64,000 nucleotides of DNA from a virus (taxonomy: Duplodnaviria; Caudoviricetes), in the IMG/VR virus record IMGVR_UViG_3300021255_000131, positions 47,049-111,048 of that record. One strand, given 5' to 3'. The position numbers and the translations under genes are program-made. This document shows positions 1 through 64,000 of this stretch, in pieces. Within the stretch, counting starts at the first letter, position 1. Each line of letters begins with the position of its first letter. Below the pieces are notes generated by a model, which was not told the origin of the DNA, made no database searches, and saw only the letters and a list, made by a program, of their open reading frames with translations.

Positions 1-890
1 AAGCCTTCTTTTCCCCAGCAGATCAGGATCTCGTTGGCATCCTTGCAGTTGCGGCCATAGTCTTTCCCGTTGAAGACGGCCTGCGGATATTCCGCAGGAA
101 TCATGCAGCGATCTTCACCCAAACGGGACATGAGCGTGGTCATCATATTGATGCCAGGCTCGTCCATGTCGCCGAACAGGATGATCTGCTGAAACTTTTC
201 AAGCCAGTTCCAGCAAGTATCGACCCACTCCATGTTATTGCAGCCACATGGCACGGAGACGGCATTGGTGACGCCGGCTTCGTACAGGGACAGAGCGTCA
301 ATCTCACCCTCGGTGATGATCAGCGGCTTGTGGAAGGACACGAGATCCATGCCGAACAGGATGGGCTGCGTGTTGGCCATCTGCCATTCCTTGCCCATCT
401 TGGACGTTGCCTTATCGAACGCCTTGGGCTCACGGTACTTGACGTAGATCAGCTTGTCATCCCGATAGAACGGGAACACGATGTTGCCGTTCGCGTCGCA
501 GCCGACTTTATAGGCGGCCAGCGTTTCAGGGCTGAGCTTGCGCTGACCCAGATAGTTAAGCGCTGTTTCGGTCAGAGGCAGCACATCTTCCGGATTCGGA
601 CGGGCGTACAGCTTCTTGCCTTTTGCGCCGCCGAAGCTTACGGAGATCGTTTCAGGAGCTTCTTCACCGAAATAGTTGCACAGCTCACGGAAAGAGCCGG
701 ACTTGCCGCACTGGCCGCGCTTGCAGTTGAACGCGCCGTTGTACAGTCCGACGGCGAACGTATCCTGATCCCGGGAGTCGCCGCCTTCGCAGAACGGGCA
801 GTATTTCGGGATCAATTCGCCGTTGCGGATCTTATAGGAACCAAAGTGCTTGGTGGCCATCGCTTTGACGGCGTCACTGATATTTTCCAT
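1..890 (-). CDS. Primase-helicase (T7 gp4/Twinkle-like), N-terminal Zn-binding + TOPRIM part; runs off the window edge
   Basis: Manual translation from ATG at 890: MENISDAVK...CPFCEGG...FNCKRGQCG (Zn finger) and IITEGEIDALS...LFGDMDEPG...CKDANEIL (TOPRIM). Absent from the ORF track because it is truncated. Confidence 0.85.
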   Translation of the reverse strand, partial: MENISDAVKAMATKHFGSYKIRNGELIPKYCPFCEGGDSRDQDTFAVGLYNGAFNCKRGQCGKSGSFRELCNYFGEEAPETISVSFGGAKGKKLYARPNPEDVLPLTETALNYLGQRKLSPETLAAYKVGCDANGNIVFPFYRDDKLIYVKYREPKAFDKATSKMGKEWQMANTQPILFGMDLVSFHKPLIITEGEIDALSLYEAGVTNAVSVPCGCNNMEWVDTCWNWLEKFQQIILFGDMDEPGINMMTTLMSRLGEDRCMIPAEYPQAVFNGKDYGRNCKDANEILICWGKEG

Positions 891-959
891 ACAATAAACT
901 ACCTTCTTCTTTCTTTTATTTTCGTCAGCCGAATGTTTTCGTCGAGCTTAATATGGTTT

Positions 960-1295
960 TGTCCGCCCCTGAGAGGGCGGAACAAACAAACATAAGCAGA
1001 AACGTTTTTGTTTCAATAGAAATAAGCGCGAGTGACAGAGGGATAAGACGAAAGACCGCTCCTTACGTGACACGCCTAATGTTAAATGCTGTAAAGCGCC
1101 AGGTGTTACGCGTAAGACGACCAATATAACAAACGATCCCAGATGGTGGAACCCATTTGCCTAAACTTGTTGTCAACAAGAGCGAATTGAACGTTTCCCG
1201 TGCGCCGCGCGAAGCGGAATACAGAAAGCGTTGAACACGCGGATAAAAACGTTTGCTGTTCATATTCATCTGTTCAGCCTTCTCAGGGGCGGACA
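960..1295. ncRNA. ~335-nt intergenic element closed by a 25-bp inverted repeat (structured RNA or MITE-like element)
   Basis: 960-984 TGTCCGCCCCTGAGAGGGCGGAACA versus reverse complement of 1271-1295 TGTCCGCCCCTGAGAAGGCTGAACA (2 differences); internal stems such as CTTACG-TGACAC/GTGTTA-CGTAAG. Confidence 0.45.
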
Positions 1296-1301
1296 GTTAA
1301 A

Positions 1302-1919
1302 TCAACTGAGTATACCTGCCGACGCTGCGGCAGTCAGACAGGAATCATTGACGCTGAAGGCCGGATCAAAGTTGACTTCTACGTCAATCAGGATCCGATC
1401 AATCTCGGCGGAACGTTCGTCCGCCTGGTCCATCAGCTTTTTCGAGGCTTCGGCAGCGACCTTCGGATCAAGCACGGGCGTCTTTTTGACGACGACCGGA
1501 TACAGATACTGAGACGCGCCTGTATCGTTGATGAATGTACCGGTGCTGGTTGTGCGTTGCTCCGACTCCTTCAGTCCTGCGAGCTGGCGGAACTTGAGCC
1601 CGATGGCCCGCATCTCTCGCGCTGTATCGAGCGTGCTCTTATAGCCGGCGGCGTTCATAGCCATCGACGCGTCAATTGCCTGAGAGACCGCCGCGTACTC
1701 TTGCAGGAGTACGCGGATGAACTCAAACGCCTGGGCGGCGTTGAAGCCGGTTCTCGATGGGACAGACGCGTCGATCAGCTCGTCCTTTTCAGCGGGGACG
1801 ACAGAGTGCTTCAGGTGCGCTTCAGTTGTCTTGTACTTGCCCTGATCGTCAAAGAGGAGCAGTTCGCTGATCCACTCTCCGAGTTGGCTTTTATAACGGA
1901 ATGCGTCTTTGAGCTTCAT
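1302..1919 (-). CDS. Hypothetical helical protein (205 aa)
   Basis: ORF with AAGGAG RBS, in operon downstream of ssb. Confidence 0.75.
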   Translation of the reverse strand: MKLKDAFRYKSQLGEWISELLLFDDQGKYKTTEAHLKHSVVPAEKDELIDASVPSRTGFNAAQAFEFIRVLLQEYAAVSQAIDASMAMNAAGYKSTLDTAREMRAIGLKFRQLAGLKESEQRTTSTGTFINDTGASQYLYPVVVKKTPVLDPKVAAEASKKLMDQADERSAEIDRILIDVEVNFDPAFSVNDSCLTAAASAGILS

Positions 1920-1928
1920 AAACGCTCC

Positions 1929-2327
1929 TTAGGCGCCGAACGGATCATCGTCGACGGGCATCGGGGCGGCCGCGGGCGAACGGGCTTCAGCGCCCTTAGC
2001 CTTGGCTGTGATCTTGACCTTGAACGCGTCAACGCGCAGGCGCACGCGCTTCTGGTTGTCCTTCTGGCTGACATATTCGACCATCGACAGATCGCCGACA
2101 ACCTGCACAGCCGTACCCTTTTCGGCGTGCTGCACGAAAGCTTCGCCGCGCGGACCCCAGAGAGAGACGTCGTAGAAGTTTGTATCGAAGGTGCCATCGG
2201 GTTTCTTGACGGCGGTCGAGACGGCGACGGTAAAGGCCGCCACCTTCGATTTGGTTGCGCCGACTTCCTTCAGTTCGGGATCACGGACGAGGTTGCCATG
2301 GATGACGACAGTTGCATCATTTGCCAT
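1929..2327 (-). CDS. ssb: Single-stranded DNA-binding protein
   Basis: GNLVRDPEL, FTVAV, KGTAVQVVGDL OB-fold motifs; acidic tail DDDPFGA. Confidence 0.93.
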   Translation of the reverse strand: MANDATVVIHGNLVRDPELKEVGATKSKVAAFTVAVSTAVKKPDGTFDTNFYDVSLWGPRGEAFVQHAEKGTAVQVVGDLSMVEYVSQKDNQKRVRLRVDAFKVKITAKAKGAEARSPAAAPMPVDDDPFGA

Positions 2328-2385
2328 AATTGTTTTCTCCTTTTTCGTTGGCTGATTTGTTTTTGAGAAGGGACCATTCTCTTCT

Positions 2386-2415
2386 CATATATATCCATTC
2401 TTGAATGTCGACATG
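2386..2415 (-). promoter_or_regulatory. Phage-specific promoter-like motif B (CATGTCGACATTCAAGAATGGATATATATG), copy 1
   Basis: Near-identical copies at 15993, 26198 and 61752, all intergenic; this copy is upstream of ssb. Confidence 0.7.
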
Positions 2416-2416
2416 C

Positions 2417-3088
2417 TTATGCCGCTTCAAGCTTGGCTAACAGGTCTGCAAGTTTCTCCGCGTCGGTGCACTTGAGATAGTTGGACATGCCGAGCACCGG
2501 CTCTACCTTTTCAACGGCGAACTTGCGCTTTTCATCCGGAGACATGGAACGGATGAGCGTTTTGATTTTCGAGTCTACCTTGTTGAGAACGACGGCGAGA
2601 TCGGCCTTTTGCTGCCTGGTCGCGTCGTCCTCTTCCGGCAAATCTTCGCCGGCGTAGATATACAAGCCGAGGCCGTGACGCGCAATAGCCTTGGTCAGCG
2701 AACGCTGAATGGCCTTATTGACCTGCATGGAGGTAACGGCGTCGGCCGGAATCGAAGCATTCTTGAAGTCCATGACGGGCAGTTCTTCGATATACTCCTG
2801 AACGTAATCGCCGTCGACCACGGTGACGCCGGTCTTGACCCAGCATGTGCGGCCATCGGTGAAGTAGTTCCAGTCATCCTTGTTGTGGTAAACGGTATAG
2901 TAGGACAGGGGATAGCGCTTTTTCAGCTCCGCCCAGGCCCAGGCCCAGCTCAGATAGGTCAGACCGTTCTTCTTTTCCGTGTGTTTGGTAACGTCGATTT
3001 GGTTTAAGACGCTGAATACGGACTGTACTTTGGCTTCCGCGGCCGCCGCTTCGGGCGCGGCGGCCTCCGCTTTCTTGACGGGAGGCAT
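2417..3088 (-). CDS. Sak3/DUF1071-like single-strand annealing protein
   Basis: EKKNGLTYLSWAWAWAELKK and NKAIQRSLTKAIARHGLGLYIYAGEDLP signatures; adjacent to ssb. Confidence 0.88.
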   Translation of the reverse strand: MPPVKKAEAAAPEAAAAEAKVQSVFSVLNQIDVTKHTEKKNGLTYLSWAWAWAELKKRYPLSYYTVYHNKDDWNYFTDGRTCWVKTGVTVVDGDYVQEYIEELPVMDFKNASIPADAVTSMQVNKAIQRSLTKAIARHGLGLYIYAGEDLPEEDDATRQQKADLAVVLNKVDSKIKTLIRSMSPDEKRKFAVEKVEPVLGMSNYLKCTDAEKLADLLAKLEAA

Positions 3089-3105
3089 TGAAACACTCCT
3101 TTCTT

Positions 3106-3609
3106 TTATTGATGTAGTTTGGGTTTAGCATTGGACGACGTGAGATGATAGAAATGATCATCCCGCGTCAGGATCTCTGACATCAGAGGTTTCTTTTCCC
3201 AGAAAGCTTTGAGCCTGGCGAAGCCCTGGTCGGCCACCCTGCCAATATCCGGATCGGGCACGCGCTTGATGAAGAGCGCGGGCCCTGTCTGATAGCCGGA
3301 AATATCGCACGGGAACCAGAACAGTCCGCCTTCCGGGTAGTATTTGCGCATCTTCTTGTTCTTGCGCCGGCCTGTTTGATACATCGTATCCCGCGTGCGG
3401 TAGCAGGAGAGAAAATCGATCATCTCCTCATGCCCGGTCAGCGTGGTGACAAGGACCTTCGGCATGGCGCCCAAGGTATTGTCCGGCTGAACGACGCGCC
3501 AGGGGGCGCGGCTTTCCGCCGTGCCCCTGGTTTTGCAGAGCACGTAAGAGGGAACGATGTTGCCTTTGCGCATATCCGTTTTCTTTACAATGGCGAGGTA
3601 GTAATACAT
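3106..3609 (-). CDS. Hypothetical protein (167 aa)
   Basis: ORF with AGGAGG RBS overlapping the end of the RNAP gene. Confidence 0.7.
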   Translation of the reverse strand: MYYYLAIVKKTDMRKGNIVPSYVLCKTRGTAESRAPWRVVQPDNTLGAMPKVLVTTLTGHEEMIDFLSCYRTRDTMYQTGRRKNKKMRKYYPEGGLFWFPCDISGYQTGPALFIKRVPDPDIGRVADQGFARLKAFWEKKPLMSEILTRDDHFYHLTSSNAKPKLHQ

Positions 3610-6404
3610 ACTTCCTCCTTGCGGCGCAGACGTTCTTTGACTTTGCTGGCGCGTTTAACAAGCTTCCTGTGCTTCGCCTGGCATTCCGGGCAGCGCTTTT
3701 GCCGACCATTGAGCCGGTGGCACCACTTGCCGCACTCGACACAGGTGAAGAACCCTTTGACTGCGGCGGAACAGCCGTGCTCTTCCGTCCAGACGGGCAG
3801 CTTTATGCCGCAGTGAACGCAGGTAACGCAAGTCATGAGATTCAGCTTGAGATTGCGTAATGCAATGTCTCCAAACACACGCCAGAACATTTGCTTATGC
3901 GCGGCTTTATCTTTTCCGTCGCCGACGAACAGGGTGTACGCGATGGACGGATACGCGGCTTCAATGCTGCCGCACAGCTCAGTGAGCTTATCTGTAATCA
4001 GTTCTTTGAGCGCCTCATAGCCGAAGGCGTTGTACATTTCCATAACGTCCATCATGGACGCTCCGTCAATTCTGGATTGCAGATTGCTGTCATCGAGCCG
4101 GGAAAAAAGTTCAACGGCTTCTGTGTTGATCTCCGTGACCGGAGCTTCCAGAAACATCTCGCCGTTGAAGGGTGGAACGCCTACTGCGTTTAAGTTGATG
4201 TTGCCGATATTATCAAATAAAGCGCAAAGCCTGTTCATGGTAGAATTGTTGGCTTTCGCGCACTGCTTCTTCTTTTTCGTCGTGTCTGCATGGCGGCCGT
4301 TCTTGGAGAACTGGAACCAGTAAGGCATCTTACCGTTCGGGCCGCCGATTGCTTTATTGATTTTCGCAGAGACTTCCGGATAATTGGTATAACCGTTGAC
4401 GGAACCTGTTTTGGCCCCGTCGATCGTGAGATTGTTGAAGTAACACAAAAGCGCGGCAGACTGTAAATCAGGATGCGGTCTGTTCCAAAGCCTGGTCAGG
4501 GCGTTTGAAATCTGGCCGATGCCACTGTAGTCATGCGCGCGCTTGACCCCGTGAAACAATGTTTCAAGGGAAATCTGTTCGGACGCGGCCTTGGTCGCGT
4601 CATAGAACAGGGGAACGATATCATACTCTTGAATGTTTCGCTTGGCGTTGTCGATCAGAATACGGTCTGAGACAACGTTGAGCTGATCTCCGTCTACATC
4701 GAACTGAAGAATTCTTGATATCAGATCATGACAGCTGGTGTAAATGCCGTTCGTGTAAAACCACGAGGCGATTTCCGGATCGTGATTGACGGTGCGAATC
4801 GCATGCTCGTTGAAAAGATGCGGACTCCTTAGAACATCTACCTCGTCTACATCCCTGAACGGACGGGCAAAGACTTCGCCGTTTTTCAACAAACCTTCCG
4901 GCTCCTTCTGACCGAGAAACCAGTATTGGCAAGCGGCATACAGATCCGGAATGGCAAACAGGCGTTTGTTTTTACAGCGTATTTTGCCGGACTTGGCGTC
5001 GAGCGTCCAACGCTTTTTGATTGCCTTCAAAGACTCTCTGGAATAAGCTTCGCGCAACAGCTCCGGATATAAAGTAAGCGCCTGACGATACGGGACTTCC
5101 GAATAATCGTCGGCGCCGAGCGCGTGAAGCATGTGTTCCCGGTCGTTCGAGAGGCTTTTGATCCGATCGTAGGTAGGCCTGACAAACTCCTTCAGCTCAT
5201 TCTGTGGAAAATTTTGAAGCGTTTGAATGAACTGATAGTTGAGCTCGCTGTTGCCAATGTACGCCTCTTCCATGTTGGTGCGGCCAAATGTACAGCCGCA
5301 GGTCTTGAAGAAGGATTTGTACTCATCCCAGCTGTCGTAGTACTTCCACAGCTTGAGTTGTGACTTGGTGAAGACGACCTGTATGTCTTCCGCGCGGAGA
5401 TCGTGCATCTGACCCCAGACGTCTTTCAGCTTTGCCTCGCAGCCGTTTTCCTCGCAGAAGCGTAGAAAATTAAAACTGCACAATAGGCCCTTTAAAAATG
5501 GACCTCGTATCATGAAATTCCATCTGGATACAGAAGGCAGCATCATGCCCGCGCCGTCACAATGGTTGATAACGACGGTCCGTTCGCCGCGCTCGATGGT
5601 GTAATCCGGACTGATATAATCCATCAGGCCGGTGACGGGAGCTTCAAAGTCGTCCACGACGATGCAGCGGTCAATATCGAGCGGGTAAGGATCCGTTGCC
5701 GAGCATGGCAGGGCCAAATACGCCATGAGCTTACTCGTATTAATTCCACCCCGTTCGTTGATGCGCTCCCAGCTGAGGCCGCACATAATGCGCGGCTCGA
5801 TTCTTGACCAGGCGTCGTCTGAGAGAAACTGCACCTTGTCCGTTCTGAGCTGGCCGGCCGAAGCCGTAGAAAAGCGATAGCGTTTGACGGAAACGGAGCC
5901 ATCCTCGTTCAGCACAGACATATTAAAACCCTGAAGGATGATCTGTCTTAAGATATCTTCTGATTTCCACTTGATGATAATCTTGTCGAAGGTGATGTCG
6001 TTTTCGTTCAGGCCGAGGGCGCGGGTTTCTTCTGATACGAACTCGGCGATGCGGCGGTTGGGTTTGAGCGTTTTCCACGTGACGCCCGGCGGGCGTTCTG
6101 GAAGCGTTGGATCGAGGACGGCGCTGAGATTCACCGTCCGGGGGACATGCTCGTGCGAAGCGATGAGCTTGGCGAGAGCGTTTTGCTGTACACGTTTTTC
6201 ATTGACGATTTCCTGACGGTTAGGTACGGTATCATTCAGCATGCGTTTCAAACGGGCGATGTTGAAGAAAATCACGCGCTCCTCGTCAGTCAGCAGATCG
6301 TACGTAGAGAAACTTGCGAGGCGGATTTGACTGCTCAGATAAGATTTGTTACTCGTGAAACCACCTCTTTTGAAAAGTAAAGCGGCATGTGCCGCTGGGT
6401 GCAT
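3585..6404 (-). CDS. Single-subunit two-barrel DNA-dependent RNA polymerase (YonO-like), RNAP-1; true start uncertain, possibly ~6356
   Basis: SAGQLRT, HCDGAGM...FMIRGPFLKG, VLRSPHL, catalytic QFDVDGD (4686-4700), C-terminal CxxC Zn ribbons. Confidence 0.88.
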   Translation of the reverse strand: MHPAAHAALLFKRGGFTSNKSYLSSQIRLASFSTYDLLTDEERVIFFNIARLKRMLNDTVPNRQEIVNEKRVQQNALAKLIASHEHVPRTVNLSAVLDPTLPERPPGVTWKTLKPNRRIAEFVSEETRALGLNENDITFDKIIIKWKSEDILRQIILQGFNMSVLNEDGSVSVKRYRFSTASAGQLRTDKVQFLSDDAWSRIEPRIMCGLSWERINERGGINTSKLMAYLALPCSATDPYPLDIDRCIVVDDFEAPVTGLMDYISPDYTIERGERTVVINHCDGAGMMLPSVSRWNFMIRGPFLKGLLCSFNFLRFCEENGCEAKLKDVWGQMHDLRAEDIQVVFTKSQLKLWKYYDSWDEYKSFFKTCGCTFGRTNMEEAYIGNSELNYQFIQTLQNFPQNELKEFVRPTYDRIKSLSNDREHMLHALGADDYSEVPYRQALTLYPELLREAYSRESLKAIKKRWTLDAKSGKIRCKNKRLFAIPDLYAACQYWFLGQKEPEGLLKNGEVFARPFRDVDEVDVLRSPHLFNEHAIRTVNHDPEIASWFYTNGIYTSCHDLISRILQFDVDGDQLNVVSDRILIDNAKRNIQEYDIVPLFYDATKAASEQISLETLFHGVKRAHDYSGIGQISNALTRLWNRPHPDLQSAALLCYFNNLTIDGAKTGSVNGYTNYPEVSAKINKAIGGPNGKMPYWFQFSKNGRHADTTKKKKQCAKANNSTMNRLCALFDNIGNINLNAVGVPPFNGEMFLEAPVTEINTEAVELFSRLDDSNLQSRIDGASMMDVMEMYNAFGYEALKELITDKLTELCGSIEAAYPSIAYTLFVGDGKDKAAHKQMFWRVFGDIALRNLKLNLMTCVTCVHCGIKLPVWTEEHGCSAAVKGFFTCVECGKWCHRLNGRQKRCPECQAKHRKLVKRASKVKERLRRKEEVCITTSPL

Positions 6405-6435
6405 CCGCGCTGACTTTTGCGCGGATGTAGGAAAT

Positions 6436-6633
6436 ATTGAAAACCGGAGGCATCGTCTCTAAGTTGTTCTACTCCGAGGATCGTTTCGGCGGTGGCTGCC
6501 ACCAGGCGTAGCCTTGGTGGCAGCCTGAGCCGAAACGAGCCGAGAAATCGTAATTTAAGACGAAGCTCCTGATGACATCAAGAGTGCTAAACCCGCAGGT
6601 AAAGCCAGTGCACGATGCCTCCGGTTGTTCAAT
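6436..6633 (-). ncRNA. Retron-like msr/msd ncRNA located downstream of the RT gene
   Basis: Perfect 15-bp a1/a2-like inverted repeat (6442-6456 / 6612-6626, extendable to ~21 bp with one bulge); G at 6611 (minus strand) right after the 5' arm; two short msr-like stem-loops; 58-nt msd-like hairpin at 6481-6538. Confidence 0.75.
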
Positions 6634-7784
6634 CAGTTTGCATAACGCAATGCTTGTTTAATCATTACGTTTTTGTCGTACCACCAGATGTGAAACTTCC
6701 CTTTGGTATGATCGAACACATGCTTGGTGAATTCTGGTTCGATATAGCTGTAGTAGCTCCAGCGGCCGATGAAAGATTTGACCCAATCTTTTGACAGCGT
6801 TCCGCGGAAATTCTTGACGAAGTTGTACATATCCGCTTTGAAGAGCCGTTTCACCTGATGGCCGATGGTGATCTTGTGATCGGCGTTCAGCATGTAGCCG
6901 AGATTCCAGTTCGCGCCTTTGATGCTGCCATATCTGGTCTTTTTGCTGTTCAGTTTATAAGGATAGCCCAGCCTGAACAGGAGACCAAGGACATCGTGGT
7001 GGATGATGTATTGTTTGACGTGGCTGAAGTCGCCATAGCCTGAGATCAGACAATCGTCCGCGTAGCGGGTGTAGACATAGCCCGATCCCAGGACCCTGGT
7101 CAGCTCATAATCAAATGGGATCATGATCAGATTGGTGAGCATGGGGGAAAGCGTTGTGCCCTGCGGCAAACCGCCACGCAGGAACGCGTAGCTCAACGCC
7201 TTTTCGAGCTTTGCTTTTCTGGCCGGATCCTGCATAAATGTATTGAACGGCCAAATTGCGCCCAGAATATTCATGACTGTCGCGAGCGAAGTCGAGCCAA
7301 AGAAATCATGAAAATCGGTCTTCAGGAAGTAACTGCTGTTCTGATGCCGCTGGATGCACTTGTAGGTGTTGCGATAGCGGACGTAAGCGTAGGCCGCGCT
7401 GTGATACAGCGCGAAGAACCGCCTGCGGAGAATTTTCTCGATTTCTTCATGAACTTTTCTGAGCTCAGGCTTGGGATCATCGATGGGCCTGACGCCGCCG
7501 GAACGCTTTGGGATGGTGTAATGCTTGTACCAGCTTTCCGGATCGCCGGTGACGGTTTTCTCCGCCAGATCGATCACGGCGTCGAGCGCGGTCTCGGCCG
7601 CTTCCGCGTCAAAAAGGTAGGAGAATTCCTGCGGGACGGTGTTGGTTTTGATTGTTTTCGTCGCTGCGGAGCCGTACATGAAGTTGCTTTCAGCGCCCGG
7701 AATCTCAGGATCAGTGTCCATCAGAAGAGACATGTATATTTGTTCTTCGTTTGTTTTGCCAAAGAGGCGCCGCGTAATGTACAT
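6633..7784 (-). CDS. Retron-type reverse transcriptase (383 aa)
   Basis: YTIPKRSGGVRPIDDP, AYAY, KTDFHDFF, LPQGTTLSPMLTN, YTRYADD, LNSKKT; region 7 reads WNLG instead of VTG. Confidence 0.9.
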   Translation of the reverse strand: MYITRRLFGKTNEEQIYMSLLMDTDPEIPGAESNFMYGSAATKTIKTNTVPQEFSYLFDAEAAETALDAVIDLAEKTVTGDPESWYKHYTIPKRSGGVRPIDDPKPELRKVHEEIEKILRRRFFALYHSAAYAYVRYRNTYKCIQRHQNSSYFLKTDFHDFFGSTSLATVMNILGAIWPFNTFMQDPARKAKLEKALSYAFLRGGLPQGTTLSPMLTNLIMIPFDYELTRVLGSGYVYTRYADDCLISGYGDFSHVKQYIIHHDVLGLLFRLGYPYKLNSKKTRYGSIKGANWNLGYMLNADHKITIGHQVKRLFKADMYNFVKNFRGTLSKDWVKSFIGRWSYYSYIEPEFTKHVFDHTKGKFHIWWYDKNVMIKQALRYAN

Positions 7785-7794
7785 TTTAACTCCT

Positions 7795-8466
7795 TTACAG
7801 GGCGAGAACGTCCCAGGTTTCCGTATTGATCAGGATGGTTTTCTTGATGGTTTTCTTCTTGACGAAGTCAAGAAAGTTGACGACGCCGCAGGTGACGATC
7901 ATACGAACGGTGGCGGCGACGCCCAGTGTGACGCGGCACGCGGACATCGGCGTCTCCTGTGCCGCTTCCTCATGCGTGAATTGCATTGAAGCGATGAACG
8001 CTTCTTTCTGCTTTTCATTAGACCAGTCCGCCGCGTAATGCTGCGCGTCGGTCAGGCGTGTTCTGAAATCGAACATAGCCTTGATGAACGGATTGCTCTT
8101 GTTCTCTTCAGCAATCTTACGGCGCAGCTCGATATTATCAACGCAGAGGAAGACATAGCCGCTCAGCTTCTGATTGGTGTAGCCTTTGTCCGCGACGCGC
8201 AGAGATTCCGCGATTTCCGGGTTAATGGCCACAAGATGATCAGCCAGGGCTGTCACCTTTTCTTTGCCGATGTCCGCCGAAGTAAACATCTGGTTAACGA
8301 TGTTCTTGGGCTCAACGTAATCGAAATCATAGAGCGTGATGTCCTTGAGCCCGTAACGAACAAGCAGCTCCGCAAGCGTAGAGCCTACGGAGCCGCAGCC
8401 GATGATATGGATACGGCCTTCCGCCATGGAAGGCTGAAAGAAGTCATAGCTTTTCGACAGATCCAT
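7795..8466 (-). CDS. ThiF/E1-like adenylating enzyme
   Basis: IIGCGSVGS nucleotide-binding loop, DFDYVEPKNIVNQ, CVDNIELR, candidate catalytic Cys in TPMSAC. Confidence 0.9.
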   Translation of the reverse strand: MDLSKSYDFFQPSMAEGRIHIIGCGSVGSTLAELLVRYGLKDITLYDFDYVEPKNIVNQMFTSADIGKEKVTALADHLVAINPEIAESLRVADKGYTNQKLSGYVFLCVDNIELRRKIAEENKSNPFIKAMFDFRTRLTDAQHYAADWSNEKQKEAFIASMQFTHEEAAQETPMSACRVTLGVAATVRMIVTCGVVNFLDFVKKKTIKKTILINTETWDVLAL

Positions 8467-9296
8467 TACGAATAACTCCTTCCGTACGGATAGCCGCGAC
8501 CGTAAGGCGCCGTGCCATCGTCAAAAAGATCGTCGTAATCTTCGTACGGGTCCTCAGCGGCCTTTTTTTGCTTTTCCTTTTCCTTTTTCTCTTTCTTTCC
8601 GCCGTTGATAACCGTACCTGTAAAGACCGTTTTTTTAACCCTGGCCTGCGCGGCCTGAATGAAACTCGTTTTGGTGTAGGTGTTGTCCGTGCCGCCGTAG
8701 TCGAACACGATGGAGAGATCGATATCCTTCGTTTCATACATGACGTTGTTCGGGATATCGTAGATAGCGCTGCTGATTTCACCCTTCTTGTTCCAGATCT
8801 GGAAAATCCAGGCTTTATCAGGATCAGACGCCTTCATCAGATTCGCTCGGTGCGTCATATCGGTCGAGGAAGGGAACACGGCCATATTGACATGACTGTG
8901 ACCGTGAAAGAACATATGATCCGCCTGGTCCTGTGTGAGATGCTGCAGGAACATCGGGTAGCTGTTTTCGCCCTCGTAGACGGTGTTGACGGTCGTGCCG
9001 GTCACCTCCTGATCGTACACGAGGACGTCGTAGACGAGCCAGGTTCTGTCGCTGGTCTTGCGTACCAGGGCGTGCCAGCCGACCTCAGAATCGAATTTCT
9101 GAACGAGCAGCAGCATCTTGATGTACGCTTCCGCGGAATATGAGATGGTGGCGCGTTCTTCCGGCAGCGCGTCGCGGGACGCGAAGCTACGGGTGAAGGT
9201 GAAGTGTCCGTCGGACAGACGAGCCGTCTCGAGCTCCTTCAGGAACTCCTGTCTCATTTTCTCTTTATCGGCTTCGGTAATTGTAATCGGTTTCAT
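8466..9296 (-). CDS. JAB/MPN+ metallopeptidase (deubiquitinase-like)
   Basis: SEVGWH ... FHGHSHVNMAVFPSSTD fits the JAMM motif E..HxH(x7)SxxD. Confidence 0.85.
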   Translation of the reverse strand: MKPITITEADKEKMRQEFLKELETARLSDGHFTFTRSFASRDALPEERATISYSAEAYIKMLLLVQKFDSEVGWHALVRKTSDRTWLVYDVLVYDQEVTGTTVNTVYEGENSYPMFLQHLTQDQADHMFFHGHSHVNMAVFPSSTDMTHRANLMKASDPDKAWIFQIWNKKGEISSAIYDIPNNVMYETKDIDLSIVFDYGGTDNTYTKTSFIQAAQARVKKTVFTGTVINGGKKEKKEKEKQKKAAEDPYEDYDDLFDDGTAPYGRGYPYGRSYS

Positions 9297-10645
9297 TTCT
9301 GCTCCTTCAGTTTCTCCAACGCTTCTTTTGCGTTATATTCGTTGCCGTCCTTGTCGATGAGGACTTTTTCTTTCTTGGTGGTGGCGAAGAGCCGCTTCAT
9401 AAACGGGATAAAGGTGACGCCTGTCTCTGCCAGGTTGATAGACTGGCAGGACGCGACGCACTGCTCAATGGCGCCGATATAGTTGCTGTTGCGGATCGCC
9501 GTTCTGATCGGGTCGCGGTAAGAACCGAGACACTGATGATATTGCAGATGCGGATTCGGAAGATACTGACGGGTCAGCTCTTCCGGATATTCGTAATTGC
9601 GGAAGACGGCCACGTCCGTGTTGAGCGCGTATATGGCGCACAGACGAATGCGGAAAACCGGATCATCCGAGAAGATCGCGTCCATCAGGAGTTTGCGGTC
9701 TTCTACCTTGCAGAAAGGCGGATCGGCGGTCATACGGTAGATAGAGCCGTTCGAGGAGGCACGGCGATAAAAGTCCAGGTCGAACCAGTCTGCGGTCGTC
9801 TTGACGTAGAATTTGATGGTGCCGTCGGAAACGTTGACAAGCTGAAGGTTCTTGTGCCGCTTGAAATAATCGACAAGCTCGGTGCTCTCGTTCTTCGGTC
9901 GGGCGAGCAGGGCTTCATATTTAATCGTCGCGTCGTTGACCTTCTGCACCAGGCGGGCGTATTCGGCGACATTATCTTCGAGCGCCGCCCGTGCGACCCG
10001 CAGGGTGTTGTTGGTTTCATCAATACTGCGTTCGAGCTCGACGTTGGCGAAGCGCTTAAGCAGGACTTCGTTCAGCTCGTTCTCAAGACCGGACTGACGG
10101 ACCAGCTTCGCGATCATGGACTCGAAGTCTCCAGAGGTGCGCTTGGTCATGGAGAAGCATAACTTCTTCTCGTCATCGGTCAGCGGCTTTTCATCAAATG
10201 GCGTTTTGATAAACAGCGGGAGCAGCGACATAAGCATGTGCGTCTTGCGGGTATCGAGCTCCTGCGAGAAGACGACCGCGCTGTTGATATCATGGTTGAC
10301 GAAGATCTGGCAGCTCAGCCATTTCGAAAGATAGTTTTCGGCCTTTTCGAGCTTGGTGTAGGCGGGATGCGACGCGGCGAACGAATCGTCGGTCGTGTGA
10401 ACGATATTGAAGGATTTCGGCAGCTGCGTGTCCGGGATCGGCCACGACTCCTTAATGCTTCTGAGGGTCAGGGTTTCGTCTTCCGGCAGCCTGTTAAACA
10501 AAAGAATCCTTGCCGTCGCGAGGCATGTGCTATCATCCGAATCGAACGGGTAATGTTTATCGACGCTGATTCTGCTGAGGATTCCGTGTTCGTTGCCGAA
10601 CGTGTCGGTCAGGCCGCGGACGGTATTGAATGTTGCGCTGAACAT
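9293..10645 (-). CDS. Coiled-coil protein with putative C-terminal prokaryotic E2-like domain (450 aa)
   Basis: C-terminal YLPNPHLQYHQCLG resembles the E2 His/Pro...CL catalytic segment; lies between the Ubl and JAB/E1 genes. Confidence 0.6.
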   Translation of the reverse strand: MFSATFNTVRGLTDTFGNEHGILSRISVDKHYPFDSDDSTCLATARILLFNRLPEDETLTLRSIKESWPIPDTQLPKSFNIVHTTDDSFAASHPAYTKLEKAENYLSKWLSCQIFVNHDINSAVVFSQELDTRKTHMLMSLLPLFIKTPFDEKPLTDDEKKLCFSMTKRTSGDFESMIAKLVRQSGLENELNEVLLKRFANVELERSIDETNNTLRVARAALEDNVAEYARLVQKVNDATIKYEALLARPKNESTELVDYFKRHKNLQLVNVSDGTIKFYVKTTADWFDLDFYRRASSNGSIYRMTADPPFCKVEDRKLLMDAIFSDDPVFRIRLCAIYALNTDVAVFRNYEYPEELTRQYLPNPHLQYHQCLGSYRDPIRTAIRNSNYIGAIEQCVASCQSINLAETGVTFIPFMKRLFATTKKEKVLIDKDGNEYNAKEALEKLKEQK

Positions 10646-10667
10646 AGTTACTCCTTTTGTTTAAGAG

Positions 10668-10694
10668 GCTGCCGCGAGTAAACCGCGGCAGCCC
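10668..10694. terminator. GC-rich hairpin between the Ubl and E2-like genes
   Basis: GGCTGCCGCG-AGTAAAC-CGCGGCAGCC; no clear U-tract. Confidence 0.4.
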
Positions 10695-10701
10695 TGAATG
10701 A

Positions 10702-11316
10702 TTACTGAATGGTGATGAAGCCCTTGATCTTCTCCTGATCCGCGTGGATGGACGCGACGGCGTCAGCGAAGTTCTCCTCGATCTTGTTCAGATAGAGCAG
10801 GCCCATGCCGATCTTGTCGGTCAGCTGGGCTTCGATATCATTGTCGCGGTCGACGCACATTGTGATGGTGGCGTAGCCTTCCTGGTTCGTGGCCTCGGAG
10901 AAGGTGGCGCCCTTATCGTTGATAGAGCCGGAGGAGCGGGTGGTCACGTCGATGCCGAAGAGCTGCTCGTTCTTCTTATCGTCCTTGTAGAGCTTCAGAG
11001 CCTCGGGGCGATACTTCTTCGCGAGCTGAATATCCTCGAGCTTCAGCGCGGAGGTGACGACAGCGGCTTCACCGATAACGGTCACGGTGGCGGCGTTATC
11101 CGCCTTCACGACGACGGACAGGTAGCAGGCATCCTCGATACCGTGCTGCGCGAATGTCTTATCGAGATCGCCGGGACGCAGGGAGCATCCGTCGATCTGG
11201 GTCATGCCGACGGAATAGTTGACGCGGTTCTCGTCGAGAACTTCGCGGACGGTGGCGTCTTCAGAAACGTTGATGGTTTTGCGGCCGGAATTGGTGATGA
11301 GGGTGATCTGGATCAT
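10702..11316 (-). CDS. Ubiquitin-like (beta-grasp) N-terminal domain (aa 1-75, ending KADNA) fused to a ~130-aa domain of unknown function
   Basis: MIQITLITNSGRKTINVSEDATVREVLD...IDGCSL...DLDKTFAQHGI...YLSVVVK parallels the ubiquitin pattern; AAAGGAG RBS before ATG at 11316. Confidence 0.72.
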   Translation of the reverse strand: MIQITLITNSGRKTINVSEDATVREVLDENRVNYSVGMTQIDGCSLRPGDLDKTFAQHGIEDACYLSVVVKADNAATVTVIGEAAVVTSALKLEDIQLAKKYRPEALKLYKDDKKNEQLFGIDVTTRSSGSINDKGATFSEATNQEGYATITMCVDRDNDIEAQLTDKIGMGLLYLNKIEENFADAVASIHADQEKIKGFITIQ

Positions 11317-11514
11317 TGTGTTTTCTCCTTTTTTTGATCGATAGTGAATTAATTTGATTTTTTGTGCGGCAAAATACACCGCGCGGCAACAATACGCGCC
11401 GCCAAAAATATATGTGGTTGTTCAGATGATGGTCAGGCGCTCGGGCCGGCTCTCACCTTAATCATGCGCTGCCTCCTTTCCTGTTGGCATAAAGATATAA
11501 ACGGAACGCTCCGT

Positions 11515-11847
11515 TTACAGCAATGAAAGAAATTCCGCGGGATCCGCTTCGAGCTCGTTCATTTCCGACTCCGAAAGCAGCATCCAGTCTGCCCAGTTGT
11601 ATGCCCGGTTGAACTGTTTTCTGTGTTCCTCGTTCGGGTCGATGCACGACAATGTGTAGGTTCTGGCATTTTTATACGTTATCTCGCATTTGTATCCCGC
11701 GAAAGTTGTCATTTCCGGAACAACGGATGGGCTGCGATGGGATTCGATGATATCCGGATGGATATAGACGACGCTGCCCTCTTTAAAAAGTTTGGTGCCC
11801 TCTCTCTCCTTGCATCTTTGATTTGCAAGTCCTTCAAAGTTGAGCAT
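11515..11847 (-). CDS. Small SH3/KOW-like protein, EFxxML family
   Basis: FKEGSVVYI...WADWML...AEFLSLL*. Confidence 0.75.
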   Translation of the reverse strand: MLNFEGLANQRCKEREGTKLFKEGSVVYIHPDIIESHRSPSVVPEMTTFAGYKCEITYKNARTYTLSCIDPNEEHRKQFNRAYNWADWMLLSESEMNELEADPAEFLSLL

Positions 11848-11848
11848 A

Positions 11849-12055
11849 TCAGCCTCCGAGCATTTGAAAATGCTTCTTCTCTGTCGTCGTGTCTTCCGGC
11901 ACCTTTCTGAGCTGCGAGGCGCGGAAGTATCGCTTTCCTCCCAACTGGTTGCGGCAGGTGTAATAAACGTCTCCGTCCTGTCCGGTGTCTATGACCTCGT
12001 AAATGTCACCGGTGGCCACGTATAAAACCGCATCTCCGTTCTGATACCTTCTCAT
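11849..12055 (-). CDS. Small SH3/KOW-like protein, EFxxML family (degenerate tag)
   Basis: YQNGDAVLY...KHFQMLGG*. Confidence 0.7.
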   Translation of the reverse strand: MRRYQNGDAVLYVATGDIYEVIDTGQDGDVYYTCRNQLGGKRYFRASQLRKVPEDTTTEKKHFQMLGG

Positions 12056-12339
12056 ACAAGCATTCCTTCAAATTCTTCGGCCGTGACGGGGTCTTCCGTT
12101 TCCGGTGGGACAAACATGTAATCGGCCCAGTAAAACGGGCATTCCTCGAGCGTGTATGAATCCGGATGCACGTGTTGAATGGTCATTTCCTGGCCTCGGT
12201 AGTCGAGCATATCGCTGACGACGGACGGACCAAAATCGAGATCGTCGGTCAGGTCCGTTCTGACGACAACTTTATCGCCGACCTGAAACAGATCGGCATT
12301 GGCATGTTCCAAACAATATTCATCTGTCAATTCAGGCAT
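12052..12339 (-). CDS. Small SH3/KOW-like protein, EFxxML family
   Basis: FQVGDKVVVR...YWADYMF...EEFEGMLV*. Confidence 0.8.
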   Translation of the reverse strand: MPELTDEYCLEHANADLFQVGDKVVVRTDLTDDLDFGPSVVSDMLDYRGQEMTIQHVHPDSYTLEECPFYWADYMFVPPETEDPVTAEEFEGMLV

Positions 12340-12396
12340 ATTTGCTCCTTCATGAATCGTGTTGTTAGAAAAGATCTCCTTCGTGATATCCGGCGT

Positions 12397-12693
12397 TCAC
12401 AGCAGCATGGCTTCAAACTCAGTCATGGAAACGTCTTCTTCGGGCGGTACCAGCATATAATCCTGCCAGTAGTAGGTTCGTATACGACAATCTTCGCCGC
12501 TCAGACGATAATAGACACCCTTTCTCTGGGCGACGAAGGCTGGTTGTCCCGACAACTCGGTCATTAGCTCAGTGACGACCTTGCCATACGGCATCCTTTT
12601 TATCAGGTCCGGTCTGATGACAACGGCGTCTCCGACCTGAAACCATTCCGCTTTGCAGTGCGCTTGACAATAATCCGGTGTTAATTTTTCCAT
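12397..12693 (-). CDS. Small SH3/KOW-like protein, EFxxML family
   Basis: FQVGDAVVIR...YWQDYML...TEFEAMLL*; clear paralog of 12052-12339. Confidence 0.8.
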   Translation of the reverse strand: MEKLTPDYCQAHCKAEWFQVGDAVVIRPDLIKRMPYGKVVTELMTELSGQPAFVAQRKGVYYRLSGEDCRIRTYYWQDYMLVPPEEDVSMTEFEAMLL

Positions 12694-12707
12694 TGTTACC
12701 TCCGAAA

Positions 12708-12781
12708 TAGGGCTTCTTGGACTCGAACCAAGGACCTGCGCTTTATAAGAGCGCTGCTCTGACCTGCTGAGCTAAAGCCCC
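12708..12781 (-). tRNA. tRNA-Ile(UAU)
   Basis: Cloverleaf GGGGCTTTAGCTCAGCAGGTCAGAGCA-GCGCT-CTTATAA-AGCGC...GGTTCGAGTCC-AAGAAGCCCTA; anticodon TAT. Confidence 0.9.
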
Positions 12782-12784
12782 GGA

Positions 12785-12855
12785 CTGAGGCGGCGGGAGT
12801 TGAACCTGCGATGCGGGAGTCAAAGTCCCGTGCCTTACCGTTTGGCGACGCCTCA
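12785..12855 (-). tRNA. tRNA-Gln(UUG)
   Basis: TGAGGCGTCGCCAAACGGTAAGGCA-CGGGA-CTTTGAC-TCCCG...GGTTCAACTCC. Confidence 0.9.
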
Positions 12856-12934
12856 ATAAAAAGAGCCTGCGTGCCGAACCTATAGCACGCAGGCTTGCGC
12901 AGAAAGGATTGCTGACTTGTTTCACATCAGCAAC

Positions 12935-13010
12935 TGGTGGAGACTGGCGGAATTGAACCGCCGGCTTCCTGCTTGCAAAGCAGGCGCTCTGCTAACTGAG
13001 TTAAGTCCCC
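12935..13010 (-). tRNA. tRNA-Ala(UGC)
   Basis: G3:U70 acceptor pair, CCTGC-TTTGCAA-GCAGG anticodon arm, encoded CCA end. Confidence 0.93.
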
Positions 13011-13110
13011 ACGTGCACCGGTTAGATTATAGCGCCCAAACCGGTGCCAAAACGACGTACAGAAGTGCCGGTCATGACTCCGGCATACTGCCCCCTGTAA
13101 GGCAGCATCT

Positions 13111-13180
13111 TAGACCCTGCCTGACTCGAACAGGCGCATAAGCCATACTCGCTTCGCTCTGCCAACTGAGCTAAGGATCC
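13111..13180 (-). tRNA. tRNA-like element with aberrant anticodon arm
   Basis: Intact acceptor stem, D arm (TAGCTCAGTTGGCAGAGC) and T arm (GCCTG-TTCGAGT-CAGGC); 4-bp anticodon stem with non-canonical loop GAGTATG. Confidence 0.65.
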
Positions 13181-13431
13181 ATATGCGCGTAAACCTCACC
13201 GATGTAAACCGCGCCGCTGCGTTCTTACGTCTGCCGACTTCTTCGCTTTTGCTCCATTAGCAGATCAAACGTCAGCTTTAACCGCTTCTCTCTTGTGCGG
13301 AGGTTTTGTTTGCAACGCTGCAAACAAGGTGTGGGATTGGATCAAAGGCAAGACTAATTGCGCAACCCAAGCCTTCTGTTCCAACGGCGTTGCGCGTGAG
13401 CTGCGCCATTTTCCGGCAGCTCGTCCCGACG

Positions 13432-13504
13432 AGGCCCCTGCGTGACTTGAACACGCGACAAGCTGGTTAACAGCCAGCTGCTCTGCCAGCTGAGCTAAGG
13501 GGCC
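13432..13504 (-). tRNA. tRNA-Asn(GUU)
   Basis: GGCCCCTTAGCTCAGCTGGCAGAGCA-GCTGG-CTGTTAA-CCAGC...GTGTTCAAGTCAC. Confidence 0.9.
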
Positions 13505-13507
13505 ATG

Positions 13508-13723
13508 TTACAGCATTTGAAAAAATTCGGATTCTTCTACGGGGGCGCACAGATAATCGAAATCGTCGTCTTCGACCCAATACTTGCCACCGGGGCCGTC
13601 AACAAAGATGTTACTGCCATTGACCTCCAGGACCGTGCCGATCCAGCCCGTTTTTGTAATCGAATAATAAACCGACGCTTTTTCGTTGCCGACGACCTCG
13701 TCGCCTATAGAAAATTTAGGCAT
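13508..13723 (-). CDS. Small SH3/KOW-like protein, EFxxML family
   Basis: FSIGDEVVG...ESEFFQML*; AAAGGAG RBS. Confidence 0.8.
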   Translation of the reverse strand: MPKFSIGDEVVGNEKASVYYSITKTGWIGTVLEVNGSNIFVDGPGGKYWVEDDDFDYLCAPVEESEFFQML

Positions 13724-13895
13724 AGAAGACTCCTTTCAAAAAAGATCTCGCCCGGGGACGTAAGTTATTGTGGAACCGTCCCCGGACTTGCAGTCACACT
13801 GCCATGGCCTGTTTATCCTGCGGCATTTATGGACTGTGCCGTAAACCTCGCGTTGCATCCGAGCTCAACGCATGCTCTGAAAGGAGGTAATCACA

Positions 13896-13959
13896 TGGCT
13901 CCCTGCCCGAGTCGAACGGGCTATTCCAATATGGCGTGTCGTCGTAACACTATGGGAGC
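13896..13959 (-). tRNA. Truncated tRNA-like element with collapsed anticodon arm, ending in CCA
   Basis: GCTCCC/GGGAGC acceptor pairing, GTGT..ACAC D stem, GCCCG-TTCGACT-CGGGC T arm; only CCA-TAT-TGG in the anticodon position. Confidence 0.55.
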
Positions 13960-14216
13960 ATGGCGGTGAATTCCTCTATGTCGACATCATTATATGGCGA
14001 AAAATACTCATCGTGCGTTAATTGAAAAGTCTTTCCGTTGGCCCAGCGGTAGCAATATTCGCCGCAGTCATACCTTAAGAATACGACGGGATAATTCGTT
14101 TCGTCCAGCAGCATCCTGGCGAAGCCAGGGTTCATACCTTCTCCTCTGGAGGTGCGTCTACTGGCCGCGCATTCGCGGCCGTAGTCGTTAAGGATCAAAA
14201 GATCTCCTGTTTCCAT
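13950..14216 (-). CDS. Small SH3/KOW-like protein, EFxxML family
   Basis: METGDLLIL...IEEFTAMLP*. Confidence 0.75.
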   Translation of the reverse strand: METGDLLILNDYGRECAASRRTSRGEGMNPGFARMLLDETNYPVVFLRYDCGEYCYRWANGKTFQLTHDEYFSPYNDVDIEEFTAMLP

Positions 14217-14225
14217 ACAAACTCC

Positions 14226-14498
14226 TTATAGCAATTTTAAAAAATCATCTTCAGCAGCCTCTTCGACGTACGGTATGATATAATGACCTTCGAGCCCCAG
14301 ACAATAATATGAGCCTATGTGTTCTGCCAATTCAAAGCACCCATCTTGCACTTTGGTGATCATCAGCGGCTTTCCGTTGGCGAAATCTCGTCCGAGTTTG
14401 AGTTTTTCCGCTGAAAAACTGCTCATGTAAATTTGTCTGACGTGAGCTGCTTCTTCCGGTTTTACTACAACCATATCGCCAACTTTTAATTTTTCCAT
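14226..14498 (-). CDS. Small SH3/KOW-like protein, EFxxML family (start reassigned to 14498)
   Basis: GGAG RBS then MEKLKVGDMVVVK...EDDFLKLL*. Confidence 0.75.
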   Translation of the reverse strand: MEKLKVGDMVVVKPEEAAHVRQIYMSSFSAEKLKLGRDFANGKPLMITKVQDGCFELAEHIGSYYCLGLEGHYIIPYVEEAAEDDFLKLL

Positions 14499-14588
14499 TA
14501 TTTCGTCTCCAGTCGCGGGTTTATAAATTTTAAAAAGCGTCATTACGGCAAGACAGCTTGGCAAAGCAGTGGTAACTTCGGCCACGGT

Positions 14589-14629
14589 AAAAAAGCCGGG
14601 ATAGCCCAGGAGGAGGGAGCTATCCCGGC
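14589..14629 (-). terminator. Rho-independent terminator
   Basis: GCCGGGATAGC stem followed by a T6 tract on the minus strand. Confidence 0.6.
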
Positions 14630-14821
14630 AACGGTGAGGAGGTGATGCGCTCTTGTACGGCTTGACCGACGTTGACGGTCGCGGCCGCATAAAAAGGCGG
14701 AGCTGCCTTTCACAGCTCCGCGTCGTCGTCAAGTTCTTCAGCGTCTTCGAAGAGCGCCTCCGCGATATAGAAGGCCTCTATATCCTCAAAGGAGGCGTTT
14801 TCGCTGTACGGATCCATCTGC

Positions 14822-15226
14822 TTAGCCGAACGGGAACTCGTCGGGCTCCTCGGTCGCGGGAGCGGGAGCCGCGGGGGCTTCCTCGCCGTCACGCTTCTGC
14901 GCAGACAGGAACTCGAAGTTCTGGATGACGTTGATTTCGGGGCTGGCACGCCAGGACCCATCCTGCGTGGACTGATAGACCGACACCTTCAGCGGGCCTT
15001 CGACGAGCACCTGGGTGCCCTTCTTCAGGTACGGAGCGGTGTTGGTGGCCTGATTGCGCCACATGGTGCAGCGGACATAGGTGACGGGGCGCTGGCCCTG
15101 TTCGTCACGGCGGCCGGAGTTAGCGGCGACGGTGAATGTGCACACGGGCGTCTGCACGCCAGAAACATTGCGGTTGACCAGCACAGCGTCATTGGTCAGA
15201 TGTCCTACGATGGTGAGCTTATTCAT
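14822..15226 (-). CDS. ssb: Second single-stranded DNA-binding protein
   Basis: MNKLTIVGHLT, FTVAAN, YLKKGTQVLVEG; tail PDEFPFG. Confidence 0.92.
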   Translation of the reverse strand: MNKLTIVGHLTNDAVLVNRNVSGVQTPVCTFTVAANSGRRDEQGQRPVTYVRCTMWRNQATNTAPYLKKGTQVLVEGPLKVSVYQSTQDGSWRASPEINVIQNFEFLSAQKRDGEEAPAAPAPATEEPDEFPFG

Positions 15227-15397
15227 GTGATACCTCTTTCTGCCCGGCTAACGGGCGTGATCAATATTGGCGTAAGCCGAAGTTTTAGAACCTGTAGCAG
15301 GTTCAAAATATATCGTTTAGCGCCGGAGCATTCGTCTGCAGCGCTTAACGAGCGTATTTGCCGGCCGCGGAAATTGTTTTCTTTTCCCGCAAACCTT

Positions 15398-15428
15398 TCA
15401 TCATGGCTGCGGCCCGTCCCCGGGCCGC
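15398..15428. promoter_or_regulatory. Hairpin motif A, copy 1
   Basis: TCATCATGGCT-GCGGCCCG-TCCC-CGGGCCGC; seven covarying copies between 15.4 and 19.1 kb. Confidence 0.6.
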
Positions 15429-15461
15429 CCTGCTGGCGTAAAGACCAGCTGGGGAGGGGCG

Positions 15462-15641
15462 TCAGGCTTTCAATAAGCCGGTCGCAGGAAGCGGCGCTTT
15501 CTCGCCGAGATATTTGCTGAGCGTTCTGGCGATCTTGAGCCACGCTTCTCTGTCGTGTTCTTCCCTGGCGATCTTGTTGAGCACGCAGCCCATCGTCGGG
15601 TCGAGCTGCTTGGAGCCGTTGTAATACAAGCTTTTATCCAT
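15462..15641 (-). CDS. Small hypothetical protein (59 aa)
   Basis: AAAGGAG RBS, MDKSLYYNG... Confidence 0.65.
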   Translation of the reverse strand: MDKSLYYNGSKQLDPTMGCVLNKIAREEHDREAWLKIARTLSKYLGEKAPLPATGLLKA

Positions 15642-15673
15642 ACGACAATCTCCTTTCAGGCTACGTAAACCTT

Positions 15674-15704
15674 TCATCCTGGCTGCGCGGCGTCCCCGCC
15701 GCGC
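15674..15704. promoter_or_regulatory. Hairpin motif A, copy 2
   Basis: TCATCCTGGCT-GCGCGGCG-TCCC-CGCCGCGC. Confidence 0.6.
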
Positions 15705-15810
15705 CCTGCTGGCGTAACAACTGCCGGGCAGCGAAAATAAAGCACTTGTGCCGGCTTTCTATGGTTAAAAAAGTGAACTTAAAATGCGAAAAATGTAACA
15801 GAAATTTAAC

Positions 15811-15839
15811 TTGACAGCGATTTTTCGCGGCAGTATAAT
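15811..15839 (+). promoter_or_regulatory. Consensus sigma70/sigmaA promoter, antisense to the early arm
   Basis: TTGACA-17 bp-TATAAT with an A-rich UP region. Confidence 0.8.
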
Positions 15840-15855
15840 GGAATCCCGAGAAAAA

Positions 15856-15885
15856 CCACCATGGTGCCGCCCGTCCTCGGGCGGC
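15856..15885. promoter_or_regulatory. Hairpin motif A, copy 3
   Basis: CCACCATGGT-GCCGCCCG-TCCT-CGGGCGGC. Confidence 0.6.
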
Positions 15886-15992
15886 GTTGCCAAGAAGATA
15901 GAAACGAGCCAAGCAAGAACAGTGAACATTAGCTTGGCCGGCTTAAGGCGAGATATGGTTATAAACATGTATAATCTGGTACCAGAAAATAC

Positions 15993-16020
15993 TGTCGACA
16001 TTCAAGAATCGATATATATG
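15993..16020 (+). promoter_or_regulatory. Phage-specific promoter-like motif B, copy 2
   Basis: TGTCGACATTCAAGAATCGATATATATG-GAAAG. Confidence 0.65.
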
Positions 16021-16587
16021 GAAAGAGAAGCCCAAAACGCAGAAGTACGCGAATCGCGTGAAGCGCGATTCGCCTGATAACTACACGACGGTTAAAAGAT
16101 AACCGAAGTGAAGCTGACAGGACGGCATTGAATAAAGCGTCGTTCCCATGGAAGGAACGACGCGCTGAAACAGTGAAAACTTAGGCTTGAAGAGAAACGC
16201 AGGACCTGCATAACAGGACCTGCAATGAAAAATATCTCCCGTCGCCCATGGAAGGCGACGGGAGGGTGATGAAGATAACATGTCTAAAGAAAGAAAAGAA
16301 CCTCGAAGCTGACACGCTGAAGTCAAAAGAAAGAAACGAACTTTCTTTCTTTTCAGGCACGATGAAGATAACTACAGAGGGTAGAGAGATAACACCTCCT
16401 CGATATAGGAATAAAAAAGGAATCAAAAGGACAAAACTGTGAAAGAACTACTCGTGCTTCTGAGTAAACACAAGATATTGTATCCGATTCCCCTCCTTTC
16501 TACTACATCTTGATATATCTCCAATATTGCTGATATATCACCTCTTTTCCTGTTATCGTTCGGCATGGTTTTAAGTTAGCAGTGTAA

Positions 16588-16625
16588 ATAGGGGAGCGCC
16601 GGTGAAGCGCTCCCCTTATTTTTTA
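16588..16625 (+). terminator. Rho-independent terminator, possibly bidirectional
   Basis: GGGGAGCGC/GCGCTCCCC stem followed by TTATTTTTT. Confidence 0.7.
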
Positions 16626-16925
16626 CATATGCACGTCGTAGCCTTTCAGCCAGTCAGGATTCACCGCCATTGTATCCGCTAACACGGTGAACTTGTCATC
16701 TTTCGGGCAGTACTTTTCATGTTCGTAGTTGTAGACATCCTGGTATGAAATTCTGATGCCGGATCCGTTGGCTTTCAGGTTTGCCATTTTGACGAGCTGT
16801 ATTCTGGACATGGGCTTACCGTCAACACCGTGCATCGTTCTCCACTGGATAGAGCGTTGGCCGAGCGTAGCAACTTTGTGGGTGGACACTCTGCGATAGG
16901 CTACCGAATTGTAGGGATACATCAT
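16623..16925 (-). CDS. XRE-type helix-turn-helix protein
   Basis: SRIQLVK...ISYQDVYNYEHEKYCP...LADTMAVNPDWLKG. Confidence 0.72.
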   Translation of the reverse strand: MMYPYNSVAYRRVSTHKVATLGQRSIQWRTMHGVDGKPMSRIQLVKMANLKANGSGIRISYQDVYNYEHEKYCPKDDKFTVLADTMAVNPDWLKGYDVHM

Positions 16926-16940
16926 AATACGTTTCCTCCT

Positions 16941-17351
16941 TTACGGGCGCGGCAGTGATACTGCGTTCCATTCACGGGCAAGAGACTCGCCTTTGGCTTT
17001 CGACCAGATATAGCCTATTAGCCGGCTGTCGTTGGTAGCATGGTTGGTCCAGCCGACACGATACGCTGATTCGGGCATGATGGCGTGATCATACTTGCCG
17101 ATTTCACGGACGTCTCCTTCATCGAAGACGATCTCGTGAAACACGGGCTTGAAGATTGTACGATCGTACTTGTTATCGGCGTGCGATGGGAACTGGATGA
17201 ACATCGATCTGTCATTGACGATCTGCGTGCGGTATTCGGTGTCACTGACCTTGTGAAATTCACCAAGTCCTTTTGCTCCGGACATTGCTGTGACGATACT
17301 CATCACGTCCGGTTCATCAATCTCTGGTACGACGACTACTTTTCTCTCCAT
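16941..17351 (-). CDS. Hypothetical protein (136 aa)
   Basis: AAAGGAG RBS; ORF in the regulator cluster. Confidence 0.72.
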   Translation of the reverse strand: MERKVVVVPEIDEPDVMSIVTAMSGAKGLGEFHKVSDTEYRTQIVNDRSMFIQFPSHADNKYDRTIFKPVFHEIVFDEGDVREIGKYDHAIMPESAYRVGWTNHATNDSRLIGYIWSKAKGESLAREWNAVSLPRP

Positions 17352-17382
17352 AAAAAACTCCTTTCAAACCTGAAGTTAAATA

Positions 17383-17414
17383 TCATCATGGTCCCCGCCC
17401 GTTTCCGGGCGGGG
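17383..17414. promoter_or_regulatory. Hairpin motif A, copy 4
   Basis: TCATCATGGT-CCCCGCCCG-TTTC-CGGGCGGGG. Confidence 0.55.
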
Positions 17415-17429
17415 CAGTGAACAGCCTCG

Positions 17430-17777
17430 TTACGGACGATTGTAGCGCGCGGTGCTGACTTCCGCGACGCGGCGGGTGACGATGAGTTTGCTGGATCCAT
17501 AGCCGCAGAGCCAGGACGTGCTGACGCCCATGACCTTGCACAGGACGGTCATGTTGTTCATCTTCGGCGTGCAGCGGTTGTGCACGTACGAGTTGATGAT
17601 GGACTTGCTGAAGTTGACGCCGTAGTGGCGGCCATAGACGTTGCAGGCCCTGGTGAGCTCCGCCTGCGTCGTGCCGGTCTGGATGAGCCAGGCCTTGATG
17701 CGATCACCGATATACTCGGTGCGTTTGGTGTAACCGTGTTCCATCTTCTGCCACGAGCAACTGTAAGGCTTATTCAT
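17430..17777 (-). CDS. XRE-type helix-turn-helix transcriptional regulator
   Basis: IGDRIKAW...TQAELTR...SKSIINSYVHNRCTP...LCKVMGVSTSWLCG. Confidence 0.82.
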   Translation of the reverse strand: MNKPYSCSWQKMEHGYTKRTEYIGDRIKAWLIQTGTTQAELTRACNVYGRHYGVNFSKSIINSYVHNRCTPKMNNMTVLCKVMGVSTSWLCGYGSSKLIVTRRVAEVSTARYNRP

Positions 17778-17812
17778 GTGTGTTACCTCCCAAGATTATT
17801 GAAGTGATGACT

Positions 17813-17842
17813 TCACCATGGCGCCGCCCGTCCTCGGGCGGC
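17813..17842. promoter_or_regulatory. Hairpin motif A, copy 5
   Basis: TCACCATGGC-GCCGCCCG-TCCT-CGGGCGGC. Confidence 0.6.
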
Positions 17843-17950
17843 ATTCAGCATCAGCCTGCTGAACCAGGCTTCGAACGGTCAACAGGCATGTTACGAGAAA
17901 AAATATAGGGCCCCGCAAAAATAGGGGACCCTCATACATAGACGGTGTGC

Positions 17951-18418
17951 TTACTTAACGGGCGTCACTTCGATCAACTGTAGTTTCGCCAGATCACGCT
18001 GGGCGCAGGCTTCCTCGTCGCAGCGCTCGTTCAGGGGATGACCGGCATGACCCTTCACTTTAGTGAAGGTAACCTGATGGATGTCAAGCTGGTTCTTGAG
18101 CGCGGTCCAGAGATCGACATTCTGGACAGGCTTCTTATCCGCCTTGACCCAGTTGTTGGCGATCCACTTGTCTAAGTAGCCGCCGTTGATCTGGTCGACG
18201 ATATAGGCCGAGTCCGTGAGGACTTCAACTTCACAGGGAAAATGGAGCTCCTTGAGGCCGCGCACGACGGCTCTCAGCTCCATGCGGTTGTTGGTGGTCT
18301 GTGGGCTATTGCCGGAGACCATCATTTCACGGTCTTGACACTGCAGGATCGCGCACCAGCCCCCGGGGCCTGGATTGCCGGAGCACGCGCCGTCTGTAGC
18401 GATGGTCACGTGATACAT
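17951..18418 (-). CDS. rnhA: Ribonuclease HI
   Basis: TDGACSGNPGPGGW, TTNNRMEL, TDSAY, NVDLW, VKGHAGHPLNERCD. Confidence 0.96.
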   Translation of the reverse strand: MYHVTIATDGACSGNPGPGGWCAILQCQDREMMVSGNSPQTTNNRMELRAVVRGLKELHFPCEVEVLTDSAYIVDQINGGYLDKWIANNWVKADKKPVQNVDLWTALKNQLDIHQVTFTKVKGHAGHPLNERCDEEACAQRDLAKLQLIEVTPVK

Positions 18419-18430
18419 AAGATGTCCTCC

Positions 18431-18601
18431 TTAACGAAAATCGCGGCGGACCCTTTGCGGGTGCCGCCGCTTGTTGTAATTGAGACGCCAGCGCGGGAAG
18501 CGCTGACGCAGATTCCAGATGGCTTCAGTAGATTCGAGCCAGATGATGTCGCCGAGGATCAGGATGGTCAGGGCGGCGACGATGATGAACAGCGTCAGCA
18601 T
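18431..18601 (-). CDS. Small membrane protein (56 aa)
   Basis: Manual translation MLTLFIIVAALTILILGDIIW...basic tail; GAGGTG RBS. Confidence 0.6.
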   Translation of the reverse strand: MLTLFIIVAALTILILGDIIWLESTEAIWNLRQRFPRWRLNYNKRRHPQRVRRDFR

Positions 18602-18753
18602 TTAGTCACCTCTTCGATGACGACGAAGCTGAAGCTTTCGCAGCGGCCCATTGTGGTGACCCAGTCATAACGAAGCTCGGCGTTGTGTCTGGTTTCGTCA
18701 TAACCGTGAATAATGAATCTACCGTCGGACAGATACTCGATGACTTTGAACAT
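18595..18753 (-). CDS. Small hypothetical protein (52 aa)
   Basis: AAGGAGG RBS; MFKVIEYLSDGRFIIHGYDE... Confidence 0.6.
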   Translation of the reverse strand: MFKVIEYLSDGRFIIHGYDETRHNAELRYDWVTTMGRCESFSFVVIEEVTKC

Positions 18754-18919
18754 ATACAGATCCTCCTTCTGCATTGCAATAAAATAAGCGCTGTGTGGCC
18801 AGCGCTAACCCCGGCGAGGCTTTTCGGGTCACCGATCCCGCTGCGGTTTATCGCGGTACGCAGGATATACCGGAAGAGCCTTACGTCTTCAGCCCGGTTG
18901 GCCAAAGGCGTAAAACTAT

Positions 18920-18950
18920 TCATCATGGCCGCGCGCCGTCCTCGGCGCGC
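18920..18950. promoter_or_regulatory. Hairpin motif A, copy 6
   Basis: TCATCATGGCC-GCGCGCCG-TCCT-CGGCGCGC. Confidence 0.6.
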
Positions 18951-19025
18951 ATCTTGGGATACATTTTGCCGGAGAGTGACGATGCACAAACACCGCACAG
19001 ACCGGACAGGAGTGCAATAATGCAT

Positions 19026-19056
19026 TCGCCATGGCCGCGCGGTGTCCCCAACGCGC
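19026..19056. promoter_or_regulatory. Hairpin motif A, copy 7 (one mismatch in stem)
   Basis: TCGCCATGGCC-GCGCGGTG-TCCC-CAACGCGC. Confidence 0.5.
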
Positions 19057-19535
19057 TTAGCTTGGAAGTGAAGACGTCCAGCAACGCTCATAAATTGTAA
19101 GGATAGAAAGACGTCATCATAGAGGCAGGCAAGAATATGGGGAAACGCGGAGAGCTGGATCAGCCTGCATAAATTATGCAGAAAATTCGACAGGAATCAC
19201 GCTTCAGCACCCGGAGACAGCACGCAGATGAAAACAGCGAGATCGGGAGGTGGCGGAGCGGAGGCGAAGCCGAAGCGGAGCCCGTGAAGCGCAAAGCGAC
19301 GACACGGGATACGGGACCGACAGACGCAGCACCCGGAAGCAAGCTTGAGAGTGAACCCAAGTAAGCAATGCGAAGCGAAGGCCGGCGAAGCCGTGACGCA
19401 GCGGAGCGAGCGAAGCGGGAAAAATATGGGGCCCGGAAAAAAGGGGAGGCCCGCTCGTGGTGCAATGCCTGTCTTGACGGCGCAGGCAGGGCCGGAGCAG
19501 TTTAACGACGTGCTCAGGTCGGCTTGACTTAATGA

Positions 19536-19652
19536 TTAATCTGTGCTATCATCGGGCTGGAGGTACTCACGGTATTCTTCTTCTGTCGCGAAGAGAATCC
19601 ACTCGTCACCAACGAGCCCCATGTAGCCGCTTGCGGTGGAGTAGCCGTACAT
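19536..19652 (-). CDS. Small phage protein (38 aa)
   Basis: AAAGGAGG RBS; MYGYSTASGYMGLVGDEWILFATEEEYREYL. Confidence 0.7.
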   Translation of the reverse strand: MYGYSTASGYMGLVGDEWILFATEEEYREYLQPDDSTD

Positions 19653-19762
19653 GGAGAACCTCCTTTCCGCCGGATGTTGCTGCATCCGGCTTATTTTATT
19701 TTGAGCCTGGGGCTCACTCGCAGGCCGCAACGCGGCGGCCCGTGGTGTGAGACTCAGACGAA

Positions 19763-20986
19763 TTACAGGTCGTCAGCGACGCAAAGAGAATAAAGAGAAT
19801 TATATGGATCAACTGCTGCCGCTTTGCTGTCGTAAAGATAACGCCATTCTTCTTTCTCAGTACAGCCGCTCATTTCGACATAATAACTATCGTTGCGTAC
19901 ATATTCGTCTCTGATGTAGTAAGAACGACCGTCGACGCAGATTTCAAACGGCTCACCCTCGAAGAAATATCTGTCTTCAGGTTTGAAGGATTTCAGAAAA
20001 GAATCCAATATTTCTTCAAGTTCGTCGGACAGATCGATGTCGCAATGAGTCCACGATTCTTTCAGAGAAAAGACATGAAAGATCGCGTTCAATGCATAAT
20101 CTTTATTTGCTTTGTCGAAGTTAAAAGAATGCACTTCGACATAGCTCTGATTGCGAGAATCGGTATTTTCAAGCATGCTGAACGTAATCATTGCAACGTG
20201 GGCTTTATTCAGCTCGCTGAAGTACTTGACAGCCTTTTCCTTGGTCGCATAGCGCAGATCCATATAACCGTCTAGGATCCGATCATCCACGCGAACAATG
20301 TGATACAGGCCATCCGGGTCCTGGTCAAGGAACGAAGCGTCTTCAATGAGATCAAGATTGATCGCTTCTTCAACGGACTGTTCCTGTACAGGCTCAATGC
20401 TATCGACAGCATCCATGTCATCAATGGCGTCGTTCATTTCGTCGATCGCTGCGTCGATGTCAATGTCAGGCGTTTCGGATTCCGGCATAGGCGCGACGCC
20501 CGCTTTTGGGGCGGGCGTCGGCTGGAGCTGGTCAGCATGGATGCTGTAGCCGGCCCACTTCGGGCCGCAGTTGTCGGCGGTGACGATCTGGCCGTCCCGG
20601 CTCAGGAACACTGGATAGCCGGCATGCAGACCATGCACATAGATCGTGGCGGCTTCCATGGAGTTGTTCGTCGTCTTGCTATAAACACGGCGGCCGGTCT
20701 TGATCTTGACTTCGTAGATGTGGGCGAAGCATACGCCGGTGATAGCCTGGGTGAGGGACATAGTGTAGTTCGCGGGGTTGGCGGTGTAAACATGGCGTCC
20801 TGTCTTAGTCGTCAAGATGACGCAGGCACGGATTACGGACGGTTCGCCGTCAGTGCCATACTCGATCATGACTCGGTCTGATTTGATCAACTGATCCATC
20901 TGGCGATACGCCTCCATAACGGAAGGCAGGTCATTCATAACGATTTTAATACCGTATTTGTTGTTATAGCCGATGCTGATAGACAT
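19763..20986 (-). CDS. Hypothetical early protein with acidic linker (407 aa)
   Basis: AAGGAGG RBS before ATG at 20986. Confidence 0.75.
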   Translation of the reverse strand: MSISIGYNNKYGIKIVMNDLPSVMEAYRQMDQLIKSDRVMIEYGTDGEPSVIRACVILTTKTGRHVYTANPANYTMSLTQAITGVCFAHIYEVKIKTGRRVYSKTTNNSMEAATIYVHGLHAGYPVFLSRDGQIVTADNCGPKWAGYSIHADQLQPTPAPKAGVAPMPESETPDIDIDAAIDEMNDAIDDMDAVDSIEPVQEQSVEEAINLDLIEDASFLDQDPDGLYHIVRVDDRILDGYMDLRYATKEKAVKYFSELNKAHVAMITFSMLENTDSRNQSYVEVHSFNFDKANKDYALNAIFHVFSLKESWTHCDIDLSDELEEILDSFLKSFKPEDRYFFEGEPFEICVDGRSYYIRDEYVRNDSYYVEMSGCTEKEEWRYLYDSKAAAVDPYNSLYSLCVADDL

Positions 20987-20999
20987 AATGATTTCCTCC

Positions 21000-21028
21000 T
21001 TGTAATCTGATATTTTTTGTTGTATAAT
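21000..21028 (+). promoter_or_regulatory. sigmaA-type promoter, antisense to the early arm
   Basis: TTGTAA-17 bp-TATAAT. Confidence 0.65.
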
Positions 21029-21048
21029 CACCCGCAGGGGGTGGTATC

Positions 21049-21219
21049 ATGGAAGAATTCGATACTCAGGCGCTGCAGGAAGAGAAAGCTCTTGCAGACA
21101 TCGAGAAATCGCAAAAAGTACGCAAACTTAAACTTCTGAAAGATCAGAAGCTTCTCGAGCTCGAAGCCATCGAAGCGATGCTCAGCGAGCTCGAGAAAGA
21201 CGAGGATTACCCCTTCTGA
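21049..21219 (+). CDS. Small charged helical protein (56 aa) ending ...EKDEDYPF
   Basis: Own promoter and GGGGGTG RBS; fills the gap between two minus-strand genes, stop abuts the RNAP-2 stop. Confidence 0.7.
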   Translation: MEEFDTQALQEEKALADIEKSQKVRKLKLLKDQKLLELEAIEAMLSELEKDEDYPF

Positions 21220-24033
21220 TCAGAAGTCCATCCCAGCCAGCCAGGAAGGTAATGCTGCCTTCCTGGCCTTTTCTTCGTGCGCTTCAACGCATTCCTGGCG
21301 GAACGTCTTCTCCGGAATAACGGCGGGCAGTATGGTACGCTCCTGTTTGTTTTCAGCGAGGATATCGCCGAAGCACTCCAGAATCGCCATCAGGTGACGC
21401 GCGGCGAACTTCTTGTTCCATTTGTCGTGGGCATGCGCCACATGCTGACGCAGAATCGCGGCGGCAGTCCAGCGAGCCAGCTCGTCGTCGGACATGTTGC
21501 CCTTATTGACACCTTGCATGAACGCAAGCGTCTCGTCGCGGACGTACTTGTAAGCGCTCAGCATTGCCTCTTCGTATTCAGCCGCTTCAAACGACGCTTT
21601 CGCGATCTTCTGGACTGCGCTGCTCAAAGTTTCGAACAAGAAGTAGATCGAATATTTTGTGTCTGCTGCGAAGACCTCCTTGCCGAGCATGTCGTTGTAT
21701 TCCTTGACCTTTTCAGCAGGAAGCACGTCGTTGCGCACCATGCGCACGTTTGCGCTGCAGCCGCCAGGCATCGCGATTTCCCAGCGGTAATCGATCTTAC
21801 TGAAGTCCGGCGCCCACTCGGAACCGCCGATGATCAGGTTGACCTGGTGGCCGAACCGATCTACGATGGACTCTGATTCGGGCAGGGTTTTCTCGTCCCA
21901 TCTCTGGTCGTTCCAAGGAGTTTCATCACAGTGTTTTGCAAACCGCTGGTTGTAAGGCATCGCGTTATAGTTTTGCCCGACGGTGCGAGCGATTTCCCGG
22001 AGCGCCTGCGGAAGCACGCCCGTCTTGATGTAGTCCAGAATCAGGATGGTCAGCACGTGCGGGATCGCCGCAGTTTCCAGGATGCCGCTGATGACGGAAG
22101 GATCCATGTCGATCCTGCAATCGTTCAGGATCTTGGTGCAGAGGTTGGAGTAGACGCCAACCTCGTTGTACCGTTCAGCGTCGATCATCATCTGAGCAGT
22201 CTGATTCTGCCACTCGTCCGTCTTGGGCAGCTTGCCCTTGGGTGCTTTGTCGTGGTCGAAGATCACGCAGGGCGGATTGACGCGATTGATGACTCGCTCC
22301 ATCAGGGAGACGAGCAGCGGATTCGAGGACCAGAAGCCCTCGTCTCCGTCGTTGTCACCGTCCCAGTAGCCGGACAGAACAGTGCTGTTCCACGGCAGGA
22401 TCATCATGTTGCCGCAAACGGCGAGCTCATCGTGCACCTCTACGTGAAGCACACGAGCGTTCAGCAGGTTGGCGGGATGGCGAATACCATAGATTTTCCG
22501 GCCATTTTCTACGCCGGTGACGCAGCAGGTCTTGCTGCTGTTGAAGACGCCGATCTTCTCCTTGGCCGGGTCCTTGCCAAAGACCCAGACGTCGATCAGG
22601 GCGTAGGGGTCCATAGCAATATATTCATAATGAGATTCTTCGATTGCAGGCGAGATCATTGCGTCTGCGTACTTGTTGTTAAACAGGTCTTCCAGGTGGT
22701 TGATGATGTCTTGATTTGCCACATAGTCCGGGAAAGCGCGGAAGAACTTGGCGGCGTTGCCGCATTCCTCCTCGTCGGCCCAGGGTTTTTGTAGTTCCTT
22801 TACACAGCCTTCAACTGTTTTCAGCTGCTTTACGCAAATGGCCTTAGACGTACCGAGCTTCCTAAGCTCGGCGTTGCTGGTGTAGACCAGCTCCTGCAGC
22901 GCCTGGCGGGAGAGATTTCGTTTGTCGCCTTCTGCCTTGTTGGCGAAGCCGCACACACGCAGCTCATCGATGCCGAGGGTTTCGAACGTGGTCCGATAGT
23001 CGTCGAGGCTATCAAACCATTTGAGGCCTTTGCAGCACGACTCGCTGAGAATGATATAGATACCATCAGTCGAGCGCCAAATGCCCTGATAATCTTTGAT
23101 CTTATCCGGTATATTCTCGACGATGGCGACGACGGCCATTGTCTTGTTGGTGCCGAGGCGACCCTGAAGGGAGAGGAAATTCTTGGTATCCTCGAGGCTA
23201 CGAGCGATGATTACGGACTGACCGTCGGCGATTGTTGCGTCCTCTTCGGATTCGGGAACGTATTTGATTGCGCCGGTTTTGGCGTCAATTTTCAACACGT
23301 TGGTATACTTCAACTGCCAGTTGAAGTCCTTAACGATGATCGCGTTCTTCAACGCTATCTTCTTCAAACCAAACCGACTGACCGGCACGCTGCCGGAGAA
23401 CAGCGTGCTAAGTACTTTGTTGTATTCTACGGGGTTGGTGCCCCTGTCGAACTGCTCCTTGGTGCGGAGCAGCGCGAGCTCCTTCTTGTATTTGGCCTGA
23501 ATGTCGACGCGAATAAGAAGAGATTTGCCGACCTTCAGGTAGGAAGGCGTTGAACACAAGTATTTCCAAACAAGCTGGCCAGACTGGATGCCCAGCTTCT
23601 GCAGGTTCTTGCCGACCTGCTTTTTGATTTGGCCGACAAGGAAGAAATATTGTTTTGCTTGATCCGCTGTGAAGTGGATTTCACAATTGAATTTCAGAAG
23701 GTTGTATAAGTGGTGTTCGAGTACGACGACGCTGTCGTCGAATTTATCGTACTCAATGTGGAGCATATCAGCTCCAGCGGATTCATCCATTGTAATGACC
23801 TTGGGGTCATCAATGGAAATGGTGTAGGGAACGGTGCGCTCCCGCTCCAGCTTCAGGATTTGCTGGGCGGCAGAGATCATTTTCTGGCAGATGTTGTCTT
23901 TCGAGTATAACGCTTTATTGAAGATGTCTGTCTCTTCCTTCGGGAAGAAGGCGGCCTGGCTGAAGGACCAGGTCATATAATGTTGTTTATTCAGGGCGGG
24001 AGCTTCAATGGCGCGTTCGATAACCTTAGACAT
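21220..24033 (-). CDS. Second single-subunit two-barrel RNA polymerase, RNAP-2 (937 aa)
   Basis: IADGQSV...LQGRLGTNKT, GIRHPAN, catalytic WDGDNDGDEG (22342-22356), VGVYSN. Confidence 0.8.
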   Translation of the reverse strand: MSKVIERAIEAPALNKQHYMTWSFSQAAFFPKEETDIFNKALYSKDNICQKMISAAQQILKLERERTVPYTISIDDPKVITMDESAGADMLHIEYDKFDDSVVVLEHHLYNLLKFNCEIHFTADQAKQYFFLVGQIKKQVGKNLQKLGIQSGQLVWKYLCSTPSYLKVGKSLLIRVDIQAKYKKELALLRTKEQFDRGTNPVEYNKVLSTLFSGSVPVSRFGLKKIALKNAIIVKDFNWQLKYTNVLKIDAKTGAIKYVPESEEDATIADGQSVIIARSLEDTKNFLSLQGRLGTNKTMAVVAIVENIPDKIKDYQGIWRSTDGIYIILSESCCKGLKWFDSLDDYRTTFETLGIDELRVCGFANKAEGDKRNLSRQALQELVYTSNAELRKLGTSKAICVKQLKTVEGCVKELQKPWADEEECGNAAKFFRAFPDYVANQDIINHLEDLFNNKYADAMISPAIEESHYEYIAMDPYALIDVWVFGKDPAKEKIGVFNSSKTCCVTGVENGRKIYGIRHPANLLNARVLHVEVHDELAVCGNMMILPWNSTVLSGYWDGDNDGDEGFWSSNPLLVSLMERVINRVNPPCVIFDHDKAPKGKLPKTDEWQNQTAQMMIDAERYNEVGVYSNLCTKILNDCRIDMDPSVISGILETAAIPHVLTILILDYIKTGVLPQALREIARTVGQNYNAMPYNQRFAKHCDETPWNDQRWDEKTLPESESIVDRFGHQVNLIIGGSEWAPDFSKIDYRWEIAMPGGCSANVRMVRNDVLPAEKVKEYNDMLGKEVFAADTKYSIYFLFETLSSAVQKIAKASFEAAEYEEAMLSAYKYVRDETLAFMQGVNKGNMSDDELARWTAAAILRQHVAHAHDKWNKKFAARHLMAILECFGDILAENKQERTILPAVIPEKTFRQECVEAHEEKARKAALPSWLAGMDF

Positions 24034-24054
24034 AGTTTTCCTCCTTATGCGGTA

Positions 24055-24083
24055 TTGACCGCGTTTTCATTTTGTCGTATAAT
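24055..24083 (+). promoter_or_regulatory. sigmaA-type promoter divergent from the RNAP-2 start
   Basis: TTGACC-17 bp-TATAAT. Confidence 0.65.
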
Positions 24084-24144
24084 AGTGAACGGGGTGCGTT
24101 GATGAGTTAACGTTACTACAGTGGTATAATGTTTTCACCTCCCT

Positions 24145-24178
24145 GCCGGGTGCTGCTGACACCCGGCTTTTTGTTTTA
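24145..24178 (+). terminator. Rho-independent terminator closing a putative ~90-nt sRNA
   Basis: GCCGGGTG/CACCCGGC stem plus TTTTTGTTTT. Confidence 0.65.
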
Positions 24179-24209
24179 TGTGAAGAGCCTAAGGCTCGCT
24201 GAGGTGTGC

Positions 24210-24632
24210 TTATTGGCAAACAGAATCTATATATCTCAAGTTATCTTTTGTTGTTTTGCTATCTTCGGCAGAAATACAAAATGGAAAAGAGCAGCCTGCC
24301 ATATTGTCTAAATATTCTGCATAATCTTTATCATGTTCTTCGGACAATATTTTTTCTTTTACTGCTATTTCTTTAGCGATAGAATATTCTTTGTCTTTGA
24401 ATGTGCCGATGTTTTTAATGTTGTTGTTTATAGTTATAACAATATACTCGCGGTTCAACTCATCATACTCACCGAAGTACCATTCTCCATCAAGCATCGC
24501 TGCTATGCTTGATATTTTGAATGTTCTGGGCAACGCGCCCATTGAGATGAATCCTTTTGCCATGGCAGAGGCGGCTTCGAGGCCGATGGTGCTCCAGGCT
24601 TTGTTGATTGCTCCGATTCTCCAATTTTTCAT
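24210..24632 (-). CDS. Hypothetical early protein (140 aa, AT-rich)
   Basis: AAGGAGG RBS. Confidence 0.72.
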   Translation of the reverse strand: MKNWRIGAINKAWSTIGLEAASAMAKGFISMGALPRTFKISSIAAMLDGEWYFGEYDELNREYIVITINNNIKNIGTFKDKEYSIAKEIAVKEKILSEEHDKDYAEYLDNMAGCSFPFCISAEDSKTTKDNLRYIDSVCQ

Positions 24633-24730
24633 AAGGTTTCCTCCTTCTGCTGTTTAACGCACAGCTGCATATTATTCGAGCAAGCGCCCGTATCTGCCCA
24701 CCGCATGGATGGGCAGAAGCTGGTGCTTGA

Positions 24731-25420
24731 TTACTTTATGGCCGTGTATTCGCCACGGTGCTTCTCGATACAAGATAGTAATTCTTGCATCGAATCGAAT
24801 TGCCAATCGATATCACATCCCATTAGTCCATCCCAGCCTCCGACATCTGTTGTGCTATCTCCGCGCATGACATATTTTTCGCGGATCTTGTAAACACGAC
24901 CACTTCCTTCATAATGGCAATAGTTGTGGCAACACACTTGGCCATAAGATACGGAAATACTTCCTTCCGTATAAGACCATTTGAATTTGCCTAAAAGCTG
25001 CCGATTTAATCTGTCTGCAACAGCTTCGCACGTTCTTTCCAGATATTCGCTTCCAATCTTTTTCCATGCTTCAAAGAAACCTTCGTTGTAGAATCTTGAA
25101 GTTTCTTCAATCCATGCGTCGTACTCCTTTCCATGCGTTTCTTGCTCGTAGAAAAGACTCTTATAGAAATTAATTATTCTGTATCCGCAACCTCTCGCAT
25201 AATACTCATCAAGGTCAACGGAAATGAATATTGCTTGTTGCAGCTTAAACCGTTCGTACTTGAATTTATCGGACTCCACATCGAAGAAATCAATTTCTTC
25301 TTTGTTTCCGCAATATGTTTTTCCGACGTAAAATATTTTTGCAAAGTACACCGTGTCGTCGTTCTCGTCCACATAGGACTTGGTTGCCCACCACGTGAGC
25401 TTTTCGAATACTTGTTTCAT
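24731..25420 (-). CDS. Hypothetical early protein (229 aa, AT-rich)
   Basis: AAGGAGG RBS; first gene of the minus-strand arm. Confidence 0.75.
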   Translation of the reverse strand: MKQVFEKLTWWATKSYVDENDDTVYFAKIFYVGKTYCGNKEEIDFFDVESDKFKYERFKLQQAIFISVDLDEYYARGCGYRIINFYKSLFYEQETHGKEYDAWIEETSRFYNEGFFEAWKKIGSEYLERTCEAVADRLNRQLLGKFKWSYTEGSISVSYGQVCCHNYCHYEGSGRVYKIREKYVMRGDSTTDVGGWDGLMGCDIDWQFDSMQELLSCIEKHRGEYTAIK

Positions 25421-25774
25421 AATGTTTCCTCCTTGCGGCTGTGCCGATAATCGTTGTTTGAAGGTTAAATTTAAGAATCTATAATCAGCATATTGATTAA
25501 GATTCTTAACCTTCGATTGAATAATATATCATGACGGCCAAAGTGTAAAGGACAACTTTTGCCGTTGATACAGGGAACATCAGCGAACAAATCTGATGTG
25601 TTATCAGGATAATTCGCCGATGTGCGAGGACTCGTCAAGCGATTTGTCAAGATGGAACTTTTCATGAAGCCAACTTAACAAATGCTTAACATTTTGCTCG
25701 ATACAGTTTCGCGTTCCGTTTCGGCTCATGCCATCATCGGGTCTCGGACTCTTACCGAGACGACGGAATTGCCC

Positions 25775-25803
25775 TTGACGGCAGCGGTTTTTTGTGCTAC
25801 CAT
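25775..25803 (+). promoter_or_regulatory. sigmaA-type extended -10 promoter
   Basis: TTGACG-17 bp-TACCAT with TG upstream of the -10. Confidence 0.55.
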
Positions 25804-25809
25804 CAAGGG

Positions 25810-26186
25810 CGGAGGGGTTTACGGTCGCGTATAACGACGTGACCGACGCGTAGAGACGTTCGTCAACGTCTCTGAGTACCCGTTAAGGTACTCAACCTCG
25901 GCTGTGCGAGCCGAGAGCCAACGGATCTTGCGCACTTGACCGAGTGCGCAGGCTAATGCATACAGCGTGTCAGCGCTGTCATGCACCAGGCGCTGTTTGT
26001 CAGCGCGTCCTGGCTTGGCGCCTGAGTCCACCATGAAGCCAAGGTTATTCAATGGACATTGCATCCGCCGGGCACCCCACCCATTTACGCTGAAAACATA
26101 AACGAGGGAGAAAACCCAACAAATTTGTTCTTCTCTAAGTCCCTTCTCTAAGTCTCTTCTAACCGTGCTCAGCACGGTCTTTTTTA
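25810..26186 (+). ncRNA. Candidate structured ncRNA made of back-to-back hairpins, between the two arms
   Basis: At least six consecutive stems at 25822-26006 with G:U pairs favouring the plus strand; upstream promoter; terminator ACCGTGC/GCACGGT + T6 at 26162-26185. Confidence 0.5.
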
Positions 26187-26197
26187 TTGCCAAAAAA

Positions 26198-26227
26198 CAT
26201 GTCGACATTCAAGAATGGATATATATG
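26198..26227 (+). promoter_or_regulatory. Phage-specific promoter-like motif B, copy 3 (head of the late operon)
   Basis: CATGTCGACATTCAAGAATGGATATATATG, identical to the copy at 2386-2415. Confidence 0.75.
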
Positions 26228-26282
26228 GAAAGAGACGAGGGTCTCTGACCAAGATTTTATGATCAATTCAAGAGGTGTTTTT

Positions 26283-26669
26283 ATGCAGAACAAAACCTAT
26301 GAGAACAACACGTACGTTGCTCAGCGTCCCGCCTATGGATTCAATCAACCGCCAAAGCAGGCGTATGATATGGAGTACGGCACGCAGAGCAGAAAAGAAT
26401 TTGAGTATCTGAAAGATCATGGCATGCTGCCCGTGTTCGTTAAGAAATCCGAATACGGCATCAAGACCTACAAGTACACGAAGACGCCGGCTTTATTTAA
26501 ACTCCTTGTCGATTACTTCACCGCTGTTAAAGCCGAGAAGGAATACGATAAGTTGAACCGTGAGATCGAAAATAACAAGACTCCTCTGTCCGAAGAAGAG
26601 GAGCATGAGATTATCGATTCTCTGATTGATCGCGGCGCTCCGATTCGGAAGGCGCGTATCTATGCCTAA
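26283..26669 (+). CDS. Hypothetical protein, first late-operon gene
   Basis: GAGGTG RBS before ATG at 26283. Confidence 0.7.
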   Translation: MQNKTYENNTYVAQRPAYGFNQPPKQAYDMEYGTQSRKEFEYLKDHGMLPVFVKKSEYGIKTYKYTKTPALFKLLVDYFTAVKAEKEYDKLNREIENNKTPLSEEEEHEIIDSLIDRGAPIRKARIYA

Positions 26670-27558
26670 TGTTACTGAGTCAAAACCGAAGCGTATACCG
26701 AAGCCGCCGCAGACAAAGCTCTGTCTTAAGTGCGGCCGGGTAAAGCCTATCGCCGACTACTACGTCAACCGAGACTGGGAAGACCAGCTCGGCAAAGACA
26801 TTTGGTGCAAGGATTGTGTCAATCGTTGTTCTTCCAAAGACGAAGTGCGTGAGTACTTTTGGGAGAACCATCGCGAATGGAATGATCGTATCTGGCAGAA
26901 AGCCGAGGAACGCGCTGAGAAGCTGGCCGCCAACAACACGGTTTATCAGAAAGCAAACGATGACCGTAGGCGCATCCTGCTTGAAAAACTTACATGTCAG
27001 CAAGTGCCGGCAGTGATGGGCGTCTATTACAAATACATTGATAACGGAGAAGACGGCAAGACGATTACCTATGCGGAAGCGAAAGAAAATGGACAGATCG
27101 TAGAAGAAGCCGATCCTAATGTCAAAACGTACAGCCACAAGTTCAACGGGTACTTTAAACCTAACGAGCTTGAATACCTTGAAGAATACTATGCCGGGCT
27201 TGAGGAAGACTTTGATCTTTCTGACACTAACCTTCGCGACATCGCACGCAAGCTCGCAAAGGCAAGCTTGCAAGCCGATAAAGCACAGGATGATTTCATG
27301 GCCGGCAAGTGCGATTACAGCGTCGTTAAAGACGCTATCTCTCAATTTGACTTATTGAGTAAGTCTGGTAACTTTGCCGCATGCAAACGCAAGCCTGGAG
27401 AAAATGCCGGCATGAGTTCCTGGTCGGAACTGACTCTGAAGCTTGAGACATCCGGACATCCTTGTACACGAAAGATTGAGTGGCCTAAGGACGATGTAGA
27501 CAAAACGCTTGAAGAGTTCAAATACATTATTGAGGCTTTAGGTCTTGATCAGCAGTAG
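26662..27558 (+). CDS. Zn-finger protein upstream of TerL, putative terminase small subunit
   Basis: CLKCG...WCKDC; position immediately before TerL. Confidence 0.6.
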   Translation: MPNVTESKPKRIPKPPQTKLCLKCGRVKPIADYYVNRDWEDQLGKDIWCKDCVNRCSSKDEVREYFWENHREWNDRIWQKAEERAEKLAANNTVYQKANDDRRRILLEKLTCQQVPAVMGVYYKYIDNGEDGKTITYAEAKENGQIVEEADPNVKTYSHKFNGYFKPNELEYLEEYYAGLEEDFDLSDTNLRDIARKLAKASLQADKAQDDFMAGKCDYSVVKDAISQFDLLSKSGNFAACKRKPGENAGMSSWSELTLKLETSGHPCTRKIEWPKDDVDKTLEEFKYIIEALGLDQQ

Positions 27559-27576
27559 CAAGGAGGTGGTGGCCGC

Positions 27577-29222
27577 ATGATGTCAAAGCCAGGCGTTATA
27601 ACGAACTGGGACGTTGCTGAAGAGCAAGTCATTTTTTATCGAACTCACTTAGACATCTTTATATAGAAGACGCGTTTCCACCTTATAAGCTGACCCGCGA
27701 CCAGCATGTTATTGCCAGAGCTACCGGCAACGGAGAAGACATTAAGCCAGTAGAAAGCCGCGGGTCTGGCAAAACTTGGCTCATGGCTTTATGCGCACAT
27801 TCTATCTGCTGTCTTTATCCGGGTACTATCGTTGCTGTATGTGCCGGCACTGCGGAGCAAGCGACGCTTATCTTCCAGAAGCTGAAGATGATGGCGGAGC
27901 AAAATCCGAATATCGCTAATGAGATGCAGGCAAACAACGCTCGCAATCTTGTTCAGCTTTCCGGCGACAAAGGTAAAGTGACCTATAAGAACGGATCCAA
28001 GATGGAAAGCTTTGCTGTCCGCTCTATGCGCGGACAGCGCGCCAAGATCGTCATCGTCGACGAGATCCCCGAGGTTGACCAGGATGAATTAGACGCGATC
28101 GTTTCACCTATCCTTAACTATCGCAGAGACATCTCGTTTAACTATGGGTTCAAAGATTACGCGTCTAAAATGATTTCTATTACTTCAGCCTGCGAAAAGT
28201 CTAACTCATTTTACGATGCGTTCTTGCGTACCGTTAAGGATATGGCGCGAGGCGAACCTGGAGCGTTCGCCTGCGCCTTAGACTACCGTGCCGCGGCAGC
28301 TAACGGAATTACCGATATGGATTTCTTCATGAAGAAGAAAGCTGAGTTGCCGCAGTCCGTATTTGACAAAGAATATGGATCAAAGTTTATTGGCGCGACG
28401 ACGAACTCTGCGTTCCCGTACGAGCTGACGCAGACTTGCCGTACGTTGAAGAAGGTTGAGCTCGAGCAGCCTAAGAACAGTAAATCGAGATACGTTATAT
28501 CTTTAGACATAGCTACGTCTGAAGCAAAAGGCGCCGACAACTCTATTATCACAGTACTCAAATTCAATGAGCGAAGTGATGGTACTTACGCAAGGAAGGT
28601 TGTCCTGATCCGAAGCTTCCACGGTAAAGGCTTGGATGTACTCGCTGAAGAGCTGCGCAAGCTTTACCATTTAAAGTTTCCAAATACAGAAAAAATTGTC
28701 TACGACGCTCGTGGCTTAGGCGACAGCTTAGACAAGTTCTTTGACAAAGAGTGGGTCGACATAAATGGAAAAGAGTATCCTCCGCTTGTTGTAGACGATA
28801 CTCCTAACATGAACTCGGCGGCTTTACCTGTGTTGCATCCATTCCGCGCCGTCCAGACTTTGAACCAGCGGATCTACACAAACCTGCGCGTCGCCTTAGA
28901 AAAGCGTACGATCGAGATCCCTGTGAATCAGCGCATTATACGCGCTGATCAGGAAGCAATAGATGATCCCTCAAAGCGGATGAGCAAAGAAGAGCAGGCA
29001 ATATATTATGAAGCCGACGCCTTGCAATTCGAGATGGGTAACATCGTCAGCAAGGTAGGTGCAAGCGGCAACGTATTATACGACACGCCGCGGAACTCAA
29101 TGCACAAGGACCGCTACTCAAGTCTCGCGATGGGCAACGACTACATCAGCGAGCTTGAAAAAGATAGCGTCAAACGTCATAAACGTGGCAAGCCCTGCGT
29201 TGGGCTTGTCAGTTATTTTTAA
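27577..29222 (+). CDS. terL: Terminase large subunit, reading frame broken at ~27661
   Basis: Walker A SRGSGKT just upstream of the called ORF, Walker B IVIVDE, nuclease motifs SLDIA, YDARGLG, HKDRYSS. ATG at 27577 with AAGGAGGTG RBS hits TAG at 27664; the coding frame resumes at 27663. Confidence 0.88.
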
Positions 29223-29237
29223 GGAGGTTGAGCGGCT

Positions 29238-30815
29238 ATGGGCTGGTTCGACAGATTCCGAAGACGGAAACCGGTAGAGGCTGCGGTTGAAAAGCCTCCT
29301 ACGCAGAACAAGCAAAAAGTTGTTACCGGCGCGAAAGATGAAGATGACTTTATCAAGTACTCGTCGTTTTCTAATTCTAACATTACTTTTAGCGGCAGCT
29401 TGTCGGGCTATGATTACGACAGCATTTTGCGGAACAAGCAAAGGAATATCGTAAGTTTGTATCAGCTGTCTGACTATTACAGCGACGCTGACTCTGTCGT
29501 GCATGGTATCATCAAACACGTATACGTTCCGTATACGGTTGGGTCTTCGTGGACATTATCTGGCACGAACGACAAGACGAACAAAATCTACGAAGAGTAC
29601 TACAAGAAGATTCGGCTCAGAGAGAAACTTGAAAGCATCGCCACGGAATACTGGAAATACGCTAACGTATTTGTCTATATTCTAAACGGCGTGCCAATTA
29701 CTCTTCCTGTGCATCTCTGTAAAATCGGCGACACGATGCTGAACGGCGAGCCGATCGTTGACTTTGACTGCCAGACGATTCTGAATGAATGGCGTGTTAA
29801 AAACTACGCTATTAAAGAAAACTGGATCAAGGACAATAACCTCCAGCATTACTTTGAGGGGTATCCACCTGAGATTCGGGAAGCTTTGAACGCCGGGCAG
29901 CAGTATGCCCAGCTCAATCCTAAGTATACGAAAGTGCTTCAAGCTCCGAAGGAAGGCTGGCTGAGATACAGCATTCCTTTTATCGCGGCTTGTCTTCCGG
30001 CGCTCGCGAAAAAGGAACTCATCTCTAAATACGAAAACGCAATCCTTAACCTCGGTATCCGCTCGTTTGTTCACATTACTTATGGAGACAAACAAAAGGG
30101 ACGTGACATCCTCCCAGATGCTGCTGAGCTTACCGATGTGCGCTCGATTTTCTCAAGAGCTATGTCTAACTTTCCTTTAGCTGTAACGAATCAGCTTGCG
30201 GAAGCTCATGTCGTTCAGCCGAAGCTCGATGATCTTTTCCAGTTTGACAAATATCGCGACGTTAACAACGATATTCTTTCAGCTGGAGGCATCAGCGGCA
30301 TTATCGTCAACGGCATCTCTGAAGACGGCAGTACCTTCGCTTCCGCTCAGGTGTCTATGCAGACGGCAGCCGAGCGTATCGACGCGGCGAGGGACGAGAT
30401 CTGCGAGCTCATGAATAAGATCAATGTCTGTATTCAGGAAGAGCTTGCGTTATCTCACGTCTACAACGTCAGCCAGGTTCCTGAGTTCAAGTTTAAGCCG
30501 TTGGATATGGATGGCCGCAAAGCGATGCGCGAAACCTGTAAGGAGCTTTGGGCTCAGGGCTTAGTGTCTACTCAGACAATGATGAAGACACATGGCTATT
30601 CGTTTGAACGGGAACGCGCTATGCGTGAAGAAGAGAAAGCGAACGGCGCCGACGAAGTGTTTGCGCCGCGGCCGCTGCAGGGCCAGACGTCTACTGAGAA
30701 AGAAAGCGGCAGGCCAGAGATGACCGACGAGGAGCGACACTCGGATCCCGACGCTGCCAACAGAAGCAAACAACCCAAGCCATCCAACCCAGACGGCAGT
30801 ATGGATGACACGTAA
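29238..30815 (+). CDS. Portal protein
   Basis: 525 aa directly after TerL; basic N-terminus and GRP-containing disordered C-terminus typical of portals. Confidence 0.8.
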   Translation: MGWFDRFRRRKPVEAAVEKPPTQNKQKVVTGAKDEDDFIKYSSFSNSNITFSGSLSGYDYDSILRNKQRNIVSLYQLSDYYSDADSVVHGIIKHVYVPYTVGSSWTLSGTNDKTNKIYEEYYKKIRLREKLESIATEYWKYANVFVYILNGVPITLPVHLCKIGDTMLNGEPIVDFDCQTILNEWRVKNYAIKENWIKDNNLQHYFEGYPPEIREALNAGQQYAQLNPKYTKVLQAPKEGWLRYSIPFIAACLPALAKKELISKYENAILNLGIRSFVHITYGDKQKGRDILPDAAELTDVRSIFSRAMSNFPLAVTNQLAEAHVVQPKLDDLFQFDKYRDVNNDILSAGGISGIIVNGISEDGSTFASAQVSMQTAAERIDAARDEICELMNKINVCIQEELALSHVYNVSQVPEFKFKPLDMDGRKAMRETCKELWAQGLVSTQTMMKTHGYSFERERAMREEEKANGADEVFAPRPLQGQTSTEKESGRPEMTDEERHSDPDAANRSKQPKPSNPDGSMDDT

Positions 30816-30832
30816 TAATAGGAGTGGTCAAT

Positions 30833-30997
30833 ATGCGCATTTATGAAAACGGTACTTACCGTGACGCAACCGAAGCTGAAATCGCGGCCGCCGAGAGCGT
30901 CGTCGAGCCGGACGAGAAGCAGACGCTTGAGCAGCGCCTTGCTGAGCTCGAACAGGAGCTGGAGGCTACGAAGATTCTGCTGGGGGTGAGTGAATGA
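30833..30997 (+). CDS. Small coiled-coil protein (54 aa)
   Basis: Manual translation MRIYENGTYRDATEAE...LEQRLAELEQELEATKILLGVSE; ATGA overlap with the next gene. Confidence 0.7.
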   Translation: MRIYENGTYRDATEAEIAAAESVVEPDEKQTLEQRLAELEQELEATKILLGVSE

Positions 30998-31392
30998 CTC
31001 TTACCGAGCTTGCGCAGAAGCTGCGTTCTTATATCGAGAAGGCGGCTATTTCTCTGAGCGACGAAGACGCGCTTGACGCGGTGCAGCTGTATCCGAGCTG
31101 GAAGAACGAACACGAATATAAGACGATTGGCGAACGCGTGCGTTACGATGGCGTTTTATATAAGGTTCTTCAGCCCCACACGTCTCAGAGCGCTTGGACG
31201 CCTCCGGCTGCGCCTTCTCTGTTCGCGAAGGTACTGATTCCGGATCCCGATGTGATTCCTGAATGGGAACAGCCTGACAGTACGAACCCTTATATGAAGG
31301 AAGACAAAGTTACACACAACGGTAAGACCTGGATCTCTGACGTAGACAATAATGTCTGGGAGCCGGGGGTCTATGGCTGGTCCGAGGTGTAA
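30994..31392 (+). CDS. Protein with CBM5/12 (chitin-binding type 3)-like modules
   Basis: YPSW...RVRYDGVLYKVLQPHTSQSAWTP and WEQPDSTNPY...KVTHNGKTWIS...WEPGVYGW. Confidence 0.8.
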   Translation: MTLTELAQKLRSYIEKAAISLSDEDALDAVQLYPSWKNEHEYKTIGERVRYDGVLYKVLQPHTSQSAWTPPAAPSLFAKVLIPDPDVIPEWEQPDSTNPYMKEDKVTHNGKTWISDVDNNVWEPGVYGWSEV

Positions 31393-31516
31393 CGAATATT
31401 ACATATTATTTGTGACATAGCGCCGGCTTTCTATTGAGGCCGGCTTTATGTATATCTGTGCAAACACATAAAGTATCTCCCACTGCTGTATGTGTAAGCA
31501 TGAAGGAGAAATGCGT

Positions 31517-32644
31517 ATGAACCAAATTACGTTCATAGCGTCTGCCTCCGAGCTGCAAACTTCTGACCTGTATATGACTGTGAAAGCAACGTTGTTCACT
31601 GTACCCGAAGCAAACTTGAACGGCGTGCGCTGCACGCACGAATTCCTTTCGGAAATCGTAGAACATCAGGACAAGTATATTGGCCTGCCTCTTTGCGCAG
31701 ATGTAAAAAATTTGGCACAAGGCCGATATGAAAAGCTGGGTCATTGTTACAACCCGGTAACCGGAACCTTTCTGACGTCAATGATAGGAAGCTTTTATAA
31801 GTTTGAGTCTGTTGCTACAGAGAACGACGGAGAGGCGCTGGTTGGATACGCCAGGATTCTGAAACGGAACAAAGCTGTATGCAAGGCGATTGGCGAACTG
31901 TTTGCCGAAGGCGCGTTGAAGTTCAGCTTTGAAATTGCCTGCGGGAGTTACGAGACGCTCGACGACAAGACGATCTTGATCGACGCGGCGGACGACAATT
32001 ATCTCGAAGGCATGTGTGTCGTTTCGTTCCCTGCTTGTCCCGAGGCCGTAGCGTTGCAGCTCGTGGCCGAAATCGAAGCTTGTAACAAAGATCTGACAAA
32101 GGAGGCAGAAAATATGCCTAATGAAGAGGCTGAACAGCCTATTGAAACTGTGGTCGCTGAAGAAGTGACAGAACAGGAAGCGGAACAAACCGCTGAAGTC
32201 AAACCCGAAACAGATGAAGTTGTCGCTGAAGAAACAGCTGCTGTTGTCGTGACCGAAACGCATGTCGAAGTTGACGAAGCTAACGCTTATGATACTGAGA
32301 CCGGCGAAGAAGTTTCTGAACGCAACGTTCATGAGACGACTACCCGCACCTACGCTGAGGAAGAACAGCAAGAAGAAGAAACGGCCGCCTGCAAAGACGA
32401 CAAAGAGAAGGAAGATGAAATAGCTTCTCTGAAGGAAATGATTGCCGAGCTTCGCAAGGAATTAGTTTCCGTAACGGAAGGCATCAATGATGTCCGCAAC
32501 ATGTTTGCGGAACGGGAAAAGCAAGTTGCTGAAACCGTCAACCCTTTCATGGCTGAAATTGAGCAGCCTGTGAAAAAGTATTCTCTGCTCGAGTCTGACA
32601 ACGAGCCGGCGAGCAAGCAGTGGTCGCTGCTTGATCCGGCGTAA
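31517..32644 (+). CDS. Prohead protease/scaffold protein
   Basis: NLNGV, FSFEI, EGMCVVSFPACPEA protease-like N-terminus plus long acidic scaffold region; position before the capsid genes. Confidence 0.72.
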   Translation: MNQITFIASASELQTSDLYMTVKATLFTVPEANLNGVRCTHEFLSEIVEHQDKYIGLPLCADVKNLAQGRYEKLGHCYNPVTGTFLTSMIGSFYKFESVATENDGEALVGYARILKRNKAVCKAIGELFAEGALKFSFEIACGSYETLDDKTILIDAADDNYLEGMCVVSFPACPEAVALQLVAEIEACNKDLTKEAENMPNEEAEQPIETVVAEEVTEQEAEQTAEVKPETDEVVAEETAAVVVTETHVEVDEANAYDTETGEEVSERNVHETTTRTYAEEEQQEEETAACKDDKEKEDEIASLKEMIAELRKELVSVTEGINDVRNMFAEREKQVAETVNPFMAEIEQPVKKYSLLESDNEPASKQWSLLDPA

Positions 32645-32712
32645 GTAAATAAACAATCGAGTATTGCCGCCCTTCGGATTGGGCGGCAATACGCATTTTT
32701 GGAGGGATAGCT

Positions 32713-33144
32713 ATGGCTGGATACATGACCAAGCTGCAGGGCTACCTCTATGAAGGCGAATTCACTAACGGCACTGGCGCCCCCGTCGAGAACGGTACGC
32801 TGGTTGCTCTCGGTTCCGGTGATGACGCCGGCAAGATGGTCCTGCCCGCGGCTAATGCCAATACTAAGTTTGTGTGCAAGGAAGTTGCCGCTATCTATGA
32901 CGGTATTCCTGCTTATCGTTTTATCGTGACTGCTATCAATACGCCCGTGTATTTCGTCGAAAACGGCTTCGAGCTGAACGTCGGCGAGGGCGAATATGAT
33001 ACTACCCAATACGCCACTAAGGACGGCGCTTTCCTGCGTGCTCACCCGCTGCAGGTCGGCGAAGAGTTTGTGACCAACATGGTCACTGGCACCCCTGTGG
33101 CTGGCACCGAGTACTCCGTCAAGGCTGACGGTACGATCGGTTAA
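32713..33144 (+). CDS. Head decoration/cement protein
   Basis: 143 aa, VENGTLVAL, position between scaffold and MCP. Confidence 0.65.
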   Translation: MAGYMTKLQGYLYEGEFTNGTGAPVENGTLVALGSGDDAGKMVLPAANANTKFVCKEVAAIYDGIPAYRFIVTAINTPVYFVENGFELNVGEGEYDTTQYATKDGAFLRAHPLQVGEEFVTNMVTGTPVAGTEYSVKADGTIG

Positions 33145-33165
33145 TCAGGCTGAGAGGTGATAACT

Positions 33166-34170
33166 ATGGCTGATATTAATGTGACAAAAGACAGTAAGTT
33201 TGTAAAGGTGCTTACTGCTCAGGCTAAGAACGAACGCGTTGATTCTAACCTGGTTCAGGAAGCTAACGAGATCGTTGCCGAACTCGTGAAGGATCCTTCT
33301 CCCCAGAATCGCCATCAATTGGCGCAGACTGTCGGCTTCGCCGTCAACGATCTGCAGCAGGGCGAGCTGGATTTCCTCAATCATGTTGCCGACATTAAGA
33401 ACATTGCGTATGGCGACAAGGCCGCGTTCAATGTGAAGACCGGCGGTATCAAGGCGTATATCCAGGCCAAGGGCTCTACAACCGCCCGCAGCTACGTGGC
33501 TGACCGTCAGGTGACGCTGGAGACCGTTGAAATCTCCGCTCGTCCCGCGATCAACATTATGGATCTGCGTACCGGCCGTGTGAACATGGCCGACCTGATC
33601 CGTGAAGCAAACCGCGAAATGACCAACATGAAGCTCGCCAAGATCGAAGGCGTGCTGCATGACGCGATCGACGATTATGCTTCCCCGTTCTACGCTACCG
33701 GTACCGGCGTGGTCAAGGCCACCCTGGACGCCCAGCTGGCGTACTTCAACCGCCTGGGCAATGTGACCCTGCTGGGTGACGCGGCCGCGGTTGGTCAGCT
33801 GTCTGGTATTACTGGCTTCGCGAGCTACAGCGGCCAGAACATGATCGTGAGCCCGTCCGACAATATGATCGACGAGCTGAACAACAACGGCTTCATCGGC
33901 CGTTATATGGGCGCGAACGTTATGAAGCTGCAGAACGCATACAAGGATGGTACGACCACTCCTGTGCTGGCTGTGGACTGGATCTATATCCTGCCCGCTG
34001 GCATGACCGGCGATGCTCGCAACCTGAAGGTTGTGAACGAAGGCAACGTTAACGCGTTTGAATCTCAGAACATCGACGATCTCGTTTACGAGATCCGCCT
34101 CGATCAATGGTTTGGTGCTGGCTTTGTGACCGGCAAGCTGCCTACGATCGGCGCTTATAAGATCGGCTAA
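33166..34170 (+). CDS. Major capsid protein
   Basis: 334 aa, strongly biased codon usage, GFIGRYMGANV motif, followed by a hairpin. Confidence 0.82.
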   Translation: MADINVTKDSKFVKVLTAQAKNERVDSNLVQEANEIVAELVKDPSPQNRHQLAQTVGFAVNDLQQGELDFLNHVADIKNIAYGDKAAFNVKTGGIKAYIQAKGSTTARSYVADRQVTLETVEISARPAINIMDLRTGRVNMADLIREANREMTNMKLAKIEGVLHDAIDDYASPFYATGTGVVKATLDAQLAYFNRLGNVTLLGDAAAVGQLSGITGFASYSGQNMIVSPSDNMIDELNNNGFIGRYMGANVMKLQNAYKDGTTTPVLAVDWIYILPAGMTGDARNLKVVNEGNVNAFESQNIDDLVYEIRLDQWFGAGFVTGKLPTIGAYKIG

Positions 34171-34177
34171 TTTAACG

Positions 34178-34210
34178 CGAGGCCGTCCTTTATGGGGCGG
34201 CCTCGCTCTT
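34178..34210 (+). terminator. Hairpin after the capsid gene
   Basis: GCGAGGCCGTCC/GGGCGGCCTCGC. Confidence 0.55.
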
Positions 34211-34230
34211 AAGGTAGAAAGGTGTTAATT

Positions 34231-34677
34231 ATGACTGAAACATTATATCGAGTATACAATAAATGCAAGTATGATATCGGTGTCGTGACTCAACAGAATA
34301 TCGGTATCAATATCAAGGCCGGCAGTTTTCAGATGCTGACGCCTAACGATATTGCGTTTATCGAAGCAAACTGTGCCGACAGGAAATTCTTTTCTCAGAG
34401 GATGCTTGTGCCCGTCGATGACGATGGCAATGAGGTCGATCTGCGAAAGGTGCATGTGCCGGTTGACGTAGACGTTGTGCCGCACAGAAGTGACGACGAA
34501 ATCATTGCTGCGCTGAAAGGATCCGCGAAGAAGCTTGAAGACTGGCTGTCTACGATCGACGATCCTGCCGAGCTGCATGCTATTTATAAAGTTGCCGAGG
34601 GGCTTGATCTCCCCGCGAGCAAGCTGAAGATTCTCAGCGGCAAGATGCCGAACAAAGACTGGCTCGACCAGCGTTAA
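34231..34677 (+). CDS. Hypothetical head-module protein
   Basis: ORF with AAAGGTG RBS after the MCP. Confidence 0.7.
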   Translation: MTETLYRVYNKCKYDIGVVTQQNIGINIKAGSFQMLTPNDIAFIEANCADRKFFSQRMLVPVDDDGNEVDLRKVHVPVDVDVVPHRSDDEIIAALKGSAKKLEDWLSTIDDPAELHAIYKVAEGLDLPASKLKILSGKMPNKDWLDQR

Positions 34678-34699
34678 CTTAATTTGGGAGGTGAGACTT

Positions 34700-35128
34700 G
34701 TGACAAGCATCAATGATCTGATCGACGAAGTGAAGGATGCTACCGGGTGGCAGCGTACGCCTGAGCCTGTGACAGACAGCGACTATAAGCGCTTAATTGT
34801 CAACGCTATCAAAACGCTGTTTATTGATACGGGTCGAACCTTCCAGTATAAAAAAGAATATCTGACTCAAGACGAAAAAGGCAACGACGTCTTTGACTAC
34901 GATTTCGAGATTGACGAAGAGAAGTACATTCTTCTGACAGCGCAAATTGGATTCTTTAAAAAGGTTCAATCTGACGTGAATAACATCGTCAGCTACAGTA
35001 CAGACGCGTTAACCGTCACATCGGCTGACAAACCTTACACTCATTTACAGGACACTATCGGTGAGCTTGAGAATGAGCGCAGGATCGTTTTCTATAAAAT
35101 GAGCAGGTTTGTTTGCCTGCAGAACTAA
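34700..35128 (+). CDS. Putative head-tail adaptor
   Basis: Size, position, helical character; GGAGGTG RBS. Confidence 0.55.
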   Translation: MTSINDLIDEVKDATGWQRTPEPVTDSDYKRLIVNAIKTLFIDTGRTFQYKKEYLTQDEKGNDVFDYDFEIDEEKYILLTAQIGFFKKVQSDVNNIVSYSTDALTVTSADKPYTHLQDTIGELENERRIVFYKMSRFVCLQN

Positions 35129-35143
35129 GAGGAGGAACCCAAT

Positions 35144-36307
35144 ATGCCTAATGAATACACTGTGATTCATGCGGAAGATCATGCTGCCGCATTATACGCG
35201 GCGCAGCTTCAGGCCCGCATCGACGAAATCGAAGCCAGCGGCAGCGCTGTTGACGAGCATGGTGATCCGGTTACTATCGCCGCTGACCAGGTCGTTAAGT
35301 CCGGTACTGAAATCGGCGGCATTACGATTGGCAGTAAACGCACTGCCTTCTATGCTCCTGAGGTGCAAGTGCCAGAAGCGTCCAAGGTTGTTGTAACACC
35401 TTTGACGAACACAGGCACAAAGATTGCAAATATCAAGGTCGATAACACGCTGCACTCAATCTACGCGCCGGCTGGTGAACAAGTAACAGTTACGCCTGCG
35501 CTGAGCAACGGTGTGGCCATTGGTACGATCAAGGTTGGTAATACGACAAAAACACTGTACGCACCCGAAATCATTGACGATGGCAGCGGCGGCACAGTTG
35601 ATATCAGCGGCAAGCTTGACGCACCGGCTACCCCCGGTACAAGCGGGCAAGTGCTTGCCACGAACGGCCAGGGCACTACCTACTGGACAAACAATGGTTC
35701 TGGCGGCGGTTCTACTGTTACAGTAACACCGCGGCTTTCAAGCGGCACAAACATCGCTACGATCACCGTCAACGGCACGGCGACGCAGCTGTACGCTCCG
35801 ACGTCCGGTGGTGGTGGCTCTACTGTCGTGACCGGCGGCGGGGCGTTCCCGCTGCTGAAGTCTATCACGCTTGACGAAGATGTTTCAACCATCGTCATCA
35901 GCGAAGACGACGGTGGCAACGGTTTGAGTCTGACCGAAGGGTTCTTTATTCAGGCTGAGTTTGAACTCGCTTCTGAGAACCGCGCTCAGTATTTCAATGT
36001 TAGTCTTGGCAGCTCGGACAGCGAGAACAATGTGCCTGTGAGCACAAACCATCGTCTCGACACGACCAGGTTCACTTATGCCGATATCTACGGTGTTCAG
36101 GTCGCTCCGCAGCAATGGCTTGTTGAAACACACACGAAGCAAGCAATGTACGACGGCGCCACCGGCGTTGGCACAAATGTCGGTAACTTAAGCTATAACA
36201 ACTGGAACGGTTTTAACAACCCGCCGGCTACAGTCAACCGTGTAGTGATCAGCTTCAACACTTCGCTGTTCGGCAAGAATACGAAGATCAAACTCTTCGG
36301 TCGGTAA
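35144..36307 (+). CDS. Putative head/neck fibre with four ~30-aa repeats
   Basis: Repeated VTVTPxLxxGTxIxxIxVxxxxxxLYAP; GTSGQVLATNGQG fibre motif; Gly linkers. Confidence 0.65.
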   Translation: MPNEYTVIHAEDHAAALYAAQLQARIDEIEASGSAVDEHGDPVTIAADQVVKSGTEIGGITIGSKRTAFYAPEVQVPEASKVVVTPLTNTGTKIANIKVDNTLHSIYAPAGEQVTVTPALSNGVAIGTIKVGNTTKTLYAPEIIDDGSGGTVDISGKLDAPATPGTSGQVLATNGQGTTYWTNNGSGGGSTVTVTPRLSSGTNIATITVNGTATQLYAPTSGGGGSTVVTGGGAFPLLKSITLDEDVSTIVISEDDGGNGLSLTEGFFIQAEFELASENRAQYFNVSLGSSDSENNVPVSTNHRLDTTRFTYADIYGVQVAPQQWLVETHTKQAMYDGATGVGTNVGNLSYNNWNGFNNPPATVNRVVISFNTSLFGKNTKIKLFGR

Positions 36308-36336
36308 TTTTTATTTAAGGAAACAGAGGCCAAGGT

Positions 36337-36681
36337 ATGAATAAGGACTTCACAGTACAGATCGATTACATGAACCGCAATATGGATCACGTTGATCGTA
36401 AACAATATCTGTTCAATGAATATACTGGCATGCTTGAGCTCGAGATTAAACGCCTTATTCTCGATGTTGAGGATGCTTTTTATAAGCTGGAAGACGACAA
36501 GCAAAAGGATGAATGGTCTGCCGAAGCCAAGCAAAGCTTCGGCAGGATCCGTCATAAGCTGCTTGATATCGCCAACGCTGTTGGGCGCCTTCCGAAAACA
36601 CTTCATTACAAAGGCGTGTCTTGCTCTGAAATCAAGCTGTCTGATCTTATTGCGGACATCGTTGACAAATCTGCTAAGTAA
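36337..36681 (+). CDS. Hypothetical protein (114 aa)
   Basis: ORF in the neck module. Confidence 0.65.
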   Translation: MNKDFTVQIDYMNRNMDHVDRKQYLFNEYTGMLELEIKRLILDVEDAFYKLEDDKQKDEWSAEAKQSFGRIRHKLLDIANAVGRLPKTLHYKGVSCSEIKLSDLIADIVDKSAK

Positions 36682-36698
36682 CACAGGGGGAGAGGTCA

Positions 36699-37421
36699 AT
36701 GTCAAAAGCGTACGTGCCGGCTGGCACAAATAAACGGTTTTATATTCCGCCAACGTTGGCCTCAGACTTTACTGAATTTCTGAGCAACGATATTCCAGAT
36801 ACTGTAATGGACTTTATTGTATATCACGATTGGTATGACCAGTTCTTGGACGGATACGTGGACACTATCGTCAGAGGCGAAGTGTACCCGGACTCCTCCA
36901 AGAGCCGTTATACCAACATGGACAACAACATGAATATCCGTTGCAATGTCGATAGCGGCATCCGTAAAGGAGACATCGTCAAAGACGAAAATGGAAGGAT
37001 CTATATACTTGACTGGGAAGTGCATGAGCAAAGCAATAACGCACCCTCGCGGGCTTTACGTTGCAACATGTATCTGACCGTTGAGCATTTTTACAGAGAA
37101 GAGACAGATGACGAAGGCTATCTGATTAAAGAAGAGGGCTGGAAGCCGCTGTTTGAAAACCTTCCTTCTAACGGCTACAGATATGACGGCAGGCCGGAAT
37201 ACTCCGCGATCTCTGCTACTCCTGGCGTTACGCCTAACGCTCTGACGATCGTCACCGTGCAGTATAACGATAAAACGAAGTTTATCCGCATCGGTGATCG
37301 GTTCAACTGGGGCGGCGAGTATTTTGAAATCGTTGACGTCAACCGGATCGGTGTTTCGTTAGACGAAACCTTTGGCTGCATTACGCTGCAGGCAAAGAAG
37401 GCGGCGGGTGGTATTCAATGA
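36699..37421 (+). CDS. Putative head closure/neck protein
   Basis: Two beta-rich repeats (IRKGDIV; IRIGDRF); position. Confidence 0.55.
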   Translation: MSKAYVPAGTNKRFYIPPTLASDFTEFLSNDIPDTVMDFIVYHDWYDQFLDGYVDTIVRGEVYPDSSKSRYTNMDNNMNIRCNVDSGIRKGDIVKDENGRIYILDWEVHEQSNNAPSRALRCNMYLTVEHFYREETDDEGYLIKEEGWKPLFENLPSNGYRYDGRPEYSAISATPGVTPNALTIVTVQYNDKTKFIRIGDRFNWGGEYFEIVDVNRIGVSLDETFGCITLQAKKAAGGIQ

Positions 37422-37690
37422 GCTTGTTAAACACTGACGCTATCATGAAAAGAATCGACGATATAGTCAACGAAAAAGCGCACGGCATGTTGGATAAAAT
37501 GCTTGCTATTCTTGACTATGAGGGCCGTGTAGAGAAGACGGATTTGTCTCAGGTTACGGGCTCGGTTGAAAAGAAAGGCGACAATGAGTATAACATCGAG
37601 TTTCATCTCGGCGCCTTGAACGAAGACGAAAACAAACTCTTCAAAGAAATTTATTATCCAAACATGTTAATCAAAAGGAAGTGGGACTAA
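37418..37690 (+). CDS. Hypothetical protein (90 aa)
   Basis: Overlapping start/stop with both neighbours. Confidence 0.65.
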   Translation: MSLLNTDAIMKRIDDIVNEKAHGMLDKMLAILDYEGRVEKTDLSQVTGSVEKKGDNEYNIEFHLGALNEDENKLFKEIYYPNMLIKRKWD

Positions 37691-38157
37691 TGCCATCAGC
37701 ATGGATTTCAGAATGGAACACCATTCTCAGAAAGGTTATCTGGAAAGATGACAAGCTCAAAGAATTAATGATGATCCCTGACGGCACAGATATTATCACT
37801 TTCTTTGACAAATACTTTATCAGAGCTGGGTACGCAAACACCTTGGTTGAGCACGAAGACGTCCGCATCACATACGGCGTTATGGGAAACAGTGATACTG
37901 ATGTCCCAGACGTGAAACGGAATATGCTTAACTTTGACATCTATGTGAAAACAGAACATCTGCATGACGCAGACAGAGATCGGTTGCTTTATCGAACCGT
38001 TCTGATTGCGGACCGGCTTAAAGAAATGCTGAAGCGGAAAGATTTTATCGAAGGTACTGGTTATAAGTTCCGGCTCGCTGGCGAAGGCGAGCTCGGCACC
38101 CGTACGATTGGATACAGCAGATACGGTATCAGCTTCAGCTTTATGCGTGTTTATTAA
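37690..38157 (+). CDS. Putative tail terminator/completion protein
   Basis: Position before the major tail protein; LNFDIYV...DRLLYR...IADRLKEML. Confidence 0.6.
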   Translation: MPSAWISEWNTILRKVIWKDDKLKELMMIPDGTDIITFFDKYFIRAGYANTLVEHEDVRITYGVMGNSDTDVPDVKRNMLNFDIYVKTEHLHDADRDRLLYRTVLIADRLKEMLKRKDFIEGTGYKFRLAGEGELGTRTIGYSRYGISFSFMRVY

Positions 38158-38255
38158 CACACATTGATATATCTTGCGCGGATTCTGTGGGAGGTTTCCA
38201 AGCTTTATATGTCATCTGTGTTGGTAAAAATAAATTCGAAAGGAAGTGCTTCTGA

Positions 38256-40290
38256 ATGAGCACTTATATTGCCGCGTACAAAGGGTAAATAACATTGCCC
38301 CATATGACAGTGATGCCATATGCAAACTCACCTAAACGGAGGAAATCTTAAGCTTGGCAACTTAAGACTACTTACCGTGCTAAAGGTTGGAGATTGTTTA
38401 CGATTGTTCCATGATTATAGGATTATGTAACCAATCAAAAGCCTAACGATCATCCCTGATGGGAGTAGGGGCAAGTGTCCCGAAATGGTGAGCGTCTCAT
38501 TGAGACGGTGATATGATCTACTCTGCATGGCGACATGCAGCTGCCTTATTGGCGGCAGAAGCTTAACGAACTTCTGCGAATAATAGGATATCGCTGACGT
38601 TCCGCGCGTGTGGTTCCGTCGTTGCGATGGCCGCATTTTCTATTTTGACGAAATCACTCAGGCGAACGCCTCTCCTAACGTCCAGTATACCGAAATCAAC
38701 GCCGGTTGGTCTCTGTTCCCCGTTGCGTACTTACCCGGTCAGTCTACCATGGAAATCTCCATGACCTCCGGTCAGTTCAACGCCGACCTGTTCGCGCTGG
38801 CAAATGGTTCCAACTTCAAGGCCGACGCCGCCTATACCACTTACACCACCGAGCACCTGACGGTCGACGCTACTTCTCACAGCATCACCCTCACCAATAC
38901 GCCTGTGGCGCATAGCATTTCCATTGGCGGTATGGTTGAAGGTACGACCGCCGGCGCTGGCACTGAAGATACTGATAACCTCGACACCTTCGCGGTTGCC
39001 GAAAAGGTTATCACCCTGCCTGACGACGTCACTGGCGAAATCGAAGTTTCCTATGAGTATGTCGTGACCGACGCGAAGGTTGCCGAAATCGACAACCAGA
39101 CCTCCGCTATCGGCGAAGCTGTCTTCAAGTGGCCGGTATACAACTCTGGCGAAGACTGCACTGACGCCTCTATCAAGGGCTACGTTATCATGAAGGTGTA
39201 CCGCTGCCGCGTCAGTCAGATGCCCGGTTTCGATACAAGCTATAAATCTGCGGCTTAGTAATATAGGCCCCTATAATAGAAATATTATTTGAACAACCTG
39301 CTTAAACGGGGAACGTCTCAAAAGAGATAACCTACCGTGCTAAAAGCATAATTCCAAACGTCCTCAAGAAAGGACGTGTTTTATTATAGAAACGTATATT
39401 GTCTACATGCACGTGAATAAGATTAACGATAAAAAGTATATTGGTATTACCAAGAGAGAGCCTGACGAAAGATGGAAAAACGGAAGAGGCTATTCGAAGA
39501 ACGTACATTTTTACAGAGCTATTAAAAAGTACGGATGGGATAACTTTAACCATGTGATCCTTTGTGAAGGTTTGACAAAAGACGAAGCTTGCCAAACTGA
39601 AAAAGACTTAATTAAGAAGTATAAAACCACCGATGAAGAGTATGGTTATAACAACTGTGCTGGCGGCGAGGGTGTTTCCGGATATCGCCATACGGAAGCA
39701 ACAAAGAGAATTATTTCTGAACGTATGAAGGGTGAACATAATCCGAATTACGGTGGAGTACACAATACGCCGGAGCAAATGAAAAAACTTCTTGAAGCAA
39801 ATTTAGGATTAAAGCATACAGAAGAACATAAGAAAAAGATTGGAGAAGCTCTTAGAGGACAACATTATCACGATGAGACGTTTAAAAAAGCATTATCTGA
39901 AAGAGCATCTCATCCAGTTCAAAGAGATGACGGTGTTATATACAAATCTGTTAAAGAGGCTGCGGCCGCGATGGGTGTTTGCCGCGCAGCTATCAGCCAA
40001 TCGATCAAACGAAATCAAAAATCATGTGGATACGTTTGGAGTTATGTAAAAGCCTAACGACTATTCCGGAAGGAAGTAGAGCACAAGCGATTGGTGCTCG
40101 AAATGGCAGGGCTCTTCAATTTAAGAGCGTGATATAGTCTGCTCTGCACAGTGATGTGCAGCTGTACAACAGTACGGGCGCGGTGTAGCGAACCGCGCCG
40201 AACATAAGGACTAATAGCGTCACCTGGGCCACGATGGACCCGAAGCGTGACGACGGCAAAGCGTACAGCATTGCCTACGTTGCTGCCTAA
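38256..40290 (+). CDS. Major tail (tube) protein, spliced from exons 38256-38286, 38588-39255 and 40210-40290 (259 aa)
   Basis: Joining the exons gives a continuous frame MSTYIAAYKG-Y-IADVPRVWF...FDTSYKSAA-TNSVTWATMDPKRDDGKAYSIAYVAA*; position before the chaperones and TMP. Confidence 0.82.
38287..38587 (+). mobile_element. Group I intron 1 (301 nt, no ORF)
   Basis: P1 GGGU/GCCC with U:G at the 5' splice site; AAACGGAGGAA, ACCGTGCTAA, GCCTAACGATCATCC..GAGTAG, GATATGATCT core elements; terminal G; removal restores the frame. Confidence 0.88.
39256..40209 (+). mobile_element. Group I intron 2 (954 nt) carrying a homing endonuclease
   Basis: P1 GGCU/GGCC; AAACGGGGAA, ACCGTGCTAA, GCCTAACGACTATTCC, GATATAGTCT; P10 TAGT/ACTA; terminal G; removal restores the frame. 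Confidence 0.9.
39386..40057 (+). CDS. GIY-YIG homing endonuclease with NUMOD3/NUMOD1-like repeats; probable non-AUG start
   Basis: YIVYMHVNKINDKKYIGIT...RW...GYNNCAGG, HTEATKRIIS, HTEEHKKKIG, IYKSVKEAA; the first motif residues lie upstream of ATG 39407. Confidence 0.9.
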   Translation: METYIVYMHVNKINDKKYIGITKREPDERWKNGRGYSKNVHFYRAIKKYGWDNFNHVILCEGLTKDEACQTEKDLIKKYKTTDEEYGYNNCAGGEGVSGYRHTEATKRIISERMKGEHNPNYGGVHNTPEQMKKLLEANLGLKHTEEHKKKIGEALRGQHYHDETFKKALSERASHPVQRDDGVIYKSVKEAAAAMGVCRAAISQSIKRNQKSCGYVWSYVKA

Positions 40291-40383
40291 TTATAATTAA
40301 ATACTCAAGCGTTTATTAAGACTATATAAGGTTTAGCCGCGCAAGCGGTGTTATTAAGGCAGTCCTTTCTAATATACGCGATC

Positions 40384-40417
40384 AGGGGACACTGCCTTGT
40401 GCAGTGTCCCCTTTTTT
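40384..40417 (+). terminator. Rho-independent terminator after the tail tube gene
   Basis: AGGGGACACTGC/GCAGTGTCCCCT plus T-tract. Confidence 0.75.
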
Positions 40418-40445
40418 AAAACCATAAGGAATGAAGGTGTCTGTA

Positions 40446-40952
40446 ATGCTCGCAGAAGAAAAGCCGGTTCCGGAAGTTTTAGAAGAAGAAGTTCCAAAGC
40501 CGGCGCCAAACAAAAAGAGAAAAGTAATTCCGAAAGAGAATACTGCGCTCAAGGAAACACCTGAAGAAAAGAAGCTTGATAAAGCAATGCCGGTCGAGGT
40601 GAATCCTGAAAACTGCGTTACTATAAACGGCGAGACGATTGAAATAAAGCCGACGAAGCTGAAGTATCAGCGCAACCGTACGGCCGCCGCTTATCATATT
40701 CTCGAAGTCTATCCTCTCGCTGACATCTTAGCTTGGGACAAGGGCGTCGTTGATCCAGAGCGTGACGGAGATCAGGTCGTATTTGATTTCCTGATTGCTG
40801 TGTTCGACAACAGCAAGCTTGTTGCCAGGCTATACGACTCAATGACGACTGGCGATATAGAACGCATCCTTCAGATTTTTAAGCGTCTCAATAAAATTCA
40901 AGAGAAAGAGGACGCGGCAAAAAACCGGGCGGCCAAGGAAACGAATCGTTAA
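40446..40952 (+). CDS. Tail assembly chaperone (gpG-like)
   Basis: Position; ends ...AAKN with a slippery site. Confidence 0.75.
   Translation: MLAEEKPVPEVLEEEVPKPAPNKKRKVIPKENTALKETPEEKKLDKAMPVEVNPENCVTINGETIEIKPTKLKYQRNRTAAAYHILEVYPLADILAWDKGVVDPERDGDQVVFDFLIAVFDNSKLVARLYDSMTTGDIERILQIFKRLNKIQEKEDAAKNRAAKETNR
40919..40925 (+). other. Programmed -1 frameshift site A-AAA-AAC (G/GT type)
   Basis: The -1 frame is open from 40919 into ORF 40967-41254. Confidence 0.82.
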
Positions 40953-40966
40953 GCCTTGACGAAGCC

Positions 40967-41254
40967 GTGGCTATGATTGCAGTTTACCTTGGCGAAACAA
41001 ACGAAGACAACATCGACAATATGAGCTGGCCATTTTTCAACGACGTCTTGGCGGCTTTGGGTAAGCGCGTGAATTATGACGCTGTTGTCAACTATGCAGG
41101 AAACGCGTTTGCTAAAGACAGTTGGAAGATTATCCAGGAAGCTAATCCTATGACGAAGCCTAAGAAGATGAGCACGAGCTTTATCGACATGCTGAGTAAA
41201 CCGAACACGATGTCGAAGATCGAGGATCTTGGAGACTTGTCATGGGCGCAATAG
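40967..41254 (+). CDS. Tail assembly chaperone frameshift extension (gpT-like)
   Basis: No RBS of its own; IDNMSWPFF motif; reached by the -1 shift. Confidence 0.75.
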   Translation: MAMIAVYLGETNEDNIDNMSWPFFNDVLAALGKRVNYDAVVNYAGNAFAKDSWKIIQEANPMTKPKKMSTSFIDMLSKPNTMSKIEDLGDLSWAQ

Positions 41255-41346
41255 TACATAAACACTATTGCTTGCTGCGTGCTAAAGCACGCATGGCACA
41301 ATAGCGTATATACGTTACAATTATATTTTTCAAAGGAGATCTTATT

Positions 41347-41574
41347 ATGAACAAAGAGAACGCTGCTTATCAGTATTACGATATTATGGTCAACAACTAT
41401 CAGCGCTGGCAGATGAACGTCATCGACAGCAAGGCTTGCCGCGGGCGTTTTATTAACGCGGCGATCAACCTTGCTAAGCTGAATATGCCGAACCCGTTTA
41501 CGTTTGCGCAGACGCATGACAATGCTCAGGCTCGGCCTGTTGAACCCGGTATTGTGACAGCTGTTGCTGAATAA
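41347..41574 (+). CDS. Hypothetical protein (75 aa)
   Basis: AAGGAG RBS, followed by a hairpin. Confidence 0.65.
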   Translation: MNKENAAYQYYDIMVNNYQRWQMNVIDSKACRGRFINAAINLAKLNMPNPFTFAQTHDNAQARPVEPGIVTAVAE

Positions 41575-41633
41575 AATAAAAATACGCCCTGCGGCTTTGA
41601 GCGCCGCAGGGCGGTGTAAAGGAAGATAAGATT

Positions 41634-42269
41634 ATGATACAAGCGATTGAAACGTACTATAAAGGCTATCGATTCCGTTCGCGGCTTGAAGCAAGATGGG
41701 CTGTATTCTTTGATGAATGCGGCGTTGTCTGGGAGTACGAAAGCCAGGGTTACAAATGCAGTGACGGCACCTGTTATTTGCCGGATTTTCTGCTACACAA
41801 TGTCGCCGGCCGTGTTAATGGAGATTTATACGTAGAAGTCAAAGGACAGATGAACGACGCCGACGCCAAGAAGATCAAAGCTTTCGTTGCAGAAGGCATG
41901 ACCGAAGATAATAGATATACGAATACGCCTATATTGATTGTTGGCGATATACCTTATGGAGATACGATCGACGATGTTATTGAATGCATCTTCGAACGCG
42001 CATACGATGATCATGAGAAGTGGCCAAACTTCTACAACTTTGAAACAATTGACGGCGATTACTTTGCTGCTTATCCTGGTATCAATCGCAGAGGACAGTT
42101 TGAAATCTTCGGAGATGCCGTGCACTATCTTGGCAGAATGAACAGGCAGGCGACAGAACAAGCTTATCGTACCGCCAGGCAGGCGCGGTTTGAACACGGA
42201 GAGAGACCAGTCCAAACGTATCAGAATTGGTCAGATACCACATTACTTACAAACAGAAGATACAGATAA
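41634..42269 (+). CDS. PD-(D/E)xK-family nuclease, possibly a free-standing homing endonuclease
   Basis: FRSRLEARWAVFFD...WEYE...YLPDF...YVEVKG. Confidence 0.8.
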   Translation: MIQAIETYYKGYRFRSRLEARWAVFFDECGVVWEYESQGYKCSDGTCYLPDFLLHNVAGRVNGDLYVEVKGQMNDADAKKIKAFVAEGMTEDNRYTNTPILIVGDIPYGDTIDDVIECIFERAYDDHEKWPNFYNFETIDGDYFAAYPGINRRGQFEIFGDAVHYLGRMNRQATEQAYRTARQARFEHGERPVQTYQNWSDTTLLTNRRYR

Positions 42270-42377
42270 AACAATCTTTCAATATTTTGTAAAGGCGCCG
42301 ACGTGAACCGGCGCCTTGCGAGAGCATTAATCGAAGCTGCTGGTAACAGCTTTTAGTTTATCAATGACCGTCTTTTG

Positions 42378-42497
42378 TTATTTCATTTGTCTGGGCCAAT
42401 GCAGCTTAATCAAGCTGCACAGCATCCATTCGACGAACATGATAAAGCTACCAATTGTTCCGACGACTGAAATAAAATTCCAGAAGACTTCACTCAT
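42378..42497 (-). CDS. Type I toxin-like hydrophobic peptide (39 aa)
   Basis: MSEVFWNFISVVGTIGSFIMFVEWMLCSLIKLHWPRQMK; AAAGGAGG RBS, own promoter (TTGTTT-17-TAGAAT) and downstream hairpin. Confidence 0.65.
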   Translation of the reverse strand: MSEVFWNFISVVGTIGSFIMFVEWMLCSLIKLHWPRQMK

Positions 42498-42597
42498 GGC
42501 GATCGCCTCCTTTCTTTTGCTAATTCGGGAACGCGGGGGAAGGAGACGGTCTGCTCTCGCGTTCTCATTCTATCACAACAAAGAAAGGAAAACAATT

Positions 42598-43035
42598 ATG
42601 AATTATTTTGATATTGTTAATCAGGCTATTGAGCTTGTTGTCGTCGATGCCGGCAACGGCCTGTATTTTCTCGAACCTCGATATAAAGAAGTCCTGCGTG
42701 AAGCAGGACTGACGGAGCACGAAGAATCTATTGATCCCGAAGAGCTGTTTGAAGTTGTCAGGCTTGAAGTTGAAAAACGTAACACGCTTGGCAATCAGAT
42801 GAACGTTATTGCCGCTTGGGTCGCGGAGACAATCACTACAGTAATTGAGCCTGCTATTGCTCAGGAGCAGAACGAACTGATGAAGAATATGCTTGCCTAT
42901 CTCGAACGCGACAAAGAAGTCAAAGAGAAGGAAGCCGAACTTGAAGAAAAAGAAAAGGAATTAGACGTCAAGGAGAATGTCGGCAAGATTGTGCCGATGG
43001 GGATTAACCTGTCAAAGCGTAGGGCAGAGGAATAA
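42598..43035 (+). CDS. Hypothetical coiled-coil protein (start reassigned to 42598)
   Basis: GAAAGGA RBS before MNYFDIVNQ. Confidence 0.7.
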   Translation: MNYFDIVNQAIELVVVDAGNGLYFLEPRYKEVLREAGLTEHEESIDPEELFEVVRLEVEKRNTLGNQMNVIAAWVAETITTVIEPAIAQEQNELMKNMLAYLERDKEVKEKEAELEEKEKELDVKENVGKIVPMGINLSKRRAEE

Positions 43036-43039
43036 AACA

Positions 43040-43366
43040 TCAGAACGGATACTCTTCGCCGGCTTCTTTTTCAAAAGCAGCTTTGATTGGATGATCGTTG
43101 CCGTCGAAGAATTCAGGATACAAGACATGAGGTCTCATATTCCGGTTGGCGGCCATCAAATGCTTAGCAACGTTTAACTTGACAGCGCAGGGATCTGTAA
43201 TGCCTAAACGCTCGCCGTAGACCCATTCTAACTTTTGAAGAAATTCTTTTAGAAGAATCGCAGGATCATCCTGAACTTTAGGAACATCGTGGGTTGCAAA
43301 ATACTTTTCTTCATCGAAGCTGTCGATCATGTGCATGATGTCCGCCTGGTCGTCGTTGTAATTCAT
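43040..43366 (-). CDS. Moron-like hypothetical protein ending ...GEEYPF
   Basis: GGAGGTG RBS; antisense within the late arm. Confidence 0.72.
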   Translation of the reverse strand: MNYNDDQADIMHMIDSFDEEKYFATHDVPKVQDDPAILLKEFLQKLEWVYGERLGITDPCAVKLNVAKHLMAANRNMRPHVLYPEFFDGNDHPIKAAFEKEAGEEYPF

Positions 43367-43391
43367 AGGGCACCTCCATGTTTAATACGTT

Positions 43392-43880
43392 TTATATCAT
43401 AAGGAACAAAGTATATGATTTCATTTTATCATCCAAACAATTCGTAATCCAGTTTGTGTAGTCGTGCACGCCAGTAGCTAAAGCGCTGTATAAAGTAACA
43501 GCGGCTGCTTTATCATAGATTCTACCATCTGGCAAGAAATAACTGTGTTCGCAAACCCAGAACGGGCTGTAAGATCTGTTTGCATGATTATAGTCGGCAC
43601 ACAGATAAAATAGATTACTATGGTAATTACCAAAATCATATATGATTTCCATTCGCGCCAATACAACAAAATGATAGCTCGCATTACTACTTTTGTTTTC
43701 GTAATCGACGGGAAAACTACGACCAGGTGTAAGCGTTAAGTTTTTGTAGACAACCTTATTCTTTGAGTCGAAGGTTTGAGCCATTCTGTTATAATCGTTT
43801 TCAATTAAACGCATATAAGTAGGATCAGATAGTGTAAACATGTAAGCATCGTTTAAACAGTCAAACAACCTCTGTTCCAT
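43392..43880 (-). CDS. Moron-like hypothetical protein (162 aa, AT-rich)
   Basis: AAGGAGGTG RBS; own sigmaA promoter. Confidence 0.75.
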   Translation of the reverse strand: MEQRLFDCLNDAYMFTLSDPTYMRLIENDYNRMAQTFDSKNKVVYKNLTLTPGRSFPVDYENKSSNASYHFVVLARMEIIYDFGNYHSNLFYLCADYNHANRSYSPFWVCEHSYFLPDGRIYDKAAAVTLYSALATGVHDYTNWITNCLDDKMKSYTLFLMI

Positions 43881-43907
43881 AATGCACCTCCTTATGTAGG
43901 TGCATTA

Positions 43908-43936
43908 AGTCTACCACACCGGAATTATAAAGTCAA
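43908..43936 (-). promoter_or_regulatory. sigmaA-type promoter for the two-gene moron
   Basis: TTGACT-17 bp-TAGACT with extended -10 TG. Confidence 0.65.
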
Positions 43937-43963
43937 ACAAAATAAGCAAAAGGAGGAAAACAC

Positions 43964-46900
43964 ATGGCAGACGAAATTGAACTATCAGTACATATAGACA
44001 ATCAACAAGCACTTATGTCGTTGACAGAATTAGAAGTCAAAGCCGGTGAGATGAGTGAAAGTGTTCAGCAAATGCAATCTGGTATGACAACGCAGCTTCC
44101 CGGTTATGCTGAAGGTATGGCGTTTCAGTATTCTCAATTTCAAGACAACCTGCAACGACTCATCGACTTAAGGCGAAGTATAGATACTGCATCCAGCAGT
44201 TTCGATGCAGATCGTTTGACAGAATCATTTACAAGGTCTTTAAAAACTATCGAAAACGTTTATAAAGATTTTACCGAAAACTTTCAATTTTCCAAAACGA
44301 TTGAAAGCAATCTGTCAGGCATGGGAGACGCTGTTAAGAACAATCTTCTTTCGTCTCTCAGAGAATTACAACCTGAATTGATTGGTGAACTACGGAAATT
44401 CGCAGCTTCGGCAACGCAGGCAGTCGGAGCACAAACAGATAAAAGCTTATTGAATATGTTTGCCGGCAGCGACGCATTTAAGAGACTACAGAGACAATTA
44501 ACACAACGTACTTCTGCTTTTGGCGGTTCTGACGACAGCTCTCTGCATAATCTTCAAACTCTTGCAAAATTAAGTATGCCATTTGCTGTCGCTCAGTATA
44601 ACAGACAACAAATCGTTGACTGGTTTGATAAGACCAATGCTCCCGAAACTTTTAGACAAATGCTTCCTAAAAGCTTTCAGACGATTCCGGCTTACCTTAA
44701 AAATACTCAACTCAGACAACGCGGGAGCAATGCTGCAGAAAACAGGCATTTGACAAACGATGAGAAGAAGGCTTTAGAAAGTATTATAACATCTGATTCG
44801 TTTGCCCTTGATGCCGCAGTTTCTCAGGGTATCGCCAGAAAGCATAACGGACGTATTTTTCTAAACGAATATACAACCAGAGAAATGATTAACGCTATGG
44901 CCGGACGTGTCATGCACGACATCGTCAACGGCGCTCAGGGCGAAGCGCGTTATGGAATTACTGATGTTGAAGATCCAGATGTCTTTTATAAGATCATTCG
45001 CAAAAACAATAAGATGCTGACTGGCAGTTTACAAACTGCCAGAGTGATGAACGATCGTTTTGGATCATGGTTGAATCCCGGATATTATGAAGCGTCTAAA
45101 GGTCGGTTTTCTGAAGGCGGCAAAGATTTAGGCACCGTTCGATTCGCACCGAGAATCGATACGCGCGCTTTTGCTGAATATACGCTCGATGAAATGAAAC
45201 ACGGCGCACAGTTCGACGGGCAACCAGTGACGGAAGAAGGAAGACCAGTCAGGCCAGAAGACTACCATCAGATCACATTGCGAGACAGTATTCATCACAG
45301 AAAATTACGCGCAACGCAGGCCGGTGACAATGTTGAACATAATGGTTTCAGCAGAAACGCTATCTACTTAAAAACTCCAGAAGAAGCTTACGATTATGAA
45401 ACTTCACCTGAAAGATTAAAAGAAATAGAAAAAGATTTAGCCGAAAGAATTGAAAATGGTTATACTGTCAATGGCAGACATTATTCATACGTCAGGCACA
45501 ATGCAACTCATGCCGAATTTGTTCTCGACGATATTATCAAAGAATTAGGCGGCGGGGATTTTGAAAAAGGCAGAAACGTATTTTTAAACGGTGCGCAAAG
45601 ACGATATACGGATCCTGTCAAATTTCATAAGGCGTTAGATTATCAAAATAAGACAGCTACCGACTCTCAAAGGATTGCTGACTTATATGGATCAGACTTA
45701 CGTGGCGCAAAAGTAGTTGTGTCTAACCTTAAAGAGCTCGGTATGGACGGCTTCAATTTAATAAGTGATGAAATTGTTCCGGCCAGCTTTCAAGGCAGAG
45801 AAAATGAGGCAGCCGAAAAAGCTACATATGTTAAGTTCAATATGGCCGGCTTACGAAAACTTTATAAAGATAAAATTGATAGTCAAGGCAATCTTGTTAT
45901 CCCTAAAGCTGCGCCTGGCGGACAAGATTTAGTTATCGGGCCGGATGTTACAATGATAGAAGACCAGGCCAACATAAAAAACTTTGATAGCCTGTATCGT
46001 GACAAAAAAGGAAATCTATTACCTCTTGAAGCAATTAATGCCGCCAGAAGCCAAGTTATGCAGCGCGGGGATCTTTCAGCCAAAGTAACATATGAAGGCG
46101 CTAATACTGAAAAAAGATGGTTGTCTCATCAGATGGTTCAGACTTTAGGTCCTGTTTTTACTCCTGAACTTCGGAAATACTTTATGCAAAATGTTTTCGA
46201 TGAATTAGCTTCGCTTGGTGACGACGAAACTGTACGTAGGAAATTATTTGGCGGGCAAAATATTGATTTAAATTCTCCTGCTGCTCAGCAGACTATACAG
46301 GATTACAGAGATTCTATTTTTGAAAGAATATCTCAAGGTGACCTTTTGGGTCCTGAAGGCGGTATTCAATACGGAATGGCTGCGCCGTGGGTTCCCAGCA
46401 TCGTCAACAAAGCATTGAAGCGTGCTGGAGTTTCGCTAACAAAAGAGCAGGAAAACGCTGCAATCGACGAAAACAACGTTTTATTCATGAACATGCTTGC
46501 CGATACGCTGGGCATTGTTCGCGCTCCGTATTCAGCAGAAGGCAACATTGTCGCCGGTAATGAAGCAGTAAAAGATAATTTTAAAGCATTGGTAAAAACG
46601 CTGGGCCTTGACCCGAATGGTTTATATATGGCGCCTGGCGCTCCAATGCTCAGCTTTATGCAAACAGAAGACTTTGACGGCGACATTAATGCTATCATGG
46701 ACTTAAGCGGCCAAGGCGTTAGCCGGAATAATCCACGCTTTGCTGCCGCCATGAATAAGCTAATGACAGACGCTCAAGCGTGGTACCAAAAAAACATTGT
46801 CGAAAGATCCGGCAGAACACAAGAAGAGCAAGAAGCATTAAAAGCTCAACGTACCATTCAAGCTGCTAATCAGCCTGGTGCCGTGTTCGACATGTTTGAT

Positions 46901-49900
46901 AGTAAAACCAACGCACACGAAATCATTGAAGGCGCGCAAGCCGGGCAAAAGATGGGATTAGCCAACGCTGTTGACCGTAATGCATGGCAGTATGGTGTAT
47001 CTCAACGTGTCGCAAGAGCTCACCGAGATTCAGCGTCTCACTATGACGCTGTTTCTACGTTTTTAAAAGAAAGAAACAATTTTGATTTAACTGAAGACGA
47101 ACGAAAAATTCTCTCTGGCGGCGCTCCATTTGCGGCTATGTTTAAGTGGATAAACGATGCTTTAGAAGATGTAGATGGCAATCGGATGTGGACAGAAAAC
47201 AGTCAAGCGCAATTCAATAAACATAATATTGATAAAGTGAATCTTCCCAGCCAGAAGCAAGGAGATATTCAAGCAGCTTTATATACAAGGTTTTTAGCCC
47301 ATAAACAGGGCTTTGATATTAACGGCAAACTGAATTTAGATGAAATATTTGCTAAGTTACCTGAAGTAGATTTAAACACAGCTACCGGCAGAATGACTCA
47401 GCAGTTAAGAAATATACGGCGCGACATGGGCAAAGGTCTATATGTGGCTTTGTCTGATTCATTGGCCGAAGAAACAAAACTGATGAGTACAATGGCTTAT
47501 AATGAGATCACAAGAGACGTTAATCAAGACAGTCGTTTTGTTACTACGAGCGATAAAAACAAGGAAATTGCAAGACGGTTCAGAGAAGCTGGCGGAGAAG
47601 TAGCGAAAAACATAGATCAATTTGTTGTTACAGAATCTATTGCACGTGGTAACCAAGATTTAAGAAATGAGTTAAAACAGCTTTCTGATTTATCTGGTCA
47701 ACACTCTGTTTTTGGCACGAGCTATGGAATAACATTTAAAGAACCAGAAAAAGTCATTGAGCAGAACAAGCGAGAATTAGAAAGAATTGATAAAGAGAAT
47801 CAAGAAAAACAACGTCGTGTTGATGAAATAAAAGCTAAACAGGCTGGCAATGGCCGCAGGCTTATTTCCGATACGGAATATATGATATATGATCCAAATA
47901 TATCTAAAGAACAAAATATCAAAGAGCGAACTGAACATTTTAAAAAACAAGGTCTTTCTCAAGAAGCAATTGATAAAGATGCAAAAGCTGTTTCAGACTT
48001 GTATGATGCTATTGAATCAGGACAAATAATTGTAGATGACGGAAAGAATTCTAAGTTCAAGGTTAAAAACAATGGACAATGGGTCAACTTAGCCAATGAA
48101 GAGGTTGAAGAGCTCAAGCAATTAAAAACATTAACAACAGAGATCGGTGATAACGACGAAAGAAAAGCAGCTATCGAACAGAATATTGATTTGGCCGAAA
48201 ATCAGATTTCAGCAGCTTATAATTTTATAAAAGCACAAGAGAGGTTTAATGGCATACGGTCTAACGTTGGACAATTTACTTCAGGCCTCTATTCTTCTAT
48301 TGCGAAAAAAGAAAATGAATTAGAAGGATTAAGCAAAGCGGATATATATTATAACGATAAATGGAATATGGCTAATCGTCTTAGCAAAGAGTTGGACGCT
48401 TTTAGAGAATCGCAAGAATTTGCAGCGTTGAGTACGGACGATCAAGATACCATTAATCGCTGGCTTTCCAAAGACAATGGTTTGTTTGCTTTAGTGGATA
48501 AAGATTTAGCAGAAACAACAGCGTTCAAGACTAAGAGAACGCTGGAGCAATATCAAAAAAAGAATGTAAAGCATAATGGGAACGCTGCGATATTAAAAGA
48601 TCGTTTTGAGGCATACGATAAGGATATAGAAAATTTAATAGGATATAGAGATCTGTTAGAGGAACGTTTAGCTGCTGGCGGATTTGACGATAAAACAAGG
48701 GATCTGTTTGAAAAGCGATTGGTAGAATCAAATAAAAATATCACATCTGCGCAGGGCGAAGTTGGGCGACTGAAAGTTTCTGAAGCCACCGAAACATTAG
48801 ATAAAATAAAAAACACTGTAATTAATGACCCATTTCAAAAACTAAAGCAAGGTGCTGCTGAAGCTAAGGTTCAAGTATCAGCTTTGGTTGATGTTCTTGC
48901 AAAAGTATACAAAGATCAAGGTTTAAATGATGCAGAAATAGAAAAGAAAATGAAAAATTATTCGACGCTTACTCAACAAATTGATGAAAACGCTGCATTT
49001 CAAAAAGATGTTTTGGACTTGCAACAGCGTTCTAAAGTTAGACAAATATTAGGCACATATTCAACGGATATAGACAGCTATGACTTAGAAAGACAAAAAG
49101 CTTTTTTGGATTTTAGGCAAGAACAAAGCCGTATCGCAAAAAAATATAATTCAGGAAAGCTTATTACTGACGATGAGCGTCGATTACTTAGCACTTCTTT
49201 TGCAGAGTACAATCGCCGATTTGATGAGAGGCATTTAGATGTATCTTCGTATTTAACTGGAGAGGATGCTGTACGTCATAAAGCCAGCGTTAATGTTGAT
49301 AACGCTAACAAGATCATCGAAAGAATTCGAAAAAGCAAGCTTAATAAAGAAGAGAAAGAGCTTCGCGAAGACACGATAAAAAGGATGTTTGGAGACAATT
49401 ATGTAGATGACCAAGTGGCCGCTTATCGAATTCAACAAAGTATGAAAGATCAGCGACAGTTGATGCAGGCAGAACGCGCCGAGATGCAGGGACAGCAGAT
49501 GCAGCGCAACTGGAATATGCGTGGATTCAGTGATCCTTTCTCTCGTCGTTACATGCAGCGCATGAGCATGTATGACCAGTACCGCAGTCAGTATTCTTAC
49601 AACAAGTTGATGGCAGCTCAGGCTGCGCAGGCTCAGCGTGAGAGAAAGCAAGCGTTAGATCGGCTCAGTCCGAACGCTACTGATGAAGAAAGGGCCAACG
49701 CTCAAACAAGTTATGATACGGCAACAGCGGCACTGAACCATTGGAACGCAGCATTAGAAGCATCTCAGCAAGGCATGCAGCATTTCGGTGACGAAAGCGG
49801 AAACTTCAACAGCTCTATGAACGCTATGGGCGCGGCGATCGATACTGCTGCGGAGGCGTTAGACAGGCTGATCCAAGGCTTTGGCCGGCAGATATTCAAC

Positions 49901-52900
49901 AAGGCGATCAGCGAAGCGAAAGCGTTCACGACACAGTTTGATACGCAGATGCGCACGATCCAGGCTATTACAATGAAGTCTGACAGCGAGATGGCTACAG
50001 TACGCAGGCAGACGATTGACCGTGCGATACAGCTGAAGACACCCGTGGCAAACGTTGCGTCTGTCGAAGCTGACCTGTACCGCCAGGGCTTAAACGACCA
50101 GCAGGTTGAAGAACGCACGAGCGCAATCATCAAGTTTGCTACAGTTGCCGGCGCGAAGGTGACGGATGCCGGTAAGGCAATCACTACGGCGATACAGAAC
50201 GGGCTTGTCTCTTCCGCTACAGAAGCGATGGATGTCCTTGTCGCGCTCGGCGATACAGCCGCTACAACGGCAGAGCAGATCTTCAGAGGTATGCAGAAAT
50301 CCGCTGCCGCCGCCAAGGTGGCGGGCGTCAGCTACGAAGAGCTGACGACGCTGCTGACGATTGGCACGAGCAAGACGCAGCTGAGCGGCCAGGTGATTGG
50401 TACCGGCTTGCAGACGATCTTTAGCCGCATGAACCGCGTTACAAATCAGGGCCTTGTCAACGATCAGTCCGGTGCGACAACTACGATTAACGATGTTGAA
50501 GCCGCCCTGAAGAGCGCAGGCGTTAAGTTAAGAAACGATGACGGCAAGAGTTTCCGCAACAGCTTCGACGTTTTAAGAGACTTAAGTAAAGTCTGGGGCA
50601 ACCTGACGGATATTCAGCGCAGCAATATTACGTATACGATGGCTGGCGGCCGACAGATGAACGTGTTCCAAAGCTTGATGGAAGGTATGTCTGAAGATGG
50701 CGGAGCCGAGCTTGAACGTCTGTTAGGCATGGCTGAGAACAGTGAAGGAACGACCGAGAACAAGTACGCGATCTCGATCAAGAGCGTGACGGCAGCGTTA
50801 GACGAACTGAAGAGTACGTATGATAGCCTTGTCAATACGATCGCCGGAGGTAACTCAATCGCTCCCGCTATCGAAGGTGTCACCGGGATCATCAACGGAT
50901 TCAACAACCTCGTCTCTAATGGACAGAGCTGGGTTGCTGGACTTGCGATTATTGGCGCGGCGCTTGTCGCGTTCGGCGTAAAGGCGATGGTGGCCAATGC
51001 CGCAGTTGAAGGATTTGGCAAAGGTACGCTTGGCGTACTTGGTACTATTCTGTCTCTTGGTGCAGCGGCAGGTATCATCGCTATTGCCGGTGGCGTTGGG
51101 GATATGGTTGAAGGCGCAAGCAATAACACAGAAGAAGCGAGAACGAAGAAGCAGATTGAATCCGGCAATAAGTTCTATGAAGCTCAGATGAAGAGAACAG
51201 CTGATGAGCAGAAACAAATAGATAAAGTAAGAGAACTTGGTGAAGCTTACGAAAGAGCAGAAGGTCAGATGAAAACTGAAAAGGCTGAAGCGTTGAAGAG
51301 TGCATTAGAGGGATTATATACAACGTTAGGTGGATTAAGTGTTGGGTTTGATGAAAACGGTGCTGTTGTACTGAAATGGGCTGAAGCAGTAGGTGAGGCT
51401 CAGAAAAAGGTTACGCAATTAAGATTAGACGCTGCAAAAGTTGCTGACACTGCAAAATTTAAAGAGTTTAGTTCAAATCTTGAAACAGTATTCGATGAAA
51501 ATAATTATACTGTTGGGCTGTATGAAAACAACGGTTTTAACTCAAGAGACATTGTACAAAATTCTTTGACGTATGCTTCGCAGTTTCCGGGTTTATTTTA
51601 TTCTTTGGCTGAATCTGATACTGTAAGAAACGTTATTAAAGGAAAAACTGGACGAGAAGTATTTAACGACGATGTATATACGTATTTAGGATCAATTGGT
51701 ATTGCAGCAGAAGATCAGGAAAAATATATAGTCACAGACGAAAACGGTGATAAAAAGCTTAATGAGGATGCTTTGATTGACTATTTTGCGGCTAAATATT
51801 TATTGGATTTAAACACGCAAGACCCAGAAGAAGTATATAAGCATATCGAAGAAGCCAAGGGACAAAAAATAGAAAATGATTCCGCAATATATCTTTCTAG
51901 TGTATTTAATTGGCTTAAAGGTTTCGAAGGAAGCACGGAATACACAGAGATGTTGAATAATGTTGGCGGCGATATGTCCCAAATAAAACCTGAGACATAT
52001 TTAGAAGCTCTTCAGAATTATCAACAGCATTCTCAATCAAGTTCGTTAAGTGGAGCACAAATTAACGCAAGTGAAGCGAAGATAAGTACAGTAGAATCAT
52101 ATTTGAGAAATAGCAGCCGTCTGTCATATTTATTCAAAGATATGGATCAAAAAGTTTTTGAAGGATTTATATCGCAAGCTATTAAAGATATTAATCCTGG
52201 TCAATATACTGATGCCGGCGAACTTGCAAATGCTACAGAAGCATATATAGGAAACGCAGTTTCCAGATATGCAAATAAAGATACAGAATTTTTGAACAAA
52301 ACTTTTAATCCATATGATTCAAAATATAATTCTCAGATTACGTATACAGGGAAAGATGGTAAGACATATACTTTCGGTACAGAAGAATACGTAGATGCGA
52401 ATGACGCAGAACGTATTCAGACTTTGATCGATCAACACTATAACGAGATGACGAGTATAGATACTGATCCAATGGTATCGGCCGTTGAAGGGGCCGGAGA
52501 CTCAATAGTTGATGCAATTGGCGCACTTGCTGAAGTAATTACAGGAGACGAGACAGCAAAAGAACGGTATGAAGCCCTATTAAGCAAAGGCAAAGAAACC
52601 GCAACCACACCGCAAACTGATCAAACTACATCTGAACCAACAATGTCCAGCTTTGTTGCTCCTGAAGGAGCCATAAAAATTGCTGCTGGGTCTGCGAGCG
52701 ATGTTGGTCCTGGATATAAGCGGCCAGAAGCTCAAGCCAAACAAATGACGCCGCAGGAACGTCTTACAAATTTATATCAGCAAGGTATTGCCGCTGGATT
52801 TACTCCTGCAGAATTGTCAGAGATGGGTTTAAATGAAGCTTTATTCAACTCTTTATCAATTTCTGGTTGGGATGCCAACACGTTTGAAAGCTTTATTGGT

Positions 52901-55900
52901 CCAATAGAAAAGATAATCGGAGAAAGAAACACAAAGTTAGCACTTAAACATGCTTTACCGTACATGTCTTTAGATGAAATGCATGAAGCCGGAGCTATTG
53001 ATGATTCTTTGTATACTGAAGCAAAGCGTCACCGTTGGACGTATGCGGATGTATACAACAGAGGACTATTAAACAACACTATTCTTTCTTCTGAAGCACT
53101 GAGTAATGTAACTTCTAAAATCACTGAAAAACAGGAAGCTGGAAATGCTGAAACAAGAAAGAAAGCGGAAGGTGCAGCGAAACTACATCAAATGTTTGAT
53201 GGGCTAACTGATGAACAAATAGAAGAAAGAAAGGATTTATTGCCTTTTCTTCCGGCGTATAAACAGTTATTAATCGACGAAGCGTTTATGGCTGGGGCCG
53301 AACTTAAACCAATGTCTTCGTCTGTCACGCCGTTAGATGTAGACATATTAAAAGACGATACGGAAAGAAGCCGCAAAAGGCCTGAGTTTATTAAAGCGTT
53401 GGCGGATAAAGGTATTACGAGCTATGCTGACTTTGAGAGAGGTTTAGATTCACAATGGATTGATGGATTGCTTTTAGATGTGCTTCCTGCTATTGGATGG
53501 ACTTCGAAACAACTGGTTGATCATGGATTATTAACACAAAAACAAATAGACGAAGGAGATTATGATGCGATTAGAGGAGTGGCAGAAATGCTATATGGTG
53601 CTTTTTTTAGTCGAAAGGAACATGATGAAACATACGGCACAACTTCAACAGGTATATCAACTTATAAAGATTTGCAAATTTCTCAAACGCCATATGATTA
53701 CAAAGAAACAGACGAGCCTTTTGTAGGAAAAAAAGATAGAATAAGGACAAATTCTGTTAAAGAAAAAGCAAATGAGATAAAGATAGCAGCAGCGCACGAG
53801 GGCTTTAGGAGATCGCAACACGCTGGCGCAACTGTCGCAGAATCACTTAGTATAGCGCAACAAGCATCCGATGCTGCAGAAGAAATAATCGAAGATACAA
53901 TCGAAGAAACGCTTGGTACCGATGGCCCAGTTGACTTGCCAAAGCTCGGAGATTTGCAACTTAATGAAATTACCAGAAATCTTAGTGATAAGTTTAGCGT
54001 GTTGTCGAGCGTTGGAGAAATGCTCAGAGCTCCTGAAATTATTAAAGAAGCGGTTGAATCTGTTGGAGAATCGATTGGCAACATGGCTACCGATTTAGTT
54101 AATGGAGTCGTCAGTTTGTTTACGGTTCCGACAGCTGAAACAGACGAAGATCCTGAACTGGTGAGTAGAAGAATTAAGAGAAGTAAAGAGTTAGAAGCCG
54201 CGAAGCAAATTGAAGACGAAAGATTGTCGACAGAAACATATAGGACGGAAAGAAAACGAGGTAAACAGAACACAAAGGATGGTTTAGTAAAGTCTGAAGA
54301 ATCAGGAACTTCTGGAAATACGCTTAAACAAGTTGAAACAAAAGAAAGGAGAAGCCTTGAACAAATCATTGAAGATGCGACCATTAATGGGAACGTAAAT
54401 AATCCTGACTTAAGCGGACTTTATTCTCGTTTATTAACTAGTTCAACAAACGTTAGTACGCTTGCAGAGCTTAACGATATTATTGGTGAAAACGCAGATG
54501 ATTACGAAAAACTATTTTCTAGTAATGAAAAGCTAAGAAAAATAGGCGAAAGCCTCAGAAAAGGTGATGGCGAATACTCCATAGAAGATTTCCGCGAAGA
54601 GTTAAGACAAGGTGCTGCAGGTACTACGCTTAAAACTCTCATGCCTCAAATTACTGGAACAGCCTATACATACGATCAACAACTTGCTGCATTGACCGCC
54701 GTTGAAAACGGTACGGCAACTACAGAACAAATGGATCTGGTTGCGAAGCAGTGGGGGATTGACAGGAATACTCTGATGAATAATAAAGGCGCGTATACAG
54801 TGCTTGAGAGAAACAGGTTGCAAGGAGAAGCTGGGGCAATGGGACGCAGCGCCGCTACTGTGTTTAATAAATTGTTTGATTTTGAGGAAAACGCAGAAAA
54901 CAAAGCTATTTTTGAAGCGCTTCATCCAGAAATATCCGGAGGAGAAGCACGTTTCCGCGCTTTCTGGACTCAATACGCTGGCAACAACGAAGAATACAAG
55001 TCAATGATGGACGCCTACAAACAAGCTGGTTATACGTTTGAGATGAACGACCAAGGGCAAGTTACAGCAAAGTATAACGGCAAGGCTGTTGAAGAAAACC
55101 CGCTAAACCCGTTTGATTGGAATCGCAGACACGTATCAAGAGCGCAGACATTGGCTGACATTAACACCGTAATCAATGGCGGAGAACTAACTGGCAAAAA
55201 CATTGAAGAACGTAAAACACTGTTAAAAGGTTATTCGAGTGAAGTTGCTCAGTATCTCGAAATGGATGATAAACTTCGCGAATCTGCAGAAGGACAAGAG
55301 CTACTCAAGAAAATAAAAATACAGATTGAGGTAGATGGATTAGATAACTTAGTTGCGGTCGGTGAATTAACGCAGGAAGCTGCAACTGCTGCAAAGAATC
55401 TGTCGGCCGGTGGTATTCTCAGATTTGACGCAATGAAATCTATTCGTTCTCAGACGTATTCGAATCAGCAGCTTGGCGGCCTTGCTTCCGCAAGTCCTAC
55501 ATCTTTCACAAAAGAAATGGATCAAGCGTTGATGAGTCAGCTTGGATTAACAGAGGCGCAATACTACTCGCAAGATCGTACACATTGGCAAAATGAATTG
55601 CAGGATTATCTTGGAAGCGACGCTTTTGAAACGAGCATTGTGAACGCGTATGAAGAAGAGATGAAAAACGCGAAAAGCATGAAAGATCGTAATGAGATTA
55701 GAGCGCGTTATCGAACAACGTACGGTTTGCGCGGAGAGCGCGATGGTGGATATTCGATAGACAGAAACTGGTACAACAATCAAAATTACCAAACTGTGAA
55801 TTCTTTTAAAGCGACGCAGCCTATTCATACAAAATCGCAGGTGTTGGAAGCCGCACGAGAGATATATGGTAGACAGTTAAGCGTTGAACAAGCGGACACA

Positions 55901-58900
55901 CAATATAAAGAATATGCTGACGAATTAAAGAGCAGTTATCCTGAGCTGTACGAATATCTTAACACCGATAACGCTGCTCGCAAGGCAGAACTTGAGACGC
56001 AAATCAAGTTGAAGTTTGCTGTTGATGGATTGGCCGATGTGAAGGAATTCAAGACAGAGCTTGAGTCAATCAAAGCTTTGGCGGCGGAGCTGTCTGCGTC
56101 TGGCACCGGCGAACAAAGAATCAACGCGTTGAACGCCGGGTTTGAGGATTTGCAATACAGAGCGTATGTATATCAGCAAGTTGATAAGGTGCGCAAAGGC
56201 GAGATTGGATATCAGGACGTCGCGCCAGAAGTGTGGAAGTATGTGGCCGGTGTTGTTGGCGCCAAAAATGTTGAGACCGCTACAGACGCCCAGAATTATC
56301 AAGACATATATGGAACAAGTCTGATTGACTTACTGTTTAACAATAGCGAAGGTTATCGTCAAGAGCATGAAGCGGCACTGACCGCATTGCTGCAAAACGG
56401 ACAAATTACTGAAGAAGCTGTTACGGCCCTCGGCGGTTCTGTTAGACGTGATAAGAATATTGACGTAGAAGGTAAAGCTACCGTTACGCCGAGAGTTGTT
56501 TTAGACGAGGATTGGTTTAGTGGTGTTAACTATACGCCGAAGCGAAAGTATACCACGGACAGCGTATATTCAAGAGCTGAGAATATGGATATGCTGCGGA
56601 CTATTAGAGAACAAGAAATGAGTTTAGATGCTGCTCAGGGTATATATGAAGATCAGATATCTCAAAGCAGCAGCCTTGTAAAAGCGTTGCAACTTGAAGA
56701 ACGTCGGCGTCAAGGCAAAAAAGTGGACCAAGCAGAAATCGACCAGCTTTGGGAACAAGCTGAGAAAGATTTCTCGAGTGATCCGCTGGCAGGGCAGAAA
56801 GCTCAGCTGACGACGAAAGAATTGGTTAGTCAAGTAAATGATATTGTTGCGGCAGGGGAAGCTGGAAGAGATGTGTTTAAAGGGCTTGACTCTACTGTAC
56901 AGCAGCAGTTGATGAATCTGAACGGATTCTCTCAATTTATGCTGACTCTCGGCGAGAATACTGAAGCCGCCACACAGGCGCAGAAAACGTTGGCAAGGAC
57001 TGTGTTGTCTGAAACTGTCAAAGCGCTTGAAGAAGAGGGAAAAGTTATTAAAGGATTAAGCAGCGATCTCGATACAATCATTTATGGCAACGTCGTAGAT
57101 AGTACAAAGCAGATAAATCAAACGAATGCTGATTTAGTACAGATGGCAAACATCGGTGAAATATATAAACGGCTCACCTCTGGCGGAATTACGAGAGAGC
57201 AGGACTGGAAAGACTTTGCGAGCTTCTTTAACATTCGTGAAGAAGATCTGGTTAAATACCGTACCGGAGAGAAGAGTTTGACGGCCGATTATGGATCCAG
57301 AGTAACTGGCACTGAAACGCTGAGAGCTGATACAGCTATGCAAGCTGCGGAGCAAATTATAAGAGCGAGTCTTAAAGATGAACAGTTGTACGAAACTAAG
57401 GAAGTTGAAGATGTTCCTACAGGGTTTGTCGACAGATTATTCTATAATTTGTATACTGCTGCTGGCGGCTCTAAGAGAATGAAGACAGTAAAAACCGAGA
57501 AAAGCACTGACGAGATTATCGCGGGATTCGAAGGGGAACAGTTGACATCCATAAATAATCAGCTTGAACCATTTGGATTAACGATTCGAGACGGTGAGCT
57601 TGTTAGTATTGACGGCGGCATGGCGGATAAACCGCTGACTATGCAGCAACGTGCCGCCATCGCATCTGCAACAAGAAGTTCTGCAGAAAATACAAGCAAG
57701 GCACATGACTATAGGCTGTTGCTACAATACGGGAGAGGCTTTAAAACAAGAAACTTCAGAGGCAATATGTTTGAAGCCTTAGAGAGACACGCCCAACAAT
57801 TAGCTCAAGGTGACAACTTTACAAGTGATGCTGCTGAACAATTCTTCGCGTCTCAGGAGTATGCTGAATTAAAAGAAAACAACGATTATGAAGGATTAAT
57901 GGCTCGTCTGTTCGCTTTGGAAAACGGACAAGAAGCGTCTAATCCTTACAACATTAACAGCGAAGAAGTTCAAAAGTATCTTACAGCAGCAGAGACCGGA
58001 GACTATAAGACGCTTGCAAAGTTTTCAGAGGAAAAACCTCTTTTGAAAAATTATATGCAAACCATTCCTGGATGGTTTAACATATACAGCCAATATACGA
58101 CAAACCAACCTGTAGATGAAGAAGAGCTGAAAGCATTCAAGGGCGAGCGCGTTTATGCAGAACTTGCTGAAATGGAACGTCTGGGTACCATCAGAAAAGG
58201 CACGGCACAGCTTGGACGTACATTGACAACAGGGACAGAAGAAGAGCAGAGGCAAGCTGTAAATACAGCTGGGTCTGAGATCAGAAGTGCTGCTAACGCT
58301 AAGAAAATTGTGAATGAAATGATTGAAAACACAGATGAAATTACAGATGCGCAATGGGTTGCATTAAAAGCAACTGGCGAAGTAGGCGATACAGAGATAG
58401 CGTATTACAGACAGCACACAGATGAGCTCGACAAATTAAAAACAAGACTTGAGTCAAAAGAAAATGACTTGTCGACTGCGCTCGAAACTGCTTTAGCGAA
58501 AGCGTTCAATCTTGGTTCGTTTGATGATATAATCGCAGACGGAAATGAGCAGATAAAGGCAGCTATAGAAGCATTACTTAATCTTGCTGGATTGCAACTA
58601 AATATAGACGGTGAAAATGTTGATGTTGGAAGATTAAAAGATACTAGGGCAGGATCTGTAATTGTTAGCGAGGCTGCTGATGCAGTGTCAGGATACGGAA
58701 ATAAGCAAACCAACGCAGCGAGGCGTAGACAGTTTTATGAAATTGTATTTGAAAGCGGGGACGCAACAGAGTTCAATGCCGCGTTAGATGCTTTAGGTAA
58801 AGAAAATGAATGGGCGAAAGATGCTGACGAGTGGAAAAAGGTTCTCACGGAGGATCAAGCCAGCTTGATGATGTCAATGCTTAACGGTGGAATCAGTTAT

Positions 58901-61720
58901 GAGTCCTTTAGGAACCAGATACAGCAAGGTTCTCCTTATGCGCCATTATATCTGAACAATTCACTATTTCCTGTGGTTGACACATTGCAGCAGTACGCTG
59001 GAGATAATTTTGCATATAATCCAGAATTTGATCGTGAAGGTTTTGAAAACTTTATATCTACTACACAAGAAGGTGCTAGCTTCGCATCGTCGATGAATTC
59101 GCTTGAATACGGGGCACAAGTTATGCGAACATTTGGCGAAAACACTGATGAGGCTAACGAATATTGGCGCTTGTTTTTGAATGCACTTTCGGCTAAGTCA
59201 ATAGCGCAAATGGAGCAATGGGGCGACAATACAAAAGAAGTGTCTGATGCTGTATCTGATCTTGGCAAAAATTCAAAAACAGCTTTGTCAACTACTGGAC
59301 AGTTGATAAATAAGATGTCAAAGCTTAACGATCAGGCTTATGCCGCGAGTAAGGCTAAAGGAAAAAGCGGAAGTCAGCTTGATTCAAAAGCACTTGGTGT
59401 GTTGTCATCTGCTACTGGTATCGATCAACAAGCAATGAAGAAAATGACAAAAGAAGAAATCGATGGTCTTGCCGACATGGTTGAATCTTCAGCAAACGAA
59501 GAGTTTTTGCCGATAGGTCAAATAGTGGCAGAAAGATTCCAGGAATCCGTCAATCAGGCTATCGGAAGCGGAAAGATTACGTTGCCGCAAGTGCTTGAAC
59601 TTAGTGTTGATGGACAGGGAACATTTGATTTTGCGGGGATTGAAGCTTTGGCAAAGATGATGTCCGACGAAGAACTTGCGGCTTTGGCAGCGTACGCTGG
59701 TAAAATCGCTACACTTACTGCCAAATACAGCTCTAGCGGAGAACAAATCACAGTTGAAAACGTTTTGACGTCTTTGCTCGGCGGAAGCGGTGCTGGTTAT
59801 AAGAGCGCCGGCGGCGGAGGCGGCGGAGGCGGAGGTAAGTCCGCAGCTCAGAAGCTGATGGAAGAGCTTAAGCGTGAGCAATCTCTCCGCAACCACGAGA
59901 TCAAAATGATACAGTTCCAGGAGACACGGTATCATAACAAAGATGAGTACGGTAACGAGAACGCGATGATCGCGTTGGAGAACGAAGCACAAAAACGTTT
60001 GATTAAAACGTTACAGGACGCTATTGAAAAGACAAAGCAGCAGATGGCGCAGACTAAGAAAGGTTCTGACGATTGGAACAGCTTATACGACAGCGTACTC
60101 AATTACGAAGAAGCGATCGAGCAGGCAACACAGGCAATCGAAGATAATACAAAGAAAATGTTAGAGAACGAAAAAGCTATTTTGAAAACAAGAACCGATC
60201 TTGAGCAATCCGTACTGAAAGAAATTGAAGCAAGAAAGCAGAGAGAACGGGATATGCTTGACGGCACTGTCAGCATGCAAGACATTGTACTTGAAGCGAT
60301 TCGCCAGCGTTATCGCGACGAATGGGAGCTTGTTAAAAAAGACATCGAGAAGAAGAAGGAAGCGCTCGAAGAAGAGAAGAGTTTGATTGATGAGCGTCTG
60401 CAGCGCCGTAAAGATGCTGAAGATGAAGCTGAGAAATATGAAGAGCTTGCCGAGTACAAGAAGCAGCTTGCGCTTATCCAGACGGACAGCACACGTACGA
60501 AGGATGCTGCGAAACTGCGCGAAAAGATTGCTGAAATTGAGAAGGAAATTGCCTGGGATGCTGCTCAGGATGAAGCAGATTATCAGAAAGAACAGATCGA
60601 CGATCAGCTTGAAGCTTACGATGATTTTCTGAACTACGGCGAAGAAGATCTTGAAAGCTTCCTCGAAGACGCTGACAATCTGTCTTCCGAAGTAACGAGT
60701 GTTATGCAGTTAAATCAAGAAGGTTTAATGCAGTGGCTCAGAGAAAACGTTAAAGAATATGCGTTGGCTATGACAGCTGCACAGCAGCAGATGATCCAAG
60801 GCTGGACTGATACGTACGAACAAATGCTTGGCAAAACTCACACGTATTGGGATGAGATCAACGAGATCCTGACCGGCAAACAGACTTGGCTCGAGTATAT
60901 GAAGCAGAGTCAAGAATACATTAACGCAAGCGAAGATGAACGTAAAACAATGTTGATAGAATGGGGCGAAATGTATGATAAATATGTTGCTGCCCATTTG
61001 ACTGGTGCTACGTATAGTCATACTGATGAACAGCTTGCCGGCACCGGAACAAGCGGCAGCGGCGGAGGTTCTGGCGGCGGCGGTGGATCAGGAAGCGGAG
61101 AGTATAAAGTTAAATACAAACCGTCTGGATATATTTGGGGATCTTCTTATGCGTCTGAGAGTGATGCAAAAGCTGCCATTAGCGCTGCTGCTAAGAGAAT
61201 GGGTACGAATGTTGGAGACTATGAGATTATAAAGCCGGCCAATGTAACAACGCCAACGACAACATCTACTACAACGCCTACAACGCATACGATGGCTACT
61301 GTCGGTCCTGATATACCTACAACGTCTACAACAGCAGAAGGCGTTATCGATGAGATATTGCATTATATTTATTCTGGCGGCATTAAGTACGCTTCCGGCG
61401 GCCTCGTAGATTATACAGGTCCTGCCTGGGTTGATGGCACACCGTCCAAACCAGAAGCATTCCTGAGCGCTGAAGACACACAGATGATGCGTAACTGGAT
61501 CGAGAGCGCCAAGTATGTACAGTATCGATCGACGGTCAGCAACATTGACGGTTCCGCGTTTAACGGAAGCTCGCAGAATATTGGCGAGCTGATTATCAAT
61601 ATTACAGAAGCTCAGTTCAAAGACGATGCTGATTTCGACGAAGTTGCAAGACGCGTTGGCAATCAGTTTGTCAAAGAATTATCCAAACAAGGATTCCATA
61701 CGATGAGTTATTCGTTTTAA
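43964..61720 (+). CDS. Giant tape measure protein (5918 aa) with an N-terminal two-barrel RNA polymerase domain, RNAP-3
   Basis: TMP core around aa 1985-2300 (FDTQMRTIQAIT...IGTGLQTIFSRM...AGGRQMN); C-terminal YASGGLVDYTGPAWVDG; RNAP motifs MDGFNLI..FQGR (aa 594-612), VRAP (aa 852) and DFDGD (aa 903-907, nt 46670-46684). Confidence 0.88.
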   Translation: MADEIELSVHIDNQQALMSLTELEVKAGEMSESVQQMQSGMTTQLPGYAEGMAFQYSQFQDNLQRLIDLRRSIDTASSSFDADRLTESFTRSLKTIENVYKDFTENFQFSKTIESNLSGMGDAVKNNLLSSLRELQPELIGELRKFAASATQAVGAQTDKSLLNMFAGSDAFKRLQRQLTQRTSAFGGSDDSSLHNLQTLAKLSMPFAVAQYNRQQIVDWFDKTNAPETFRQMLPKSFQTIPAYLKNTQLRQRGSNAAENRHLTNDEKKALESIITSDSFALDAAVSQGIARKHNGRIFLNEYTTREMINAMAGRVMHDIVNGAQGEARYGITDVEDPDVFYKIIRKNNKMLTGSLQTARVMNDRFGSWLNPGYYEASKGRFSEGGKDLGTVRFAPRIDTRAFAEYTLDEMKHGAQFDGQPVTEEGRPVRPEDYHQITLRDSIHHRKLRATQAGDNVEHNGFSRNAIYLKTPEEAYDYETSPERLKEIEKDLAERIENGYTVNGRHYSYVRHNATHAEFVLDDIIKELGGGDFEKGRNVFLNGAQRRYTDPVKFHKALDYQNKTATDSQRIADLYGSDLRGAKVVVSNLKELGMDGFNLISDEIVPASFQGRENEAAEKATYVKFNMAGLRKLYKDKIDSQGNLVIPKAAPGGQDLVIGPDVTMIEDQANIKNFDSLYRDKKGNLLPLEAINAARSQVMQRGDLSAKVTYEGANTEKRWLSHQMVQTLGPVFTPELRKYFMQNVFDELASLGDDETVRRKLFGGQNIDLNSPAAQQTIQDYRDSIFERISQGDLLGPEGGIQYGMAAPWVPSIVNKALKRAGVSLTKEQENAAIDENNVLFMNMLADTLGIVRAPYSAEGNIVAGNEAVKDNFKALVKTLGLDPNGLYMAPGAPMLSFMQTEDFDGDINAIMDLSGQGVSRNNPRFAAAMNKLMTDAQAWYQKNIVERSGRTQEEQEALKAQRTIQAANQPGAVFDMFDSKTNAHEIIEGAQAGQKMGLANAVDRNAWQYGVSQRVARAHRDSASHYDAVSTFLKERNNFDLTEDERKILSGGAPFAAMFKWINDALEDVDGNRMWTENSQAQFNKHNIDKVNLPSQKQGDIQAALYTRFLAHKQGFDINGKLNLDEIFAKLPEVDLNTATGRMTQQLRNIRRDMGKGLYVALSDSLAEETKLMSTMAYNEITRDVNQDSRFVTTSDKNKEIARRFREAGGEVAKNIDQFVVTESIARGNQDLRNELKQLSDLSGQHSVFGTSYGITFKEPEKVIEQNKRELERIDKENQEKQRRVDEIKAKQAGNGRRLISDTEYMIYDPNISKEQNIKERTEHFKKQGLSQEAIDKDAKAVSDLYDAIESGQIIVDDGKNSKFKVKNNGQWVNLANEEVEELKQLKTLTTEIGDNDERKAAIEQNIDLAENQISAAYNFIKAQERFNGIRSNVGQFTSGLYSSIAKKENELEGLSKADIYYNDKWNMANRLSKELDAFRESQEFAALSTDDQDTINRWLSKDNGLFALVDKDLAETTAFKTKRTLEQYQKKNVKHNGNAAILKDRFEAYDKDIENLIGYRDLLEERLAAGGFDDKTRDLFEKRLVESNKNITSAQGEVGRLKVSEATETLDKIKNTVINDPFQKLKQGAAEAKVQVSALVDVLAKVYKDQGLNDAEIEKKMKNYSTLTQQIDENAAFQKDVLDLQQRSKVRQILGTYSTDIDSYDLERQKAFLDFRQEQSRIAKKYNSGKLITDDERRLLSTSFAEYNRRFDERHLDVSSYLTGEDAVRHKASVNVDNANKIIERIRKSKLNKEEKELREDTIKRMFGDNYVDDQVAAYRIQQSMKDQRQLMQAERAEMQGQQMQRNWNMRGFSDPFSRRYMQRMSMYDQYRSQYSYNKLMAAQAAQAQRERKQALDRLSPNATDEERANAQTSYDTATAALNHWNAALEASQQGMQHFGDESGNFNSSMNAMGAAIDTAAEALDRLIQGFGRQIFNKAISEAKAFTTQFDTQMRTIQAITMKSDSEMATVRRQTIDRAIQLKTPVANVASVEADLYRQGLNDQQVEERTSAIIKFATVAGAKVTDAGKAITTAIQNGLVSSATEAMDVLVALGDTAATTAEQIFRGMQKSAAAAKVAGVSYEELTTLLTIGTSKTQLSGQVIGTGLQTIFSRMNRVTNQGLVNDQSGATTTINDVEAALKSAGVKLRNDDGKSFRNSFDVLRDLSKVWGNLTDIQRSNITYTMAGGRQMNVFQSLMEGMSEDGGAELERLLGMAENSEGTTENKYAISIKSVTAALDELKSTYDSLVNTIAGGNSIAPAIEGVTGIINGFNNLVSNGQSWVAGLAIIGAALVAFGVKAMVANAAVEGFGKGTLGVLGTILSLGAAAGIIAIAGGVGDMVEGASNNTEEARTKKQIESGNKFYEAQMKRTADEQKQIDKVRELGEAYERAEGQMKTEKAEALKSALEGLYTTLGGLSVGFDENGAVVLKWAEAVGEAQKKVTQLRLDAAKVADTAKFKEFSSNLETVFDENNYTVGLYENNGFNSRDIVQNSLTYASQFPGLFYSLAESDTVRNVIKGKTGREVFNDDVYTYLGSIGIAAEDQEKYIVTDENGDKKLNEDALIDYFAAKYLLDLNTQDPEEVYKHIEEAKGQKIENDSAIYLSSVFNWLKGFEGSTEYTEMLNNVGGDMSQIKPETYLEALQNYQQHSQSSSLSGAQINASEAKISTVESYLRNSSRLSYLFKDMDQKVFEGFISQAIKDINPGQYTDAGELANATEAYIGNAVSRYANKDTEFLNKTFNPYDSKYNSQITYTGKDGKTYTFGTEEYVDANDAERIQTLIDQHYNEMTSIDTDPMVSAVEGAGDSIVDAIGALAEVITGDETAKERYEALLSKGKETATTPQTDQTTSEPTMSSFVAPEGAIKIAAGSASDVGPGYKRPEAQAKQMTPQERLTNLYQQGIAAGFTPAELSEMGLNEALFNSLSISGWDANTFESFIGPIEKIIGERNTKLALKHALPYMSLDEMHEAGAIDDSLYTEAKRHRWTYADVYNRGLLNNTILSSEALSNVTSKITEKQEAGNAETRKKAEGAAKLHQMFDGLTDEQIEERKDLLPFLPAYKQLLIDEAFMAGAELKPMSSSVTPLDVDILKDDTERSRKRPEFIKALADKGITSYADFERGLDSQWIDGLLLDVLPAIGWTSKQLVDHGLLTQKQIDEGDYDAIRGVAEMLYGAFFSRKEHDETYGTTSTGISTYKDLQISQTPYDYKETDEPFVGKKDRIRTNSVKEKANEIKIAAAHEGFRRSQHAGATVAESLSIAQQASDAAEEIIEDTIEETLGTDGPVDLPKLGDLQLNEITRNLSDKFSVLSSVGEMLRAPEIIKEAVESVGESIGNMATDLVNGVVSLFTVPTAETDEDPELVSRRIKRSKELEAAKQIEDERLSTETYRTERKRGKQNTKDGLVKSEESGTSGNTLKQVETKERRSLEQIIEDATINGNVNNPDLSGLYSRLLTSSTNVSTLAELNDIIGENADDYEKLFSSNEKLRKIGESLRKGDGEYSIEDFREELRQGAAGTTLKTLMPQITGTAYTYDQQLAALTAVENGTATTEQMDLVAKQWGIDRNTLMNNKGAYTVLERNRLQGEAGAMGRSAATVFNKLFDFEENAENKAIFEALHPEISGGEARFRAFWTQYAGNNEEYKSMMDAYKQAGYTFEMNDQGQVTAKYNGKAVEENPLNPFDWNRRHVSRAQTLADINTVINGGELTGKNIEERKTLLKGYSSEVAQYLEMDDKLRESAEGQELLKKIKIQIEVDGLDNLVAVGELTQEAATAAKNLSAGGILRFDAMKSIRSQTYSNQQLGGLASASPTSFTKEMDQALMSQLGLTEAQYYSQDRTHWQNELQDYLGSDAFETSIVNAYEEEMKNAKSMKDRNEIRARYRTTYGLRGERDGGYSIDRNWYNNQNYQTVNSFKATQPIHTKSQVLEAAREIYGRQLSVEQADTQYKEYADELKSSYPELYEYLNTDNAARKAELETQIKLKFAVDGLADVKEFKTELESIKALAAELSASGTGEQRINALNAGFEDLQYRAYVYQQVDKVRKGEIGYQDVAPEVWKYVAGVVGAKNVETATDAQNYQDIYGTSLIDLLFNNSEGYRQEHEAALTALLQNGQITEEAVTALGGSVRRDKNIDVEGKATVTPRVVLDEDWFSGVNYTPKRKYTTDSVYSRAENMDMLRTIREQEMSLDAAQGIYEDQISQSSSLVKALQLEERRRQGKKVDQAEIDQLWEQAEKDFSSDPLAGQKAQLTTKELVSQVNDIVAAGEAGRDVFKGLDSTVQQQLMNLNGFSQFMLTLGENTEAATQAQKTLARTVLSETVKALEEEGKVIKGLSSDLDTIIYGNVVDSTKQINQTNADLVQMANIGEIYKRLTSGGITREQDWKDFASFFNIREEDLVKYRTGEKSLTADYGSRVTGTETLRADTAMQAAEQIIRASLKDEQLYETKEVEDVPTGFVDRLFYNLYTAAGGSKRMKTVKTEKSTDEIIAGFEGEQLTSINNQLEPFGLTIRDGELVSIDGGMADKPLTMQQRAAIASATRSSAENTSKAHDYRLLLQYGRGFKTRNFRGNMFEALERHAQQLAQGDNFTSDAAEQFFASQEYAELKENNDYEGLMARLFALENGQEASNPYNINSEEVQKYLTAAETGDYKTLAKFSEEKPLLKNYMQTIPGWFNIYSQYTTNQPVDEEELKAFKGERVYAELAEMERLGTIRKGTAQLGRTLTTGTEEEQRQAVNTAGSEIRSAANAKKIVNEMIENTDEITDAQWVALKATGEVGDTEIAYYRQHTDELDKLKTRLESKENDLSTALETALAKAFNLGSFDDIIADGNEQIKAAIEALLNLAGLQLNIDGENVDVGRLKDTRAGSVIVSEAADAVSGYGNKQTNAARRRQFYEIVFESGDATEFNAALDALGKENEWAKDADEWKKVLTEDQASLMMSMLNGGISYESFRNQIQQGSPYAPLYLNNSLFPVVDTLQQYAGDNFAYNPEFDREGFENFISTTQEGASFASSMNSLEYGAQVMRTFGENTDEANEYWRLFLNALSAKSIAQMEQWGDNTKEVSDAVSDLGKNSKTALSTTGQLINKMSKLNDQAYAASKAKGKSGSQLDSKALGVLSSATGIDQQAMKKMTKEEIDGLADMVESSANEEFLPIGQIVAERFQESVNQAIGSGKITLPQVLELSVDGQGTFDFAGIEALAKMMSDEELAALAAYAGKIATLTAKYSSSGEQITVENVLTSLLGGSGAGYKSAGGGGGGGGGKSAAQKLMEELKREQSLRNHEIKMIQFQETRYHNKDEYGNENAMIALENEAQKRLIKTLQDAIEKTKQQMAQTKKGSDDWNSLYDSVLNYEEAIEQATQAIEDNTKKMLENEKAILKTRTDLEQSVLKEIEARKQRERDMLDGTVSMQDIVLEAIRQRYRDEWELVKKDIEKKKEALEEEKSLIDERLQRRKDAEDEAEKYEELAEYKKQLALIQTDSTRTKDAAKLREKIAEIEKEIAWDAAQDEADYQKEQIDDQLEAYDDFLNYGEEDLESFLEDADNLSSEVTSVMQLNQEGLMQWLRENVKEYALAMTAAQQQMIQGWTDTYEQMLGKTHTYWDEINEILTGKQTWLEYMKQSQEYINASEDERKTMLIEWGEMYDKYVAAHLTGATYSHTDEQLAGTGTSGSGGGSGGGGGSGSGEYKVKYKPSGYIWGSSYASESDAKAAISAAAKRMGTNVGDYEIIKPANVTTPTTTSTTTPTTHTMATVGPDIPTTSTTAEGVIDEILHYIYSGGIKYASGGLVDYTGPAWVDGTPSKPEAFLSAEDTQMMRNWIESAKYVQYRSTVSNIDGSAFNGSSQNIGELIINITEAQFKDDADFDEVARRVGNQFVKELSKQGFHTMSYSF

Positions 61721-61726
61721 CGAGAC

Positions 61727-61756
61727 GTCGCCCCGGGCTTTGCCGCCCGGGGCGAC
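61727..61756 (+). terminator. Hairpin after the TMP gene
   Basis: GTCGCCCCGGGC/GCCCGGGGCGAC. Confidence 0.55.
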
Positions 61757-61782
61757 ACTCAAGAATGGATATATATGGAAAG
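61752..61782 (+). promoter_or_regulatory. Phage-specific promoter-like motif B, copy 4
   Basis: GCGACACTCAAGAATGGATATATATGGAAAG upstream of the Dit gene. Confidence 0.7.
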
Positions 61783-61798
61783 GGAAAGAGGGTGAAAT

Positions 61799-62893
61799 AT
61801 GGTTGGAGGGTTTACTTTTGACGGCGTAGATATCGCTGACTTAAATTTAGAATACGCGCCGGAGTTAACGAACACATACGTATATAAACCCGCGGCAGCT
61901 AAGAATCACGAACAAGTGTTTGATGGACATGACGGCGGCTATTATTATGGGTCGTCTACTCAACCTAAAGAGTTTACTTTACGTTGTTTTTATGAAGCAC
62001 AACATGTTTCTGGCGGCGTCATGACAAGAATTTATAACACGTTTAAACGTGGTAAAGCCGGAAGGCTTGTTTTTAAGAAGCGTCCGTGGTGCTGGTATAC
62101 CGCTACAGTCACAAATGTTGAATCCGGGCAGATGTTCAATTTTGAAAACGGTGTTGTCTCTATCTCGCTTAAAGCATACTATCCCTTTGCGAGGTCGGAT
62201 TATTTAGGAATACCGGCAGGCAGCGAATACAGAGAAAGCATGTTGGCCAACAGCGCTTTGATCGATGAGAACGCTGTAAGTTTTGTTACTTCTTTTGCGA
62301 ACATAGGTGAGCCGATCCAGGCTGAGCAAAGCATATTGCTATATAACCCTGGCACTGAACGGGCAAAGGTTGCAATACGTATTGCTGGTGACGTAGGCAC
62401 AGGTATTTCTATAGACAACAATACAACAGGCCAAAGTAGTAGGTTTGTTGCCATTACACCTGATGTATGCGCGAACAACTATTACATACAAAGTGACGGT
62501 TTAAGCGGACAGACAGTTCTGACAAACGGTACAGCTGTAAAGCCTGGGTTCCTTTATCATGACTACGGGTTTATAGAACTTGATCCCGGCTTTCCTGCAT
62601 ATCGTGACGTTATAGTCACTATAGAAAATACAACAGATAACTCTGTTTTTAGCGACGGCAAGTTTACTTCAGACATGCTTGGCAGATATATTTATTTCAG
62701 AAGTGGCGAAAGCGCGAAGATTGTCAATGTAGTTGATGAAAACATAGTTGTGATAGATAAGCACTTGACAAACTCTGACAGTGGACCTGCACAGATTCTG
62801 AAAATGAATGAACTGTATGTAAAGCCGAATCCTGCCGGCGGGCAGATTCGGCTAACAAAGCTTGACTTTATTTTTAAACCTACATATGCGTAA
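61799..62893 (+). CDS. Distal tail protein (Dit)
   Basis: GFTFDGVDI...DGGYYYG...KEFTLRCF...LKAYYPFA; directly after the TMP. Confidence 0.82.
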   Translation: MVGGFTFDGVDIADLNLEYAPELTNTYVYKPAAAKNHEQVFDGHDGGYYYGSSTQPKEFTLRCFYEAQHVSGGVMTRIYNTFKRGKAGRLVFKKRPWCWYTATVTNVESGQMFNFENGVVSISLKAYYPFARSDYLGIPAGSEYRESMLANSALIDENAVSFVTSFANIGEPIQAEQSILLYNPGTERAKVAIRIAGDVGTGISIDNNTTGQSSRFVAITPDVCANNYYIQSDGLSGQTVLTNGTAVKPGFLYHDYGFIELDPGFPAYRDVIVTIENTTDNSVFSDGKFTSDMLGRYIYFRSGESAKIVNVVDENIVVIDKHLTNSDSGPAQILKMNELYVKPNPAGGQIRLTKLDFIFKPTYA

Positions 62894-62916
62894 AGCAGAA
62901 AGGAAGTGAGCATTGC

Positions 62917-64000
62917 ATGCTTAAACACTTACGCAATCTTGTATTGGATATATTTGACTACGCTGGGAACAAGCTGTGCTCACTATATGATCAGACGTCA
63001 GACGCTGGTGGCCAGGCGCATGATGTTGTTGTTACAACTGAGCGCAATGGATGGAAAGAATTATCTTTTACTCTGCCTCAGTTAATGCGTACAGAAGACG
63101 GCGATGTAAAGAATTACAGGTTGGACTATATTAAAGAAGGATACAAGATTCGTTTAATTGACGACGAAGGAACAGACTGGTTTATCTTAAGCGAGACGAA
63201 AGTTCAACACAACAACTATACGAAAACAATTAACGTTACAGCTGGCCATGTATGCCAGCTGTTGAAATATAAAAAACTTGACCTTGAGTTTTCAGACGAT
63301 GAAGGCAACAATGTCGGAACTGCACTAACTCTGTTGGCAACAATCTTAGATGGAACTGGATGGGAACCTGGCGAGGTTGATGAATTCAAAGAGAAGGACG
63401 GAAGCACAAAGTATCGCAGCTTAAAAGCTTCAGTGAAAACTGGTGCGTTCAAGCTTATTGCTAACATGTGCGATCTCTTTGAGGCAAAGCCGATCTATCA
63501 CGGAGATACAAAAACGGTAGACATTAAACCGCTGAATCCGTTCAGTGAGCCAAAGAATGGCGCGTTGCCCGACGTGCTCAATGAAGACGTCGTTGAATTG
63601 CATTATGGAACTAACATCAGCAACGTTACGCGCACGCTAAACGAAGAAAATCTTATCACGAAGTTGTATGCGTACGGTTCTTACGGTGACAAGACAGACG
63701 GCTACTGTGGTATCGACGAGTGCAAACATACTGTATTTACATTAAGCGTCGGCGAAGGCGTAGAACGAGGAGCTGTGTGCCATGTCAATCTGACAGATAC
63801 AGCTGGCGTATCTATCGTAAGATATTTCACTGCCGATAATCATAGAGAAATTATGCAGAAAGTATGGAGCGTGAAATGGTCCGAGTTGGACCCTGCTTCT
63901 CGTATGTATGTATGGGACGAGGCAAATCAGTGCGCATATTTTCTGTACGAAAATCCGGAAGAAAATCATATCGATGCATTCTTCACAGAAACAGATCGAA
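62917..64000 (+). CDS. Tail spike/baseplate hub (Tal-like) protein, partial
   Basis: Manual translation from ATG 62917: ...GWKELSFTLP...ILDGTGWEPGEVD...YGTNISNVTRTLNEENLITKLYAYG; open to the window end. Confidence 0.82.
   Translation, partial: MLKHLRNLVLDIFDYAGNKLCSLYDQTSDAGGQAHDVVVTTERNGWKELSFTLPQLMRTEDGDVKNYRLDYIKEGYKIRLIDDEGTDWFILSETKVQHNNYTKTINVTAGHVCQLLKYKKLDLEFSDDEGNNVGTALTLLATILDGTGWEPGEVDEFKEKDGSTKYRSLKASVKTGAFKLIANMCDLFEAKPIYHGDTKTVDIKPLNPFSEPKNGALPDVLNEDVVELHYGTNISNVTRTLNEENLITKLYAYGSYGDKTDGYCGIDECKHTVFTLSVGEGVERGAVCHVNLTDTAGVSIVRYFTADNHREIMQKVWSVKWSELDPASRMYVWDEANQCAYFLYENPEENHIDAFFTETDR

Follow-up and report, generated by a model that had tools for sequence, protein, structure and literature searches.

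A two-barrel RNA polymerase module predicted at the N-terminus of a giant phage tape measure protein

Residues ~230-1240 of the giant tape measure protein of an SPbeta-like phage likely amount to an entire two-barrel RNA polymerase of the single-chain YonO/QDE-1 class, which would be a working enzyme that the virion delivers together with its tail ruler for early transcription. The fold, the invariant catalytic residues, the purifying selection, the in-frame fusion, the tape measure identity and the gene position were all computed directly.

The tape measure gene (43964..61720, + strand; coordinates refer to the window, i.e., the whole 64,000-nucleotide stretch of DNA that was analysed) encodes 5,918 residues in an unbroken frame, according to the open reading frame list and translation, and AAGGAGG is found 8 nt 5' of its ATG. 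Full-length relatives, near-identical as well as diverged, are known from independent assemblies. The identity of the protein was assigned from its tape measure core, residues 2025-2228 (50036..50647, +), which matched Pfam PhageMin_Tail (PF10145, E=1e-23), and from matches to nine PHROG tape measure families (best E 7e-32). The distal tail protein (Dit) gene (61799..62893, +; phrog_33 Dit E=2e-13, with a weak Pfam Sipho_tail match) lies directly 3' of it, followed by a tail-associated (Tal) gene of the SPbeta YomG type that runs past the window end (62917..63999, +; PF24049 YOMG_N E=1.7e-9, Prophage_tail E=5.9e-6), and YomU_Tube is encoded upstream in relatives. Tape measure proteins usually follow a rule of ~1.5 Å of tail per residue, and the length of this protein predicts a tail of roughly 0.7-0.9 micrometres.

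AlphaFold2 modelled the N-terminal region, residues 1-229 (43964..44650, +), entirely as long helices, for which a structure search returned generic helical-bundle matches only (Z<8). The folded polymerase module, delimited by the AlphaFold2 model, follows at residues 230-1239 (44651..47680, +), which bears out the original prediction that the polymerase motifs stand well before the tape measure core. Further along, a Kyte-Doolittle scan (19-residue window, score >1.6) called two hydrophobic, membrane-span-like segments, residues 2321-2348 and 2354-2380 (50924..51103, +), the only segments above this threshold in the whole protein. Near the C-terminus, a GGxVDxTGxAWVDGT motif (61397..61441, +) is kept across the family, as judged from the alignment consensus.

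The source phage is uncultured and comes from the ruminant gut. Its SPbeta-like genome of 111 kb holds three polymerases, i.e., the fused module and two stand-alone proteins. RNAP-1 (3585..6404, - strand; 939 aa, DVDGD at 569) is a YonO orthologue, with 37% identity to SPbeta yonO (tblastn, E 1e-123), a phrog_8308 match (E 5e-176) and a score of 23.9 bits to Pfam RdRP PF05183 against a cut-off of 23.8. RNAP-2 (21220..24033, - strand; 937 aa, DNDGD at 560) is a diverged YonO-like polymerase (phrog_8308 E 2e-22; BLASTP to RNAP-1 E 2e-5; YonO-family HMM E 1.7e-15; hhalign 99.5% probability). A Bacillota host is probable, a reasonable but unproven assignment, because SPbeta-type Pfam families (YOMG_N, YonB and YomU_Tube) are present, the cultured relatives of RNAP-1 are all Bacillota phages, and the ribosome-binding site of the tape measure gene reads AAGGAGG. 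Reference genomes yielded no prophage relative.

As originally predicted, the polymerase-type motifs occur in the right order within the one unbroken tape measure frame (residues 594-621, 849-855 and 903-907), and the parallel motifs quoted from RNAP-1 and RNAP-2 are indeed present in those proteins. The first-barrel motif, G-x-DG...FQGR...K (residues 594-621; 45743..45826, +), consists of MDGFNLISDEIVPASFQGR at residues 594-612 (nt 45743-45799) and EKAT at 618-621. It is followed by RWLSxQxxQTL (residues 718-728; 46115..46147, +), which is common to RNAP-1 and RNAP-2 and is aligned by hhalign, by the RxP motif LGIVRAP (residues 849-855; 46508..46528, +), and by the putative catalytic metal-binding loop DFDGD (residues 903-907; 46670..46684, +; QTEDFDGD spans 900-907), which is the sole D.DGD in the protein. 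Downstream of this loop lies a helix with the pattern MG..A..R.A.Q (residues 997-1010; 46952..46993, +), in which M997 and G998 are nearly invariant. The distances in residues from the first motif to RxP and from there to DxDGD are 255/54 in the tape measure protein, 243/45 in RNAP-1 and 248/44 in RNAP-2; thus, the motif spacing matches both stand-alone YonO-like polymerases. The filter of Chaban et al. 2024, [RK]xPx{20,100}DxDxD, has exactly one match in the tape measure protein, at residues 853-907, where R853-A-P855 lies 47 residues upstream of DxDxD, within the 20-100 range.

These motifs proved to be deeply conserved. Among 42 relatives with 25-60% overall identity, D903, D905, D907, G596, R612, K619, K672, Q723, R853 and P855 are invariant (42/42), and these include the conserved basic residues of the first barrel (R612, K619 and K672). 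Conservation of DFDGD in homologous tape measure proteins had been set beforehand as a test, and DxDGD is indeed kept there, with G906 present in 41/42. As far as can be read from the sequence, all residues required for metal-dependent RNA synthesis are intact in the module.

Ordinary sequence searches connected the module to no polymerase family. Pfam and PHROGs gave no match for residues 1-1500 of the tape measure protein, HMMs of the YonO and RNAP-2 families did not match the protein in HMM-versus-sequence searches, and BLASTP of the module against RNAP-1 and RNAP-2 was not significant, the best segments in both cases lying in the 718-728 region. Profile-profile comparison with hhalign aligned the module family with the RNAP-2 family (E 1.1e-5, 82% probability) over 437 collinear columns that run through the aligned DxDGD, K619 pairing with K297 of the RNAP-2 family, RxP with RHPA and DFDGD with DNDGD. 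The YonO family gave E 0.016, and control alignments that had been reversed gave E 0.13-0.66. Because the ordinary searches were blank, the case for homology is built on a single profile-profile score, moderate in probability (82%), and on the predicted structure, and the profile result supports distant kinship with the YonO family rather than membership in it.

The structural part of the prediction, for which double-psi beta-barrels were sought in a model of residues 230-1260, was borne out as well. The AlphaFold2 model had a mean pLDDT of 86.2 and a pTM of 0.84 and was ordered up to model residue ~1010. Foldseek against the PDB returned 22 matches at E<=1e-3, all of them QDE-1, RDR2 or phage single-chain RNA polymerases, with QDE-1 2j7n as the best (E 1.2e-10), and the next four matches were also two-barrel polymerases; in BFVD, the top matches were phage proteins annotated 'RdRP' (E 2.5e-13). 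VIA-align superposed RDR2 7roz on model residues 168-885 (Z 17.7, 502 residues, rmsd 4.0 Å), and the two-barrel polymerase core that superposes on QDE-1 and RDR2 comprises residues ~397-1119 (45152..47320, +). QDE-1 (7y7p, Z 17.4) and the clamp-bearing P23-45 gp64 (8f72, Z 15.4) fitted the model better than the flat, clamp-less P23-45 gp96 (8h2n, Z 10.9, 368 residues). Cellular beta-prime subunits aligned with Z ~7.5 over the DxDGD barrel and bridge-helix region (e.g., residues 348-489 of E. coli 6pss_J), and the helix at residues 997-1010, which falls within the matching part of the model (563-822), is a candidate bridge-helix equivalent. According to the model, the module has a two-barrel (double-psi beta-barrel) RNA polymerase fold.

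We also weighed the reading that the motif likeness arose by chance and that the region merely extends the tape measure with unusual helical or beta structure. In a protein with this length and composition, chance alone would yield 0.12 D.DGD matches, so that the motif by itself is weak evidence, and the pairwise BLAST comparisons were not significant. This reading is nevertheless exceedingly improbable, since the predicted fold matches two-barrel polymerases only, with Z 17 over ~500 residues; chance is ruled out by the 42/42 invariance, the collinear profile-profile alignment with its reversed controls, and the predicted fold taken together.

Relatives with the module formed 73 representative clusters (50% identity). 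Every member that covers its entire gene, with a protein of about 3,600-6,100 aa, carries it at residues ~250-1400, as do all 34 long representative clusters (3,695-6,027 aa). In comparison with one relative (L006), dN/dS of the module was 0.036, and dN was 0.022 in the module, 0.23 in the helical linker and 0.32 in the tape measure core. Thus, no other part of the tape measure protein is as conserved as the polymerase module, which is under strong purifying selection. These values bear on the suggestion that the module is a catalytically dead polymerase relic, whose remaining use would be to plug the tape measure where it faces the head, structurally or by binding DNA. The catalytic loop has low local confidence in the model (model residues 672-674, pLDDT <50), a point in favour of such a relic. 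However, dead enzymes normally lose just those catalytic residues, i.e., the three Asp, RxP and the first-barrel R and K, that are invariant here at 25-60% identity, and with the dN/dS value this makes a dead relic highly unlikely.

Two relatives differ in how the module is joined to the rest of the protein. In L014, an in-frame TAA stands right behind the module, at its boundary, and the frame goes on beyond the stop, so that the fusion may not be obligatory; in L015, a TGA and a frame change follow after 1,818 residues. Some tape measure proteins are processed, and both relatives would suit a scenario in which the module is cut off the precursor before or during assembly and then either works as a free enzyme outside the virion or is thrown away, and hence is not injected. 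We regard this as distinctly unlikely, since the in-frame fusion is found at the same position in all 34 long representative clusters, and a late structural operon is poorly suited to supply an early enzyme unless the enzyme is carried in the particle. Furthermore, antibodies to gp96 reveal the fused form in P23-45 virions (PMC10770324).

From gp96 we infer how a module that travels with the tail ruler may be packaged and ejected, that it may be catalytically active, and which genes it may transcribe. The polymerase would be made as one polypeptide with the ruler, and the fusion would be built into the virion as the tape measure. At infection, the tape measure would exit the tail, with its hydrophobic segments helping to form a channel through the envelope, and the N-terminal polymerase, adjoining the leading end of the DNA, would get to the cytoplasm. 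The fused polymerase would then transcribe the first-entering genes without host RNA polymerase, probably including the gene for stand-alone RNAP-2, and the YonO orthologue RNAP-1 would subsequently act on late genes, like YonO in SPbeta. A module of ~113 kDa cannot fit in folded form within a siphophage tail tube, and the same packaging question applies to gp96.

The polymerases of T7 and N4 pull the genome from the capsid by transcribing, and an active module might have such a mainly mechanical role, or a replicative one in making RNA primers, while host RNA polymerase or RNAP-2 carries out early transcription. The intact catalytic site and purifying selection would be equally expected in that case, the two other polymerases in the genome could cover gene expression, and, in the proposal of Chaban et al., the tape measure forms a pore through which DNA translocation is coupled to transcription (PMC10770324). 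On the other hand, gp96, which is the only tested case, transcribes defined pre-early genes, including the non-virion RNA polymerase gene, from its own promoters (PMC10770324), and a mechanical role and gene expression are not mutually exclusive. We therefore consider a mainly mechanical or replicative function unlikely and favour early transcription by the virion-delivered module.

The precedent named in the original prediction, the tail-tape-fused virion RNA polymerase of Thermus phage P23-45, was correctly cited: gp96 is an active virion-borne RNA polymerase that occupies the N-terminal part of a tape measure protein of 5,002 aa, with an active fragment at residues 327-1124 (PMC10770324). 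The gp96 group consists of the P23-45 protein and its homologues in P74-26, G20c and TSP4 (structure PDB 8H2N). As in gp96, the module described here (residues 230-1239 of 5,918) is a predicted two-barrel polymerase placed N-terminally in a giant (~5,000-6,000 aa) tape measure protein after a dispensable or helical leader, with a DFDGD loop, hydrophobic segments further along the protein, and a separate non-virion two-barrel polymerase elsewhere in the genome. Unlike gp96, its model is nearer to QDE-1/RDR2 (Z 17) and gp64 (Z 15), no metallopeptidase domain was detected in the 5,918-aa protein, and the phage has an SPbeta-like backbone, a ruminant gut origin and two extra polymerases, whereas the gp96 phages are Oshimavirus from hot springs with one. 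No significant sequence relationship with gp96 emerged: a tblastn search with the module through 50,697 phage records was blank, a profile search of PDB sequences with the module did not find 8H2N, and hhalign against gp96 aligned 64 columns outside the active site (E 0.0033, 9.7% probability). The gp96-type domain itself occurred in only 10 of the 50,697 records searched, all from Thermus phages. The module is closer to the phage's own RNAP-2 than to gp96.

Because the module is YonO/QDE-1-like and no sequence relative of gp96, it probably represents a second lineage of tape measure-RNA polymerase fusions, independent of gp96. A distant relative, in which the module is 35% identical, has a 947-aa DHDGD protein at the position syntenic with RNAP-2. 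More tentatively, the fusion could have arisen independently in SPbeta-like gut phages from a duplicate of their own YonO-type polymerase rather than from a gp96-like ancestor, and the three polymerases might form a relay, from the fused enzyme to RNAP-2 to the YonO orthologue, in which host RNA polymerase is needed at no stage; this extended scheme is doubtful. A tape measure-borne RNA polymerase that enters with the DNA has so far been proven in one Thermus phage family only, which is unrelated. If the extended scheme held, placing a polymerase where the tail ruler faces the head would have evolved repeatedly and convergently as a means of coupling DNA entry with the first transcription.

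YonO is a single-chain DNA-dependent RNA polymerase that transcribes the SPbeta late genes (Forrest et al. 2017, PMC5467207). The module shares with it the polymerase class and the ordered motifs DG / R..K / LSxQ / RxP / DxDGD, and the phage resembles SPbeta in its true YonO orthologue (RNAP-1) and SPbeta-type tail proteins. However, YonO is a free ~100-kDa protein, whereas the module is fused to a tape measure and undetected by YonO-family HMMs, and tblastn found the SPbeta-group phages in GenBank to be without it. QDE-1 (2J7N) and RDR2 (7ROZ) are the best structural matches (Z 17.1-17.7, 500-546 aligned residues, rmsd 3.4-5.2 Å), but these are free-standing eukaryotic RNAi polymerases that use RNA or ssDNA templates and have ~10% sequence identity to the module. 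Finally, gp66 of the crAss-like phage phi14:2 (PDB 6VR4) and the virion RNA polymerase of N4 are likewise polymerases embedded in giant virion proteins, and both are ejected to start transcription. They differ from the module in being podovirus ejection proteins rather than tape measures; the N4 enzyme has a T7-like fold unrelated to the two-barrel one, whereas phi14:2 gp66 is also a two-barrel polymerase and matches the module model in Foldseek (E 1.7e-3).

The longest ORF in the window (43964-61720, + strand) comprises 5,918 codons with no break in frame, and a canonical AAGGAGG ribosome-binding site is located 8 nt 5' of its ATG. Residues 2025-2228 of the product matched Pfam PhageMin_Tail (PF10145; E 1e-23) as well as nine PHROG tape measure families, and strong hydrophobicity is confined to two segments of the giant protein, both C-terminal to the PhageMin_Tail match (aa 2321-2380). 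Genes for terminase, the major head protein and further virion components are found upstream, and Dit (phrog_33) followed by an SPbeta-type Tal (YOMG_N) is encoded downstream. Altogether, the PhageMin_Tail match, the hydrophobic segments and the neighboring genes indicate that the phage is long-tailed and that the giant ORF encodes its tape measure protein; a tail of about 0.7-0.9 micrometres is predicted. Pfam and PHROGs gave no matches for aa 1-1500, 3001-4500 or 4501-5918 of this protein. Two glycine-rich linkers were observed near its C-terminus, a nine-Gly run that is kept in the family consensus (59810-59842; aa 5283-5293) and an SG-rich linker (61052-61099; aa 5697-5712). Homing-endonuclease-like genes are scattered among the tail genes of the structural operon (39407-40057 and 41634-42269, both +; phrog_314, E 2e-36; phrog_21138 and phrog_945). 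Two small ORFs of 108 and 162 aa (43040-43366 and 43392-43880, both -) separate the tail genes from the tape measure start and run against the operon, the 162-aa ORF with a strong GGAGG site; neither had a match in Pfam or PHROG.

The original prediction placed an RNA polymerase domain before the tape measure core on the basis of a series of short motifs, and these were all confirmed on the + strand in one open frame: the first-barrel motif MDGFNLISDEIVPASFQGR (aa 594-612), EKAT (aa 618-621), the RxP motif LGIVRAP (aa 849-855) and QTEDFDGD, which contains the DFDGD loop (aa 900-907). The motifs cited for comparison are likewise real, in two stand-alone polymerase ORFs of ~940 aa each, RNAP-1 (3585-6404, -) and RNAP-2 (21220-24033, -). 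The distances between the first motif and RxP and between RxP and DxDGD are nearly equal in the three proteins (243/45 residues in RNAP-1, 248/44 in RNAP-2 and 255/54 in the tape measure protein). Because chance alone would give 0.12 matches to D.DGD in a protein this long, the motif by itself is weak proof, and the case was built on other tests.

We therefore examined the predicted fold of the putative polymerase module (aa 230-1239; 44651-47680, +). An AlphaFold2 model of aa 230-1260 from a 25-row alignment reached pLDDT 86.2 and pTM 0.84, and it matched two-barrel polymerases in both Foldseek and VIA-align comparisons, contrary to the barrel-less structure that would have contradicted the original prediction. 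All 22 Foldseek PDB matches at E<=1e-3 were single-chain two-barrel polymerases, including RDR2, QDE-1 (E 1.2e-10) and P74-26 gp62 (E 4.9e-4). The four matches that ranked after them were also two-barrel polymerases, among them phi14:2 gp66 (E 1.7e-3) and two RNAPs of the Thermus phage P23-45, the non-virion gp64 (E 1.9e-3) and the tape-measure-fused virion enzyme gp96 (E 6e-2); in BFVD, phage proteins labeled 'RdRP' were matched at E 2.5e-13. VIA-align gave the highest scores for RDR2 (Z 17.7 over 502 residues, 4.0 A) and QDE-1 (Z 17.4), followed by gp64 (Z 15.4), gp62 (Z 12.6), gp96 (Z 10.9 over 368 residues) and the cellular large subunits beta-prime, Rpb1 and A190 (Z ~7.5), whose matches span model residues 563-822, corresponding to the DxDGD barrel plus the helix that follows. 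The N-terminal 420 residues folded alone matched generic helical bundles only (Z <8), with no nuclease or other enzyme fold and with aa 230-400 barely covered; according to the model, residues 1-229 form a simple bundle of helices.

Sequence-level tests for kinship of the module with the stand-alone polymerases were also conducted. BLASTP against RNAP-1 and RNAP-2 was not significant (E 0.086 and 1.1, respectively), and the best segments coincide with a common LSxQ motif. Family HMMs run against the ORFs of this genome gave no cross-match between the module and RNAP-1 or RNAP-2, and phmmer and family-profile searches of PDB sequences returned nothing but coiled-coil noise from the helical leader. 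An ESM Atlas feature search produced scores of <=0.81, which serve as leads only. Profile-profile comparison by hhalign aligned the module family with the RNAP-2 family over 437 collinear columns (E 1.1e-5, probability 82%), pairing K619 with K297, RWxSxQ with RxLSRQ, RxPA with RHPA and DFDGD with DNDGD. The merged RNAP-1 and RNAP-2 families gave E 9e-6 to the module family, versus E 0.13-0.66 for control runs with reversed alignments.

In an exhaustive phmmer search covering 1.84 billion cluster representatives, the module was recovered in 73 clusters (50% identity level), 44 of them under E 1e-30. It occupies residues ~250-1400 in all 34 long members (3,695-6,027 aa), a word-indexed search found PF10145 in long module-bearing proteins of the family as well, and the polymerase-tape measure fusion was seen in independent assemblies too. 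The original prediction depended on conservation of DFDGD in homologous tape measure proteins, and its three Asp residues (D903, D905 and D907) proved invariant in a 42-member alignment of 25-60% identity, together with R612, K619, K672, Q723, R853 and P855; G906 was kept in 41 members, the exception reading DLDSD. Comparison of the module with that of a 96%-identical relative (L006) gave dN 0.022, dS 0.60 and dN/dS 0.036. The dN for the same pair was 0.32 in the tape measure core and 0.23 in the helical linker (47681-50035; aa 1240-2024), i.e., amino acids change ~10 times faster in the linker than in the module. Since dN of the module is far below that of the linker and core, no other part of the tape measure protein is as constrained as the module.

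In three relatives (L016:2882-7078, L017:2171-6367 and L015:697-6153) in-frame TAGs interrupt the giant gene, and L015 contains 15 of them, which are rendered Q in the database translation. Homology continues in the same frame past these codons, suggesting that TAG is reassigned in part of the phage family; gene callers split the tape measure genes of such members. Three apparently stand-alone forms were rejected as signs of a separate, unfused family: in P0043 the giant gene is cut by TAGs that are evidently read through, P0031 has TAG as Q and then a TGA end with a frame change, and P0016 has a single in-frame TAA. One relative (L014:1130-6134) contains a lone in-frame TAA directly after the module (residue 1315), followed by at least 350 further open codons to the contig end. 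Possible readings of this TAA are that the polymerase and the tape measure have been naturally split into separate genes, that the codon is read through, or that it reflects an error in sequencing.

The IMG/VR record from which the window derives is 111,048 bp long, is rated complete and bears a 107-bp terminal repeat; the window corresponds to its right-hand 64 kb. Near-identical DNA was found in gut metagenomes of cattle and other ruminants from independent studies, and none of the sequencing runs listed as containing it was an RNA run. Among 185,579 species genomes, two pattern scans recovered no relatives, so host assignment has no prophage basis, and tblastn found no match to the module among 50,697 GenBank phage records. 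A scan of viral contigs (alignment A4) yielded three loci, all fragmentary. The IMG/VR fragments checked for polymerase co-occurrence were 32-51% complete; one of them (G002) carries an 853-aa DFDGD ORF.

RNAP-1 is by sequence a clear orthologue of SPbeta YonO (37% identity, E 1e-123; phrog_8308, E 5e-176), with Pfam RdRP barely over the cut-off, and its cultured relatives are exclusively from Bacillota phages. RNAP-2 matched RNAP-1 by BLASTP (E 2e-5), the YonO-family HMM (E 1.7e-15) and hhalign (probability 99.5%), which identifies it as a diverged paralogue. A phage whose tape measure module is 35% identical encodes a protein of 947 aa whose DHDGD motif is at residue 620 (L013:10437-13280, +), which is syntenic with RNAP-2 and lies just upstream of a divergently transcribed structural module; it had no BLAST similarity to RNAP-2 and weak similarity to the YonO-family HMM. 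Furthermore, the 111-kb genome contains four copies of a 28-bp element, TGTCGACATTCAAGAATGGATATATATG, where none would be expected by chance (2386-2413, -; 15993-16020, 26200-26227 and 61750-61777, all +), and this element is a candidate phage-polymerase promoter. One copy is at the head of the structural operon, and that at 61750-61777 falls between the tape measure and Dit genes, 30 nt from the stop codon of the former and 22 nt from the latter.

Previously, residues 327-1124 of gp96, the 5,002-aa tape measure protein of P23-45, were shown to be an active RNAP that is present in virions, has its DFDGD loop at 779-783, and transcribes pre-early genes, including that of gp64 (Chaban et al. 2024, PMC10770324). 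Our results show that an intact, strongly constrained module, a two-barrel polymerase as modeled, forms a single translated polypeptide with a genuine tape measure protein. By analogy with gp96 and from general knowledge of siphophages, the fusion protein would be packaged as the tail ruler and expelled upon infection, and its hydrophobic segments may contribute to an envelope channel. The N-terminal polymerase (~113 kDa) would be head-proximal, beside the leading DNA end, and would transcribe the first-entering genes, in line with the host-independent early transcription originally proposed. YonO transcribes the late genes of SPbeta (PMC5467207), and it is plausible that the fused enzyme hands over to RNAP-2 and this in turn to RNAP-1, such a relay being the least secure step of the mechanism. 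If these proposals are true, injecting a polymerase within the tail ruler would count as a strategy that is general, and probably convergent, among very long-tailed phages, a three-polymerase temporal program could be tested in a non-jumbo phage, and biochemistry would gain a new single-chain polymerase, highly conserved and about 1,000 residues long. Pfam and PHROG annotation misses such domains, and genes labeled just 'tape measure' may commonly hide them.

The tape measure-RNAP fusion was described as previously unsuspected and was reported for Thermus phages related to P23-45 only (PMC10770324). The gp96-type domain was found in 10 of the 50,697 GenBank phage records, all Thermus phages, and the tape measure-RNAP architecture now extends to ~70 clusters without detectable sequence similarity to that case. 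Comparison of the module and gp96 families by hhalign was insignificant (E 0.0033, probability 9.7%, 64 columns off the active site), and the module model resembles QDE-1, RDR2 and gp64 in structure more than it does gp96, suggesting an equivalent device that derives from another polymerase lineage. Thus, profile and model comparisons indicate that the module probably comes from a lineage other than that of gp96, most likely through duplication of the YonO-type gene that the phage itself carries; the module and gp96 may share a very deep origin. As far as computation allows, our results support the existence of another family of tape-measure-fused virion RNAPs, unrelated in sequence to the first and much larger, in uncultured SPbeta-like phages of the ruminant gut. 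This protein and gp96 have in common a two-barrel RNAP N-terminal in a giant tape measure protein, but, unlike gp96, the present one belongs to an SPbeta-type backbone from the ruminant gut, another branch of two-barrel polymerases and a larger family.
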